Of a stretch of DNA of 64,000 nucleotides, positions 1 to 64,000 are shown in pieces. The position numbers and the translations under genes were made by a program. The notes under the pieces were generated by a model, which was not told the origin of the DNA, made no database searches, and was given only the letters and a program-made list of their open reading frames with translations. Positions within the stretch are counted from its first letter, which is position 1, and every line of letters starts with the position of its first letter. Source of the DNA: Oopsacas minuta (Eukaryota; Animalia; Porifera); contig JAKMXF010000334.1 in NCBI GenBank assembly GCA_024704765.1, forward strand, positions 124,001 through 188,000, in the 5' to 3' direction.

Positions 1-128
1 ATTGGAAGGAATTTGTTGATTTACTATTTAGTAAGGTTTATTACTGTAAATTGAGATTTACTGAACCAGCCAGTCTCTCGGGTCATGGAAAAGCTGACGG
101 TTTATCTGAAAAGTATCCTCTTACTAAC

Positions 129-3100
129 CTGCTCAATCATACCATCATTAAATATCTGATTCGTTTTCATTACTTGATGGAGTCGATTCTTTGCACTAAT
201 ATTATAGTTAAAACTGATGTGAATACCAGAAAATATAATTACTTACTTAGCCATTATAATATTATCATTACTTGAGGTGTCCAGTAGTGAAGTGCTATCA
301 TCATCACACTTTACAAGATGAACTAAAGTAGATGGGAGACTCCCTTCTAATTCTAGCATTCCCTATACAGCGTAACATCGATTTAGTAAAGTCGAAGGGG
401 CATCGCAATCATTACTAAATCGATGATATTTACTATGCATTTTGATGGACGAGATAAGGAATAGTTTTAGAAGTTTTGTAATATGGTTTGGAGTTCAAAT
501 TATCAATATGGAAAAGTTTGAAAACACTACCTGACTAACTCAGACGGTAGAGTGATATCTTTTCAAAATTTTATGAATCTTTTTGAAATTTGCTAATAAA
601 TTCAGATTGTTCATTGTTTTAATGTTGAATAATTAAATTCTACATGTTGTATTCAAGTGTATAGTTTGTATTTATACCTTTACGAATGCTGCTGCTGTCA
701 TTTGTACCCGCCCCTCATCAGAAGCGTATATCTTCAAATCATGTCTGTAAGTGGAATGTAACCGTAGGAATCCAGACCCAAGAATTGAGTTATAGTTTTC
801 TAATATAATCAATAATGATGATACCTTCATAACAGATATGTCAAAACAAACAAACAAACATCAAAATACATTACCATGATCTCCAGGATATCTAAGTCTG
901 AAGTATCTTCCTAACTCTTCTGCCTGTGCTTTACCCGTTTTCGTTAACTCTCCACCCCATTTCAATATCAATAAGAAGGAATGTGAATTCGGGTCTTGAT
1001 TACCTATGAATAGGACAAGAAGGGAAATACATATTGCTACAGTGGAGGCTGTGCAAAGGCTGTGGTTCGCGATCGGTTGGTTCAAATGACCTTTGTGCAT
1101 GCATAGCAATAATTTCCACCATACACAATACAACATTGTTGCATGTAACTAATCAGCATCGTGTATGTTGAATTTTCCATGCAAAGCATTGTACCCATAT
1201 TGGCAAGAGTTTCATGCAACAATGCTGTAAGCAACTTGCTGATGGTCATAGGATCATGTTTTATTTTCCTGCAACAATGCAATTTTCATGTAACAAAAGT
1301 TGCATAGTGTACGGTAGGATATACGAATACATGTCTAACGTATATGTAATATTAATACTGTTATTTTGATGTACCATATTTCCCTGAATAAACGCTCGAG
1401 CGTTTATTCTTTTCGTGGGGCATTTTTTCGTACAAATTCTTTACCATTTTATGATACAAAAAGATTCTGAGAAACAAATTATTCTAATTTGTTGCAAGGA
1501 CAAATGAGGCTTAAATTCATCAAGATTATTCTAGAGGTGGTGATTAATTTTTAAACACAGTCTTAGAGCCTTTTTCTTGCCCCGGCGCTTATTCAGGGAA
1601 ATACGGTGTTTGGAATTCACGGTTTCCTTGGAACGACCAATAGATTAATATCGCTTTACTGAACCTGATTTATTTTCGTAAATTTACATTTCCCCAAGAC
1701 GTGGGGGATAATATAACAGAAAGTTACCTAATCTTCCTACCTTTCTTCAACTGTCTCTTCATTTGAATCTTTCTATTAATCCCAGAAAACTTCCCATACC
1801 TAACAAGAATACTAATGTTAAAGAAACTATTATTTATATTGATGGAACAAACATAGAAAACATAAATATTGAAAATAGCACATTAGTATCGATTGTAAGA
1901 TCGGCCCAAAAAATTTTCAGATAATATCGATATTATTTTAATTATGTTATCATTAATAAGTTTGCTTTTTACATTTCTAATACAATTTTCATTTGATTCA
2001 GTTCTTTAGCTTTTGAAGCTATCACAGACTCTTCTTCTTGTCTGTTCAATACCTCTTTGATAAGATCCAGGAATTCCTATCGAATAATTAAATCAAATAT
2101 TATTTCACTCTAACCAGTTTCAACTAAGTATAATTGACTCAACACTAATCTATTACTCATTATGAAATTTTCTCAATTCTGCGCTACCAATCTTGTCAAA
2201 AAAGCATCTACCCTGGCCAGCTTGGGCCCAAAACAACTTTTTGAGGCAATTTGCTTGAAATAATATTCTCTTACCTTATATTTTACACACACGAATTATA
2301 CGCCCATTTTTTATTTGTCAATTTACACCCGGACTAGTTTAAACCCTGTACACTTAATTACGTTTTCGTACGGAATTTCTTAGGAATGTGGGACGCGGTG
2401 TACATACTATTTATATTTTATTTAGGCCAATTAATATGTAAAATCTTTCGATTTTCTCTCCCTGGGATTAAAGAAATTGAATATTTCTACTTTACAAGTA
2501 GTAAAATATGGATTTTACAGTCTGTTGATCAAAGAATTAATTTTCAGGAGGGTGGATACAATTTTGTACGGACAGGGATGAGAATAAATACATGTATTAC
2601 TTTACATGACCTTATCATGCCAAGGTAAATAGTCACCAAACTTTACTTGATCCGCATTAACACTTTAATGAATAAATGTACAATCATAATTTCCAAAATA
2701 TGCAATAAAATATTAACAAATTTTTATACATTTATATCATAAAATTTCAATATATTTTGCGGTCAAAAATTTATGAAACAAGTCTGTACACATTCTAATA
2801 GCAGATAAGCAATTCAGATTTTTGAGGGATATGAACAGGGAACGTTTATTGTGAAGATAAGTCAATGACTTAATAACCTGTAAATGCTTTGGTTTCTTTA
2901 GCTTTATCGAATCTTGATTCTTTTTATTCACTTTTTTTGAGAAGAGTTCAGTAAATCTACAGTAATTATTCATAAGTAGAACTCGGGAGAACTACACTCT
3001 ATTAATACATACTACTACTTCTTTCAATCCAAAATTTAGTTCTTATTCATTTAAATATAATTGGTAAGAATGCTCGGAAATTCGTTTGAGATTTTCTACT

Positions 3101-3979
3101 CAAAATGGTGTCCTTATAATCGATCTAGAAATACAATACTTACCTAGGATGCGAGATCACTAGCTTTATCTTTTGTTTAGGATTACGATCTCCGTGTCTC
3201 ATGACCGCAATTACACATCTCAGTTCATCACTCTTATTACTAAACAGATGTGATGGTAAATAACGTATTCTATCATTTTGTTACTGTTAGAAAATACAGT
3301 CTTACTTTATGTTTATGGTTGGCTGTTGTAGCTTTATTGGTTTATCTTGATGACCTGATACTATCCGTGGAATCTCGTTAATTAAGTATGGAGCTTGATT
3401 CTCCAGTATTATCGATCTAAAGTAATCGCAATATGAATTATTCAGCATAGCATAGATACCAACCAGATTAAGAATACAGACAGCATATTAGTCTGCTTCT
3501 GGACACGTTCCTTTTGGGTACATTTTGACTGGATATGACACTTGAATAATTTCAAAATCCTGGCTTTTCGCCATAGCTGTACAGTTGGCAAGTATGTAAT
3601 CATGGGTGTATGAGTGTAGCAGAAATTTTAGGGCTACACATATGTTTTTTGAAATTTTCACTTGCGGCTTTACTTATGATATTAGGGACCTACTGATATT
3701 TTTGAGGGTGCCAGCTCCCCCAGAACTAGGCCCATGCATGTAATTCAATACACAATATGCAATGGACCAATTTAATGCAAATTTGCTTCGGTTATGACGA
3801 TCACTTTATTTACATTTTATCGAGTATTTATAAATGGTATTACTCACGTTAATAACACACCAGCATCATCAAAATATTTAGGTGAGGACTTCACGAAGCT
3901 AAATCCGTTGACATCACAGACATACATCTTGCCTTTCGTTCTCAATAAATCAAACCCACAGACATTGTGCTACATTGGA

Positions 3980-4015
<36 letters not shown>

Positions 4016-6516
4016 CTTTTTTATATGAATTATACTTTAACTTACTCGAAATGTAATTGCAATTGTTTTAGCAATAGCTTTTTCTGTAGCAGTGAGCATA
4101 ACTGGGAATCTTACTTCCTTTCCGTATTGATCTCGATCTACCTTTCCATCCAACGACTACAAATATATTCGTAAAATTAAGATAGAGCATTTTGTAGATA
4201 AATAAACCGTCCATTAACAATATTATCTATATTGTTAAGACTGAGCCTGTACAGAATATCATTGTTAGATAATTCAATTCATAGAATATATAAATCGTAC
4301 TAACAGCAACCTATTTAGTGACGTAATCATAGTGTTGGGGATTTGTAATATGTTGCTTCAATTTCGTAGCAACATATGTATGGTATTCCAATAAAAATCC
4401 TTAAATTTTATGAGTCATAGTATATTCTCATGAAACGACTTACAGGACTTTTCCTAGCCTCAGCATGAGCATAATCAGGTCCTATACTGTATACTTTAAC
4501 ATCAGCTCCATTAGTACGTATAAACTCCTCATAGATGTATGAACCAGTTCTTCTTATCTTGGAGTCTGTTATGAAAATACTGCTTCTATCTTTGACCTAA
4601 CGAATTTAATAATTGTTAAAATGACAAACCAACTTATATACGTATAAGGTCTCATTAACTTTACCTTTCGAAATAGTTGAGTTTGGCCACCACCAGCTGA
4701 CGTTGGATAGTATATGTGCACTCTATGATCTTCTGCATGAAGTGGTTTTTCAACAAATGGCTTTTGAAAAGTTACTCCATTAATATCAATGGAATCTGCT
4801 TCTTCAGTTAAACCCAGTTCTAAGAAAAGAAATTATATCTAATACAATATTACTGTACATTCTACAGTAGACTTTACTAGGACATTAGTACTGTGCGATC
4901 ATTTTCTCCAAAAATTGTCCCATAAAAAACGTACAGGGGTGTTTGCATATTAGAAATTCGTCTAATAACAAAATCTGTCTATTAACAACGGTTGCTAATA
5001 GGCGAACTCTACTCCTTTCAATTATTTTCCACAAAGAGCATGAAATACCCTAACGTATACTATTAACTAGAGTCTACTGTATCTCGTGTATGTATTGTAT
5101 AAACACTTACTTTCATCAGTTTTAGTACCATCTCTCCGTAATACAGCATAACGTGGTATTTCTATACCTGCCTCTTCTAATGTCTGATAGACGTCAACTC
5201 TACGAACATGAATACATTAATAGTATCACAGTAATAGATATTAACACCCAATTAACTGAAACTATGAAAACACCAAATGCAAATCATTTCAACTAATAAA
5301 CTGCTCCCAACCAATACTACACATAAGAAGTAAGGTTCAAACATAAAATGCAAATTGGAACATATTCATGCTAATACGTAGCAATATTACAAACTTTCAG
5401 TTTAACCTTTCGTTGGTTTAGTTTGTAAAACCAATCCAAAAGCACAATTACTGACAAATTGAATTTACAAGGAGTAATTAATTTATATATTATTAAGTGA
5501 TAATTCGTAATAAGTAAATTGAGCTTAAATCTACTTAATATTTGATGGAATGTAATACTGTTAATGCTTAGTTTTGTGATCTGCAAGTAGGACAAGATTG
5601 AGGCTAATTGGGACACACAATATTTCATATCATGGAGCAATGGGAACTTTGAAATAGTCAAATTGGGTCTGTCTGTTACAATCGTAATGATTCGGAACAC
5701 TAAATACTTAGCACAAACGTTTTCCACAATTCCCGTGAAACATTTAAATTTACACTTTTTTGACCTTCAAAAATTCCAACATTTTGCAGACCGTATCCGT
5801 TTAATAGATCCATATAGTACTTGTGTATATGAAAGTGTTTGATAAATAAGGAATAAGGAATAAACCATGCTACTATTCGATAAATATCATAAGTATTCTA
5901 CCTATCAAGAAGTGTATATTGCATCCTCAGGTCATTGATCAAGAATGGTTGATATTTATCAGCATACTCAATAGCTTTACTAAGAGGAAATCCAGTAGAA
6001 TAGAAACTCATAAACGCGTCACAAGAAGGCCAGTCTTCAATTGGTTTATTCAGTATTGTATCTTCACTAAATATAATAACTTGTACGAGGATAGTTTTTC
6101 TGATCCGATCAAGAATTTGTTCCATTGGAATTGAATGTGACTACAACAAAATTGCAATATATTAAATTCGTTCTTAGAAATACTGTATGCCAATATAAAC
6201 TGGACACACCAAACAAACCACATTATTTTGCAAATTTTTACGATTTGATTTACCTTATGTATATGCAACATTTCAACAAATATATTAGTAGCCAACTCAA
6301 AATGAGTTTGATACAGCCCTGCTGATTGTTTGGGTACGCAACAAGCATTGGAAGTTTTATTTTCATTGACCAAAGTTGAATTGTAGTGAAACTGTATCTT
6401 ATAAGAAATTGAAACTTGGTTTGTATAATAGTTACCTTTTTCTCCATAGCACATATTCCTAATACAACATGTGTCTTTTCAACTGTTGGAGCAGCATCAA
6501 TTATTGGAGAAAACAT
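129..6516 (-). CDS. PPIP5K: Bifunctional inositol pyrophosphate kinase/phosphatase (PPIP5K/VIP1), 5' part; 3' end lies beyond the left edge. Exons (minus strand): 6516-6436, 6140-5902, 5199-5111, 4819-4665, 4596-4444, 4156-4046, 3969-3848, 3416-3306, 3239-3144, 2956-2878, 2076-1973, 1799-1741, 1003-875, 799-678, 362-247, 195-129
   Basis: Manual translation gives family motifs [41 protein letters not shown]...[28 protein letters not shown]...[30 protein letters not shown] (RHGxRxP phosphatase motif), [11 protein letters not shown] and [30 protein letters not shown]. All 16 exons have GT-AG boundaries with consistent phases. Confidence 0.97.
1374..1606. mobile_element. MITE (Tc1/mariner-type) in PPIP5K intron
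   Basis: Terminal inverted repeats CCATATTTCCCTGAATAAACGC / GCTTATTCAGGGAAATACGG; TA on the left flank; no coding capacity. Confidence 0.7.
3980..4015. repeat. (AAT)12 microsatellite filling about half of a 76-nt PPIP5K intron
   Basis: Direct sequence. Confidence 0.95.
4865..5079. mobile_element. MITE of the dispersed CAGTAGA(A/G)-TIR family (pogo/Tigger-like) in PPIP5K intron
   Basis: TA|CAGTAGACT...AGTCTACTG|TA; related termini recur at 27400, 27830, 62725 and elsewhere. Confidence 0.75.
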
Positions 6517-8634
6517 GACACCTAGTATATTTTCTATAAAACAAAATATACATACAATAAGTTCTAGTAATAGTGAATAATGTAGAGTCAAAATGTAAAA
6601 ATATATTAATCGAGTGCGGAATGGATGTAACTGCAACTATATTGCCTGCCAAACGGTGGAAACACTAAAAAAAATTAGATAATTATATTCTGTATATCTA
6701 TTTTATATTTATCAATAATCATCACCTATATACATATAACAGTGGAGGCAGTAACTCGAGTATAAATTGGATTTCCACTACACGACATTTGAATTAATTA
6801 TAGGAAAGATAACTATTATCAAAGAAATGAAAGTACAAAAAGTTCATTTGCAAATTTCATGTAACTTGATTAGAAAAATATATTTGGGACTTCCTGTAAA
6901 TGTAATTTTAGTTCATTATATAGGAAACGTGATAGTATTATAATGTAAAGGTTGTTCAAAAAGTGTTAAAATTGCAGTTTACAAATCAGGTATCCGTATT
7001 TCTATTTATACTAGCCCTTACTCTTATCTTTGTTGTCCAATATTCACATTTGACAAATCTCAAGTATTAGGAATATAATTACAGTATACAATTCAAATCC
7101 TATTAAATCATTTGAATATCATATTATGCCTGTTTGCTAAATCAACCAGTATATAGGCATATTCGTAATCACTCAAGATGTTATCATCACACACACACAC
7201 ACCAAAGTGACTCCAATATTGAGCAATTCAGTGAAACAGAAGAATTCATATAAAGCGTCGTGTTCGATCGTGAAGTGTGATTTGTGAAAAATGTTAAATT
7301 TCTAGATTATTAGATATTTGCCTCGTGTACACATTAATCTTTGTCTCTATAATGTAGCAATTGATAGTTTCTTAATTCTATAGTAATATGTAGAATTCGG
7401 ATACAGATACATTCAGTTAATACTTAATACTTCTTTCAAACCAAATTTAGTTCTATTGAATACAATATTTATTCAGATAAGAGTGTACGTATTATCATAA
7501 GACGTACAATCGCCTCGGAAAATACATAACATTTCCCCAACTTTTGTACGTATTATCAGAGTTCTAGTGTATGTTTATTCAAATTCCCATAACTCAACTA
7601 CTATCTCTCAATTCCTAGAATAACTCATATAAAATATGCAAAACTTAGGAATGGAATTTTTGTAAATAAATATTCGTCGCTCTATATCAATGATCACCTC
7701 CTGAATCCTATATAGAGATATGAATTTCTGTAAATCAGTAACTACGCTTAATCAGGGAAACTATTCTAGTCAAATTCTATCTGATTAAATGGTTTGCATA
7801 ATTGAAATAGTTATACTAACCTGATTCTGTGGATGTATCAACGACATTTTGTTCTTCTAACATTTGTTCTTACTTCAATATATTGCATATAATTCAGCTA
7901 GCAAAATACCTTAAATTTTAACCTCCACAAATGCCTCTCTCCCCTTCTAATATCACTCCTCTATAGAAACAAACAGAATAAATTGTTCCAGAAGCACTTT
8001 AAGAATGTTAGGCCATACATTCATAAACAGAATACAATGACTTTCTGTATAGATATGTCATATGTAAATATTCATTTCCCCATAATCTAAGAATGCTAAC
8101 ATTAACATCGCCTTAGCTACTACTCAAAGGTATCTCTGCATATACAACTCAAGCTCCATCTCTAAGAGCATATCATAATTACAAGGGGAATAGCACAAAA
8201 GAAATATTTAGAAATTTATTCTAAGTATTCTATTTATCACTCGTCGTGGTTTCTAACATTTGATTATGTATTATGATTTTTAATTATATATTTATTTAAT
8301 TAAAAGATAAGCAAAGTTATGTAAGTTTGTATTCTATGTTAAATTTTAATTTATGAATCCATTATTGCAAGCATTCCACTGTGGTGTATGCAGAAGAAAT
8401 TAGTAAAGTGTTAATAAATCACGTTTTTCGCGCATTTTGTTCAATGAATGAAAATTATTTGTAAAGAATTTCCACATCAAAAATTTCGAAAAACTCTCTG
8501 ATAGAATATTAATCAAGCAAATTATATTCTTTCTGGTACTCTATTATTCTAGGCATAAACCCTTTGATTATGTATAAATATGTATAATCACAAAAATTGA
8601 TTATTTTTCATTTATATTTGGATATGAATATATT

Positions 8635-10308
8635 TTGATGGCTACAGTCGTTACTGAAAAGGATATCTCAACTGAATTAGGTGGGAAAGAGAGTATTGGG
8701 GTAGGTCAATACACAAAATTGGGCCTTCCCAGGACATATGAACGGAATATTTATTGGAGTCGTGAGCCAAGTCCTCTTTCAGCAGATGACCAACCAAATA
8801 TAACCCAAAATGATTTATCAGCATCGCTTTCCCTCGGGTTCCCTACCCCAAAATGGGATCAATGTGAACATGAACGTTTCGAGTATTTCTGCGATATTTA
8901 CCTGGCAGTAATAGCTACCTTGGTATTAGCTTCATTTAAGTTGACTTTACTTATACCTCTTGACAAAGGGATGTCTCTATACGATCATCTTGCTAGGATA
9001 TATCCTAATACAGTTAGTTGGCCAGCAATTGTTGTAAACGGTATTGTAATATCTGTAGGATACGTTTACATAATTTCAATCTGGTTGAATCAAATAAGAG
9101 TTATCTATCTCTATCCAATGTTGGATAAATTTGTTGTTTGGTTGAATCTTGGTATCCTTGCCTCTCTGACATTCCTACCAATTGCATCTCTACTATATGG
9201 TGTAGAATCAGATGCAATTGTTACTGGATTTTTCTGCTTTTTCGTTGCTCTAGCTGGTATATTTCAATGTACTCACATCATTTATGTGTATATCTACAAT
9301 TATTATGAAAGTTTTCGTGATGGGACCCATGAGAATTCGAATTTCATAGTTTTGTTCATACAGCTACATGCAACGCTAGATATTCCAATTCGGGTCATTC
9401 TTGGATATGCATTATGGTTTATACCATCAGTTGGGAATAGTTTTCTGTTTATTGTATACCTAATAGCCATAATTTCTCCATTTGATTCCGTCATTCTCGA
9501 GAAAATATTCATTTACACTCAGAAGAAAACGAAGCGCATTGAGCGAATAGTTTCATACTTACAACATTACAAGAGAAAGTTAAGTAATGAAAGATTCATG
9601 CATTTTACCGATGGAGTATTTGCATTAATAAGCGCTATGCTAATAATAGATACTATTACAGTTTTTTCCAAAGAGTCTTTAGCTGTGATTAACTTTACAC
9701 AAAATTTCACTGAGATTGATCTCGTGCCAATTCTCCTAAAACTTCATGCGAATTATTTCTATAGTTTTGTATGGGCCATGTGTGTCCTTTGTACCTTTTG
9801 GATTGTCAGTTATAACATGTTCTATCGCGTCAAGGTAATAAATAGAATGGTGCTTTTTCTGAAATTTTTCGGTCTCTTCTTGGCGAATTTTATCCCTCAA
9901 TGTGCCTTTATACTGGGAAAATATGGTAGTAAAGAAAGTTATTATGATAGACATATGGCAGTTGTATTATCCTTATCGCTTGTGATTGCAATAGGAATTG
10001 TGCAATTAATTGGATGGTCCTATTTTAAATTCTTTTCCAAGACACTCTCATCGGAAAGAAATAGTGTAGCGAAAGATATTAAGATGGTTTTGATGATCAT
10101 TACATTACCATCATTGTCTTTCATTCTAATGATAATCGAGCTATTCTCTGTCAATAGCATCACCCTGCTTAAGTTGTTTATAATATTCCTAGTGCAGGTA
10201 CCGATCCTAGCATTAGTTGAGACATTACCAAACCTGTGTCGTTTCATTGGTATATGTTACGATAAACATGGCGACAAGGTTACTGGGGTATTCTATACTA
10301 GAAGCTAA
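8635..10308 (+). CDS. TMEM175: Two-repeat TMEM175-family endolysosomal K+/H+ channel, intronless, 557 aa
   Basis: Two homologous multi-TM halves, each opening with the RxxxFSD-type signature (RFEYFCDIYLAVIAT; RFMHFTDGVFALISAMLIID), followed by WxxH/Y-type helices and LNLxxLxxxxFLP-like segments. Confidence 0.88.
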   Translation: MMATVVTEKDISTELGGKESIGVGQYTKLGLPRTYERNIYWSREPSPLSADDQPNITQNDLSASLSLGFPTPKWDQCEHERFEYFCDIYLAVIATLVLASFKLTLLIPLDKGMSLYDHLARIYPNTVSWPAIVVNGIVISVGYVYIISIWLNQIRVIYLYPMLDKFVVWLNLGILASLTFLPIASLLYGVESDAIVTGFFCFFVALAGIFQCTHIIYVYIYNYYESFRDGTHENSNFIVLFIQLHATLDIPIRVILGYALWFIPSVGNSFLFIVYLIAIISPFDSVILEKIFIYTQKKTKRIERIVSYLQHYKRKLSNERFMHFTDGVFALISAMLIIDTITVFSKESLAVINFTQNFTEIDLVPILLKLHANYFYSFVWAMCVLCTFWIVSYNMFYRVKVINRMVLFLKFFGLFLANFIPQCAFILGKYGSKESYYDRHMAVVLSLSLVIAIGIVQLIGWSYFKFFSKTLSSERNSVAKDIKMVLMIITLPSLSFILMIIELFSVNSITLLKLFIIFLVQVPILALVETLPNLCRFIGICYDKHGDKVTGVFYTRS

Positions 10309-10520
10309 TCAGACGATTATTCAATTTTCTAATTCTAATTATCTATTTGCTCTGGTTATAGCTATTGCTTCGATATGTTAAATATCTAATAGGTATTTGT
10401 TGTTTGTTTTGTTATATGTATTATGTTATCAATATTGCTAACTCAATTACGTAAGGAAATTGTTATTCTGTATCTGGGAATCCGAATGGGGAGGAATTTC
10501 TCGACTCAAAATAAACTATT

Positions 10521-10719
10521 CAAGGTTGGCAAATATCGATATCGGTTAAAAATCTCCAATGCGATAAGATATATCGGAAAATTCCCCGATACAATAAATA
10601 TCGGTTAGATATTTCTAAAAATAGAAAACTTACCGAAATATCGATATTTTCTATAGATTATCGGAATGTATGATATTTTCGATATTTTTTCATAAACGAT
10701 ATTTCGGTGCCAAACCTTG
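10521..10719. mobile_element. About 200-bp MITE with internal ATATCG-rich repeats
   Basis: Termini CAAGGTTGGCA / TGCCAAACCTTG; the hexamer ACTATT is present on both flanks. Confidence 0.6.
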
Positions 10720-10727
10720 CACTATTA

Positions 10728-11975
10728 CGAAGGGCACTCGAAAAGTTTTGACGTTGATCGACATATCAGATAGTAATCATAAATTTGACTCTTACATTTT
10801 TCAAAATACTCTCCCTGACAATCTATTACATTTTTTCATTCTGGTAAACCAATTATCAAAACATTTTTTCCACTCTTCTTTGGGTATGTCTCCGATCGCT
10901 TGGAAAAGTGCCCTTCTCAACTCCTCATTAGTCGAAAATCTCCTCCCACGTAATTGATCTTTGAGTCTAGGGAACAACCAGAAGTCGCAAGGGGCTAAAT
11001 CAGGACTGTAGGGTGGGTGAAGTAATGTTTTGAGTCCAGAATTTTCTAATAACTCACGAGTTCAGATTGCCGTATACGATGATGCATTATCATGATGAAA
11101 AAGAATTCCTCTAATGCCTGTCTTCTCCCGCTGTGATGACTTTGGGTAGGCACACTGTAGTGTACCAGTCGGCAGTAACAGTCTTTATATCCTCGAGAGC
11201 AACAGTTTCGACAAACCCATTAGATCTGAAAAAAATCGCCCACATTTGTTTCCCAACAGATCTCGCCCTCCGCACTTTGGTTGGAGGTGGGGCATCTTCT
11301 TCAACCCACTCCTTTGACATTCGCTTTGTTTCTGGATCATAATGGTATATCCATGTCTCATCACCTGTAAGGATCTCAGAAACAGCTCTTGAACTTCCAT
11401 TAGCAAACCTTTTGAGCAAAATTTTGCAAAAGTCTATGCGGGATATTTTTTGCTGTAAGTTCAAAGAATGGGAGATCCATCGGGCACACAATTTCCTGAC
11501 ACAAAGCTCTTTGTGCAAAATGATATTAATTGTCCCCGATGATAACTCGGTTTCATACTCTAACTGAGCGTACGTAATATGAGGATCTTTAGTAATTAGA
11601 TCTAGCATTTCGTTAACATTTTCTTCATTATGTGAAATATTCGGTCTTCCTGAACGAGGAGCATCTTCAAGAACAAAGTTTCCGTGAATAAATTCCCTGT
11701 ACCATTGTTCAACTGTACTTTGAGAAGGAGCTAGATCCGAGAAATGTTCCTGTAAAGATTCATAGATTTCTACTCTTGTCTTCTGTAGTTTGAATAAGAT
11801 CAAAATCATTGCTCGAAATCACGTTTTGTGAGATCTGATTTAGAAAGTAGAAGAGATAAATGAATGAAAGTTTCAAAGTAGACTAATAAAATATGTCTGA
11901 AAAGATGGATGCGGAAAAATATCCGACAGATTAAAGGTTTCATATCAAACGGCAAAACTTTTCGAGTGTCCCTCG
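10728..11975 (-). mobile_element. Full-length but decayed mariner (DD34D) transposon, 1248 bp
   Basis: TA duplication on both sides; imperfect TIRs CGAAGGGCACTCGAAAAGTTTTG / CAAAACTTTTCGAGTGTCCCTCG. Transposase pieces include the HTH, ILTGDETWIYHYDP, FHHDNA and HPPYSPDLAPCDFWLF, with 34 residues between the last two aspartates. Frameshifts near 11815 and 11130 and an in-frame TGA are present. Confidence 0.95.
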
Positions 11976-12117
11976 TATACCCATGAATCCAACCTCTTAC
12001 TCTCTGAATGCTGACCATCTACATTCCAAATTGTTTACTATAAAATATAGTCATGTAATTTGTTCCCAATCCGCCCGTTTTTGCTGAATACACTCTATAC
12101 CTATACTATGTATAATA

Positions 12118-12264
12118 GGGCTGTTCAAACGTTACGTGATGCTAGAAGGGGAGGGGAGTATGTGAAGTGTGACAGCTCCATTCTTTTTGTATTATAAAAT
12201 GGTCCAAAAGAGTGAGGGGTGTCAATATTTATGGAATTTGCGTTACTTAACGTTTGAACGGCCC
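12118..12264. mobile_element. About 150-bp MITE
   Basis: Termini GGGCTGTTCAAACGTTA / TAACGTTTGAACGGCCC. Confidence 0.7.
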
Positions 12265-13992
12265 CATATATCAATAAGAATACAAGAGCACCCAAAGGGT
12301 GTCACCCGCAACACGTAGTGTTCGCGAGCCACGCAGCGCAAGAAACCGAACCCTACGTCTATCAAATAGTTACGCAGTCTACTGTACTGTAAAATTTGGA
12401 AATATATCGAGCAAATGTTTTACTAACTTCATGATTCGAACATGTAAAAAAGAGCAAATTTATATTATTTCAGAACAGCCGCAAATCTAGAATAATTATT
12501 AGAGCTAAAAGCAAGCGAAACTAAGGTGCGATGTACCAATACTCTAGGCGTGTATTTTTACTGCTTGCTGTTTATGAGGCGAAGCTATCTGGCAAGTTAT
12601 GTAGCTGTTGAAACTTGAGTTTGAACTGTAAAGCTTAGTTGATAGTATAATTAAGTTTGCATGTATTTGTCTATGTGCGTGTAGGGCTTGAACGTGCGAA
12701 AGATAGCTCTCAATGCTTGAGTGGATGAAGCGTAAAATTACATACAGAGTAGTTAAAACTATTTTAGATCAAGGTAAAATGGGCTCGCACCTCGGAATTG
12801 AGAGCTCACCCACCATCCTACTAGAGGACGTTAACTTTTACAACAGAGTTTAGTTGACTGAAAAAATAATTGTATCTGGACAGTATATATATCTGATTTT
12901 GAAATAAATGTTATGGGTTATTTATATTTAGTTGCGTATAGGATTACTTGATATTTTCATGAGTTGATCATCTAACACAATGTATACACATGTATGACCT
13001 GTAGCTCAACTTGATATCTGATATATAACTATGTAAATTTTTCCGTGTGGCCTCCACAGCCAACATAATAAAATAGTTAGAGCCAAAAATTTGGACATGC
13101 TCTCCTTGAGTGTGCACATAATATGTGTGAAATCGTGGAACACGAATCACCCAATTCACACTGGCCAAACTTCTGTCTGGCGTCTAGTTCATTTTATAAC
13201 ATTTAGTTTCAACTATCTGCCTTAGTTCATGTTTTGGTACTGTTGTAAAAATTAGCGGTATTAAATAATTCTACCCGCATGCGAATCCAGTTATTCTGCA
13301 TGCGGGTTAGAGTGATCCACATGAGCCATTTATTATGTAAATCCAGATGCGGAATCAAAGAGATATTAAATATGTAATTCCAGTGTAAATCACCAAAATG
13401 CCAGATAATATGTCCACCCAAAGTTTATACCAAACAGCCAGGGCCTAAATCTATGAACTTTGTTTGATGATCTGGCACACCTATAGCCTGGCATCCATGT
13501 GTTGGAAACCATAGGACATTGTTCCCCTTAGAATTACATTTGACATCTGGTATCTCAAACCAGCTCATTTAGTCAATGGGATGTCTTCAAACCTAATTGA
13601 CATACCCTTCACAGTCAGAATTAGAAATTATCTTTTCTAGAAAAAAGTTAATTCATTAATAATTATCACCAAGGTTGCCCACTTGCAACCAAATACTTAG
13701 TTCAAAATTTGTTTGTATACCAAATAGTTCTACTTCTACGTATATTAGGTTGGCTCCAGAATAACAGTTTTCGATATTCGTTTAGCAACCAAATACATGT
13801 TTCCACAATCCTTTCTATTCCGGCAACTCCGTTTATTCAGTACCTAGTTACAATAAAGGATTGCAGTGTTCAAAATAATATATGCAGTGTAATTTGATAG
13901 CTACCATGGAATTACCTGTAACTAATGCTAAATACATACTCGCTAAGAATACACAGCAATCTGAATATACAAAATAATGAGAATATAGCTAA

Positions 13993-15957
13993 ATGGCTAC
14001 TGAAATTCCATATGATGACGAGGAATTGGATCCTTTAATTAATTCCATAGAAAATCTACTGATTAGAACTGCGAGAGAAGATCCGATTCCATTCAAAAAG
14101 AATACTTTTAGACCTTTCATATTTTTCGGACAAAGAATTCCCAAACTACACAGACCAGGTCTCTATCTACATCTTATTATTGTTTGTTTACAATACTTTT
14201 TCTTTATAAACACTCAGGTAATTATAGACTTAGCTCTAGAAAAGAATTTCAAATATGTATTTCAAAACGATTTCTCTAAACCACTCCTTTCTTCTGCTTC
14301 GTATCTACTCATTCCGTTTATCGTATATTTCTGTGATCGTCAAATGATTCGTAGATATAATCTCGTACTTTCTTCGATATTTATGGCTTTCGTCGCAAGC
14401 TGTATTCTTCTGATTTTGCTGTTACTCAAAATTGAAGAAGACAACTTAGATAATATTATTACAGGTTATGAGCATTCACAAGTTTCTGATATCAAATATT
14501 TCATACAGTATATTGGGTACATTTTCTGTGTGCTGAGTTACATAATGTTCTCGCTTAGTTATGCCCTTTCCTATCCGTTTACAATAACATTTGGACTGGA
14601 TATACTTCACGGAACACAATACGAGACAATATTACTATATTTCCCGTTATTTTACATATCGAAGGAAGTAGGCACTTCTTTCGCTTATCTTGTATACGTT
14701 AGAATAGTGAAGGAGGATCCATATTATCATTGTACACTTACAACTTTCGTTATCTTAATCGCATTGATACTGACATTATTTGGGAGGGTATTTGGATATT
14801 TTCAAGACTCTGCTATTGTTCCAAACAATTTCTCATTCAGTAAAGGTTTCAGAATACTTTTCACAGCTTTTAAACTCAAATTCTTTCACAGAAAAAAAGC
14901 AGAATTTCATTCACTAATGTTACACACAGCCAGAAAACGAGAATATGATGATCCCCACTCATTAGTTGATAAAACTCTAGCAATGATCAAAATTAATTTC
15001 ACTCTTATACTCTTGATGCCATTGCTTGGTTCTTATCAAATTCTTTACCAACTATTCCCCAAACAAGCCTACTTTCTGAGCTTTATACCATTTCCAATCA
15101 TTTTCAATTCTAATAATGATTACTACTGTGGGAATACCAATTTCTTCCTTTCTTATTGGTTCATTAATCCTCTTACTATAGTCATTGTAGGACCATTTAT
15201 CGAATATTTCTTTAACGATATCATATTTGATAAATTCAGGCCTGGATTGCCATGCTGGATCAACTGTATTTCCCTCAGAATTGCCTTCATCAGGAAGAAT
15301 GTAGCATACCAGTTTCGTCAAAGATTGTATAAATATTTTTCATTGGTTGATCCTATTCTGAAACGAGTTTTCTGGGGACTACCATTTGGCTTACTCAGTG
15401 CAATCTGTGCTCTTACAGTTGAAGTTTTCCGTATCAAATATGATATAGAATTGAAATGTAAAGGTGATACATACTCTCCTGCATCTATCATACCTCTAAT
15501 TAGTCAAATCCCTCAGTACTTTTTCTCTGGAATTCTTGAAGCAATCTCTGCAATAGGTCTACTACAATACATCTATCATCTCTGTAGTAATCAGTTCCAT
15601 AGCTCAATGAAAGGGTTCTTTTTCTCATTATTCTACTTCTATTATGGTGTAGCTGGTGTTATATCGAATATTTTCAATTTTACTTTCGATCAACTCTGTT
15701 ACAATCATTGTAACACAAATATTGTTCCAGAAAATGGATTTGCACCAATTTCTACTAATACTACTGATAGCTGGTGTTTGGTGGATAACACAGATTGTAA
15801 AACTTCTATACTTCCAAATGCTTGGGTGATTTGGGTGATAGTAATAGTTTTGTACTTATTCATGATTCCAATGTTCTACATATTCTCGCATCGAAATCAT
15901 TGGGAGAAGATAAGAGAAGAGAGAATGTTTTCAGAAGTGAGCCTTGAAACAGCTTGA
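13993..15957 (+). CDS. Divergent SLC15/POT (PTR2)-family MFS transporter, intronless, 654 aa (copy A)
   Basis: About 12 hydrophobic segments. QIPQYFFSGILEAISAIGLLQYIY...SSMKGFFFSLF matches the SLC15 TM10-11 signature; FINPLTIVIVGP and LKRVFWGLPFGLLSAICALTVE match SLC15 TM8-9. Confidence 0.8.
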   Translation: MATEIPYDDEELDPLINSIENLLIRTAREDPIPFKKNTFRPFIFFGQRIPKLHRPGLYLHLIIVCLQYFFFINTQVIIDLALEKNFKYVFQNDFSKPLLSSASYLLIPFIVYFCDRQMIRRYNLVLSSIFMAFVASCILLILLLLKIEEDNLDNIITGYEHSQVSDIKYFIQYIGYIFCVLSYIMFSLSYALSYPFTITFGLDILHGTQYETILLYFPLFYISKEVGTSFAYLVYVRIVKEDPYYHCTLTTFVILIALILTLFGRVFGYFQDSAIVPNNFSFSKGFRILFTAFKLKFFHRKKAEFHSLMLHTARKREYDDPHSLVDKTLAMIKINFTLILLMPLLGSYQILYQLFPKQAYFLSFIPFPIIFNSNNDYYCGNTNFFLSYWFINPLTIVIVGPFIEYFFNDIIFDKFRPGLPCWINCISLRIAFIRKNVAYQFRQRLYKYFSLVDPILKRVFWGLPFGLLSAICALTVEVFRIKYDIELKCKGDTYSPASIIPLISQIPQYFFSGILEAISAIGLLQYIYHLCSNQFHSSMKGFFFSLFYFYYGVAGVISNIFNFTFDQLCYNHCNTNIVPENGFAPISTNTTDSWCLVDNTDCKTSILPNAWVIWVIVIVLYLFMIPMFYIFSHRNHWEKIREERMFSEVSLETA

Positions 15958-16639
15958 CCTATAGAAATCTAAACTACTGTATACTTTATTTATTTTGTGT
16001 TTTTTCGTGGCCTAACTGCCTGCCGCTTTGTTCTTCTTCCCTATTTATATTTTGTTTTCCTTTTTGTTTATGAGTAATGTTCGTAAATTGTAAATTCGCC
16101 CATTCATGAAATTGTGAAGTAGATTGTACTTTCGATAATCCTTCAAAATCTGAATAATAAGCACAAATTTCCAGCTTCGTTCATGAAATGTCTTTTATTG
16201 GGAGAATGGCCTCAGTTTATACGTAATCAGGTAGGCCTTAGTGTATGGAAGGGGTTTATCCTGGAAATTCTGGCCTTCATTTTCTAACTTCGGCTCTCCA
16301 AATATAACATATAGAGACTAGGTTATGCCAGTTTGTAATACATTTGTGTATCATCCGTCTGATTCATGCTACAGTCAATATGCCTTTGTCCGTTTGTTTG
16401 TTCTTTTGTTGTTTATTTGTTTGTTAGTTTGTTAGTTAGTTAGTTAGTTTGTTTATTTGTTGTTTATTTGTTTTTTTGACCAGTATAGAATGAAATATAT
16501 TCATATATGTTAGTCAGCAACTTATGTCCTTTAATCAGTGATAAATTTTACTTGCATAATATTCAAAAGATTATTCATATTGTACATGAAAACGATGACG
16601 TAATAATGAACAGTAAATACATCGCAAAAAAGTGAAGTG

Positions 16640-17287
16640 TTAATAATATTGTGGCAAATTCATTTCCTGTTTAATTCTTTTCGGGTTTCTTTCATCTTCA
16701 CAAGCGTAATTGTAATTTTTCAGTCGTTTACCTTGAGACAGAACTCTATCATCAATATCCTCAATTTCCCCTCGAATATTTCTCAATTCTTTCTCGCAAA
16801 GTTGAATTTTATCATTCTGCTTACAAAATTCGTTAAAATCCATTTTATTTTCCTCGACAGATTTTAAGATTCCAAAAAGTTTGTCGACAATATTTCGATT
16901 TTTTCGCTCAAATTCCTTTTCATTTCCTTTAATTCTGTCTAATATAAATCGAATATTTCTCTCATTCTTCAGAATTCCAGATTTCTGCCCTGATATCTCC
17001 CTAATATCTTCATCACAAATCTCTACATATTCAATTACGTCACTAATCCTATTCACGACATTTATATATTTCGTATTTAATAGTCTATTCTGTCTTTCTA
17101 ATTCTGTAATTCTGGAACTTTGATCTTCAATTGTCGCGCTAATTAGGTCAATATGTTTGTGGAGATGTTCCTGTTTGTGTTGAGCAAGTTCCTTTCTATT
17201 CAATCCAAATATATCACAGCCAAATCTGACATAAGGACATCCCAGTCGAATTGCTCCATTTTCTGTGAACGAAACTATTCCACCCAT
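16640..17287 (-). CDS. TRAF-type zinc-finger remnant plus coiled coil, no MATH domain, 215 aa
   Basis: CPYVRFGC...RKELAQHKQEHLHKHIDL resembles the last zinc finger and linker of TRAF proteins; long heptad-rich region follows. Confidence 0.6.
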   Translation of the reverse strand: MGGIVSFTENGAIRLGCPYVRFGCDIFGLNRKELAQHKQEHLHKHIDLISATIEDQSSRITELERQNRLLNTKYINVVNRISDVIEYVEICDEDIREISGQKSGILKNERNIRFILDRIKGNEKEFERKNRNIVDKLFGILKSVEENKMDFNEFCKQNDKIQLCEKELRNIRGEIEDIDDRVLSQGKRLKNYNYACEDERNPKRIKQEMNLPQYY

Positions 17288-17882
17288 CAGGAAATTTGAT
17301 CATTCACTTTCTAATACATTTCCGCTAGCGCTCTCTTATAATATATTTAGTAGTGAAATACAGTAGTTACATTGAAATGGCGGGGCATACCATGTTAGTA
17401 ATAATCAGACCAAATAATATTAAGTCAGACAATTTCCCTTTTTGTAATTCTTCGGCGGGATTTGATATTCGACAAATGTCTTAAAAAGCTGAACAGTTGG
17501 CAACTATGTTAGTGTCTTGTATAAATTAAATTATATAATCGATCTGGTTAACTAATCCTCGGTAATCATTAATTAGGAAATTGGCTTTGGCCTACTTTCT
17601 TGAATATTTCTAGGGGATGGAAGCAGTGACATAGCTACAACCAGGAAGAGCAATGCCCTATTCCTTTTGCATAATTCTATAAACAATAAACCTTGAGAAA
17701 TGGTATAAAGAGCATGTATATTAAATTTCATGATTTACAAGATTTATAGTTCATATATTCATAATGTTTAAGATATTAAATCAAATTACTATCAAGAAAA
17801 CTATCTACAAATGTTCAACCCTGACAAATAGACTTACGTACATATCACTTAAATAACAGATTGAGAGATATTTAGTACTCTG

Positions 17883-19834
17883 TCACGATTCTTGCAAAAA
17901 CGTTCTTTCTTCTCTTATCTTCTCCCAATGATTTCGATGCGAGAATATGTAGAACATTGGAATCATGAATAAGTACAAAACTATTACTATCACCCAAATC
18001 ACCCAAGCATTTGGAAGTATAGAAGTTTTACAATCTGTGTTATCCACCAAACACCAGCTATCAATAGTATTAGTAGAAATTGGTGCAAATCCATTTTCTG
18101 GAACCAAATTTTTGTCGCAATGATTGGAACAAAGTTGATCGAAAGTAAAATTGAAAATATTCGATATAACACCAGCTACACCATAATAGAAGTAGAATAA
18201 TGAGAAAAAGAACCCTTTCATTGAGCTATGGAACTGATTACTACAGAGATGATAGATGTATTGTAGTAGACCTATTGCAGAGATTGCTTCAAGAATTCCA
18301 GAGAAAAAGTACTGAGGGATTTGACTAATTAGAGGTATGATAGATGCAGGAGAGTATGTATCACCTTTACATTTCAATTCTATATCATATTTGATACGGA
18401 AAACTTCAACTGTAAGAGCACAGATTGCACTGAGTAAGCCAAATGGTAGTCCCCAGAAAACTCGTTTCAGAATAGGATCAACCAATGAAAAATATTTATA
18501 CAATCTTTGACGAAACTGGTATGCTACATTCTTCCTGATGAAGGCAATTCTGAGGGAAATACAGTTGATCCAGCATGGCAATCCAGGCCTGAATTTATCA
18601 AATATGATATCGTTAAAGAAATATTCGATAAATGGTCCTACAATGACTATAGTAAGAGGATTAATGAACCAATAAGAAAAGAAGAAATTGGTATTCCGAC
18701 AGTAGTAATCATTATTAGAATTGAAAATGATTGGAAATGGTAGAAAGCTTAGAAAGTAGGCTTGTTTGGGGAATAGTTGGTAAAGAATTTGATAAGAACC
18801 AAGCAATGGTATCAAGAGTATAAGAGTGAAATTAATTTTGATCATTGCTAGAGTTTTATCAACTAATGAGTGGGGGTCATCATATTCTCGTTTTCTGGCT
18901 GTGTGTAACATTAGTGAATGAAATTCTGCTTTTTTTCTGTGAAAGAATTTGAGTTTAAAAGCTGTGAAAAGTATTCTGAAACCTTTACTGAATGAGAAAT
19001 TGTTTGGAACAATAGCGAGTCTTGAAAATATCCAAATACTCTCCCAAATAATGTCAGTATCAATGCGATTAAGATAACGAAAGTTGTAAGTGTACAATGA
19101 TAATATGGAACCTCCTCCACTATTCTAACGTATACAAGATAAGCGAAAGCAGCGCCTACGTTCTTCGATATGTAAAATAACGGGAAATATAGTAATAATG
19201 TCTCGTATTGTGTTCCGTGAAGTATATCCAGTCCAAATGTTATTGTAAACGGATAGGAAAGGGCATAACTAAGCGAGAACATTATGTAACTCAGCACACA
19301 GAAAATGTACCCAATATACTGTATGAAATATTTGATATCAGAAACTTGTGAATGCTCATAACCTGTAATAATATTATCTAAGTTGTCTTCTTCAATTTTG
19401 AGTAACAGCAAAATCAGAAGAATACAGCTTGCGACGAAAGCCATAAATATCGAAGAAAGTACGAGATTATATCTACGAATCATTTGACGATCACAGAAAT
19501 ATACGATAAACGGAATGAGTAGATACGAAACAGAAGAAAGGAGTGGTTTAGAGAAATCGTTTTGAAATACATATTTGAAATTCTTTTCTAGAGCTAAGTC
19601 TATAATTTCCTGAGTGTTTATAAAGAAAAAGTATTGTAAACAAACAATAATAAGATGTAGATAGAGACCTGGTCTGTGTAGTTTGGGAATTCTTTGTCCG
19701 AAAAATATGAAAGGTCTAAAAGTATTCTTTTTGAATGGAATCGGATCTTCTCTCGCAGTTCTAATCAGTAGATTTTCTATGGAATTAATTAAAGGATCCA
19801 ATTCCTCGTCATCATATGGAATTTCAGTAGCCAT
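17883..19834 (-). pseudogene. SLC15/POT-like copy B, inverted duplicate of copy A with a 1-bp deletion frameshift at 19016/19017
   Basis: The two ORF-track pieces (18911-19834 and 17883-19097) reassemble to a near-identical protein. Copy A reads GACTCTGCTATT, copy B GACTCGCTATT. Could also be an assembly error. Confidence 0.75.
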
Positions 19835-20696
19835 TTAGCTATATTACAAGCATATACTATTGTGCATTTTATGTCTTATTTGCTTTTATCAATTTCCAGT
19901 TAATTAATAAACTATCAAATTACTCAGGCCTAAAATGCTAGATTTTTACACTTATCCCGTGCCTTATAACATTGATTACAGCTGTTGAACTAAAGTTAAA
20001 TTCACCCTTGACAGGTGTGCCTTGATAAATGAGATGAAAAGAGTATTTGATAAAGGTTGAGAAACGAAAATTGACACATATATTGGAACTCAGTTGAGAC
20101 GTACAGCAAAATTAGTACGTATTCTGAGTGTACTTCTTATCTGAATATGGCTGTATTAAAATTTCAAGTAACCCAAGAAGGCTATAGAAAATTCTAGAAC
20201 TTATTATAGCTTCCCCTTAAGATACATTTGTATTGAAACTATCAAAAAGCAAGAAATAACAGAATTCTAGAACTTTCTTTATAGCCTAATTTTAATTTCA
20301 AGGGAATGCACTCAAAGTATATATTTCCAATACAGATGTCGTAGGGAATCCTGTTTCTCCGAGTGTTCCCATTGTGAGTATTGTCCCCCACCCGAACACT
20401 TTTCCCTAGGGAATAATGTTCGGGGGACAGGATTACCTCTGACACCGGACGCTCCTAAAAGCGAGCACCGTTTCCTTAGTTAGAAATTCAAACCTTGTGA
20501 CCACCAGCACTTTATCATGCACGAATTTTCCATAGCCCTACCAATGGTGTCATCATGGCTCCAAGGCTCTACCAATCCACATCCCTAGTCTACTTCCATG
20601 TAACTAATCTACCATTGACGGCATTTCCTCCATTTTCTCCATTTATAGTATATCCCATAATTATTATCAAATTTCCACTACTAACTAGCAGTCTGT

Positions 20697-21710
20697 ATGG
20701 CAAAATGGGATGAACGTGATCCTCGCTGGATTGTCGAGGAACGAGAGGATGCTAAGAACGTAAATAACTGGCATTGGACAGAGCGTGATGTCAGTGATTG
20801 GTCCAGGCTAAAACTAAAGACTCTATTCTCTCAGCTATCACTCGGCTCTCCAGACGAAACCGCAATCACGATCACAGAGGTAGACAAAATATCAGGCGAG
20901 GCTTCTATTAATAACAGAAAAGGCAAACTATTGTTTTTCTATGAATGGACCATCAAGTTACAATTCAAGGCAGAATCAGCTGACAAAGAAGTAACAGGTT
21001 ACGTCACACTTATTGGACTTTCTTTTGAGAATACAACTGATGAAATAGAACTTGAATTTGAGCGAAAAGAAGTTGAAATAGAAGATTTATTCAATGAGGC
21101 TAGAGAAATATTTATTCACAAAGAAAGACATAAATTGATTGAAATAGCAGAAAAGTACAAGGAATTACTCCGAACAGATGCAACAGCTGGTATGCAATAT
21201 ACTCCTAAATCTGATAATTCTATTTCTACACCTGAACTCAAGCCTAAAGTAAAATCAAATTCTGTACCTTCGAAGCAATCGCAGGTGTTACAACAGGAAA
21301 CGACTACGATAAATTTGAAGGAAAAGTTCCTCGCATCATCCCAGGATATCTATGAGTGTTTTACAGATGCTGGTAGGATAAATGCTTATACACAGAGACC
21401 TTGTCAACTAGATGTTAGAGTAGACGGGAATTTTTCCATGATGGATGGGATTATTAGTGGACGCTTTTGTAAGTTAATCGAAGGAGAATTGATTGAACAG
21501 GAGTGGAGAATGAGTGACTGGCCGCAGGATTCATTCTCTTATTTACAACTGAAATTGGAGAAGACGACAGAAGGTTGTAAACTATATTTGAAGCAAAATA
21601 ATGTTCCTTTCAAATCAGCTGAGCGGACCACACAAGGCTGGAAACAGCAAATATTTCAGAGAATCAGAATGACGTTTGGGTACGGCGTTAGTCCTAGTTT
21701 TTCATTATAG
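20697..21710 (+). CDS. AHSA1: Activator of Hsp90 ATPase 1, intronless, 337 aa
   Basis: MAKWDERDPRWIVEERED, NVNNWHW, NNRKGKLLFFYEW and a C-terminal START-like domain ending GWKQQIFQRIRMTFGYG. Confidence 0.97.
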   Translation: MAKWDERDPRWIVEEREDAKNVNNWHWTERDVSDWSRLKLKTLFSQLSLGSPDETAITITEVDKISGEASINNRKGKLLFFYEWTIKLQFKAESADKEVTGYVTLIGLSFENTTDEIELEFERKEVEIEDLFNEAREIFIHKERHKLIEIAEKYKELLRTDATAGMQYTPKSDNSISTPELKPKVKSNSVPSKQSQVLQQETTTINLKEKFLASSQDIYECFTDAGRINAYTQRPCQLDVRVDGNFSMMDGIISGRFCKLIEGELIEQEWRMSDWPQDSFSYLQLKLEKTTEGCKLYLKQNNVPFKSAERTTQGWKQQIFQRIRMTFGYGVSPSFSL

Positions 21711-22471
21711 TAATAACCACTAGATATACTGTAGTAGGAATTATGAACATCATATCAAGGACTTCAATATTGAGGTAGTCTATATTAAATCAATCTTGAT
21801 TTTGCTGTCTGTTTGTTGGATTGGATATATTTTAATTACAGTTAACCTCCGAGATCTGGTAACTCGAACCCTCAGGAGAAATCCGAATCTCTTCTGGATA
21901 AACGATGTTCGGGTTAACCGGCATTTGAGTAACCGGATGTTGACTGTATTTCAGTGGAACCTCCGAATAATGTACAAGTTAGGGGTAGACTTGTTGTCTT
22001 GTGGATAAAGGTTCCGCTTTTTGAATCCAGTGTTTGTGGTTTACCTGCAAAGATATCGCTTCTGCTGAATCTATATCGAACTGAAAATTTCTCATTTTTA
22101 TCTCAAAATTATACTGCTTGCCAACTGAATCTTGTATAATATACAAGAAGTAGTTGAAATAATACAGTGGTGGGCCTTGGGAGGAATTAGTCCCGGGTGT
22201 GAAAATTCGGGCCCGCCTAGCCCAAGATATGCCAGATCCTGGAACCGCAACTAAACAAAAATAGACATACCTTCCTGATTTCATGTTTGACACAAAATAA
22301 TTACCTCTTGATTAAGAATATTCGAAATCTATGATTTTTATCCCACTAAGCTACGTATTGTCTGTGTTTATTAAAGAGGTTCTATTAATCTACTGTAAAT
22401 TTCAATATTCGATCTTTTGAATTGTTGTATTGTAAACTTAGTAGAACATCTAGAAACTTAAGCTTAGCAAC

Positions 22472-24353
22472 ATGACAGTGGGAAAGAATCCAAGAGGTAG
22501 GGGGAAGGGTCTTAAGAAAAAGATTGCTGACCCTTTCGCAAGGAAGGACTGGTATGACGTCAAAGCTCCCGCCACATTTGAGGATAGAAGAATCGGTAAG
22601 ACACCTGTTAACAGATCCGCTGGCACGAAGCTGTCCAGCGATTCACTGAAGGGAAGAGTGTTTGAGGTATCTCTAGGTGATCTGTCTACTGCTAACAGTG
22701 AGAATGTGTTCAGGAAGTTTAAACTTATTTCTGAATATGTAAGTTTATCTATAGTCAGCTCCCGTTATATCTAATCTTAAGGGACCGCGAAAATTGCTTC
22801 GATATAAGCGGAGTTTGATATAACCAATGAAGTATGTGTTAGTTTGACTGTTTGGGACAATATTTGTACAATTTATGATTTGGTATATGTGGGTCTTTCA
22901 ACATATCCGTATAAGCAAGCCAGGTTTTAGTTTCACAGCTCTTGCAAAATTATTCAAATTTTTCCACGAAAAATTATCATTAATGAGCGGTGAAATAACC
23001 AATAACCAGTTTTCACATTGTCTTATAACAAATCTCTAGGTTGATGATAAGACAGTTCTAACCAACTTCCATGGCATGACTCTCACAAGCGATAAATTGA
23101 AATCCATGGTTAAAAAGAACCAAACAATGATAGAAGCATTTACAGACGTGAAGACTACAGACGGTTATACACTGAGATTATTCTGTATAGGATTTACTGA
23201 TAAACCAGAACATCAAGCAAAGAAGACTTGTTATGCTAAAACATCAAAATGTAGGGCTATTCGCAAGAAGATGGTTGAGATAATGACTAAAGAGGTTAGA
23301 TATTGCTGTAAATATTTATTAATTCTGTCGTTTTAGAAGGAACGGATCGTAAGGTCGATATCCGCTCACTTCCCGAATCTATTGTATTTCAAGTTAATAA
23401 TTATCATTATTACTAAATACATTATTGCTATGAGCATGATCATTACATACAAATACTCTACTTCGGTTTGGCGATTACAGTACGAGTCTCTTGACCAGAA
23501 ACAGAACCATACTAATAGTGCGTTAATCGGGTCAAAATGGCTTGGTCTCGATCTGACTCTCTTAAGTGGAGTCTTGTGTATTCCTAATTATTCATGCTTA
23601 CCGGACATGGAATCCCTAAACACAAATTTATTTCCTCATTTTTAGCAGTTACTCTATAATATTCGTATAATCTAGTCTATCTCGTGCGAGAATAATTGTC
23701 AATGAATATCTAACTCTGTCTCCAGGGATTTGATGGACAATGGTTGGCAGTATGACCTCGAGGATTAAGTATACTTTCCAGTCCCCCTGATTAGTTATGA
23801 TTTTCATGGTCCTTGGTCTGTATAAACTATAAATTCATAGGCGTAGCAGATGATCCGACAGGCCAGTCGCCGGGCCAAAACCTTTGACAAAACAAATCTC
23901 CCTTAGCAACCTTTTCTCACTACTACGCCCATGCAATTAATACATGATCATGGGGGAAGAGGTAACTTTCTAATTTGAATCATTTGAAATTATTCAAATC
24001 GTAAGTCGTGACCATGTCCAGTGAATAGTTTTTCCATTACAATAATAAAAAATTACTGTCTTCACAATAACTTATTGTATTCTGTATTATCCTTATAGAT
24101 TAGCAGTGTAGATCTTAAACAGGTGATCCACAAGCTAATACCTGACTCAATAGCTAGAGACATTACCAAAGCATGTGGTGCATTATTCCCTATGAAAGAT
24201 GTAGCTATACGAAAGGTTAAAGTATTGAAAAAGCCTAAATTGGATATTACAAAGTTGATGGATATGCACGGAGATTCTGGTAAAACAGGTGTCGTGTCAG
24301 GCGAGGCAATTACTCGGGAAAGCTACGAGCCTCCTGTGCAGGAGTCGGTGTAG
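22472..24353 (+). CDS. RPS3A: 40S ribosomal protein S3a/eS1, 258 aa; exons 22472-22738, 23040-23294, 24099-24353
   Basis: [79 protein letters not shown]; two GT-AG phase-0 introns. Confidence 0.99.
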
Positions 24354-25517
24354 TGAACACTTCCGATATTTAGGTATTTAGGTAATTCTCTATGTGTTAG
24401 ATGTAGTGATTAGAATCAATATTTAGAAATGTGTTTTTATGATTAAGGTTAAATGGTGATAATCTTTTTTGATTATTTTCTCGATATATTTGTGATTAGA
24501 TCGTTACGCTATGAATAACTTGTTAATATTTCTAATTATCCGTGTCAGTACATAACGTTCGGTAGGTCGATAAGTCGAGATCGCTTGAAGTAGATTCAGA
24601 ATGCTTCTTAAACTACAGTAGATTTAGGATAAGACATATAGCCTGCTATTAATGGGATTCTACTTTACAGTTTACTTAACCTAGACGTATAGAAACAAGT
24701 TACTTAGTATGTAGCTCGCTCGTATTATAGTATTGACTGTTACTATATAGTACAGCGGGGTTCCCCAATTAGCAAATTGTATTTTGCATGAATTTCCTTG
24801 CTAACACGCGAATCAAAAAATTGAAATTTGGTATTAGACGAATTGCTAATAGGTGAACACGACAGTACTTCTGATACGTTGCAGTTCTATAGGAGGTATA
24901 TAATCTAATTGAGGAATATATGAATTATGGAGTAGGAATTGATCTGACAACTTCAAATAGAAGTACAGCAAACTTCATTTTCCTTTGAACAATATGCTAA
25001 CAGCAATGGATATTAGCCAATAAATGTAATTCTGTAAGGCATTCCAGTAAACATATGATATACTAACAACTAGCTTGTTCGAGAGCTGAGAAATGTTCTC
25101 TTTAAATAAACCATTGAATTTTTGTACCGATAGATGTCACTTACTTCGATTGTAATATTATCGACACAGTTATAACTGATTTCAGGTAGTTAATGGCTAC
25201 GAACACGGTGTTCGTACAGTATACTCTCGTTATTCCGAATACAATGCTGATACTAGCTGATAGGATCCTTGGAAACAGCGCAGGGTCGTATCAAGCAGTA
25301 TTCTATTGGCCAGGTTAATCTATACAAACATTTATGCAGCCACCAAAAGTTGGTCCTGTCGGAACCTGACCAACCGGATCGTCTCCTACGGCCATGTAGC
25401 GTATATACTAAATCCTATAGTCTTCAATGTTATTCATTAATCCAAACGATATTATATTTCACTGCTACCAGGCTGTACGGATTAATGAGGATATACTGCT
25501 ATTAGTTTATATATAGC

Positions 25518-28500
25518 ATGATGGATATTAATGCACAGAGTATGGTAAGAGCCGTTTCTATAAAGATTGCTAGAATTGAGGTCACAGACTTTGCAAGGAA
25601 TATTGGAGATTTTAATAATGTGAGTTATGATAATCAATGAATGTATTATTACGATAGACTACGGTTAATAGGGTCACGTCTGGCGGGACGCACCAGGTTA
25701 TTTGACCCAATTTAGCTGAATATAATGTATTGACCGATTTCCAGGCTAAATCAGGCCATATAATTTTTTCCATGGGAAAATATTGGTTTCCTCAAATTCC
25801 ACTAGGTATCAGAGAACAGAACATACATCACAAAATCGTCAAACACGTTTAATCGGCCACCCTATTAAGAGGATTCTACTGTAGATTTATGGTTTATACC
25901 TTTACTTCCAAATTAGGTATATATTCTCAAGTCTGTATGGTCTGGAGAACCAACGAAGTTAATTCTAAGATCATACTACCAGCTATGGCATTATCAGGTT
26001 AGAAATTTATTTCACTGAATTATTCCATATGATTTCTAATAGATGAAATATATATATATATATATACAATTGACATACGCTATCTCAAAAAATATGTTCG
26101 AAATAACGAATGCACCATTAGCACATAGTCAGCCCGCGGGCCTTGCGGTTCGAAATGCCTTTCGGTTCTTCTCTCAACAGGCCGACACTACGTACTACTC
26201 AATAGATGTCTGGTAATTCAATACGACTTGGTAATTTTATTCATCTATAGCTTCATTTTATCCATTTTTTGGGGATCTGATAATATACGTACAAATATTG
26301 TTATTATGCGAGTTGCTCTATGTATGTTCAACTTAGTGTTTGCTGGAGAAACACATTAAAAAGACACCAAGCCTGAAGGAAGTCCTCCCTCCTCTACCAG
26401 GTAATTACACTCATACAATTCTTACTCGTATTTTTCAATATAACTACGCTCCGCGAAGAAACCAAACTAACCAATTACCATTAGAATAGAACTATCCATC
26501 TCACTTTTTTCTTCATTCGTGGTAGTACTTATGATATTTAGCTGGGTGGGGATAATTCATTTCATACGAGGAAACCTGTGCACATAGATAATTTTAACCG
26601 ATAACTGCTGGGAAAATGTGTGATTTTATGACGTCAAAAGGTGCTAAAATCTCTTGATAATGATAGGTATCTATGAAATTTAGATTGGTTCATATTATTT
26701 CCTATTCATTCATTAAAACTACGTCTTAAATATGAATATTTTCAGGTATCAGGATAAATCCTTAACTGGAAAGTATCATAATTCCCCAAATCACATCCAA
26801 TCCAATGTATTGCTAGCTAAAGAAATATATTAAATTAATTGTTTATCTCCCTTTACAATCTGGAAAATCCAGATTTTTTGGAGAAACCCAGCAACAGCCA
26901 CGTGTACATGTTCTACTATCACATCAGCATATTAAAGTATTACGTTGCTAATTAGTATATCAAATAGATTAATCTGACATCAAAAACAAGAAAAAGTTCA
27001 TTTATTTGTTACGCCCCTTGTTAATTATCTACCCACAAGAGATAAAATGCTGTTTTCTGATAACACGAGACAGACAGAGTTAATTTTAGTCAACAATTAT
27101 GAATGTGAATTGTTAGGAAACAGGACAGATTGTATTATACGGCCCTTACGAACCAAAGCAGTAAATAGATTTCTGCTTTTGTTATATTTGTTCCCTCATA
27201 TCAGGGGCTTGGCGGTCACGACTCAAATTAGTGCAGGATCAATATATTCCAGTTCAAACAGTGCCATCCTAGGAGAGTGCCTGCAAAAAAAAGTGCCGTT
27301 GTCATATTGTAATCCTCCCCCTCGGGAAGAATACTATGTAATATTCTTCCCAGGGGGTAGTAAAGTTTCCCCTATTCAAAAATTTGATAATTCTTACTAC
27401 AGTTGAGTCTCTTTAATACGTACACCAGAGGACTGCGAATATTCCTACTTATCCGGAGCACGTATTATCCGAACTAATTTACATTGAAAAGGCATCGAAG
27501 GGGACTGATAAAGTGTACAAATTTGTACTCCTTATCCGTGTCCGTATTAACGAGACTCTACTGTAATTGTATTTTGCTAATCACTGGAGATTATAGCCTT
27601 TGTTTCCTAATAGTTGTAAATATTTCTACTTTTGATATTTGATTATAATTCCTTAGAGGATGGTTTGTCGTATTTTATGATTTATTCCTGTCTTCGGATT
27701 TTTTCGCATTAGATCTGCAAGATGGGTGCTTCTCTTGATCTCCATTCTAATTAGATGCAGATTTAATAGCTATTTAGTACTTAATGTGACTAGTAATAGT
27801 GCAAATTGGGATAGGGGGAATACTATGTACAGTAGAGTCTCATTAATACATACTCCGGACAGGGATGATGCCAGGAAATCCCCGACAAGGGGGCTTAGGT
27901 CCCTAATGGGGGGTCTAAATTTGTGATATAAATCCTATACTACACTGTTTTACTAGATAGAATTCATATTCTTGTCAAATTTCTTCCAATTCCTTCCCCG
28001 ACGGGGGGCTGTAACCCTCCGCCCCGCCCCCCCTAGCGCCACCCCTGACTCCAGATAAGGAGAACGTATTTCCCCTGGTGTACGTATTAACGAGAGTCTA
28101 CTGTAAGGCATTTTCCCCCCGAGAAAATACTATATGGGAAATTTACTATATCACATCGGTCTACAAATTCTGGATAATGTCCTACCTCAGACATGCAAAA
28201 TCCAATATTTGTATTTGTTTCTCGTTTTCCTCGTACAAGATTGCAGCATTGATATTGACTAGGGGTTTATAGGGCCTTTTGTTTTCTAGAAAAATCACTC
28301 AGTCATGTGTGCATACTCGTTAGAAATCAGAATCTTTTAATCAATTATATTACATACGTATAACATAATATACTGACAATCAATAATCACGAACAACTCA
28401 AAAATATTTACAACATTATAATAATCTGTATAACACGTATATACTGGTTATGCCCTATTCTTAATAACACATACCATTACGATTCGGAATATAAAAGTAA

Positions 28501-31500
28501 TGATTAAATTCATTAATTCTAAACACAATTGTTCGTTCTCTCTCTCACAAATTTCATGACCTCTCTCAGCTATGGAGGGATCATCCAGTTCCACGATCCG
28601 CTCCTCTGCTCCTACGTTGCAACGCGCCAATTTTGACTGAATCAGCTTTGTCTTCTTGATTAGCTTGCGGTGCGAACTGGACTTATGCGTGTAATCAGGT
28701 GGATGTCCTAATTCTATGTCTCTTATTGGATCTCCGTAAAATGGTGTGATTAGCAAACGACAATCTCTATTGCTATATCTTGTTGACATGTTATTCTGTG
28801 TTGTTATTTGTTTATATTAAGGGGAAAGGCCCTTTGCACTAGTATTTATACCCTCTCTTAAGTACTACATCCTTTACACTACAGATACGTTTTCAGTAAA
28901 GTACCTACTAAATGTGTTAATCATTAGCAACTACCTCGTGGTGTCATTGTGTTGTGTTGTCTCCAAGTGCTTACAAATAAGTACTCCTTTAATTTTGAAG
29001 CCAAGAAAATTTGATCTCAACGATAATTTATATTATTTGAGGTTTTCACTAGTTCCATTGTTGCATCACTTTATCCAACGGACTCCAACCTCCACTGAAA
29101 CTCATAAGCTTCATCCTGCCAAATTGTGAATATTTCAGATAAAATACTGAAGTTCTTTAAAACAGAACGAATGGGTTCCTCTCTCTGTGGCGGAACTAGG
29201 GGGTCACACAGCATTTGCCTTGATTTGAAAATCCTGGCTCGGCTCCGTCATTGTCAGATCATGGGACCCCCGATCCTGGTTCCTCTACCCTCTCACACAT
29301 ATTTAGGGAATGTATTGCGTATCAATTCAAGTAAAGAATTACAATCTGTATTTTAATATTTCCATTCTATTATTAGTTGTAGAAGACACAGATCATATGG
29401 CTATCATAGAGCAATATCTGATGGTAAGATTATACACAAATATGGTTATGTAAACTTCTTTCATTACGAAATAAATACCGGTTATACGGAAGTGATTTAT
29501 TACATCCCTCTAGCTCGCAAGTTGCAAGTAGTTTATTTTACTCATATATGACTATATGACTCTGAGCCCTAGATTCATTTAGTCATAGATTCCTCAGATT
29601 CTGAGGTCTGTCATGCCACAACTGGTCCTGGACCTGTGATAGTCGACCATAACTGTTCTCTTAAATAAGTTATGGTTGACTCTATCTGGTTCTATTCGTC
29701 CTTATCTCCTGGTTGTATCTGATAACGATATCTAGCCTTTTATCGAATCAGTAAATAATATTCGATTGTTATGTGTGTTTTGTCCACAATTTGAGCTGTA
29801 GTGATGATATTTACCTTGGATTACTTTCAGGCCTGCTCCTCTATGTTGTCTGGATGGTTAACCTCCTGGTTGTCAAACAAGTTATTGCATTCTAACCATT
29901 TAGAGCGTTAAAGGTCCCACTTCGAAAAATGGAATAGCGGAAATTTGCTCAGGGGCCTGCAATTGATCAAAAATACTTAGCAATAAAGCCAAATCTTAAC
30001 TTAGAATCCTTAGATATGCATTGATAAACTTAAAATAACCAAATTCCAATCGATCATACAATTACAGTAATCTTCTCTGTTCTATTTTAATAAATTTCCT
30101 TTTCTATTTATTTCTATAATTTAGAGTTTAGTTCTGATGGTACGTAACGGTTCTTCAATGTCAGCAATGATAAGGAATCTGTTTCTACCCTGGGATTCTG
30201 ATGAAATAACTAAACAGTAAGTAATGTGCAAATCCTGTGCTGTAAATGTGATACTGGTACAGTTATCTGAACTCTTGACATTTGTATGATACTGCTATCA
30301 GGGAATCCCCTGCTATCATATACTAAACCTGAAATAAAGTTTATTCGATTCCCTAGAGCTATGAATGTGAATATAGTTTCCTGCTCAAACGTAATTTGAT
30401 TTACCCGTCTCGTTATATGCTAAATTATTATAGAAGAGTTGTGAGCAATGATATGGTGCCTAACTACTTCTAATTCATAACATTCATTTTAATAGTGTCC
30501 TTATTCGGATAAGATGGACAGTGGAACCTGCATAAACCGACACCTCTATAATCCGAAAGTGTTTCTAATAGCTTCCTACTATTTGCTAAACCGACTATTT
30601 TCATGCCCAGCGAGTATCTGTTTCCGCAGGTTCCACTGTAGTAAATTTGGTTGCCGAATGGGTAAGTCTTATCTGAGTTCTACTGTAACTTATTTGTGTC
30701 TCAATTATCTATGATCGGTACAATAGGACTTGTTATGCTCTATAGAAGAGTAGTTCGCATTGCTTTACTTATTTTTCTAGGGAATATCTGTCTGATAGCT
30801 CAAAATCTCCCACTAAATCAGATCGAGAAGTTGTTGGATTAAAGAGTGAGTATTTTTTGGTATTTATTTATTTGTTTGTCTTTGTTAGTTTGTCTCTTTG
30901 TGGTTTTGAGTTATTTGGGTAGAATTCGGATAAGACGTAATATTGTACTTTCTTGCCCATTGTATCCGATAATAGCAAGTCTTTAAGTCTATTTAAGATT
31001 TCAATAATCTTCTCAAAAAGTTTTCAATTCCTCCTCCAAGCACTATCATTACTGAATTTGATTATAAAACACAACCTGTGGTTAATCAAACATGAATGTA
31101 ACTTTGAAATCACTCAATTAACTATCTAATGCATTCCTGACATTACTCAGTAGAAATTATTCTAACACAACAGCAATATTATTATACATCAAAGTGTCTC
31201 TATTTATGGAGAATAATCTCTTATAAATAAGAAGATTGAAGTTGATAGTCCATACATATTTCTTTGTTAGAATCTCCAAACATTTCCACATCCCTCACCG
31301 ATTTTTGGATTCTCTGTTTCATGGCTGATTCTGAATCTTTCGATTCAGCATCTAATGCTTCTCTTTCTTCAGAAGAAGAAATAGACAGAATATTCTCCTC
31401 AGTTCAATGGGAAATAAGTAATACTTTTGATCAGTTACTTCTTGCAGTAACGAAGAGGCGAGATTTATTGTTAGATAAATTGAATAATATTCGGACAAAT

Positions 31501-34500
31501 TACGAGAGAAAGACTAAACTATTGAATGACGATATTCAAGGACTAACTTCTATGAAGGATAGTATTCTAGGGACAAACCATCGTGATTCTCTCAAACTAT
31601 CTTCTTTAGCAAGGAAAAACTGTCTTGAAGAAGTTGAATCCGGGATGAGAGAGTCGAGTTCTCCTTTAGCATCACCCGTTCCTGAATTCAACTGCGAATT
31701 TGATAGTTTACTCGCGAAAATCGCGGAATTGGGATCACTTGCTGACTGCAGAGGTATGTATGATGGAAAGAACAGACCGTATAGAGCAATTGGCAAGCAG
31801 GGTCATGGTAAAAATGAATTCCACAATCCAAGAAGTGTATTCTTGGACGAAAAACGGAATGAACTTTACATTGTAGATGCTGGTAATGCTAGAATAAAAA
31901 TACTGAATATTCCATATTTTGAATTCAAGCATGAATTCGGCAAGAAATATTTGTTGTCTCCATGGGGTATCACTATATGGGAAGATTTCATTTTTGTAAC
32001 AGATGAATCTTTGAATCAACTTTTAAAATTCTCATTGTCTCGGTTCAAACTTGTTTCATGTTTGGGCTGTAATGATGACGAATTTTTTAATGATCCACGC
32101 GGTATATGCACTGGAAACAATGGCGATATCTACGTAGCGTATTTAACCACAAATCGAGTTGCAGTGTTCACCCCAGAATTAGAATTCAAACAGTACATCG
32201 GAGAAACTCAACTCTACCATCCACATGATGTGAAATTCTCAACTCAGATATTATTCGTATTAGACGAATCTCCCTACTGTATCCACTTGTATAACACAAA
32301 TGGACACGAATTGTATCGAGTGGTGAAGCGTGGCGTAAACAGTGATGTTCTACACGCTATCTTCTTCTATCTGGACTCATTCAATAATATATTTATCAGT
32401 GATGTGCATGTGAATTCTATCAAAGTATTCTCAAAATCTGGTCTGCTTATCCATGATATTAAGGAAGCTGTGAATACTCCTAAGGGCCTAGCACTCACTA
32501 GTAAGAATCAACTGATCTCTTGTAGTGGCTCTTATCATAGAATAGAAATATACTGATAGAGATTATTAAGATAATATTTATTTTATTGTATTTCTATTAC
32601 TTTATTTATACTGAAAATTCTATACATTTATTATACGCGTATATTTTATCGAAAAAATGGAAATTTTTTGCTAATTTTATCCAGATTATTCATAAATAGG
32701 ATTAATTCACTTAATTATCGTTATAACATTTCAAAATATTGACAAACAGACAGACAACTAACCTCGAATAGTACCAGAGGTGTTTACTATTATAGGCCAA
32801 GGTAGTGGGCAGAGATTTGGCTCCCTAACAGTACATTTTGATACACAGATACCAATCTCACTGATATTTTATAAGGAATCTCCCGGGTTGATGAGACTCC
32901 AGTTGGCTTTTGTGAAATATGAGGCGCTCTTAACATGTTCCCCATATGAAAAACTATTCTAGGTAATGCGTTGTATGTCAAGATAGTATTTATAATAACC
33001 TTATTTGTCTAGATTGGTTTAAAGTTGTCGGTAACTTTAGTAGTGATGACATAGAGCTGTTGAATGTATATGAAGGAGATCTTGTTCAGAACTTAGGCAG
33101 TGTACAACAAGGTATTCAGGTAGAACTTAATATTATTCTAATACTGAATTACACTCAGTCAATTCCCATTTTACTAACGCTTAGAAATATTGCATAACTC
33201 TACAAGGCAGTTTTGCATGCAAATTGAAAGCTAAGGGGAAAATGCATATTTACTTTTAATCAAATTTGGGACGCCAACAATGCCCCGTTTCACCTTTCTG
33301 CCAATTCCCTGATTGTGAAGGTCCACAATACTTGTTATTCATAGTACATAATTATATATTAACACAGTATATTACATTTTACATCATTAATGATGACTTA
33401 ACATAATAGGATGGTGTTTCTGTAAACGAGAACAAGAGTTAGGGAAATTACCACATGCTATTCTTACTCCATGTACTCTAACACTTGACCAAATAGAAAC
33501 TGAGCGTATTCGGTTATTAGAAATCAGAGATTTCAAATCTGTAACCAGCTATCCTTATCCTTCTAACCAATTCCCTGCACCTGAATGTGACTACGTAGAA
33601 ATGAATCCTCTTCTCTTTTCTTCTGAGGTAGCTAATAGTTCCCCGAGGAAACCTCCTCCCTTCAGACCTATAAGAGACAAGCTACCTACAGTTTCTATGA
33701 GTAATAAGAGCAAGCAGTCTATTCCAAATTCTCCTAAGTCACTTCCTAATAATCTTACTGTTTCAGCATCAGCATCTCCTATAACAGCTAATAGTAAAGT
33801 TGGTTAGTTTATTTCTCATATTATTACTCTCATTCAGTTTAATCTAGGATAAATTACAGGCACATTGGATGACGGTTATAAGAACTCTCTTAGGAGGGAG
33901 GAGTAATACATGTACTTAGAACCGATATAAAATATATATAGCAATATACAAGAAACATTTCCAGGGGATGGTGTTACTTGTATATCGAAGTGCTAAGATC
34001 CGCTCTTTAATTCGTTATTGGCAAATATATGCAAGGTTTCATTTAGGGGGCATTCGCTTCCCCCTTACATAGCCAAGACTCTAGTTTGTCCCCCCTCTTG
34101 TCTAAATGTTTGGATGAAACATTGTTAGGTTCAGGGGTGGTGAAAATGTCATTAACGACAGTTGTAAATTTTAATTGCTATTCTCTATACAGCACTTGTG
34201 TCCTCACCTGTAGCAGAAGATAAGGCTATAACATCTCCTGTATGTAACAAATATGTAATCAGTGATTTTGAAGATACATTGACAGAGGATACACCATCAC
34301 CAACAGGATCTAATTCACCTGTTACACCTACTGTTATTAATAAGCTATCATTACACAAATCTAGATCTAAATCTCTACTCATTGGTCATAAGAAGTCATC
34401 TCCTACAACAGAGGTTAGGATATATACAAATACACATTAATCGGGTCGCTTGTAAAGGTTTCAAGCTCGGCCAAGGCCGGGTTTGGGCTTCTTCTGCTTG

Positions 34501-37500
34501 CCTTGGGGCCGGCAGGCCTCTGACTTGTATACTTTCAGCCATGTGGCCCGGTGCGAACTCTAGTCACTTGACCACAGGAACAGGTTACAGATCTATGCTA
34601 CTAGTGTTAAATTAATCTGTTTAATCCGGCCAAATGCTACTTTCCGCTTAATTCAAAATCCAATTGAGCCAAAGTAATTCGGTTTTGTGTCTAGTAACTC
34701 TCATTATGTCAAAATATCGAGCCAAGTTAACATTATCTCGAACCATCCCTAATAATTAATACATTACTAGCATCGAGGTAATCTCCATATTCGGTAAATA
34801 TTGGATCTTCGTTTTGTCGACTAACTGCACTGAAATTTCTACCAACCTGCCAATATCAGTAGGCCATCGATTATCCGCCACCTCGGTTGTCCGAACAGCT
34901 GGAAGAACCTTTAGTTTGTAAACATGGTTGCAATTTATGTGGTCATTTTACGTACATATTGGCATAAATATACTATCAAATATTCAAAATATCATCTCTT
35001 CATATATCCCCGAACAGTGAATTTTATTTAGGAAAATACACTATTAGTTATCCGAACGCCAAACTTGGAAGTGTATAACGTAGGTGTGGATGATCGAAGG
35101 GGTACATAACTCTTGTAGAAATACACTGAATACTGGTATAGCAAATGCTGTAAGACAATTTTCTAATGAATATATGCAAGGATAGTGAAAATGCTATGTG
35201 ACGAGAAACATGTAAAACGGCTATGGAATATTCAAATAACAGGGCTTTTCACAAGTCAGCAGATTCTATATCGAGTCATCAAGTCACTCATGACTCGCGA
35301 TATATGCTGGATGACTCGAGTCATCGGGCCGCTCATGAGCTATGAGATGTTCTTGCCTCAATCATCTGCGAGGCATTTCAATGACTTAAAAAGCCCTGAA
35401 TATTTTCAATTTAATACTTAATCTTCTAGAAGAAAGCACCTCCATTCTGTAATCCTGAGACACGAGTCAGCAAGATAGATTACTATGCTAAGAGTTCTGT
35501 GAGAGCATGGGAGGAAGTCAAGAGAGCTCAGTTACAAGATCAAACTATAAAGCTTACTTGTGTTATACACAAAGATACAGGTATGATATTACAGTAGATA
35601 TTTGATATTTGATACCACGTGTATTATGGCGATTGGAGCTGCTGACCCATTTTTTTGGAAAACTTATGAAAAGTGGGTCACCCATTGTCGATAATGGCTG
35701 ACCCACTTTTCATATTTCCCGACGATCCTATTATTCTTGTGTATTATTAATTTACGTGAATTTTTCCTTCATTTTACGTATTCTATCAATTATTTCCTAA
35801 TACAATTATCCTAAAATCTGGCCATATCTAACAGAGTTGGAATCTGGTTCACTTTTCAGATCTGAGCCCAAACCCAATTCCAACTCAGTTTTAGATATCA
35901 AATATTTGTTCTATTCATTCCAAATTACATGCAGTGTAATCTGGATAACCAAGAAGCTATCACAACTAATGTTAAGCTTGGAATTTATTGACGTGTATTT
36001 GTCAATTTCGATTCTACCTTAAGTCTTGAGACTTGAGTGGAAAACTTTAATTGAGAGCGAGAGAACAATATAAATATATTGATTCAATGTAATATTCATT
36101 GTTTAGTTCGTCCTGGCTGTGCTCTGTGTGCACGTTCCCAATGGATGGCAGCAGAGAATGACAATGAGGAGATATACCAGTGTATAGAGCCACATAGATC
36201 TGCTCAGCAAACACAGCTCATAGTAGATCAAGGAGATCTTGTTAAAGTTATACAGAAGAATAAAAATGGATGGTGGGATGTCAGGTAGCACTATTGATAA
36301 TTATTTCAATATAATTGAGACTGCGGAGTCTTAACCAATTAAATATGCTACTTTGATGTTTGTACAATTTCGACTAATACGCGGGGATTTTCGATATTCC
36401 GTGTTAGATAACTCTAATTGAGAATTCATAATTTCCAATTGTCGCGATTTTCGGCAATGTTGAGCGTCATTTCCCGAAGCGACAGAAAGCCTAATGCTCC
36501 ACAACCTGTCAGTATATTTTCTTCATCCTGGTTAGCATGTATGAAAATTTGAGATATCAAATTCGCTATTATCTCCTCAATTTCTATTTATAGCTTTTTT
36601 CTTTTCAATATAGTATAGTGCGGGACAAAAGCAAAGCTATCAAGAGTATACCTGCTACTAAATTATCAAGAGAAGTTAGTTTAATTTTATTCATTTGGTC
36701 ATCTATATCGTATCCCCCTAATAGTTTACTCGGCATTGATTGTTATAACGTCCATTTTCGAGGTTATAAATTCTCATTTCTCATCTCCTATCACCTGCAC
36801 AGGTCCTAAAATTCTGAGAGTTTCTTTGCGCATAATTCCAAAATCGAGGAAAATTGAAACAACGAAAAATCGGAGTTTAGAGGACAAATATCAAAGCGAA
36901 TTTTCCAAACGAAATATCGGGGCGAAGAATGTTGTAATTTACAGGATTTGAATATACTTTCCAAAATCTGAAAACTCTATTGATGCTCTGAATACTTTAT
37001 ACATACACCATCTAATTATATTACACGCGTTTCAGTCATTGATCCAGGGTTTGTAATGGGTATATATGTGTAGCCACCTAACTTAACTCCCTTATTCAAA
37101 TACAGTCAACTCCCGTAATATCGAACACGGATATATCGATATCTGTTATCGGTCAAAGTAACATATATTTCCATTGGTTATATCGAAATAATCATCGCGA
37201 TCCCTTGAGCTTCGTTATAACGGAAGTTGACACTTGACTGAATTCATAATTCACAATGTTGGTTTGGGGTTACACCAATCAAGAATCATGTTTAAGTGTA
37301 ACTCGGATAAGATAGATAGACAATACTTTAATGGATATCTTATCATTATCTAGCCTCACCCACATCCCTCAAAGTCAAAACCATTCGTTCTGCAAAGGTT
37401 TGTTATAAAATACAAGACATTTTGATCACGTAGGGATAAGAATAAGTGACCATAACTACTACGAATACGCGTTAGTCAATTACTAAAAATCTCAAAAATC

Positions 37501-40234
37501 TACCAGATTATTCGCAAGAGAATTACGTCACAAAGCAATGAAACACAAATAGATCATGGTATAACAACTTCAGTGTAACCACGTCAATATAAACACCAAC
37601 AGATGGTCAAAATTTCGTTGCATTATCCAGAGTTCGTATTAACCTGAGGCTAAGTAGTGCAAATTGAATAACCAGTAAAAGGACGATTTTATGTAAATAT
37701 TTGTTCGTTTCAACCGGAAATTCTTATTAACCTGTCGTGTTCGTATTAACGAGGATCCACTTTATAATAATACTGTATTATCAAAAGGAGGAACACTTCA
37801 CTTGAGACGTTAGAACATGACTACTACGATTTGACAGAGGGAGTTGAACAGAAAATATCTGCTACCGAATCAGTTAACAGTTTTCCTCCTGACCTATCCT
37901 CTGGACCTCAACCCTACCTCTCTCCTATCCAGAATGCACACCCACCTCCCCCTGTACCCACTAGGATCGATTCATCACCTCACCTATCCGTAAGCGAGCT
38001 CTCTCGTACCAAAACAACTCCAACTAAGTTGAAATTACCTAACACGGAATCAGAATCAGAAGATCAACAAAAATGTAAAACTCTATCACCTGCAGACACA
38101 AGCCAGAAATGCACACCAAATTCTGATAAAAATTCAAGATTTTTCCTTATGGAATCTCTCATCTATCAATCTTCTAAGTATAGAAGAGAATCAGAATCTG
38201 TAGAGAAGAGCGGACAACTTGGGCTGTTTAGTAAATTTTCCACTCTCTCTGGAAGTAATGATAATACTAAGCAGAAGAATTATAGTTTTGTTTCTTATAT
38301 TTCAGAAGGAAATAAAGTAGATGTTCCTCCTACTAAGACTAAACTGGAGAGAATGAGTTCTGGCGGATCGAGGAAAAACCTTTCTCAAGGTTGGTGCAGT
38401 TATAGAATTACGGTAGAACTCGGTTAATAGTGAGATGAAATCCAATATATTTCCCTAATTTCGGGTCGGTTCGGGTTCTGAATCGATCTCATTTATTTAC
38501 CATTCATTTGAATACAATCCCTATTCGTATAAGACGTATACTCGGATAGTACGTACTAATTTTTACTTCCCGAAGAGGGATGTCTTATCAGAGTTCTACT
38601 TTAATTAATTGAGATGTCCGCTACTAATTCGTGACTTGAGTTTTATATATTTCGATCGACATATCTGGAGTACAGCTTGCGTTAGTATTCTAACCAATTA
38701 CTTTGATTATTTTTGGTAATTTCTAGGATCAGTTAAATATCCCAAATGTGTGAAACTCTGAATAATCACCGAATATGTGTGATATTCGAAATACCAGCTG
38801 TAAGTGCAAATTTGCAGCCCAACATTTACACATTTTCAATGTTCATGTTTGATTAATGGGATTATTAAATTTTGTAACGTTAATGTACGGATATTGTTCA
38901 TGACAATTGGGCATCTCCCTAAAGGAGATACTTCTATTAAATCACTAAATTATACTTGAAAGACTAATGGAGGATTTATTTAACATAATTATAGAAGAGA
39001 AGGCTGCATGGTCAACACTTGGGAAACAGAATGGATTCTTCGGATCTTTATCCAAGGAGAGAGCTGAAGAATTGCTAAAACAGGTTTGTAGATATGAGAT
39101 TATTTCATCGTGTGAGGGAATACTCGCAGAAACAACAAATTCTTTTGTTCTTAGTGTTGAATGAAGAAATCTTTGTTCATTTAATTATATCTCAACAAAA
39201 CAAGCGATCTTTACATAAAGAACGAAAGTCAAAAATACCTTTTTGTAATTCTATTGATAATCTATTAATCAGTAACTTATTAGATTATGTCTAAACACTG
39301 TTCTTTTGAGAAGATTGACAATACTATACGTGTATGCATGTACGTATTTATATATTTGATTGTTTGTAGAATGCAGTTGATGGAGAGTATCTTATCCGAG
39401 CTAGTTCAACAAAAGAAGATTCATTTGTATTATGTGTTTATCATGGGACAAAGTATGTTATTCTATTCTATTATCTATTCAGAGTGTATTTGCATTTTCA
39501 TCTTTGCCGCCTTAAATCTGGGTATGCAGTTAGAGAAAACAGTAGAACCTCTATAAGTGAGGGAGGTCGGGACAGCGAATCTCCTGATAACCTCCCATTC
39601 CCCATTTATACTTTCTAATGTAAAGTCTTGAGCTTTTTGAGTCAAAATGCATAGCCACTTCCTCTAACGACTGTTTTTCAAAGATATTTGATTATTATAA
39701 TGTGCCTTGAGGTTGTTGTGGGTGAATATGCTAAGTGTGTTTATTCCATTAATTCATTATGCGTTTAGCACTTGGTTTACCTAGTTTCCGCGAAAACTTA
39801 TTTTTTAATCTCTTTGAGATAATTACACATTCAAGTTATTCTGTAAGTATTCGGTTAATTCAGTAGCTCTCGTTATAACTAAGCGCTCAGGACAGCAGTT
39901 TCATTCCATTATAAGCGGTATTTCGTTGTGTTCTAAGTAAAATCAATTACTTTCAAGCTGTAGTGGGTAAAGAATAACTTCGTTATAACTGGAGTTTACT
40001 GTATTGTGATTCTGCAATAAAGTTGCTTAATCCTAAAATATAACGTTTTGTAGTGTCCATCGGTATCTTATACAATTCAAAGACGGTAAATTCGTAACAG
40101 GAGAACCTCCTCTCAGCTTCACAGATTTCTCATCTGTTGTCAGTCACTATAAACTCAATGCATTAGAGGTTACAATAGGCAAAGAAGATATTTTACTAAA
40201 ACAACCTTTATTAATGAAACGACAACAAAAATGA
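25518..40234 (+). CDS. Multi-exon PX-SH3-SH3-SH2 adaptor/scaffold. Supported exons: 25518-25619, 25917-25997, 26337-26400, from 27042 (end uncertain), 29053-29125, 29377-29423, 33013-33111, 33410-33802, 34193-34413, 35430-35580, 36107-36284, 36614-36674, 37814-38389, 38995-39083, 39370-39452, 40054-40234; further small exons are likely near 35830-35970 and 37300-37600
   Basis: PX: VYILKSVWSGEPTKLILRSYYQLWHYQ-CLLEKHIKK...LPPLP-DKMLF...PLLHHFI. SH3-1: WFKVVGNFSSDDIELLNVYEGDLVQ...GWCFCKREQELGKLPHAIL. SH3-2: IYQCIEPHRSAQQTQLIVDQGDLVKVIQKNKNGWWDV...IPATKL. SH2: GFFGSLSKERAEELLKQ-NAVDGEYLIRASS...FVLCVY...VHRYLI...VVSHY. Most junctions are phase-compatible; the exact model is partly uncertain. Confidence 0.72.
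26594..26646. repeat. Dispersed ~53-bp repeat containing TGACGTCA, with an inverted copy at 40827-40880
   Basis: TTAACCGATAACTGCTGGGAAAATGTGTGATTTTATGACGTCAAAAGGTGCTA matches the reverse complement of 40827-40880 with a few differences; probably a transposon end. Confidence 0.75.
27400..27563. mobile_element. MITE, CAGT(A/T)GAGTCTC-TIR family
   Basis: TA|CAGTTGAGTCTCTTTAATACG...CGTATTAACGAGACTCTACTG|TA. Confidence 0.8.
27830..28103. mobile_element. MITE of the same family, with a GC-rich internal segment
   Basis: TA|CAGTAGAGTCTCATTAATAC...GTATTAACGAGAGTCTACTG|TA. Confidence 0.8.
31321..32556 (+). CDS. Coiled-coil + NHL-repeat (TRIM2/3-like C-terminus, no RING/B-box) protein, intronless, 411 aa from the first ATG
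   Basis: N-terminal coiled coil (FDQLLLAVTKRRDLLLDKL); NHL blades FHNPRSV...LYIVDAGNARIKI, LLSPWGI, FNDPRGI...DIYVA, LYHPHDVKF, VNTPKGLAL. The ORF track starts at an upstream TTG. Confidence 0.88.
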   Translation: MADSESFDSASNASLSSEEEIDRIFSSVQWEISNTFDQLLLAVTKRRDLLLDKLNNIRTNYERKTKLLNDDIQGLTSMKDSILGTNHRDSLKLSSLARKNCLEEVESGMRESSSPLASPVPEFNCEFDSLLAKIAELGSLADCRGMYDGKNRPYRAIGKQGHGKNEFHNPRSVFLDEKRNELYIVDAGNARIKILNIPYFEFKHEFGKKYLLSPWGITIWEDFIFVTDESLNQLLKFSLSRFKLVSCLGCNDDEFFNDPRGICTGNNGDIYVAYLTTNRVAVFTPELEFKQYIGETQLYHPHDVKFSTQILFVLDESPYCIHLYNTNGHELYRVVKRGVNSDVLHAIFFYLDSFNNIFISDVHVNSIKVFSKSGLLIHDIKEAVNTPKGLALTSKNQLISCSGSYHRIEIY

Positions 40235-41076
40235 GGTCTAATTTTCTATGTTTTATTCTCATAAACAGGTATTATACATATTTTATGTGTAAAGAATTGT
40301 GTATTTCAATATTTTTAATAGAACAATGCATGAAAACTGTACAATTTGGAATTATTATTTGGAGAAAAGATTATTAATTCTTTCATTCTATTTGTATTAT
40401 ATGTTTGATGTCTGATGTTAGTTTCGATTATTTTCCGATCCTAAATTTGATTTTTATTGCATTTTGAGTTACGAATTATTCGTTTTTCTTATATGTACAA
40501 TATTTTTCAATTGTCTAGTTTTTGGAATTTGCCCATATTTGCCCGTTTTATGTGTCATTCCTATTAACATCCTTAATACAAATGCATTGCCTATATTAAA
40601 ATGAAGATGGTAATATCAGAATTTCAATTTATTAATCTAGGTTACTTTGGAGGATATACGTCAGGTATAATCGATCAGATACCGACATTTCGTTCCAGTT
40701 TTCCAGACATTGTATGTTTGAATCAGGTCATTTAACCGATTACGGCTGAAGTGTTACGTTCATAGTGAAAAGGAACATAAATTTTACAATTCGTTTTAAC
40801 CAATTTCCTCACCAAAAACTAGATTGTAGCACCTTTTTGACGTCATAAAATCACACATTTTCCCGGCAGTATTCGGTTAAGACCCTCCTTTAGTTCTTGA
40901 GGTGAGGATTCACCATGGATTAACGGAATGCCCTTGAACGATCAAAGAATTGTTGGTTTTGCAACAAACAATCAAAACTACTAAATAGTGATTGTCTAAA
41001 TTTGCATATCTATTAATTTCCTATTCTAATCTCATATTAGCAGCTATTATATTAAAGGGTATATGATCAAATACAA

Positions 41077-42111
41077 ATGAAGCGAGCAGAAGAAACACAC
41101 TCCCTCGTATCATCATCTCAGGATTTTACAGATGCTATTATGCCAAAAGAACCTCACACACGAGGTAGTATTAAACCTGTAACCACAATGCATAGCAACA
41201 ATTTAATATACTCAACAGACTTCTGTTCTCCTGATACAGTAGCTGCAGGTGATGCTAAAGGGTTCATAGATCTATTCCAGTTTAATAATTGTGGTAATAC
41301 ATTAAAGCTGTACTCGCTTTCTAACAATACTTACCAGCCTATAACTGCTATCAAATTCCGACCTGGCTCTCTGGAAGATATCAGTAATATTCTACTGAGC
41401 ACATCTTCAAATGGTGACGTCATACATTGGCACGTACCTAGCAAATCAGTGTTGAGTTGTATAAGGGAAGAAAGGCAGGTGTTGAGCTGTGCATACTCAT
41501 CAGATGGTCTATCCTTCGCTACTTGCGGGAGTGATTCTAAGATTATCGTGTATGACGAAGAGAAACTTTGTCCAATAAGTACACTTGATCATTTTGGAAA
41601 ATCAACAGAAATGTCTGGTCACATTTTCCGTGTGTTTTCAGTTAAATATTATCCTGACATGTCTAATCTGTTAGCTACAAGTGGATGGGATGGTTCAATA
41701 CATTTCTGGGATATGAGAGTTTCCCAGCAGTCTGTAATGCATCTAGCAGGACCGTTAGTTTGTGCAGACTCTATAGCATTCAATCCTACAGGCGACAGCA
41801 TTGTTACCGGATCTTTCCGTAAAGAAAATCCCTTACAAGTATGGTCAGTTAGAGACGGTAGCAATTCTTCTAATTTTAACTCATGCGCTATAAACTCACA
41901 ACTGTATGCAGCTACATGGCTAGACAGCAACCTGATCGCTTGTGGAGGCACGAATAAATCCGCGGTTTATCTCGTACGTTATCCAGATGAATATGTGGAG
42001 GGTGAGGCTTTAAATTTCGCAGAAGGTATTTACTGTTTGGGCTCCTCGAGTAAACTCAAGAATTTCTGTGTAGGTAGTGGTTCATCTCTTTACATGTACT
42101 CTTACAAATAA
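41077..42111 (+). CDS. WD40-repeat protein, intronless, 344 aa
   Basis: Repeats such as VLSCAYSSDGLSFATCGSDSKIIVYD, GHIFRVFSVKY...LLATSGWDGSIHFWD and IVTGSFRKENPLQVWS; subfamily not assigned. Confidence 0.9.
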   Translation: MKRAEETHSLVSSSQDFTDAIMPKEPHTRGSIKPVTTMHSNNLIYSTDFCSPDTVAAGDAKGFIDLFQFNNCGNTLKLYSLSNNTYQPITAIKFRPGSLEDISNILLSTSSNGDVIHWHVPSKSVLSCIREERQVLSCAYSSDGLSFATCGSDSKIIVYDEEKLCPISTLDHFGKSTEMSGHIFRVFSVKYYPDMSNLLATSGWDGSIHFWDMRVSQQSVMHLAGPLVCADSIAFNPTGDSIVTGSFRKENPLQVWSVRDGSNSSNFNSCAINSQLYAATWLDSNLIACGGTNKSAVYLVRYPDEYVEGEALNFAEGIYCLGSSSKLKNFCVGSGSSLYMYSYK

Positions 42112-43889
42112 CCATTTGATCGAACTCTTACAGAGAGGAGTAATTCATATATATATCAGATTTATTTGTTGTTGAAATATCTCGTTAGTCGTACTGTATT
42201 TATTTATCTTGTGCTCAACTTAAATTTATATTATATTAAACAGAAATAATCACTTCGTACCCCGCTTTGAGTACAACGACAATTTGCATTCGCTTTAACT
42301 TTTATGAAAATGACTGTTTCATGACACTCTCTACACACGAATGAGAATTTACTCTTATTGTATCACCTGTGATAATGTGTACACTTTATACAATTTCTTA
42401 ATTACTGGTATATGTTTTTTTCTAATCACAACAATTTTTGAACAGCTGTTTACATGTACATTGTATTTGCCTGAATAAGTGCCGGTGACTAGAATACCAT
42501 TCCAAGACTTGTCAATATAAATTGATCGCCACCCTCTAGAAGAATCTTTTGTTGAAATTTTACGCCAAAAATTTTGACGAAAAAATGTCCACTAAATAAT
42601 AATCCCTGGGGAACTTGTCTAGTAATTGTAAAATATCATATTACGTGTATTATTATATACATATTATAGAATTGGGTGTATTTAATATATACCTCTATGA
42701 TTACTTCTATGAACAGACTTTATAGAAGTATGAGCCGAGGTTATATTCTACTCATCCCTGGATTAATGTACTCGTATCTTCACTGTATATTGTATGTACT
42801 GTAAATCTGTGGAGAAATTATTGTTTCTTAGTTCACAAATTTTTATACATTTTCATTCATGAATTAATCAATATTTCAATCTAGATACGTAGTAGCAAAT
42901 ATTCGAAATTAAGCGTCCTGCCCTGTCAGATGTTAGGTTCAAACACAGGTTACTAGAATACAAAATATTACTCTATAGTTCCAATTTCGGAAAATCCTCA
43001 AATGCCAATTGAATACACATGCAATATGTTCTGAAATTATGTAGTAAGTAGCAGTATACATTATCTTATGTAGATGTCGTGGCGCCTTCACGGACACGAA
43101 GTGTTTGCCCAAGCCGCGCAGCACAAGCAACCGAAGCGGCTTGTATAAAACGTAAATAATACAACACAGGAGACTTATTTTGATAGTTGTAGGTAGCCAA
43201 TATTAATAATTATATAACTTAAATTAGATCACAATCACCTCCACCACCTTCACCATCTCCTCTACGTATAGGTTGTTCCGACTATACTATAGTAACGGAT
43301 GGATTATGGCATAGGCCAAATAGGCCATGACCTAGGGGGCCCGTCTATAGGTAAATTTACTGCAAATTGTTCAAAGGAGGCTTTGTTTTGGGAAGATAGA
43401 CTCACGTTCGTGCTGAGCAAAGATTTTAATATTTACAATTAAGTTACGCTTCCTTGTGCTACTCGGTTGCGGTCGCTTTGTGTCCGCAATAGGCGCCCTT
43501 CGGCCCCTAGGTTACTCCTAATCAACCGATAATTTGTCTCGTGACCCTCGACCATTGTGATTCCTACTGTGTCCCTCTAATTCAGCGTTTCTTAACCCTC
43601 CTGGGATATGTCCATATAGCCATACTTAGTTCTGTATAATGACCACACCCAAGTCGATTGTCCATGTCTGGTCATATTTGGACATGTTGGCTAAGTTTGG
43701 GAATTGGACACAAATTCACTGATCAAAATATGATGAAAAACCAAGTTGGTCACATGCCCACAGGTTAGGGTTTCAATCACAGACCTATTTTCTAATCCCG
43801 ACGATATAATAGTGCAGGAAAATAGATAATTTCCAAGTAACAAGTTTCTTACCTTATATTATACTAATTTTGATAGTTAATGTTAACTG

Positions 43890-44810
43890 ATGGCTACAGC
43901 TAATCCTAGCTTCTCAACTGAGATAATTTCCGAGTTAGATTTGAAAAGAGACAGAGAGAATGTTAAAAGTAGAGTTGACTACAAAAGTAAGATACAACCT
44001 CCACTGAGTGTTTGTGTGGGAGGAAGGGGAATGGACCGAGTTTTCGATCCACATGGTGTTACAGTTGATAATAGTACAGGAGATATTTATGTTGCAGAAT
44101 TTAATAATGATTGTATCAAAGTGTTTGATAGTAATTGTAAATACATTTTTCAATTTGGAGGCAAAGTAGGTGAAGGAAAGATATGCTATCCTCGTTGTTT
44201 AGTTATTTATAGAGATATATTATATATTTCTCAGGGACCTTACGTTAGTTCTTTTTGTATTATCAAATATCAACTTGATGGTAGATATATTTGTAGAATA
44301 GGGACAGATGGAGAAGATGAAATGGAATTTACTATCCCTTATGGTTTGACAGTTGATAAATCTAACGGGGATATTTATATTTGTGATACTGGCAATGAGC
44401 GGGTTCAAATACTTACAAATGCTTTAACATTTAAATCTCAGTTTGGAAAAGATTTGCTCTCTAGCCCTCTTGACGTAAAACTGACAGAATATTTCATATT
44501 TGTTATGGATGACTCAAATCCTTGTCTCCATCTCTTTGACTACAATCTTATTCTACAGAAGAGTATTATTTCTAAAGGACCTGGAATGCAAGTTACCGAA
44601 TCGTATTCGTATTCTTTCTTTATTGATAATTCTAGAAATATTCTTATTCCTGATCAGGAATCTAATGCTATTCTTATATTCAATCCTCTCTATGAATTGA
44701 TTCATAAGATTTCTGTGAATAAGAATCCATTTGGAATTACAGCAGATGATGAAGGAAGAATTATTGTAATAGTGTCTTGTACTGACTGGAATTGGCTTCA
44801 GATATTTTGA
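43890..44810 (+). CDS. NHL-repeat beta-propeller protein with short N-terminus, intronless, 306 aa
   Basis: FDPHGVTVDNSTGDIYVAEFNNDCIKVF, FTIPYGLTVDKSNGDIYICDTGNERVQI, LSSPLDVKL, NPFGITADDEGRIIV. Confidence 0.92.
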   Translation: MATANPSFSTEIISELDLKRDRENVKSRVDYKSKIQPPLSVCVGGRGMDRVFDPHGVTVDNSTGDIYVAEFNNDCIKVFDSNCKYIFQFGGKVGEGKICYPRCLVIYRDILYISQGPYVSSFCIIKYQLDGRYICRIGTDGEDEMEFTIPYGLTVDKSNGDIYICDTGNERVQILTNALTFKSQFGKDLLSSPLDVKLTEYFIFVMDDSNPCLHLFDYNLILQKSIISKGPGMQVTESYSYSFFIDNSRNILIPDQESNAILIFNPLYELIHKISVNKNPFGITADDEGRIIVIVSCTDWNWLQIF

Positions 44811-45404
44811 GGATATCTCATTCCACTTTGTCAGAATCTCGTCCTTCTTATTTCTTCTCGTTGTTTCCAAATTCTTTATTCCTGTATTATTCTTTAATAC
44901 TTTTTGAGATATTTTGACATATACTCTACATATGGCAATCATGTGCAAATACGAGAAATTTCAAAATATCTACTCATAGCTTTTGAGTTATAGCCTCAAC
45001 AAACAGAAACACATTTCCTTAGCAACAAGGAATGTGGTCACATTCCATCAATACCAACCACTTTTCGTCTTTGTCATTATATACAACTGTCAAGCATTAT
45101 AAACACTGAAAACATGGTTTAAACACAGCTTGAAAAGTAGCATTTTCTCTCTCTAAAAATAGCCTTTGCGAAACCGCATGATTTAGGCGATTGAATTGCA
45201 TACTTTGACACCATATTCCTATATGTCACTAATACACACTTAACAACAAACAAACAAACAGAATTTGTATATCTTTCCCAATATATTCTTGTATTAGCTA
45301 TAACTCTTCTATAAATGATTTAATACTAATTCTATTGAAACTTGATAGAAATCTAAAAGTTAATATGAACTCAGTTCTTATATAAATTTACTGAATAGAT
45401 TGTT

Positions 45405-46688
45405 ATGTATCAATTAGAACTGAACCAAAATATTATGGCAACACGAGTACCAGCAGAAGTTGAACTAATTGAGGGAAATGAGTGGGAAAGAGAACTAGAA
45501 ATCCTTGTGGAACAGGTCCAACATGAGAAAGATAAAGTACGTGACATCTTCCAACAGCTACACAGTCTGTTAGCTGTCAGAGAGCAGAGTTTGTTAGTAG
45601 AATTAGATGATGTTGTTGTACGAGCTAGGTTAGAGGTTAAGGAAAAGATAGATGTCATACAGGAGTTACAAAAAGCCAAAGAAGCGTTAGATAAAGAGTT
45701 AACTAAGAATAAACTCAGAGAAGTATTACAGAAGAACTTGAGTACACTAGATGAGAAAATCAGGGAAGAGAAAGGAAGAGGTGTTAATGTGAGGTGGGTA
45801 GATTTGGAATGGAAGAGGGAACAGCTGGAACAATCGATCATTGAGGTGTGTAAGGTTGTTACATTCAAGGAGAAACCATTCAGAACTGAGGACTATTCCA
45901 GAAAGCTACGTCCCGTATGGTCCCGTGAAGGGACAGGTCCTAGTCGGATCGAGTGGCCAGATCAAATAGCAATCGATCCAATCTCTGAGAATATATACAT
46001 TGTTGATAGTAAGGCTCACAACATTAAGATATTCAACAAAGAAGGAAAATATCTCTACAACATATCAACACCTAAAAATCCTAGCGGCATTGCTCTAACT
46101 AATGAATTTATTTATGTATCAGCCGGTAAAACAATAGTTAAGATAGGAAGATCTAACAACAAAACAACCAAATCAGTGAAGCTAGAGAATTCTGTCTTTG
46201 GAATGGATATATACACAAACAATACGCTATATGTATGTGAACAATACAACCTATCAATACTCTTGCTTGATATGGAACTAAAAGTACAAAATCGAATAAT
46301 TCTCAATACTCCTCACGTTACTGATCGTAAAAGCATTACTTCTATAAAACTATACCAAGATAACATGTATGTAAAGTTCAATAACTCTCTCTTCCATCTA
46401 CAAATATTCCGTCTAGACGGAGAGCTAGTCAGGTGTATTATTGAGGAAACAGAGATTTTGTTTTGCAATTTCTTCACGATAGATCAATTCGGGAATATTA
46501 TCACTCCTAATTACTTTAGAAATGAAATAAAAATATTCTCTAATTCAGGAAAGCTAATCCATACAATCTCTAACAGTAACCTAGCAGAAGATGAAATGTT
46601 TGATTGTCCTATAGAAGTGGCTATTGGCAAGAATAACAGAATTATTATTGCTCAACATAGCGAGAAATATAACCTCATAGCATTCTGA
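45405..46688 (+). CDS. Coiled-coil + NHL-repeat protein, 427 aa (copy A of inverted pair)
   Basis: Coiled coil to about aa 150, then IEWPDQIAIDPISENIYIVD, NPSGIAL and CPIEVAIGKNNRIIIA; near-identical to 48470-49753. Confidence 0.9.
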   Translation: MYQLELNQNIMATRVPAEVELIEGNEWERELEILVEQVQHEKDKVRDIFQQLHSLLAVREQSLLVELDDVVVRARLEVKEKIDVIQELQKAKEALDKELTKNKLREVLQKNLSTLDEKIREEKGRGVNVRWVDLEWKREQLEQSIIEVCKVVTFKEKPFRTEDYSRKLRPVWSREGTGPSRIEWPDQIAIDPISENIYIVDSKAHNIKIFNKEGKYLYNISTPKNPSGIALTNEFIYVSAGKTIVKIGRSNNKTTKSVKLENSVFGMDIYTNNTLYVCEQYNLSILLLDMELKVQNRIILNTPHVTDRKSITSIKLYQDNMYVKFNNSLFHLQIFRLDGELVRCIIEETEILFCNFFTIDQFGNIITPNYFRNEIKIFSNSGKLIHTISNSNLAEDEMFDCPIEVAIGKNNRIIIAQHSEKYNLIAF

Positions 46689-48287
46689 ATTCTTGTATTT
46701 CATTCAACTTTCGTTTTCATTATTCTTTCTTAGTTATTAAACATAATGTAGACTATTATCAATACATAACAGAGTACCTGTATATCTATACTGTACTCAT
46801 AGGGGGCAGCATCGGTTCATAGGGCAAGGAGCCTAGCCTTTTAATCTTAGTATAATATGGAACTAGAATTGATCTACAAGAATTAAACCTAAAAATAGAA
46901 TCATTTGATGATAGTATTGCTTAGAGTTTTAGCTCTACAAATCCTCTACCCGATAGCATATTTACAGAGATCAGGTATGTCATCATCTGGAAGTTTGGAT
47001 GCCCCTTCACCTTACCTGTTCCTTTGGCCTTTCTTGTCCCCTCCCTTGGTTCTTTGAGAGCCATTTTTTCAATAATCTTCTGAGACAATTGTATGGATTT
47101 CTCTGGAAGATACTCTGATTCTGATTGAGTAGCTTCACATGTGAATGCAATCAGTTTGGTCGGGGAATCATCTGGAAGTGGCACACATAATTCTCCGTGC
47201 TATAATTGTCACTCAATCAGCTGATTGGCCAATTGAAAAATCGCTTCTATCAACTGGTTTTCATTGTGAAATTTCTTGTACGTCTAGCAATCTCGAGTTC
47301 TGATTGGATATTCGCCAGCTGGGATTCTATCAAGGATAATCTAGCCAAGTTTAATTGAGTGAGATTTGTGATACGTGTAATTAAGGGCATTCCTTACGCA
47401 ATACTTAGTTGCTATGGAGAATATTCTCACAATAATAAATCATAAACAAACAAACAGCTATCAATAACATAAAGTCATATTCTGATTGGGCATTTTAACC
47501 AGATAATGATGTGAAAATATATAAAATACACACACAAAGCAAATAATACACAAATCTTAATTACGATTTTCTAGACCGTATACGAACTGACTTTCCTGTT
47601 GCATTGACTCAATGAATTCATCAACAGTTCTAACTATGTGTTTAGGTAGTTTTGTTCTAAAATTTATATTATTATCAATTATAACGTGAAAGTGTCAAAA
47701 ATGTGTGGTAGTTGTCCATATTGTTACCTTACTGAACCATCAATCTGGTGTGTCAAACATTATTCACGTTTTCTTAGATATTTTCTATTTTGAGTTATAC
47801 AATAATGCCGATTTTCACACATATACATATAGCTCTCTCGCATGTATTCAATTTACCAACTTTTTGTAGATAAAAGATGATAAATTCTTGATACAACCCA
47901 CAAGTTTGAATCCTGACAGTAAAACAGGGCAGACTGAACTTAACTATCATTGGAGGACAGTTGCAACTGAACTTATTTTGAAAAACAGGCTAAAATGTAG
48001 AATTTCTGATTCTGTAAACAATTTGTTTACACAGGAAGAGAGTAAACAAATAAACAAACACACAACAGATTGATAGCCACAGACAAAATCAAGATATTCT
48101 AGGCATTGTTCATTCAGTTGTCAATCTCTTGATTGAGGTAGAACATATGGATGGAATATTAAAGAAAATATATACTCTTGTCATTGGCTTAGCATTTATT
48201 AATTTGGTGTTAATTGTTGTACTTTTACGCGCCTAAATTCCTACATTATTCACACATTGAATTATCTGTTATATTTGAATTTAAAGG

Positions 48288-48288
48288 C

Positions 48289-48330
<42 letters not shown>

Positions 48331-48331
48331 C
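48288..48331. repeat. (CAA)n microsatellite
   Basis: Direct sequence. Confidence 0.95.
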
Positions 48332-48469
48332 GATTATTCATATTGTTTACGAATATTTGTATTTTTTGGGTATATTATGTGTGTATATCGTAAATTATAG
48401 ATTTCACATCCGTCTCATGGAACCAAATTGTGTGACTAATAACTAACAAGGAAAATGAAATACAAGAAT

Positions 48470-49753
48470 TTAGAATGCTATGAGGTTATATTTCTCGCTA
48501 TGCTGAGCAATAATAATTCTGTTATTCTTGTCAATAGCCACTCCTAGAGGACAACGAAGCATTTCATCTTCTGCTAGGTTACTGTTAGAGATTGTATGGA
48601 TTAGCTTTCCTGAATTAGAGAATATTTTTATTTCATTTCTAAAGTAATTAGGAGTGATAATATTCCCGAATTGATCTATCGTGAAGAAATCGCAAAGCTT
48701 AATCCATGTTTCCTCAATAATACACCTGACTAGCTCTCCGTCTAGACGGAATATTTGTAGATGGAAGAGAGAGTTATTGAACTTTACATACATGTTATCT
48801 TGGTATAGTTTTATAGAAGTAATGCTTTTACGATCAGTAACGTGAGGAGTATTGAGAATTATTCGATTTTGTACTTTTAGTTCCATATCAAGCAAGAGTA
48901 TTGATAGGTTGTATTGTTCACATACATATAGCGTATTGTTTGTGTATATATCCATTCCAAAGACATAATTCTCTAGCTTCACTGATTTGGTTGTTTTGTG
49001 GTTAGATCTTCCTATCTTAACTATTGTATTATCAGCTGATACATAAATAAATTCATTAGTTAGAGCAATGCCGCTAGGATTTTTAGGTGTTGATATGTTG
49101 TAGAGATATTTTCCTTCTTTGTTGAATATCTTAATGTTGTGAGCCTTATTATCAACAATGTATATATTCTCAGAGATTGGATCGATTGCTATTTGATCTG
49201 GCCACTCGATCCGACTAGGACCTGTCCCTTCACGGGACCATACGGGACGTAGCTTTCTGGAATAGTCCTCAGTTCTGAATGGTTTCTCCTTGAATGTAAC
49301 AACCTTACACACCTCAATGATCGATTGTTCCAGCTGTTCCCTCTTCCATTCCAAATCTACCCACCTCACATTAACACCTCTTCCTTTCTCTTCCCTGATT
49401 TTCTCATCTAGTGTACTCAAGTTCTTCTGTAGTACTTCTCTGAGTTTATTCTTAGTTAACTCTTTATCTAACGCTTCTTTGGCTTTTTGTAACTCCTGTA
49501 TGACATCTATCTTTTCCTTAACCTCTAACCTAGCTCGTACAACAACATCATCTAATTCTACTAACAAACTCTGCTCTCTGACAGCTAACAGACTGTGTAG
49601 CTGTTGGAAGATGTCACGTACTTTATCTTTCTCATGTTGGACCTGTTCCACAAGGATTTCTAGTTCTCTTTCCCACTCATTTCCCTCAATTAGTTCAACT
49701 TCTGCTGGTACTCGTGTTGCCATAATATTTTGGTTCAGTTCTAATTGATACAT
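48470..49753 (-). CDS. Coiled-coil + NHL-repeat protein, 427 aa (copy B of inverted pair)
   Basis: Identical to copy A except for 14 substitutions in the NHL region. Homology extends about 165 bp upstream of the ATG and about 20 bp past the stop. Confidence 0.9.
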   Translation of the reverse strand: MYQLELNQNIMATRVPAEVELIEGNEWERELEILVEQVQHEKDKVRDIFQQLHSLLAVREQSLLVELDDVVVRARLEVKEKIDVIQELQKAKEALDKELTKNKLREVLQKNLSTLDEKIREEKGRGVNVRWVDLEWKREQLEQSIIEVCKVVTFKEKPFRTEDYSRKLRPVWSREGTGPSRIEWPDQIAIDPISENIYIVDNKAHNIKIFNKEGKYLYNISTPKNPSGIALTNEFIYVSADNTIVKIGRSNHKTTKSVKLENYVFGMDIYTNNTLYVCEQYNLSILLLDMELKVQNRIILNTPHVTDRKSITSIKLYQDNMYVKFNNSLFHLQIFRLDGELVRCIIEETWIKLCDFFTIDQFGNIITPNYFRNEIKIFSNSGKLIHTISNSNLAEDEMLRCPLGVAIDKNNRIIIAQHSEKYNLIAF

Positions 49754-50483
49754 AACAATCTATTCAGTAAATTTATATAAGAACTGAGTTCATATTAACT
49801 TTTAGATTTCTATCAAGTTTCAATAGAATTAATATTAAACCATTTATAGAAGAGTTATAGCTAATACAAGAATATTGGAAAATATATACAAATCTGTTTG
49901 TTTGTTTGTTGTTAAGGAAAGGATTTACGGTATACAATTTTGTAGCTATGTATTTATCGTGTTTATCAAGGAATGAAATAGAATTAAATGAAACTTCACC
50001 AAATATATCGAACATGCTGAATCCGATTTTTCACACTTTTGGATTAATCATATGTAAATTTATTGTTGTTTTTATGAATATAAAGTAAACAAATTTCAAA
50101 ATTGAGGTAGAATCATACTTTCAAACGATTATCCTGTGTTAATCGGGTATGCTGAGTCTGAATATTGTAAACAACATCACTAAATCTCAATTGTTGTTTG
50201 TCTGTTGAATTCCTCGAGGCGAAATGTGAAAGTTAAAGTAGTTCTGAATAGATAATTGAATAAAGTTCGTTATGAATACAGATACATAATATAATATCCT
50301 ATATCTTCAAATTCTATGACCAAGGTCGGGAACTTTTTGGACGCCGTTGTATTATTGCCTATCCAATTTTATGGACAAGTAATCCCGGTTTCGAATACTA
50401 GTAAGAACTAATATAAAGAAGGTAATACCCATTAATTATTCTATTCATTTCTACTTTAAAATTTTTTGATCAGTAGTCTATAG

Positions 50484-50576
50484 CATTGGTTCTCAACCTT
50501 TTTTCTTCCGCGGACCCCTGCCAATAAACATAACGAAAACATTTTAGGGCTGCGGCCCCCATGTTGAGAACCACTG
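50484..50576. mobile_element. 93-bp hAT-type MITE with perfect 8-bp target-site duplication
   Basis: GTCTATAG|CATTGGTTCTCAAC...GTTGAGAACCACTG|GTCTATAG. Confidence 0.92.
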
Positions 50577-50900
50577 GTCTATAGCGAGCTACGGCCTTTT
50601 TACTCACTTTTTAGACCATTTGTATTATGATCAATACACAATGAATTATGCCTTGAGCTCCTGGTTATCCTTTGCCTAGAATTTGGTGATTGTGAACGTT
50701 TACAGGTGCCCAGAGATATTCTTAGGGACATCGTAATAAGTCTGTGAACACTGACTATGCAATAGATTAATCAATTGATCAACCACTTTTTAACAATTGT
50801 CGACGCTCTTGATTCTGCGACCGCGTGTCCTACTAGATTGCGCCATAACTCATTACACCTACAGGTATGTATTTATTATATTCTACTTAGCAAACTTAGC

Positions 50901-53900
50901 ATGCTCTCCCTTGAAAAACTCTTCTATCAACATCAATACCAACCATTAGAGTTATCCACTTATCTATCAGATTACATAGGAGAAGCTAAGAGTTCTATCA
51001 AACAAGAAGAATGTACTAAAAGATTGTATCAGCTGTTTATTAGATTTTTCAATAAATTCTCAACTTTCCAAGATTCTAGTTTATCACATCTAATCCTGAG
51101 TATCAGCTTTTCTATACTTACATATCTCTGCGAAAACTCACACGGTAGTTTTTCGAATTTCTTCCAATTCGGTTTATCTACATTTCTAACCGAACAAATT
51201 CCAGTGAAACAACTAACTGAAAACGAGAATAGTTTCACAAAATTTCTTTCTATGATTCATTTATTATGCGACACTCATAAGAAAACTGAACTAGAACCAC
51301 TCTGCCACTTTATTGTGCCACTTTTAGACACACTTCTACGCGATCACATCAAAATACAAACTAGAATTCTTTCTTCTAGTCTGGTCAACAAACTCACGGA
51401 TAATATTTCTCCCTCTACAGTATTCCAATTGAAAAGCAGCAAAGCTTTCAGCTCAGTAATAGTAAGTATTGGCAAGAACATAGGTGATATGGGAGATATA
51501 TTCTTACAGAGTGACGTCATAGAGAGTATATTTAGATTGACTAGTAGAACAGAACGTGTACGTCTGGCTGGTATTCTATTCACTTCTCCACAGATTGCCA
51601 GCGCATTTAAGGAAATTTCAGAAGAATATTTTGAGAAAGAATCAAGAAATTTCTTGAACACGCTCAATACAAGTTTATCCTCTCAACGAAAAGTATTTTC
51701 TTATCCTTGTACAAAAGCAGAGTTGGACGGCACTAGTATAACCCGGCCGACTGAGCTAGAATTCCTATGGGCTGATTTTAATTCAGCTTCACAGACATTA
51801 ACAATGTTCATTTCAAACCCTTGTAATGCCTCAACACCTGAATGGGTGACAGCATATTTTAGAAAAGAGAATTTCACACAACTCACTCTATCTTCTTCCA
51901 AACAGGGCTACCACCTGAATGCTAAACTATCTGTCAGTAAGCAAGAGATTTGTGATGTATTTCCTATAACTACAACACCATTGCTATTACAGCTGTCTTT
52001 CAGTCATGAATATAATCCTACACTCGGATTAACAGCTGCACTCGGTTACACAGGTACTATAGTGAATATATCCGTCAGTAGTGACAGGTGTGACAGACAG
52101 ACTCTAATCAGAGCTTCTATGTCAATACAGGCTATACACTTGATAACAAATGAATCTGGACTTATAAACTCACAAGTAACTAATACTATGCAGCTGCCTG
52201 GAAGACAGCAACATGATGTTGTCAGCCCTATTAAACCGTCCTCTCAAGATCCTCACAAGTGTCATGTCCCCCTCACTCACCCTACAACTCCTGTTACTCC
52301 CATTCCCTCAGTAGACCCAAAAACTTCGACACCTATCCGACGGGCTAGCTTAACGCCTAATTTCACGCCTAATAATATTCATCTAATCAAAGATCAGTCA
52401 GAAAGTGTACTTGCGCTTTCTGATAAGATATATCAATCACAGAGAGTGCAGAATAAGTGTGAAAAACCGCAAATTCGTCCTTCCAGTCTTACTACACACG
52501 TGACTATACCTGTAGATCAAACCACTGGTAACAATAGAGAGAAGGCGTCTCGCTTAGAAATAATAACTCAGGAATTACAACGTTCTGAGGAAATAACCAG
52601 TTCTATCACTAAACAAACCATGGATACATCAGTTCATAAGATCAGTGAAAATACAGATAATGTGGATCATATAGAAGAGATATGTATAGATACTCCACAA
52701 TCTGTACGAGTTAGCAATCTTAAGAAAACTTTTCACGAGGAATCACATCTCCTCAAACGCAGAGCAAAGAGTAGACGTATATGTGGACACTCCCCACCCA
52801 CAAAACTACGTAAAACATCTAAAGATAGACTACAAGAATCGATCTGCTCTAGATTAAATGTATTGGAGGTATTACGAGAGAAGGTTAAAGAGAATGAAAA
52901 TGTAAAGGGAAAGGAAAATGTAGAAATAGTAGATGATTCGCCAATCTCAATCCGAGATGACACTTCGCCATTTAAGCTGACATCAACTAACACCACACCC
53001 TCGCCTTTCCCTGTACACAAAGGAAAAAAGAAAATAGCTCTGTCTCACTCATTTAGCTCACTGAATGATTCATTTTCTCCACTATTATTACATAATATTT
53101 CAAGATATAAACGAATCGCTCCGAAATCAGACAACTCTCCCGTAGAAACTCGAAATCCATTAAAATACACCAAACAAGCAACCCGTATCACTCAACAGAA
53201 GCGTAACACTAATACAACGACTCCCCAAAAGACACGTGTACGTAAACGTGCAGCTAAATATTCTTCTCCAGATAGCTCAGACCAATCTGTGTTCTCTCCT
53301 GTCTTAGACCGTTCTTTTAAGTTGCCTAGCAACAGAACGCGGTCTAGGAATGATAAAAAGAACTCAACAGGAAAGAGAGCAAGAAATGATGATTCAGAAA
53401 TTCAGGATGAATCAATGCTTGTGGATACATTTGATGAAAAGAATATCACGAGTTCCAAATCGAAAAAATCGATTCAACAAAAGACCAGAAAATCCGTAAC
53501 TCTAAAATCAAATTCCTTGAAGAACATACTACCTTTTACTTCCGGTATAAATCCAAATAATTCGATTTCTACAAAACATTCATCAAACCAAATCCAATCT
53601 TTCAAAATTTATGTACCATCAGCACTAAAGCCATTAGACAAAAACCTCCATAACTATGAACGTAATCTCAAAACGGTTTACACACCAAAACCTGATTCGA
53701 AAAATGATACTGTTAAGCAGTTATTCATTCAAATGAAGGAGTTAATGGCTACTGAGCATGAACGTATGTATTCTCTATACAAAGATTGGTATCTTGAAAC
53801 ACGAAAACTTATCACTACAATCTCAGAGGCACAACAATCAGAGAATGAACTGAAATTAGAGTTACAAAATGAATGTAAAAATGCTATAAATGAAATATAC

Positions 53901-53969
53901 AAAACTATCCAGAAACAAGAGGTTTCTGTTATGAAGAAACGGATTAAGTCATTCATTATAAAAATATGA
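50901..53969 (+). CDS. SYCP2: Synaptonemal-complex axial element protein SYCP2-like, intronless, 1022 aa from the first ATG
   Basis: QSDVIESIFRLT...SAFKEISEEYFEKESRNFLNTLN...RKVFSYPCTKAEL...LWADFNSASQTLTMF...W matches the ARM-like/Spt16M-like junction of SYCP2 (F-E-T-D-C-R-x-F-L-N...R-V-F-T-F-P-C...F-W-I-D-F-N-x-G-S-Q-T-L). A long S/T/K-rich disordered middle and a C-terminal coiled coil follow. Confidence 0.85.
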   Translation: MLSLEKLFYQHQYQPLELSTYLSDYIGEAKSSIKQEECTKRLYQLFIRFFNKFSTFQDSSLSHLILSISFSILTYLCENSHGSFSNFFQFGLSTFLTEQIPVKQLTENENSFTKFLSMIHLLCDTHKKTELEPLCHFIVPLLDTLLRDHIKIQTRILSSSLVNKLTDNISPSTVFQLKSSKAFSSVIVSIGKNIGDMGDIFLQSDVIESIFRLTSRTERVRLAGILFTSPQIASAFKEISEEYFEKESRNFLNTLNTSLSSQRKVFSYPCTKAELDGTSITRPTELEFLWADFNSASQTLTMFISNPCNASTPEWVTAYFRKENFTQLTLSSSKQGYHLNAKLSVSKQEICDVFPITTTPLLLQLSFSHEYNPTLGLTAALGYTGTIVNISVSSDRCDRQTLIRASMSIQAIHLITNESGLINSQVTNTMQLPGRQQHDVVSPIKPSSQDPHKCHVPLTHPTTPVTPIPSVDPKTSTPIRRASLTPNFTPNNIHLIKDQSESVLALSDKIYQSQRVQNKCEKPQIRPSSLTTHVTIPVDQTTGNNREKASRLEIITQELQRSEEITSSITKQTMDTSVHKISENTDNVDHIEEICIDTPQSVRVSNLKKTFHEESHLLKRRAKSRRICGHSPPTKLRKTSKDRLQESICSRLNVLEVLREKVKENENVKGKENVEIVDDSPISIRDDTSPFKLTSTNTTPSPFPVHKGKKKIALSHSFSSLNDSFSPLLLHNISRYKRIAPKSDNSPVETRNPLKYTKQATRITQQKRNTNTTTPQKTRVRKRAAKYSSPDSSDQSVFSPVLDRSFKLPSNRTRSRNDKKNSTGKRARNDDSEIQDESMLVDTFDEKNITSSKSKKSIQQKTRKSVTLKSNSLKNILPFTSGINPNNSISTKHSSNQIQSFKIYVPSALKPLDKNLHNYERNLKTVYTPKPDSKNDTVKQLFIQMKELMATEHERMYSLYKDWYLETRKLITTISEAQQSENELKLELQNECKNAINEIYKTIQKQEVSVMKKRIKSFIIKI

Positions 53970-54715
53970 TCCATGAAGCTGATTTAATACTCGAATATTA
54001 TCAAATTTATTCATATTATCAGGGAAATATGAACTGGTTGTGTGCTGCTATGATTTTCGCGAAAGTATAATTATTGCTGCTAATCTCTCATGTACTTATT
54101 CATTGTAATGATGCTGATATATTAATCTTGTCTATTTAGCATGCTTTTAATATTAACTAGCGGGCTTAACTTGCTAGATACGCGACCAGATATACTGGCC
54201 ACAAGTCCACAGCGTGACTCCAATTCATAAAATAGAAGATTTATTATTTATGGTCCATACAAATTACTTATAATGGCTTTCTGTAGTAATTACAGCTGCT
54301 ACGTAGCTTTGGGTCATTGATCTCGGACTTTATGCCTTCGAGTATTAAGAAATTCTCTATTTTTAAGAAATTTGGAAAAATTTTGTACCGTTGTGATGAC
54401 GTAATAATTCCATGATGAGATTGGATTTGGTAAAAATCCTAACATCGGTACATTCGGTATATTGGCGCATGGGTGAGCAATGTCCAATAATGTGAATTTT
54501 GGAAAACCAAAAAAGGGGTTACAATTCGTCACATGTGTTAATTTTGGTCTAAGACTCGTAGATATTCGAGCCAGGTCCAAAAACCAGCCATGGAGTATTT
54601 CAGTTTCTTCAATCAATTCCAAACATACAAACATATGTATGAATATCTACACAGATTTAATAATCGCGTTTGTATATTTGGTTAAATAGACCGAAATAGA
54701 GGAAAATAGGTATCC

Positions 54716-54829
54716 TAGGGCGTAACTAGCATTGAGGCAGAAGAGGAAGTTGCCTCATCTCGCTATTGCAATCGCCATTATATTGAAGCAGAAATCCATC
54801 CTCGCTCTGGGATCTCTAGTTACGCCCTA
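54716..54829. mobile_element. 114-bp MITE
   Basis: Perfect 14-bp TIR TAGGGCGTAACTAG / CTAGTTACGCCCTA; target-site duplication degenerate (GTATC on both sides). Confidence 0.8.
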
Positions 54830-54959
54830 AGTATCAATGGAAATGATTGTTTTCCGCATAATATAATACGAATAATTCACTTTCAAGACCCTCAACTTTG
54901 TATTAGCAAATTGTGTGACAGAAGTAAGGTTTTCATCCCGGGATCTTTGTTCAGGTCAC

Positions 54960-55700
54960 CTCTGAGATTCGTCAATTATGGTTTGTGAATGTGTTGTGTA
55001 GGAGGGAAGGTGGAATGGCGCTTAGTTAGCCTTCCCTGAATAAATGAGTATATTACGAGGTGGTTAGGAAGGCCTGATTTATCTGTGGTGAAGTCATCAC
55101 TCCTCCAGATTGAATTCGCGTATAGTTTCATGATTGCATGTGGCTGCTGTGCATGTGTTGTACGTTCGAGTGGGCAGGATTTATTTTGGACGTAGAACAA
55201 ACAGTGTTTTCGTTCGTTCTTGGCTGGTATGGTCTCGTCCACATTTAGCAGTTGGCACATATGAAGAGTTAAGTTTGTCAGTGTACTAATGTCGGTCGTT
55301 GTCAGGATAGTTGTTGTTGCGATACATTTATCGCATGGGTACTTCATTGATACAATTGGTTTCAGGTTTTAAATGTACTTGGTGAGATAAGCACACTCTG
55401 TTAGTGCTGCCTCAAGAATAAGTTTGAGAGTGACCCAACAGAGTGTGCTTATCGATACCTGGTGATTTACCAAATGCCAACGTTGTGGAGCTTGAAGTTA
55501 GTATCAGCGTCATAATAGTCAGTAGTACTGTCCATTACTGCAGAATAGCCTAATGCCTTGACATGTGCTAGATAAATTCGTGCCATGGTTTCTAGCGTCT
55601 GTCGTTTAAACATAAGAGTAGGTCCCGCTACTCTTGTCTGCTTGAACAATGCACAAGCCCTGTTGACGAAATTGCATATTTAATTTGTTCAATAGGGCTG
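54960..55700 (-). mobile_element. Degenerate coding-like fragment, possibly piggyBac-type transposase
   Basis: Locally higher GC; broken frames including LLNVDETIPAKNERKHCLFYVQNK, weakly similar to the piggyBac first-Asp motif (xVDExxxP.K.R....Y+..K). No termini found. Confidence 0.3.
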
Positions 55701-56497
55701 CACGCCTGCGCAATACTCTCCACAAAATTGTTCAATAGAGTTCAGTTCGATATAATTACTGGTACAATTCAATTTCCCCTAAACATTTAAAAGTAAGAAT
55801 GTAAGAATGAAAGTGAGATTGTGTTCAACATGAGCCTCACATTAGATCCGTGAGACTTGACAACTAACAGTGGTAATACTAGCTAGTAGTAGTATCTACC
55901 AAGTAGGAGCAAGGGTTTATCTAAATGCTTGGCAGGCACCTAAAAGTGCAAATTCAGCACATGGAAGACACAAAGTTCCGACCGTGTGACTCAAATAAGT
56001 ACAGGATCAATATAGTACTCTCTAAAAAAGTTCCGGCCCAGAAATTCCATTTTTGGAGGAATCACAAAATGCGAAAATGATGATGAGGCGGATGTTCGGA
56101 TTGATCTGGATCAGGTGACCAGATGGGATTTTCCCATATATTAATAAATACTCAGCAAGTAGAATAGGTAGTTGCACCTCGGGTATGAAATTTCTAAAGT
56201 GATTAATCATATTTCCCCACCTTTCTATGCAAATTCAAAAGCATCTAGAGTTTTAGTTTCAACATGTTAAGGGGTAATTGGGTGCCTAAGTACAATTTTG
56301 TGATTTTCGGACTTAAGTAACAGATTTATCATATGGGTATAATTGATCTTATTTTTACCATTTACCACAAATCATTTGTATTGGGTAGAAATATGACTGG
56401 ATTGGAGTGGGCAGACCATTTTGCTATCTCCCCGAAAAGAGTGCATATGACCCAAGTATTGTGATTATTATACTATGAAATATCGATTTTTGGAGGT

Positions 56498-56595
56498 CGA
56501 ACTGTCCATGTAGCGAACTGTCCATGTAGCGAAGTGTCCATGTATGGAATGTCCATATATGGAAATGTCCATGCAACGAAGTGTCCGTGTAGTGA
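56498..56595. repeat. Degenerating ~17-bp tandem repeat (CGAACTGTCCATGTAG-like, about 6 units)
   Basis: Direct sequence; no spacers between units. Confidence 0.85.
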
Positions 56596-56860
56596 TATTC
56601 CCAACAATAATATGTTGCTTACTTTTGTGTTTATTTTTGCTCTTTCTACCTAAAATACTTTCATAATAATGGAGACTATGAATTGGATAAGTTTCATTTT
56701 AGTAAAATTCATGGTTGAATTGTATTACTTATTCTCTTAGTGTCTATCATAGTGTAATGTGGTGAAAATTCATGATTGTATTATAAACTGTGATATTTAC
56801 TTATTTATTTGTTCTTTTGCTTTAGTCAATCACTTATAGGAATTGAATTCACATGTCATA

Positions 56861-59357
56861 ATGTCTTGGTATTTCACCAAACAACAGATCACCAGTAGTC
56901 CGTCTCGTCGAGCCGGTATAAGTGAGGCTGAAGAAAGCAAGCTCCGTAAGGAGGGAGCTAAATTCATAAAGAGCTGCTCTAACACGTTATGTTTACGCTA
57001 CGATACCATAGCGACAGCAGTAGTTTTCTTCCATCGTTTCTACATGAAAGAATCGATCGTAGAATACAAGAAGACTGTGTTAGCATGTGCTTGTGTGTTT
57101 TTAGCGGGGAAAGTCGAGGAAACACCGAAAAAAGCGCGGGATATCCTCAAAACCACGCGGGAACTGGTGAAACCAAAAGAATGGTTAGATTTCGGAGAAA
57201 ATCCAAAAGAGGCACTCTTTCTTCACGAGAAAATTCTGCTTCAGAGGATAAACTTTGACCTCAACGTATCTCATCCCTACGCGCATCTACTGAAGTTCGC
57301 TAAGGGACTAAAAGGAGACAAGGCAAAACTACAGAAACTCGTTCAAGTATGTTGATATTAGACTTACTTTAGACTTATAAACGACAGTTCTTTGTTACAG
57401 GAATTTCTTACTTACGTAAAATCATACAATTATTTCCAAGCAAATTTTCTAAAACTCTTGAAATTTTTATTGGAAAGTTACGAATACATTATTACGTCAT
57501 TCTTTATTTGAAATTTATTTCACTTCGTAATCAATGCAAACTGAGCTAGCACAATAATTATATTATTCTTATCTCGTTATCCTTTGGAATTTGGGTTTCA
57601 TCTATACTGTACTTCGCCTACCAGTCATCTTAGTTGACTAATTCATTGAATATCGCAAATAATTCTGAATTACTCAATGATTAATGGCATTTATTCCATA
57701 CAGGAAATTTCTGTTTAACCAAAATGGAATGAAATGTACCCGAAAATATCGACATTAGAATTTACATTAACTTCATGATCCACTTTGGTTCTGAATGTAA
57801 TGATATTTATTATATACTTACTCCCTTTTTATATCAATTAGATCGTATACTGCCATGTATTACGTCACACAATATGCTAGCTATATTGCCCATACATCAT
57901 AAGCTATCCATGTATTAGCTCCTACAATACCTATACGCATAATTACGAATACTTGAGTGACGTAATTAAGCATACTCGTGTAGGTAGCATGGAACTTTAT
58001 CAACGACAGTCTGGTAACAACTCTGTGTCTCCAGTGGGAGCCTGAACCAGCAGCTGTTGCCTTCCTTTATCTAGCTGCTAAAGTTTCCAAACACGACTTA
58101 CAGGGCAGCTCTAAGAAATCATGGTGGCTTAAGTTCGTGAATAATGTAGATCAACATGATCTGGAGGATATATGTGGGATTGTACTGGATTCATATGAAG
58201 AAGATGAAGTAGAAAAAGAGAGTAAGTTTATTATGACGTCATGTTATGCTATTTATAAACATTCTACTCACTTCTTCACTCCTAGGAAAGTTTTCCTCTG
58301 ATTTAATATACGACGATAGTTTCGTTATAACCGACTTGATTATAACAGGAGTTTGTTGTATCTAATTTTTGAAAATTTCTTTCCTCATATATGGAATTGA
58401 ATATTTCTCAATTTTTATTCGAATATTCTTCTAATCTACTATACGATAGAACTAATGAGAACTTCTTCATACACCTGAATATTTTTAGTTCCGATTCAGT
58501 TTAATACTATCCAAATTCAGATGAGACAGCACTCAGTTAATATGTACTAATCTTTGTTTACTGAAAAGTACGTCTTATCTGAGTTCTACTAGATTTTATC
58601 TATAACATTTATTAAATGTATCTATTAATACAACAGCTTTACCTCATCCTTACACCTGATTTCATTAGGTCTCCAGATAGTTACAGCAGCAGCTAATGTA
58701 GCATCCAGCTCTCTAGACAGACGTAAAGATAGTATTAATCACATGAAGCAGACTGATCTAGCTACCCTCCTGTCTAACAGTCTAGATCCTTCCCTCCTCT
58801 CTCTGCACCAGCCATCTCTCACTCCAGGAGCCCCTCTCTTCTCAGAAGAGCAACTCCTTAAACAGCTGTTCAGCAGCTCTAACGCACAGTTAGCTAACTC
58901 CCTATTAACCCATTCAATATCTCCTGCTAATAGCCAATACTCTAATGCAATAGATCCACAAGCTGTAGCTCAAGCTAAATCAACAATTAATGATTTTTTA
59001 GCGAAATCTCTCACTCCCTCGTCAGCTGTTTTCAACAACATAATAGGTAACAATACCCTTAGTCAGCCTCCTCCTCCTCCTCCTCTCCCCACACATGATT
59101 CTCTTCCACCTAAAAGCTCGAGAAAACATATAATTCATAATCGAGACAACTCTGCAGCCCCCCCACCCCCCAAACGACCCCCACCTCCTCCCTCTATGAT
59201 ACACCCTCCGTTACCGTTCCCATTGGATCACCCGCCTCACCCAAGACACCCGCCTAACCCCCCTCCTCCTCCTCCTCCTCCCTCTTATCCACACCCCTAT
59301 CCGACTCCCAGGCACCAATCACATCACAACTCACATGACAGGTCTGCTAACTGGTAA
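56861..59357 (+). CDS. CCNK: Cyclin K, about 470 aa; exons 56861-57346, 57984-58221, 58669-59357
   Basis: WYF, LRYDTIATAVVFFHRFY, CVFLAGKVEETPKK, EKILLQRINFDLNVSHPY, KLQKLVQ-VAWNFINDSL.TTLCLQWEP, and a proline-rich C-terminal tail; phases 0 and 1 consistent. Confidence 0.96.
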
Positions 59358-60345
59358 TAGTGATAGAATATTGTTTAACCTATAGGTTTAGTGCACAGCA
59401 ACTAATCCAGACAAATGGAATGTCAGTGTTGTACTCAGAGATGGATACATTATTCTGAATGGAAGACATGGAAGATTATTAATATTATTATTGACAGTTC
59501 AATGCTTGAAGCAATCACTGTCTAGTCCCATCATCTACTGTCTCTTATATTATATACGCTGGCTTGTTTTTAATATTTGTCACAGTTTGTTACTATTACA
59601 AACAAACACAATTCAAAATATGAACTGAGCAATAAATCTTTTTATTTTACAAATTGATCGCTACAAATGAAGCGTTTGATTTAGTATATTATTCAGCATT
59701 GCTGAGTTGCATTAATTCATGCACAAACAAAATATTGTATTCGTATTTTATGGGAATATTTAGCGTCCGATCCCTGAAGAAAATGTATCGGGATTCCAAG
59801 ATTGGAAACCCTAAGTACGACGTGTTTGCTTGTTCAGTAGGCCCTCGATTTTCCGGACAACTTGGATATTCGAACGGTAGAAAGAACATTAGTGTTAAAA
59901 GTTCACCTTTTAAATACAGTTAATATCGTGAATCCCACATGATTAATATTCATCTTCATGACATCAACTCTGACTGTAGTTGTAGAATTATGATTCTCTG
60001 GTAATACATACTTTCCCTCGGGTCATGAAGCGACCTAGAAACGAATCATACTACCATAAGTGTATATAGTAGAACTCGATAATACAGACAATAATAAACC
60101 GTAAATCCGGTTAGTGGACGTACACCGAACAAGGACACACTATTTGGTGAATGTACGAGGTTTTACTTATGCTGTAGCGTTATAATCACTTATTGTGAGA
60201 ACACAGGGTTACTGAAATACCACTAGTAAACTTTATTAATAAAGACATATATCCAGACAAATTTTCCACGAAACTTAACATACGAATAATTACACAATTA
60301 TGTCTTACAGATTACCTCAGTAAGCTAATTGCTAGCTCTCTTTCT

Positions 60346-61008
60346 ATGGCTACATCTAATTCCAACCAATCACACAGTAAAGTAGAGCAATCTCCTCCTA
60401 AGCTAACTCTAACTTATTTCCCTGTAAGAGGTATTGCAGAAGTAGCTAGAATGATTCTCAAACACAAAGATGTTGAGTTTATTGATGAGAGATTATCAGA
60501 GAAGGAATGGTCTGATACAAAGAACCTTTCTCCTTACGGTTACATGCCATACCTAACCTTAGAGTCTGGTATCAAGATAGGAGGTAGTATCCCAATCTAC
60601 AGCTATCTTGTAGCCAAATATGGTCTGGGTGGGAAGAATGACGTAGAAAATTGTGTATTAATGTCTGCAGTGGATTGTATGAAGGAAATATGGGCTAAAA
60701 TCCCGCCTTATTTCTTACAGAATGATCCTGTTAAAAAGGAAGAATTCAAAATATCGATTTTCGATATTTGTATAGCTAAATTGCCATATTTAGAAGCCAA
60801 AGTTATTAATGGACATATCGAGGGAGTTGTTGGAGATGGATTAGTTAACTATTCTGAATTCTGGATATTTCAGATTTTCGATCAAATGAAGCTCATCGAT
60901 CCAAATTTTGGAGAAGAATATCCTAAATTGAGAAGTATTGTCGAGAATGTAAGGTTATTGCCGAATATTCTTCAATGGTTAAAGGATAGGCCTGTTAGTG
61001 CGTTTTAG
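60346..61008 (+). CDS. Cytosolic glutathione S-transferase (sigma-like), intronless, 220 aa
   Basis: LTYFPVRGIAEVARMIL, EW, PYGYMPYL, YLVAKYGLGGK and C-terminal LPNILQWLKDRP. Confidence 0.92.
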   Translation: MATSNSNQSHSKVEQSPPKLTLTYFPVRGIAEVARMILKHKDVEFIDERLSEKEWSDTKNLSPYGYMPYLTLESGIKIGGSIPIYSYLVAKYGLGGKNDVENCVLMSAVDCMKEIWAKIPPYFLQNDPVKKEEFKISIFDICIAKLPYLEAKVINGHIEGVVGDGLVNYSEFWIFQIFDQMKLIDPNFGEEYPKLRSIVENVRLLPNILQWLKDRPVSAF

Positions 61009-62426
61009 TGCTATTCATATACTTTCTAATTGTATACATTTTCGTTATAGGAATATCTTTAGTTTATTCGTTAATATCAGATCAGTGAAGAGAGATTATA
61101 GTTATACCATATTTTATTCTATTACTATTATTTTTTACATTAAAATCCTATTTGTTGTTTATTCGAATTTATTTTGCAAGTTTCCAATTTTCTAAACATT
61201 TTTGCTTAGATTTATGGTGAGTGAGATTATGGGTGATTGTAACGAGAATTTATCGTTACGTATTTGTAATGCGTGTCAATGGGAATTGGGGATAGATATT
61301 TTATGGATTTGTCTATACTTCTAGCCCTGATTATCGTCCCAGTGTCTTTTCTTGGGGTATTGGGCAGAGATGGAACTCGTTGGTTACCTGTCGAAATTTT
61401 GACCGATTTTTGAAATTGACCAATACTTTGAGCTAATTATCTCTATTTTCCGCGACATTTCGCTATTCTTTTCACTTAAGTTGGCAATTGTTTTAGCATC
61501 ATTCAGAATATATAGAAATTGACCCAATGGGTGATAATAGGCCAAGGATGAGAACTTCTGCATATTTATACAAATATTATTGATAAGTATTATGCGAGTT
61601 GCTAATAACCAAACTCTACTGTATTTGATAAGCCATATACTCTCTTAATATTTGTTGTATTACTCCCAATGCATGCTCCTGTCCTATTAGACACCTGTCA
61701 ATGCTTATTTTGTAAATAATGCATCCTCCTGCAGATATAGTGACAGAGTCTTTCTCCACGCTAGAACTCTGTAAGATGGAGTCTGCTGAATACTCGGATA
61801 TATTCTCCTTGCTCAAGGGTGTACTAGTTAGTAATGCATTTATTATACATACAGTTAGCTTTGGTATTTATAGATGAATATTCTGATTTTGCTTTATCCG
61901 AATTCTTACCTCATCTGAGCTACGACCGTGATTAATTGGAAAACTATTTATATCTCGACAAGTTTTCCCCCACACATTTTACAATTTTTGGATATTCTAA
62001 ATTCCTAATTCAGTTAAAGCTTTTGATGATAGCAATAATTAAACTTTTGGGTCACAGGTTGATGAGGTCACTTGACCAGAAACAGAATCATTTAAATATT
62101 GTCATATTTGTTCCAGTATTCTGGTCAACACCTTATTTCCATTCAATCAGATTAAATGGCTAGTGATGGCCAATAGCTTACTTTAATATTATTACACATC
62201 TAACTAATACAACCTACAAATCTGTATGGTGCACGATGTATGTTTGTATATTCGAAATTGATTGAAAAACTGGCAGCCCCAGGGCTGATTATTGGAATAC
62301 ATATAAGGATATTGTGGCCTAGCCAGGGCTCCGAGTTTGTGCGAGAATCACACTTGTAACGAAATTATGACTTATTTGTTTTTTATTTCGAATTCTATTT
62401 TAATTCATTTACGAATTTGTTTGTAG

Positions 62427-64000
62427 GATAAAGGCAAACTTAAGCTAGAGCCTGACAGAGTCCTGTTCAAATATAGCAGGACAGGTAAGGTAGACAGTAT
62501 AGCTGCTAGTGAGATTAAGCAGTCTAACTGGATGAAGGTAGCTAAGGGCTATGAAGTGAAGTTTATGCTGGAGTCTGGAGATGTACACAAGTTTGATGGA
62601 TTTAACGAGTCTGTTAGTATTCTAATTTATGCGTGTTTTATGTGCCTCAGAGTTATTCAGGCAAATACGGCGCTCTGGCAGGCACATATAGTTCAGTAAA
62701 GTCTAATATTTCAGCTATTACATACAGTAGAACTCGGATAAGACGTACACCTTCGTGAAACGGAAATTTATACAATGGAACCCTCGTTAATACGAATACC
62801 AACGGACGGGTGTTCGCTTTATCCAGAATTCGTGTTAACCGGAGTAATACCAATTAAATAACTATTGTAAGGACCTGATTATGTGTTCGTCTTATCCGGA
62901 AATTCGTATTAACCATCTTCGTATTAACGTTGTTCTACTGTGCTTTATCCGAATAAGGATTGTATTAACTGATTAAGAACTGAATTTTGGGTTTAAAAGA
63001 AGTACTGCAGTACGTATTAATCGAGTCACACATTCGATTATTAACTAACATTTATTGCTGCACTTATCTGCATCTCTGTGAGTTTGAGAAATATCTCTTA
63101 AATATTAGAAAGGTTTATAGATTTTCACATTCCTCAAAACTTGACATATTTTAGTTCCTCAATCAACTTGGCCAAATACAAAATACATCGAGTTTGAGTT
63201 TTTAAGATTTATTAATTCACTCCCCAGGATTACCCGAACTTATCTGAGTTTATCAGACACAATTACAACTTAGATTTGGAAGAAGTACCTCTCAATGTGA
63301 AAGGATGGAACTGGGGAAAAGTTAATATCACAGGTTTGTAATAACTGAGGCTAATAATCGAATATATATATATATATATATACGTATAAAGAACTATTTG
63401 AACTTTTTAACCTGTCCCAGAATTATCTAAATATTTCAGCATTTAGAATTTGAGGGCGAAAAATCTCACAAAATCTTGAATTATTATCATACGTTTTGTT
63501 GAAGGTTTAATACTTAAGAACGAATGCTCTAATGTTCGTTCGTTATGCATACGATTATTATTATTCGTTTCAGTCCTAGATTTTACCTTTTTTCATGCTT
63601 ACTTTGGATTTATACAATGTCGATATATTTCGCCTATTTTGCTGTGTATTTTTCGATCAGAGAACAAACAAGTTTTGACTGTAATTCTAAGATTGAGACG
63701 AGTTAATTATTAGTAATTATGGTCGCCGATATATAGGTAATAGAAATCCAGTGGAGTTTGTTTATTTGCAACTTGGGATTCGGTTCTCAAACAGTTGCTA
63801 ATATAGAAATATTGCTATTAATTAAGCGAGTTGCAAATCAGGAAACCCTCTGTACAATAGTCAACTTCATGTAAATAGCTTTTTCACTATATTTCTTAGG
63901 ATCACTTCTTGATTTCTCTGTTGAAGATAAAACTGCATTTGAGATACCACTCAGTCAAGTTAACAAGAGTACTCACACTAAGAATGAAATTACTTTAGAG
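62427..64000 (+). CDS. SSRP1: FACT complex subunit SSRP1, partial; exons 62427-62612, 63228-63333, 63900-beyond edge; first coding exon not located
   Basis: GKLKL...FKYSRTGKVDSI...KFDGFNES, LNVKGWNWG, AFEIPLSQV...KNEITLE; phases consistent. Confidence 0.95.
62725..62940. mobile_element. MITE of the CAGTAGAAC-TIR family in SSRP1 intron
   Basis: TA|CAGTAGAACTCGGATAAGACG...CGTATTAACGTTGTTCTACTG. Confidence 0.7.

Follow-up and report, generated by a model that had tools for sequence, protein, structure and literature searches.

The window, a 64,000-nt stretch of Oopsacas minuta DNA, most likely carries one 17-exon adaptor gene encoding a PX-like domain, two SH3 domains and a C-terminal SH2 domain. 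The gene model extends from 25518 to 40234 on the + strand, as do all window features described below, and encodes 850 aa. In an exon-by-exon phase check it contained no in-frame stop, every acceptor was AG, every donor was GT, and the phases were consistent. Its ends, the start ATG at 25518 and the stop TGA at 40232-40234, are those of the original prediction. Exons 30125-30216 and 30781-30845 were identified through RNA joints, 35430-35580 through an RNA loose end, 36614-36674 by reading the sequence, and 37354-37397 by a three-species scan.

To follow splicing, we used sequencing run X4, which was RNA-like in that its depth tracked exons and its contigs were spliced. We compared its contigs with window positions 29300-35299 and read the exon joints and loose ends. 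GT..AG joints were found at 29423>30125, 30216>30781, 30845>33013 and 33802>34193, and loose ends connected exon 3 with exon 4 and exon 7 with exon 8, so that the contigs represent exons 3-4-4b-4c-5 and 6-7-8. Downstream of exon 8, support for the splice junctions is purely comparative (species A and B, two other glass-sponge assemblies with orthologous loci). The intron between exons 4c and 5 (intron 6) holds a separate, intronless NHL-repeat gene (31321..32556, 411 aa; Pfam NHL E 1.5e-15), which lies at the equivalent position in species A and B. The RNA joint 30845>33013 jumps this gene, which is covered by separate contigs; since the joint spans the intron, the NHL gene is nested and is no boundary between two genes.

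Sixteen of the 17 exons were conserved in one or two further glass-sponge assemblies. Species A retained the same order for exons 2-4c, the nested NHL gene, exons 5-14 and a downstream WD40 gene, and species B had exons 4-14 in the same order. When the 218-aa linker exon was searched against a representative library, three exon-sized ORFs were the only matches, and these led to the two orthologous loci (A and B). For every exon set tested (PX, exon 4c, first SH3, exon 9 and SH2), dN/dS was 0.02-0.17 with dS saturated. We also considered a pseudogene, and ruled it out because stops were absent and dN/dS was this low.

Domains and linkers of the scaffold gene

The PX region is the most divergent part of the model. 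Exon 1 (25518..25619), a predicted exon with an ATG and 34 codons before a GTGAGT donor in phase 0, is the putative first PX strand; its orthologue was sought in species A in the ~6 kb upstream of exon 2 and was not found. Exon 2 (25917..25997; 93% identity in species A) encodes the PX core, with RSY instead of RR[YF]. It ranked first of 3889 window segments against a p47/Tks-type PX HMM (9.9 bits) and aligned end to end (27/27 columns) with the PX of an intronless paralogue in the same genome, at the RR[YF]SxF position (hhalign P 2.8e-4). Exon 3 (26337..26400; 86% identity in species A) is a PX segment that terminates in LPPLP, a PxxP motif; its 3' end is read by the RNA loose end at 29375, whose 131 letters are sufficient to extend into exon 2. 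A search for exons 2-3 in species B gave nothing convincing. Exon 4 (29377..29423; identity 93% in species A, 80% in species B) supplies a PX helix (IIEQYLM) and is joined by RNA to exon 4b (30125..30216; 80% identity in species A and B), the C-terminal end of the PX, which has RNA joints on both sides. The NLFLPWDSDE of exon 4b is comparable to FFSLWPDD of the paralogue (hhalign to the paralogue PX C-terminus, P 0.14), and exons 3 (LPPLP) and 4b (FLPWDSD) matched the paralogue PX weakly, exon by exon, in the correct order. Exon 4c (30781..30845; 81-95% identity in species A and B) links the PX to the first SH3 and is bounded by RNA joints 30216>30781 and 30845>33013.

Profile searches gave less. 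Pfam on single exons (E up to 1) returned no PX match, and neither did a six-frame PF00787 genome scan in this contig. We also trained a general PX HMM on 19 PX-domain sequences from this genome; it gave zero signal on the PX exons, a result that speaks against the PX call. Chaining the per-exon local alignments collinearly was weak as well (z 0.6-4.4 with a high null score). Judged on these alignments, exon 2 alone among the PX exons is individually convincing, and the PX of the window gene is divergent. The basic residues that we scored were the second Arg of RR[YF], the Lys/Arg after PxxP and the Arg opening helix 2. By eye, the exon-wise alignment placed RSY at RRY and acidic VVEDTD after LPPLP, and ~14 residues, basic ones included, were missing relative to the paralogue and p47-type PX. 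The loss of basic residues is common to the window gene and species A, and all of them are kept in the paralogue. The window PX therefore appears to be without the canonical phosphoinositide-binding basic residues; because they are absent as aligned, the link to phosphoinositide membranes that had been proposed is doubtful for this copy.

The first SH3 is split by an intron, and Pfam alone found no match in its exons. Exon 5 (33013..33111; 84% identity in species A and B) encodes its N-terminal half up to the in-frame donor 1, and the donor 2 extension (33112..33121) consists of the 8-nt GTATTCAG and the GT of donor 2, use of which shifts the frame. Exon 6 (33410..33802) encodes the C-terminal half (GWCFCK...GKLPHAILTP) and then a Ser/Pro linker, and ends in RNA joint 33802>34193. 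The C-terminal half matched the first SH3 of the paralogue (hhalign P 5.5e-4) and is 84-100% conserved in two other species. Exon 6 as a whole is 51-60% identical in species A and B (pN 0.09-0.12 vs pS 0.83-0.88), with conserved linker motifs PPPF[RK]P and DY[VM]EM. The linker continues in exon 7 (34193..34413; 38-47% identity in species A and B), which RNA joins to exon 6 and whose loose end at 34413 reads into the start of exon 8, and in exon 8 itself (35430..35580; 56-82% identity in species A and B), a conserved stretch (SKIDYYAKS...) reached by that loose end.

The second SH3 is intron-split as well. Its N-terminal two thirds lie in exon 9 (36107..36284), which has a conserved acceptor and scored 20.6-21.5 bits against PF00018, just below the cut-off of 22.9. 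With an hhalign P of 1e-5 for exon 9, this SH3 is, in sequence, most like the second SH3 of the paralogue. Exon 10 (36614..36674) carries the end of the domain (SIPATKLSRE), and its sequence, splice sites and phase are conserved in species A and B. The 44-nt exon 10b (37354..37397), found by the three-species scan only, restores the frame between exons 10 and 11; it has equal length, AG/GT borders, phase and an Arg codon in three species. Exon 11 (37788..38389), a Pro-rich linker, has its counterparts in the species A and B ORFs P0001 and P0002 (45-46% identity), shows synonymous-type changes directly 3' of its conserved acceptor, and contains conserved EHDYY[DE][LI] and PxxPx[RK] motifs. Predicted proline-rich binding motifs are thus present in three species in both linkers (PPPF[RK]P in exon 6, PxxPx[RK] in exon 11). 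The layout of the scaffold is a Ser/Pro linker of ~250 residues between the SH3 domains and a Pro-rich linker of ~230 residues before the SH2. With the first SH3 ending at ~residue 207 and the second starting at ~residue 460, the description of the SH3 domains as tandem does not hold for the window gene, and this distance makes a p22phox-type super-SH3 unlikely.

The SH2 occupies the last exons. Exon 12 (38995..39083; phase consistent) encodes its N-terminus and helix A (FFGSLSKERAEELL), with 79% identity to species A and 49% to species B over the aligned stretch. Exon 13 (39370..39452; 81-96% identity in species A and B) covers strands B-C and alone scored 25.4-25.9 bits against PF00017, above the cut-off of 21. 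Exon 14 (40054..40234; 72-79% identity in species A and B) runs from strand D to the C-terminus and the stop; it matched the paralogue SH2 (hhalign P 0.014), in which exons 12 and 14 find their counterparts on either side of the exon 13 portion. The PDB matches of exon 14 were p85 and SHP2 SH2 domains, weakly, and single-exon PDB searches were uninformative. Own-genome searches with the second SH3 and SH2 exons returned only the query exons or chance-level matches, and in an exon-wise ranking of the window SH2 against the 41 SH2 domains of the genome the paralogue came third and was not singled out. The phosphotyrosine-binding residues are all present and kept in species A and B: the FLVRES Arg in YLIRAS (exon 13), intact as reported earlier, the helix-A Arg in SKERAEE and the strand-D His in VHRYLI. 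Judged by these residues, the window SH2 is canonical. The domain order originally proposed is therefore present, with YLIRAS in place and an SH2 above the Pfam cut-off; its PX and first SH3 stand on exon-wise profile matches and its second SH3 just under the cut-off.

An intronless paralogue and related families

The paralogue (O. minuta contig C310, 1784-4282) is a single ORF of 833 aa with PX (48.7 bits), three SH3 and SH2 (55 bits). Its first 314 residues matched human p47phox (NCF1 residues 9-282) with E 1.6e-34, covering PX and both SH3, the tandem SH3 pair lying at residues 194-314. Because it carries PX, three SH3 and SH2 without introns, the architecture is independent of any splicing model, and its sequence is proof that a p47phox/Tks-type organiser module and a phosphotyrosine reader have been joined in glass sponges. 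Orthologues of the paralogue were found in five other assemblies, each with PX, SH3 and SH2; the combination noted earlier in the window gene is not a one-off. The public NCBI model of the paralogue, 'Cytoplasmic protein NCK1-like [Oopsacas minuta]' (557 aa; P0008), is truncated and omits the PX.

The window gene and the paralogue share the order PX, SH3, C-terminal SH2 and a similar length (850 and 833 aa), and seven exon-wise hhalign matches of the window gene to the paralogue family fell in the correct order. The paralogue differs in having no introns, a canonical PX with its basic residues, a tandem SH3 pair and a third SH3, and the two are only ~25-30% identical. A consistent 17-exon frame, the exon-wise matches and a paralogue of the same architecture together uphold the earlier description of a Tks/p47phox-like module with an SH2 attached at the C-terminus. 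The genome also contains NOX, two p22phox genes, a Tks-type locus on C33 (PX and at least 5 SH3 matches) and a Nck-type 334-aa ORF on C299 (three SH3 and SH2); since these ordinary loci are present too, the hybrids are additions and not replacements.

p47phox, NOXO1 and Tks4/5 are organisers of NADPH oxidases and podosomes. In common with p47phox and NOXO1, the window gene appears to have a PX of their subtype at its N-terminus, and it has a following SH3 with GW[WC]FC...P[AH][SA][FI]L, as well as PxxP motifs in PX and tail, whereas its SH3 domains are ~250 residues apart, its PX lipid-binding residues appear to be replaced, and it has an SH2. That p47phox and NOXO1 are without SH2 agrees with a paper on these organisers in which 'SH2' has zero occurrences (Kawahara and Lambeth 2007; PMC2121648), and in the literature searched no SH2 domain was described in p47phox, NOXO1 or Tks4/5. 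Tks4 and Tks5 (SH3PXD2B/A), among the nearest named Atlas clusters, likewise have a PX, then several SH3 and long Ser/Pro linkers with tyrosine and PxxP motifs; they differ from the window gene in having 4-5 SH3 domains and no SH2. Nck1 and Nck2 share SH3 domains followed by a C-terminal SH2, but Nck has three SH3, no PX and nothing else in ~380 aa, and the 850-aa product of the window gene begins with a PX-like region and has two SH3. The SH3-SH2 tail of the paralogue was nearest to Nck clusters (0.91) and looks most like Nck, which we take as a lead only. SLP-76 and BLNK, the adaptors named for comparison in the original prediction, have a Pro-rich, tyrosine-bearing linker ahead of a C-terminal SH2, but neither PX nor SH3, and the comparison found zero sequence affinity in any search.

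Word-index searches with the paralogue sequence, an alignment and the PX-SH3 region found no PX + SH3 + SH2 protein outside glass sponges; these blanks are weak evidence of absence because Tks proteins of suitable length were also not recovered. The earlier remark that no vertebrate protein with this combination is known stands as far as these word-limited searches reach; within glass sponges, the paralogue and its orthologues share it. We place the window gene in a p47phox-related family, as a variant found so far only in glass sponges. As the evidence so far covers only glass-sponge assemblies, calling it an early-animal adaptor is too broad.

Competing readings and proposed function

The locus could instead hold two transcription units that are merely neighbours: exons 1-8 would then form a PX-SH3 gene, and exons 9-14 an SH3-SH2 adaptor of their own. 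The exon 8>9 joint falls outside the range of the RNA comparison, and in species A and B this intron spans 11-18 kb with several ORFs inside it (NHL, Ank-like and others), some of them same-strand; the intron between exons 4c and 5, however, is seen spliced in RNA even though it too holds an NHL gene on the scaffold gene's own strand. An in-frame Met in exon 9, nine residues ahead of the SH3, would offer a start for the second unit, but the 13 codons between the conserved acceptor and this Met are of coding type (5 synonymous vs 1 non-synonymous change relative to species A). The exon 8 donor (G|GT) has the same phase in all three species, with conservation ending exactly there, and the codon split between exons 8 and 9 (GTT/GTT/GTG) is Val in each. 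With the paralogue showing the same overall architecture within one ORF, we consider two units very unlikely. We give nearly as little credence to an N-terminus of 128 residues that is an unrelated conserved region, making the gene an SH3-SH3-SH2 adaptor with a novel N-terminus. Such a reading would account for the missing Pfam PX match, for the silence of the general PX HMM on every exon, for the low z of the chained alignment and for the absent basic residues, but not for the top rank and full-length match of exon 2, for exons 3 and 4b at the expected PX positions in the correct order, or for a length and placement ahead of the SH3 that fit the paralogue and p47phox.

The donor pair raises a different question, which overlaps with a single scaffold gene and does not exclude it: the main product in the sampled tissue could be a short protein (PX and half an SH3) or an NMD target made through donor 2 (33119), with the full-length form minor or conditional. 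Loose ends in X4 at 33120 and 33408 give junction 33119|33410, the sole exon 5-6 junction among the X4 rows listed, a single contig (agreement 1) reading place 33408. Around and including donor 2, 12 nt are identical in three species despite saturated silent divergence, and the donor 2 frame meets a stop after 10 (window species), 18 (species A) or 25 (species B) codons. Donor 1 (33111), however, is needed because the frame of exon 6 is conserved: strong purifying selection acts on exons 6-14 in a frame that donor 1 alone opens. Contigs also drop rarer variants, and donor 1 was judged among the rows listed only. On balance we think it somewhat unlikely that the short form predominates.

The reading we favour, and hold to be probable, is a single scaffold gene with a divergent p47phox/Tks-type PX, an SH3 like p47phox SH3A, a second SH3, a C-terminal SH2 and a nested NHL gene, the scaffold being a fast-diverged paralogue of the C310 gene. 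In such a protein, the SH2 would dock the scaffold onto tyrosine-phosphorylated partners, and the SH3 domains and conserved PxxP motifs may recruit partners with proline motifs or bind each other, as in p47phox, NOXO1 and Tks. The conserved tyrosines in DY[VM]EM and HDYY[DE][LI] suggest that the scaffold is itself a likely kinase substrate and docking site. Because the window PX has apparently lost canonical lipid-binding residues, targeting has probably shifted from phosphoinositides to phosphotyrosine. At the end of exon 5, the two conserved donors, separated by 8 nt, may decide whether the message keeps the full-length frame or is truncated or prone to NMD. More tentatively, and with more doubt than belief, we suggest a glass-sponge fusion of an NADPH-oxidase/podosome organiser module with a Nck-like SH3-SH2 reader, kept in two paralogues, in which the window copy moved from lipid to phosphotyrosine and the donor pair acts as an on/off switch.

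Automatic annotation of these genomes will probably break up genes that have introns of 11-18 kb and other genes nested on the same strand. In vertebrates, the connection between organisers and tyrosine-kinase signalling is indirect: it runs through phosphorylation and through SH2 adaptors that are separate proteins, for example Nck, and the Nck SH2 binds phosphorylated Tks5; the sponge protein may therefore hold in one chain what vertebrates assemble from two. If so, it would be a 'Rosetta-stone' protein, one chain doing the job of Tks5 or p47phox plus Nck. A phosphotyrosine reader inside an organiser would be a natural experiment on pathway wiring and may suggest which partnerships are old, and the scaffold would be a candidate controller of NOX or actin remodelling in syncytial glass-sponge tissue.

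Gene model and RNA evidence

To model the scaffold gene of the glass sponge Oopsacas minuta (window 25518-40234, +), we read the + strand for splice sites and for segments free of stops, and then mended the result with RNA and comparative data. An exon-by-exon phase check gave 17 exons and 850 codons, with AG before all exons except the first, GT after all except the last, and no in-frame stops in any of the 17. The gene ends originally predicted, 25518 and 40234, were exactly correct, the stop being a TGA at 40232-40234. The window is AT-rich eukaryotic DNA; 5′ of the scaffold locus lie an Aha1-like ORF and an apparent ribosomal-protein exon, both named from translation only, and directly 3′ lies an intronless WD40 gene (41077-42111, +). 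Elsewhere in the window, a 654-aa ORF with the look of a multi-pass membrane protein (13993-15957, +) has an inverted, near-identical copy 2 kb away (17883-19834, −), which a frameshift has apparently broken into two overlapping ORFs; the DNA separating the copies carries a 215-aa coiled-coil ORF (16640-17287, −).

We examined four runs of the genome project, a project that included RNA-seq according to the genome paper (PMC10280926). None of the runs recorded as RNA holds the stretch, and one run, X4, has no library type on record. Within window 29300-35299, X4 behaves as an RNA-like run: its depth tracks the exons and an NHL gene, and it alone among the four shows GT..AG joints. In the same interval X4 departs from the assembly at about ten single bases and may therefore come from another individual. 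Reads were compared with the window over this interval, with exon 1 and the junctions beyond exon 8 outside the RNA-backed part. GT..AG joints on the + strand connect exon 4 to 4b (29423>30125), 4b to 4c (30216>30781), 4c to 5 (30845>33013, in two contigs) and 6 to 7 (33802>34193). Two loose ends add to these, the one before 29377 reading the 3′ end of exon 3 and the one after 34413 the first bases of exon 8. Splicing therefore links the PX exons to the first SH3 exon across intron 30846-33012. Inside this intron sits the NHL gene, itself free of introns (31321-32556, +; Pfam NHL E 1.5e-15); its RNA contigs are separate from the host's spliced contigs, and it is a same-strand nested gene and not a border between two genes. 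For the predicted single transcript, RNA joins the PX exons to the first SH3 exon over the NHL gene, and comparative data support the model from exon 8 onward.

Conservation in two other glass sponges

With the long linker exon as query, the representative library yielded three exon-sized ORFs; the contigs that carry them, 620-650 kb in length, belong to two other sponge-holobiont assemblies (species A and B). We walked the neighbouring DNA of these contigs and compared single window exons by tblastn. The order in species A (exons 2, 3, 4, 4b, 4c, NHL gene, 5-8, 9-14, WD40 gene) and in species B (exons 4-14) is that of the window, and the downstream WD40 gene, 71-73% identical and kept at the same place in both, anchors the orthology of the loci. 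Between the window and these species, silent sites are saturated (pS 0.46-1.0) and pN is 0.02-0.23, with dN/dS of 0.02-0.17 wherever dS was computable (PX exons, SH3-1, exon 9 and SH2 exons). Low dN/dS with saturated silent sites indicates that these are real coding exons in the frames of the model. Exons 10 and 11 did not agree in frame until a scan of all three species revealed a 44-nt exon between them, 10b (37354-37397, +), whose length and phase each species keeps.

In species A and B the intron between exons 8 and 9 (window 35430-35580 and 36107-36284) is 11-18 kb long and holds other ORFs, including NHL genes, which keeps alive the reading that the locus comprises two genes split at this point. 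We consider this improbable, as the exon 8 donor and exon 9 acceptor have identical phase in all three species, conservation begins and ends exactly at them, and the codon split across the junction (GTT, GTT and GTG) encodes Val in each. Exon 9 has an in-frame Met, and across species the 13 codons 5′ of it change mostly synonymously; exon 9 is therefore an internal exon. Nested NHL genes also recur: the exon 4c-5 intron contains one intronless same-strand NHL gene in each of the three species (L005 7464-8738 in species A), and species B carries five on the host strand (L006 2329-3555, 7774-8763, 10001-11233, 15160-16386 and 19067-20035), four of them further genes inside its 18-kb exon 8-9 intron. 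The same intron contains an ORF of 386-402 aa with weak ankyrin-repeat matches in species A (L001 5850-7058, +) and B (L002 5651-6811, +), a counterpart of which is absent from the window.

At the end of exon 5, two GT donors 8 nt apart lie inside a 12-nt stretch without a single difference among the three deeply diverged species (window 33110-33121; L005 about 9177-9188; L006 about 4000-4011), and the adjoining intron sequence is unalignable among them. Differences among the three species that are purely synonymous fix the frame of exon 6 (33410-33802), and this frame requires donor 33111|33112. The sole exon 5-6 junction visible in X4 rows is 33119|33410, via the second donor 8 nt downstream; it shifts the frame, so that a stop follows 10, 18 or 25 codons later, depending on the species. 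The sampled RNA holds this unproductive or truncated form; contigs lose minor variants, and X4 rows can miss use of the first donor. Selection on exons 6-14 requires that use, and the pair may be a conserved alternative-donor switch.

An intronless paralogue and the domains of the scaffold

Genome-wide PX and SH2 scans both matched an 838-codon open frame on another O. minuta contig, C310. This intronless paralogue (833-aa ORF; G000:C310:780783-783284, or L007:1784-4285) carries PX (48.7 bits), three SH3 and SH2 (55 bits) domains. The surprising architecture of the original prediction therefore does not hinge on how exons are spliced: a single uninterrupted ORF contains it. Residues 50-314 of the paralogue form one continuous alignment with human p47phox residues 9-282 (E 1.6e-34). 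In the Atlas, the full-length protein sits closest to NCF1, SH3PXD2A/B and NOXO1, and the clusters nearest its SH3-SH2 tail are Nck (0.91, a lead only). Orthologues in five assemblies (826-866 aa) share an identical Pfam set. The NCBI model, "Cytoplasmic protein NCK1-like" [Oopsacas minuta], has 557 aa and no PX; this model and its name look incomplete. Window gene and paralogue are collinear, yet only about 25-30% identical.

The PX, SH3-1 and SH2 matches of the window gene come from exon-wise searches. Exon 13 (39370-39452) by itself scores above the Pfam cut-off for SH2, and its pocket residues are intact: the Arg of YLIRAS, that of helix A and the His of strand D are all present and conserved. 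The SH3-2 exon scores slightly below the Pfam cut-off and aligns with the paralogue's second SH3 (hhalign P 1e-5). SH3-1, divided between two exons, has no Pfam match; its C-terminal half aligns with the paralogue's first SH3 (hhalign P 5.5e-4), and it bears a p47phox SH3A-like pattern, GW[WC]FC...P[AH][SA][FI]L. Four linker motifs are conserved: PPPF[RK]P, DY[VM]EM, HDYY[DE][LI] and PxxPx[RK].

The putative PX is the weakest of the domain calls. Exon by exon it gave no Pfam match, and a general PX HMM gave no signal. When the HMM was built from p47/Tks-type PX domains, exon 2 (25917-25997) ranked top of 3889 six-frame window segments, and hhalign placed the exons on the paralogue PX in the right order: exon 2 matched the core (P 2.8e-4), exon 3 (26337-26400) the PxxP loop (P 0.058), and exon 4b (30125-30216) the C-terminus (P 0.14). 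In this alignment the window gene has Ser for the second Arg of RR[YF] and lacks about 14 residues, among them the basic ones expected behind the PxxP motif and at the helix that follows. Because basic PX residues are replaced or missing, canonical phosphoinositide binding by this copy is doubtful.

Family placement and proposed function

Word-index and Atlas searches found PX and SH2 in one protein nowhere outside these sponge assemblies, though the word searches were limited and missed Tks proteins too. SH2 is nowhere mentioned in a survey of Phox organiser evolution (PMC2121648). Given this limited sensitivity, we class the window gene as a new variant within the p47phox-related family, not as categorically new. 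Six-frame domain hits place pathway genes elsewhere in the O. minuta genome: at least two NOX-type loci, including one whose open frame of 579 codons contains a NOX-type NAD-binding domain (G000:C210:571826-572275), and two p22phox homologues (G000:C324:32680-33102 and 208779-209345). Also present, under labels that denote domain hits only, are a "Tks-type" locus with PX and at least five SH3 hits (G000:C33:191713-196224, −), a "Nck-type" 334-aa ORF with three SH3 and SH2 (G000:C299:516488-517372, −) and "Grb2-type" SH3-SH2-SH3 ORFs. The two PX/SH3/SH2 hybrids supplement this ordinary gene set and do not replace it.

Alongside what was observed of gene structure, conservation, domain content, pocket residues and linker motifs, a mechanism can be proposed. 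The SH2 would recruit the scaffold to tyrosine-phosphorylated partners, SH3/PxxP contacts would, as they do in p47phox, NOXO1 and Tks4, drive assembly or auto-inhibition, and the linkers may themselves become tyrosine-phosphorylated. The two copies may divide the labour: the paralogue has the features needed, it seems, for binding lipid and p22phox, and the window copy would act with a degenerate PX and its SH3 domains apart.
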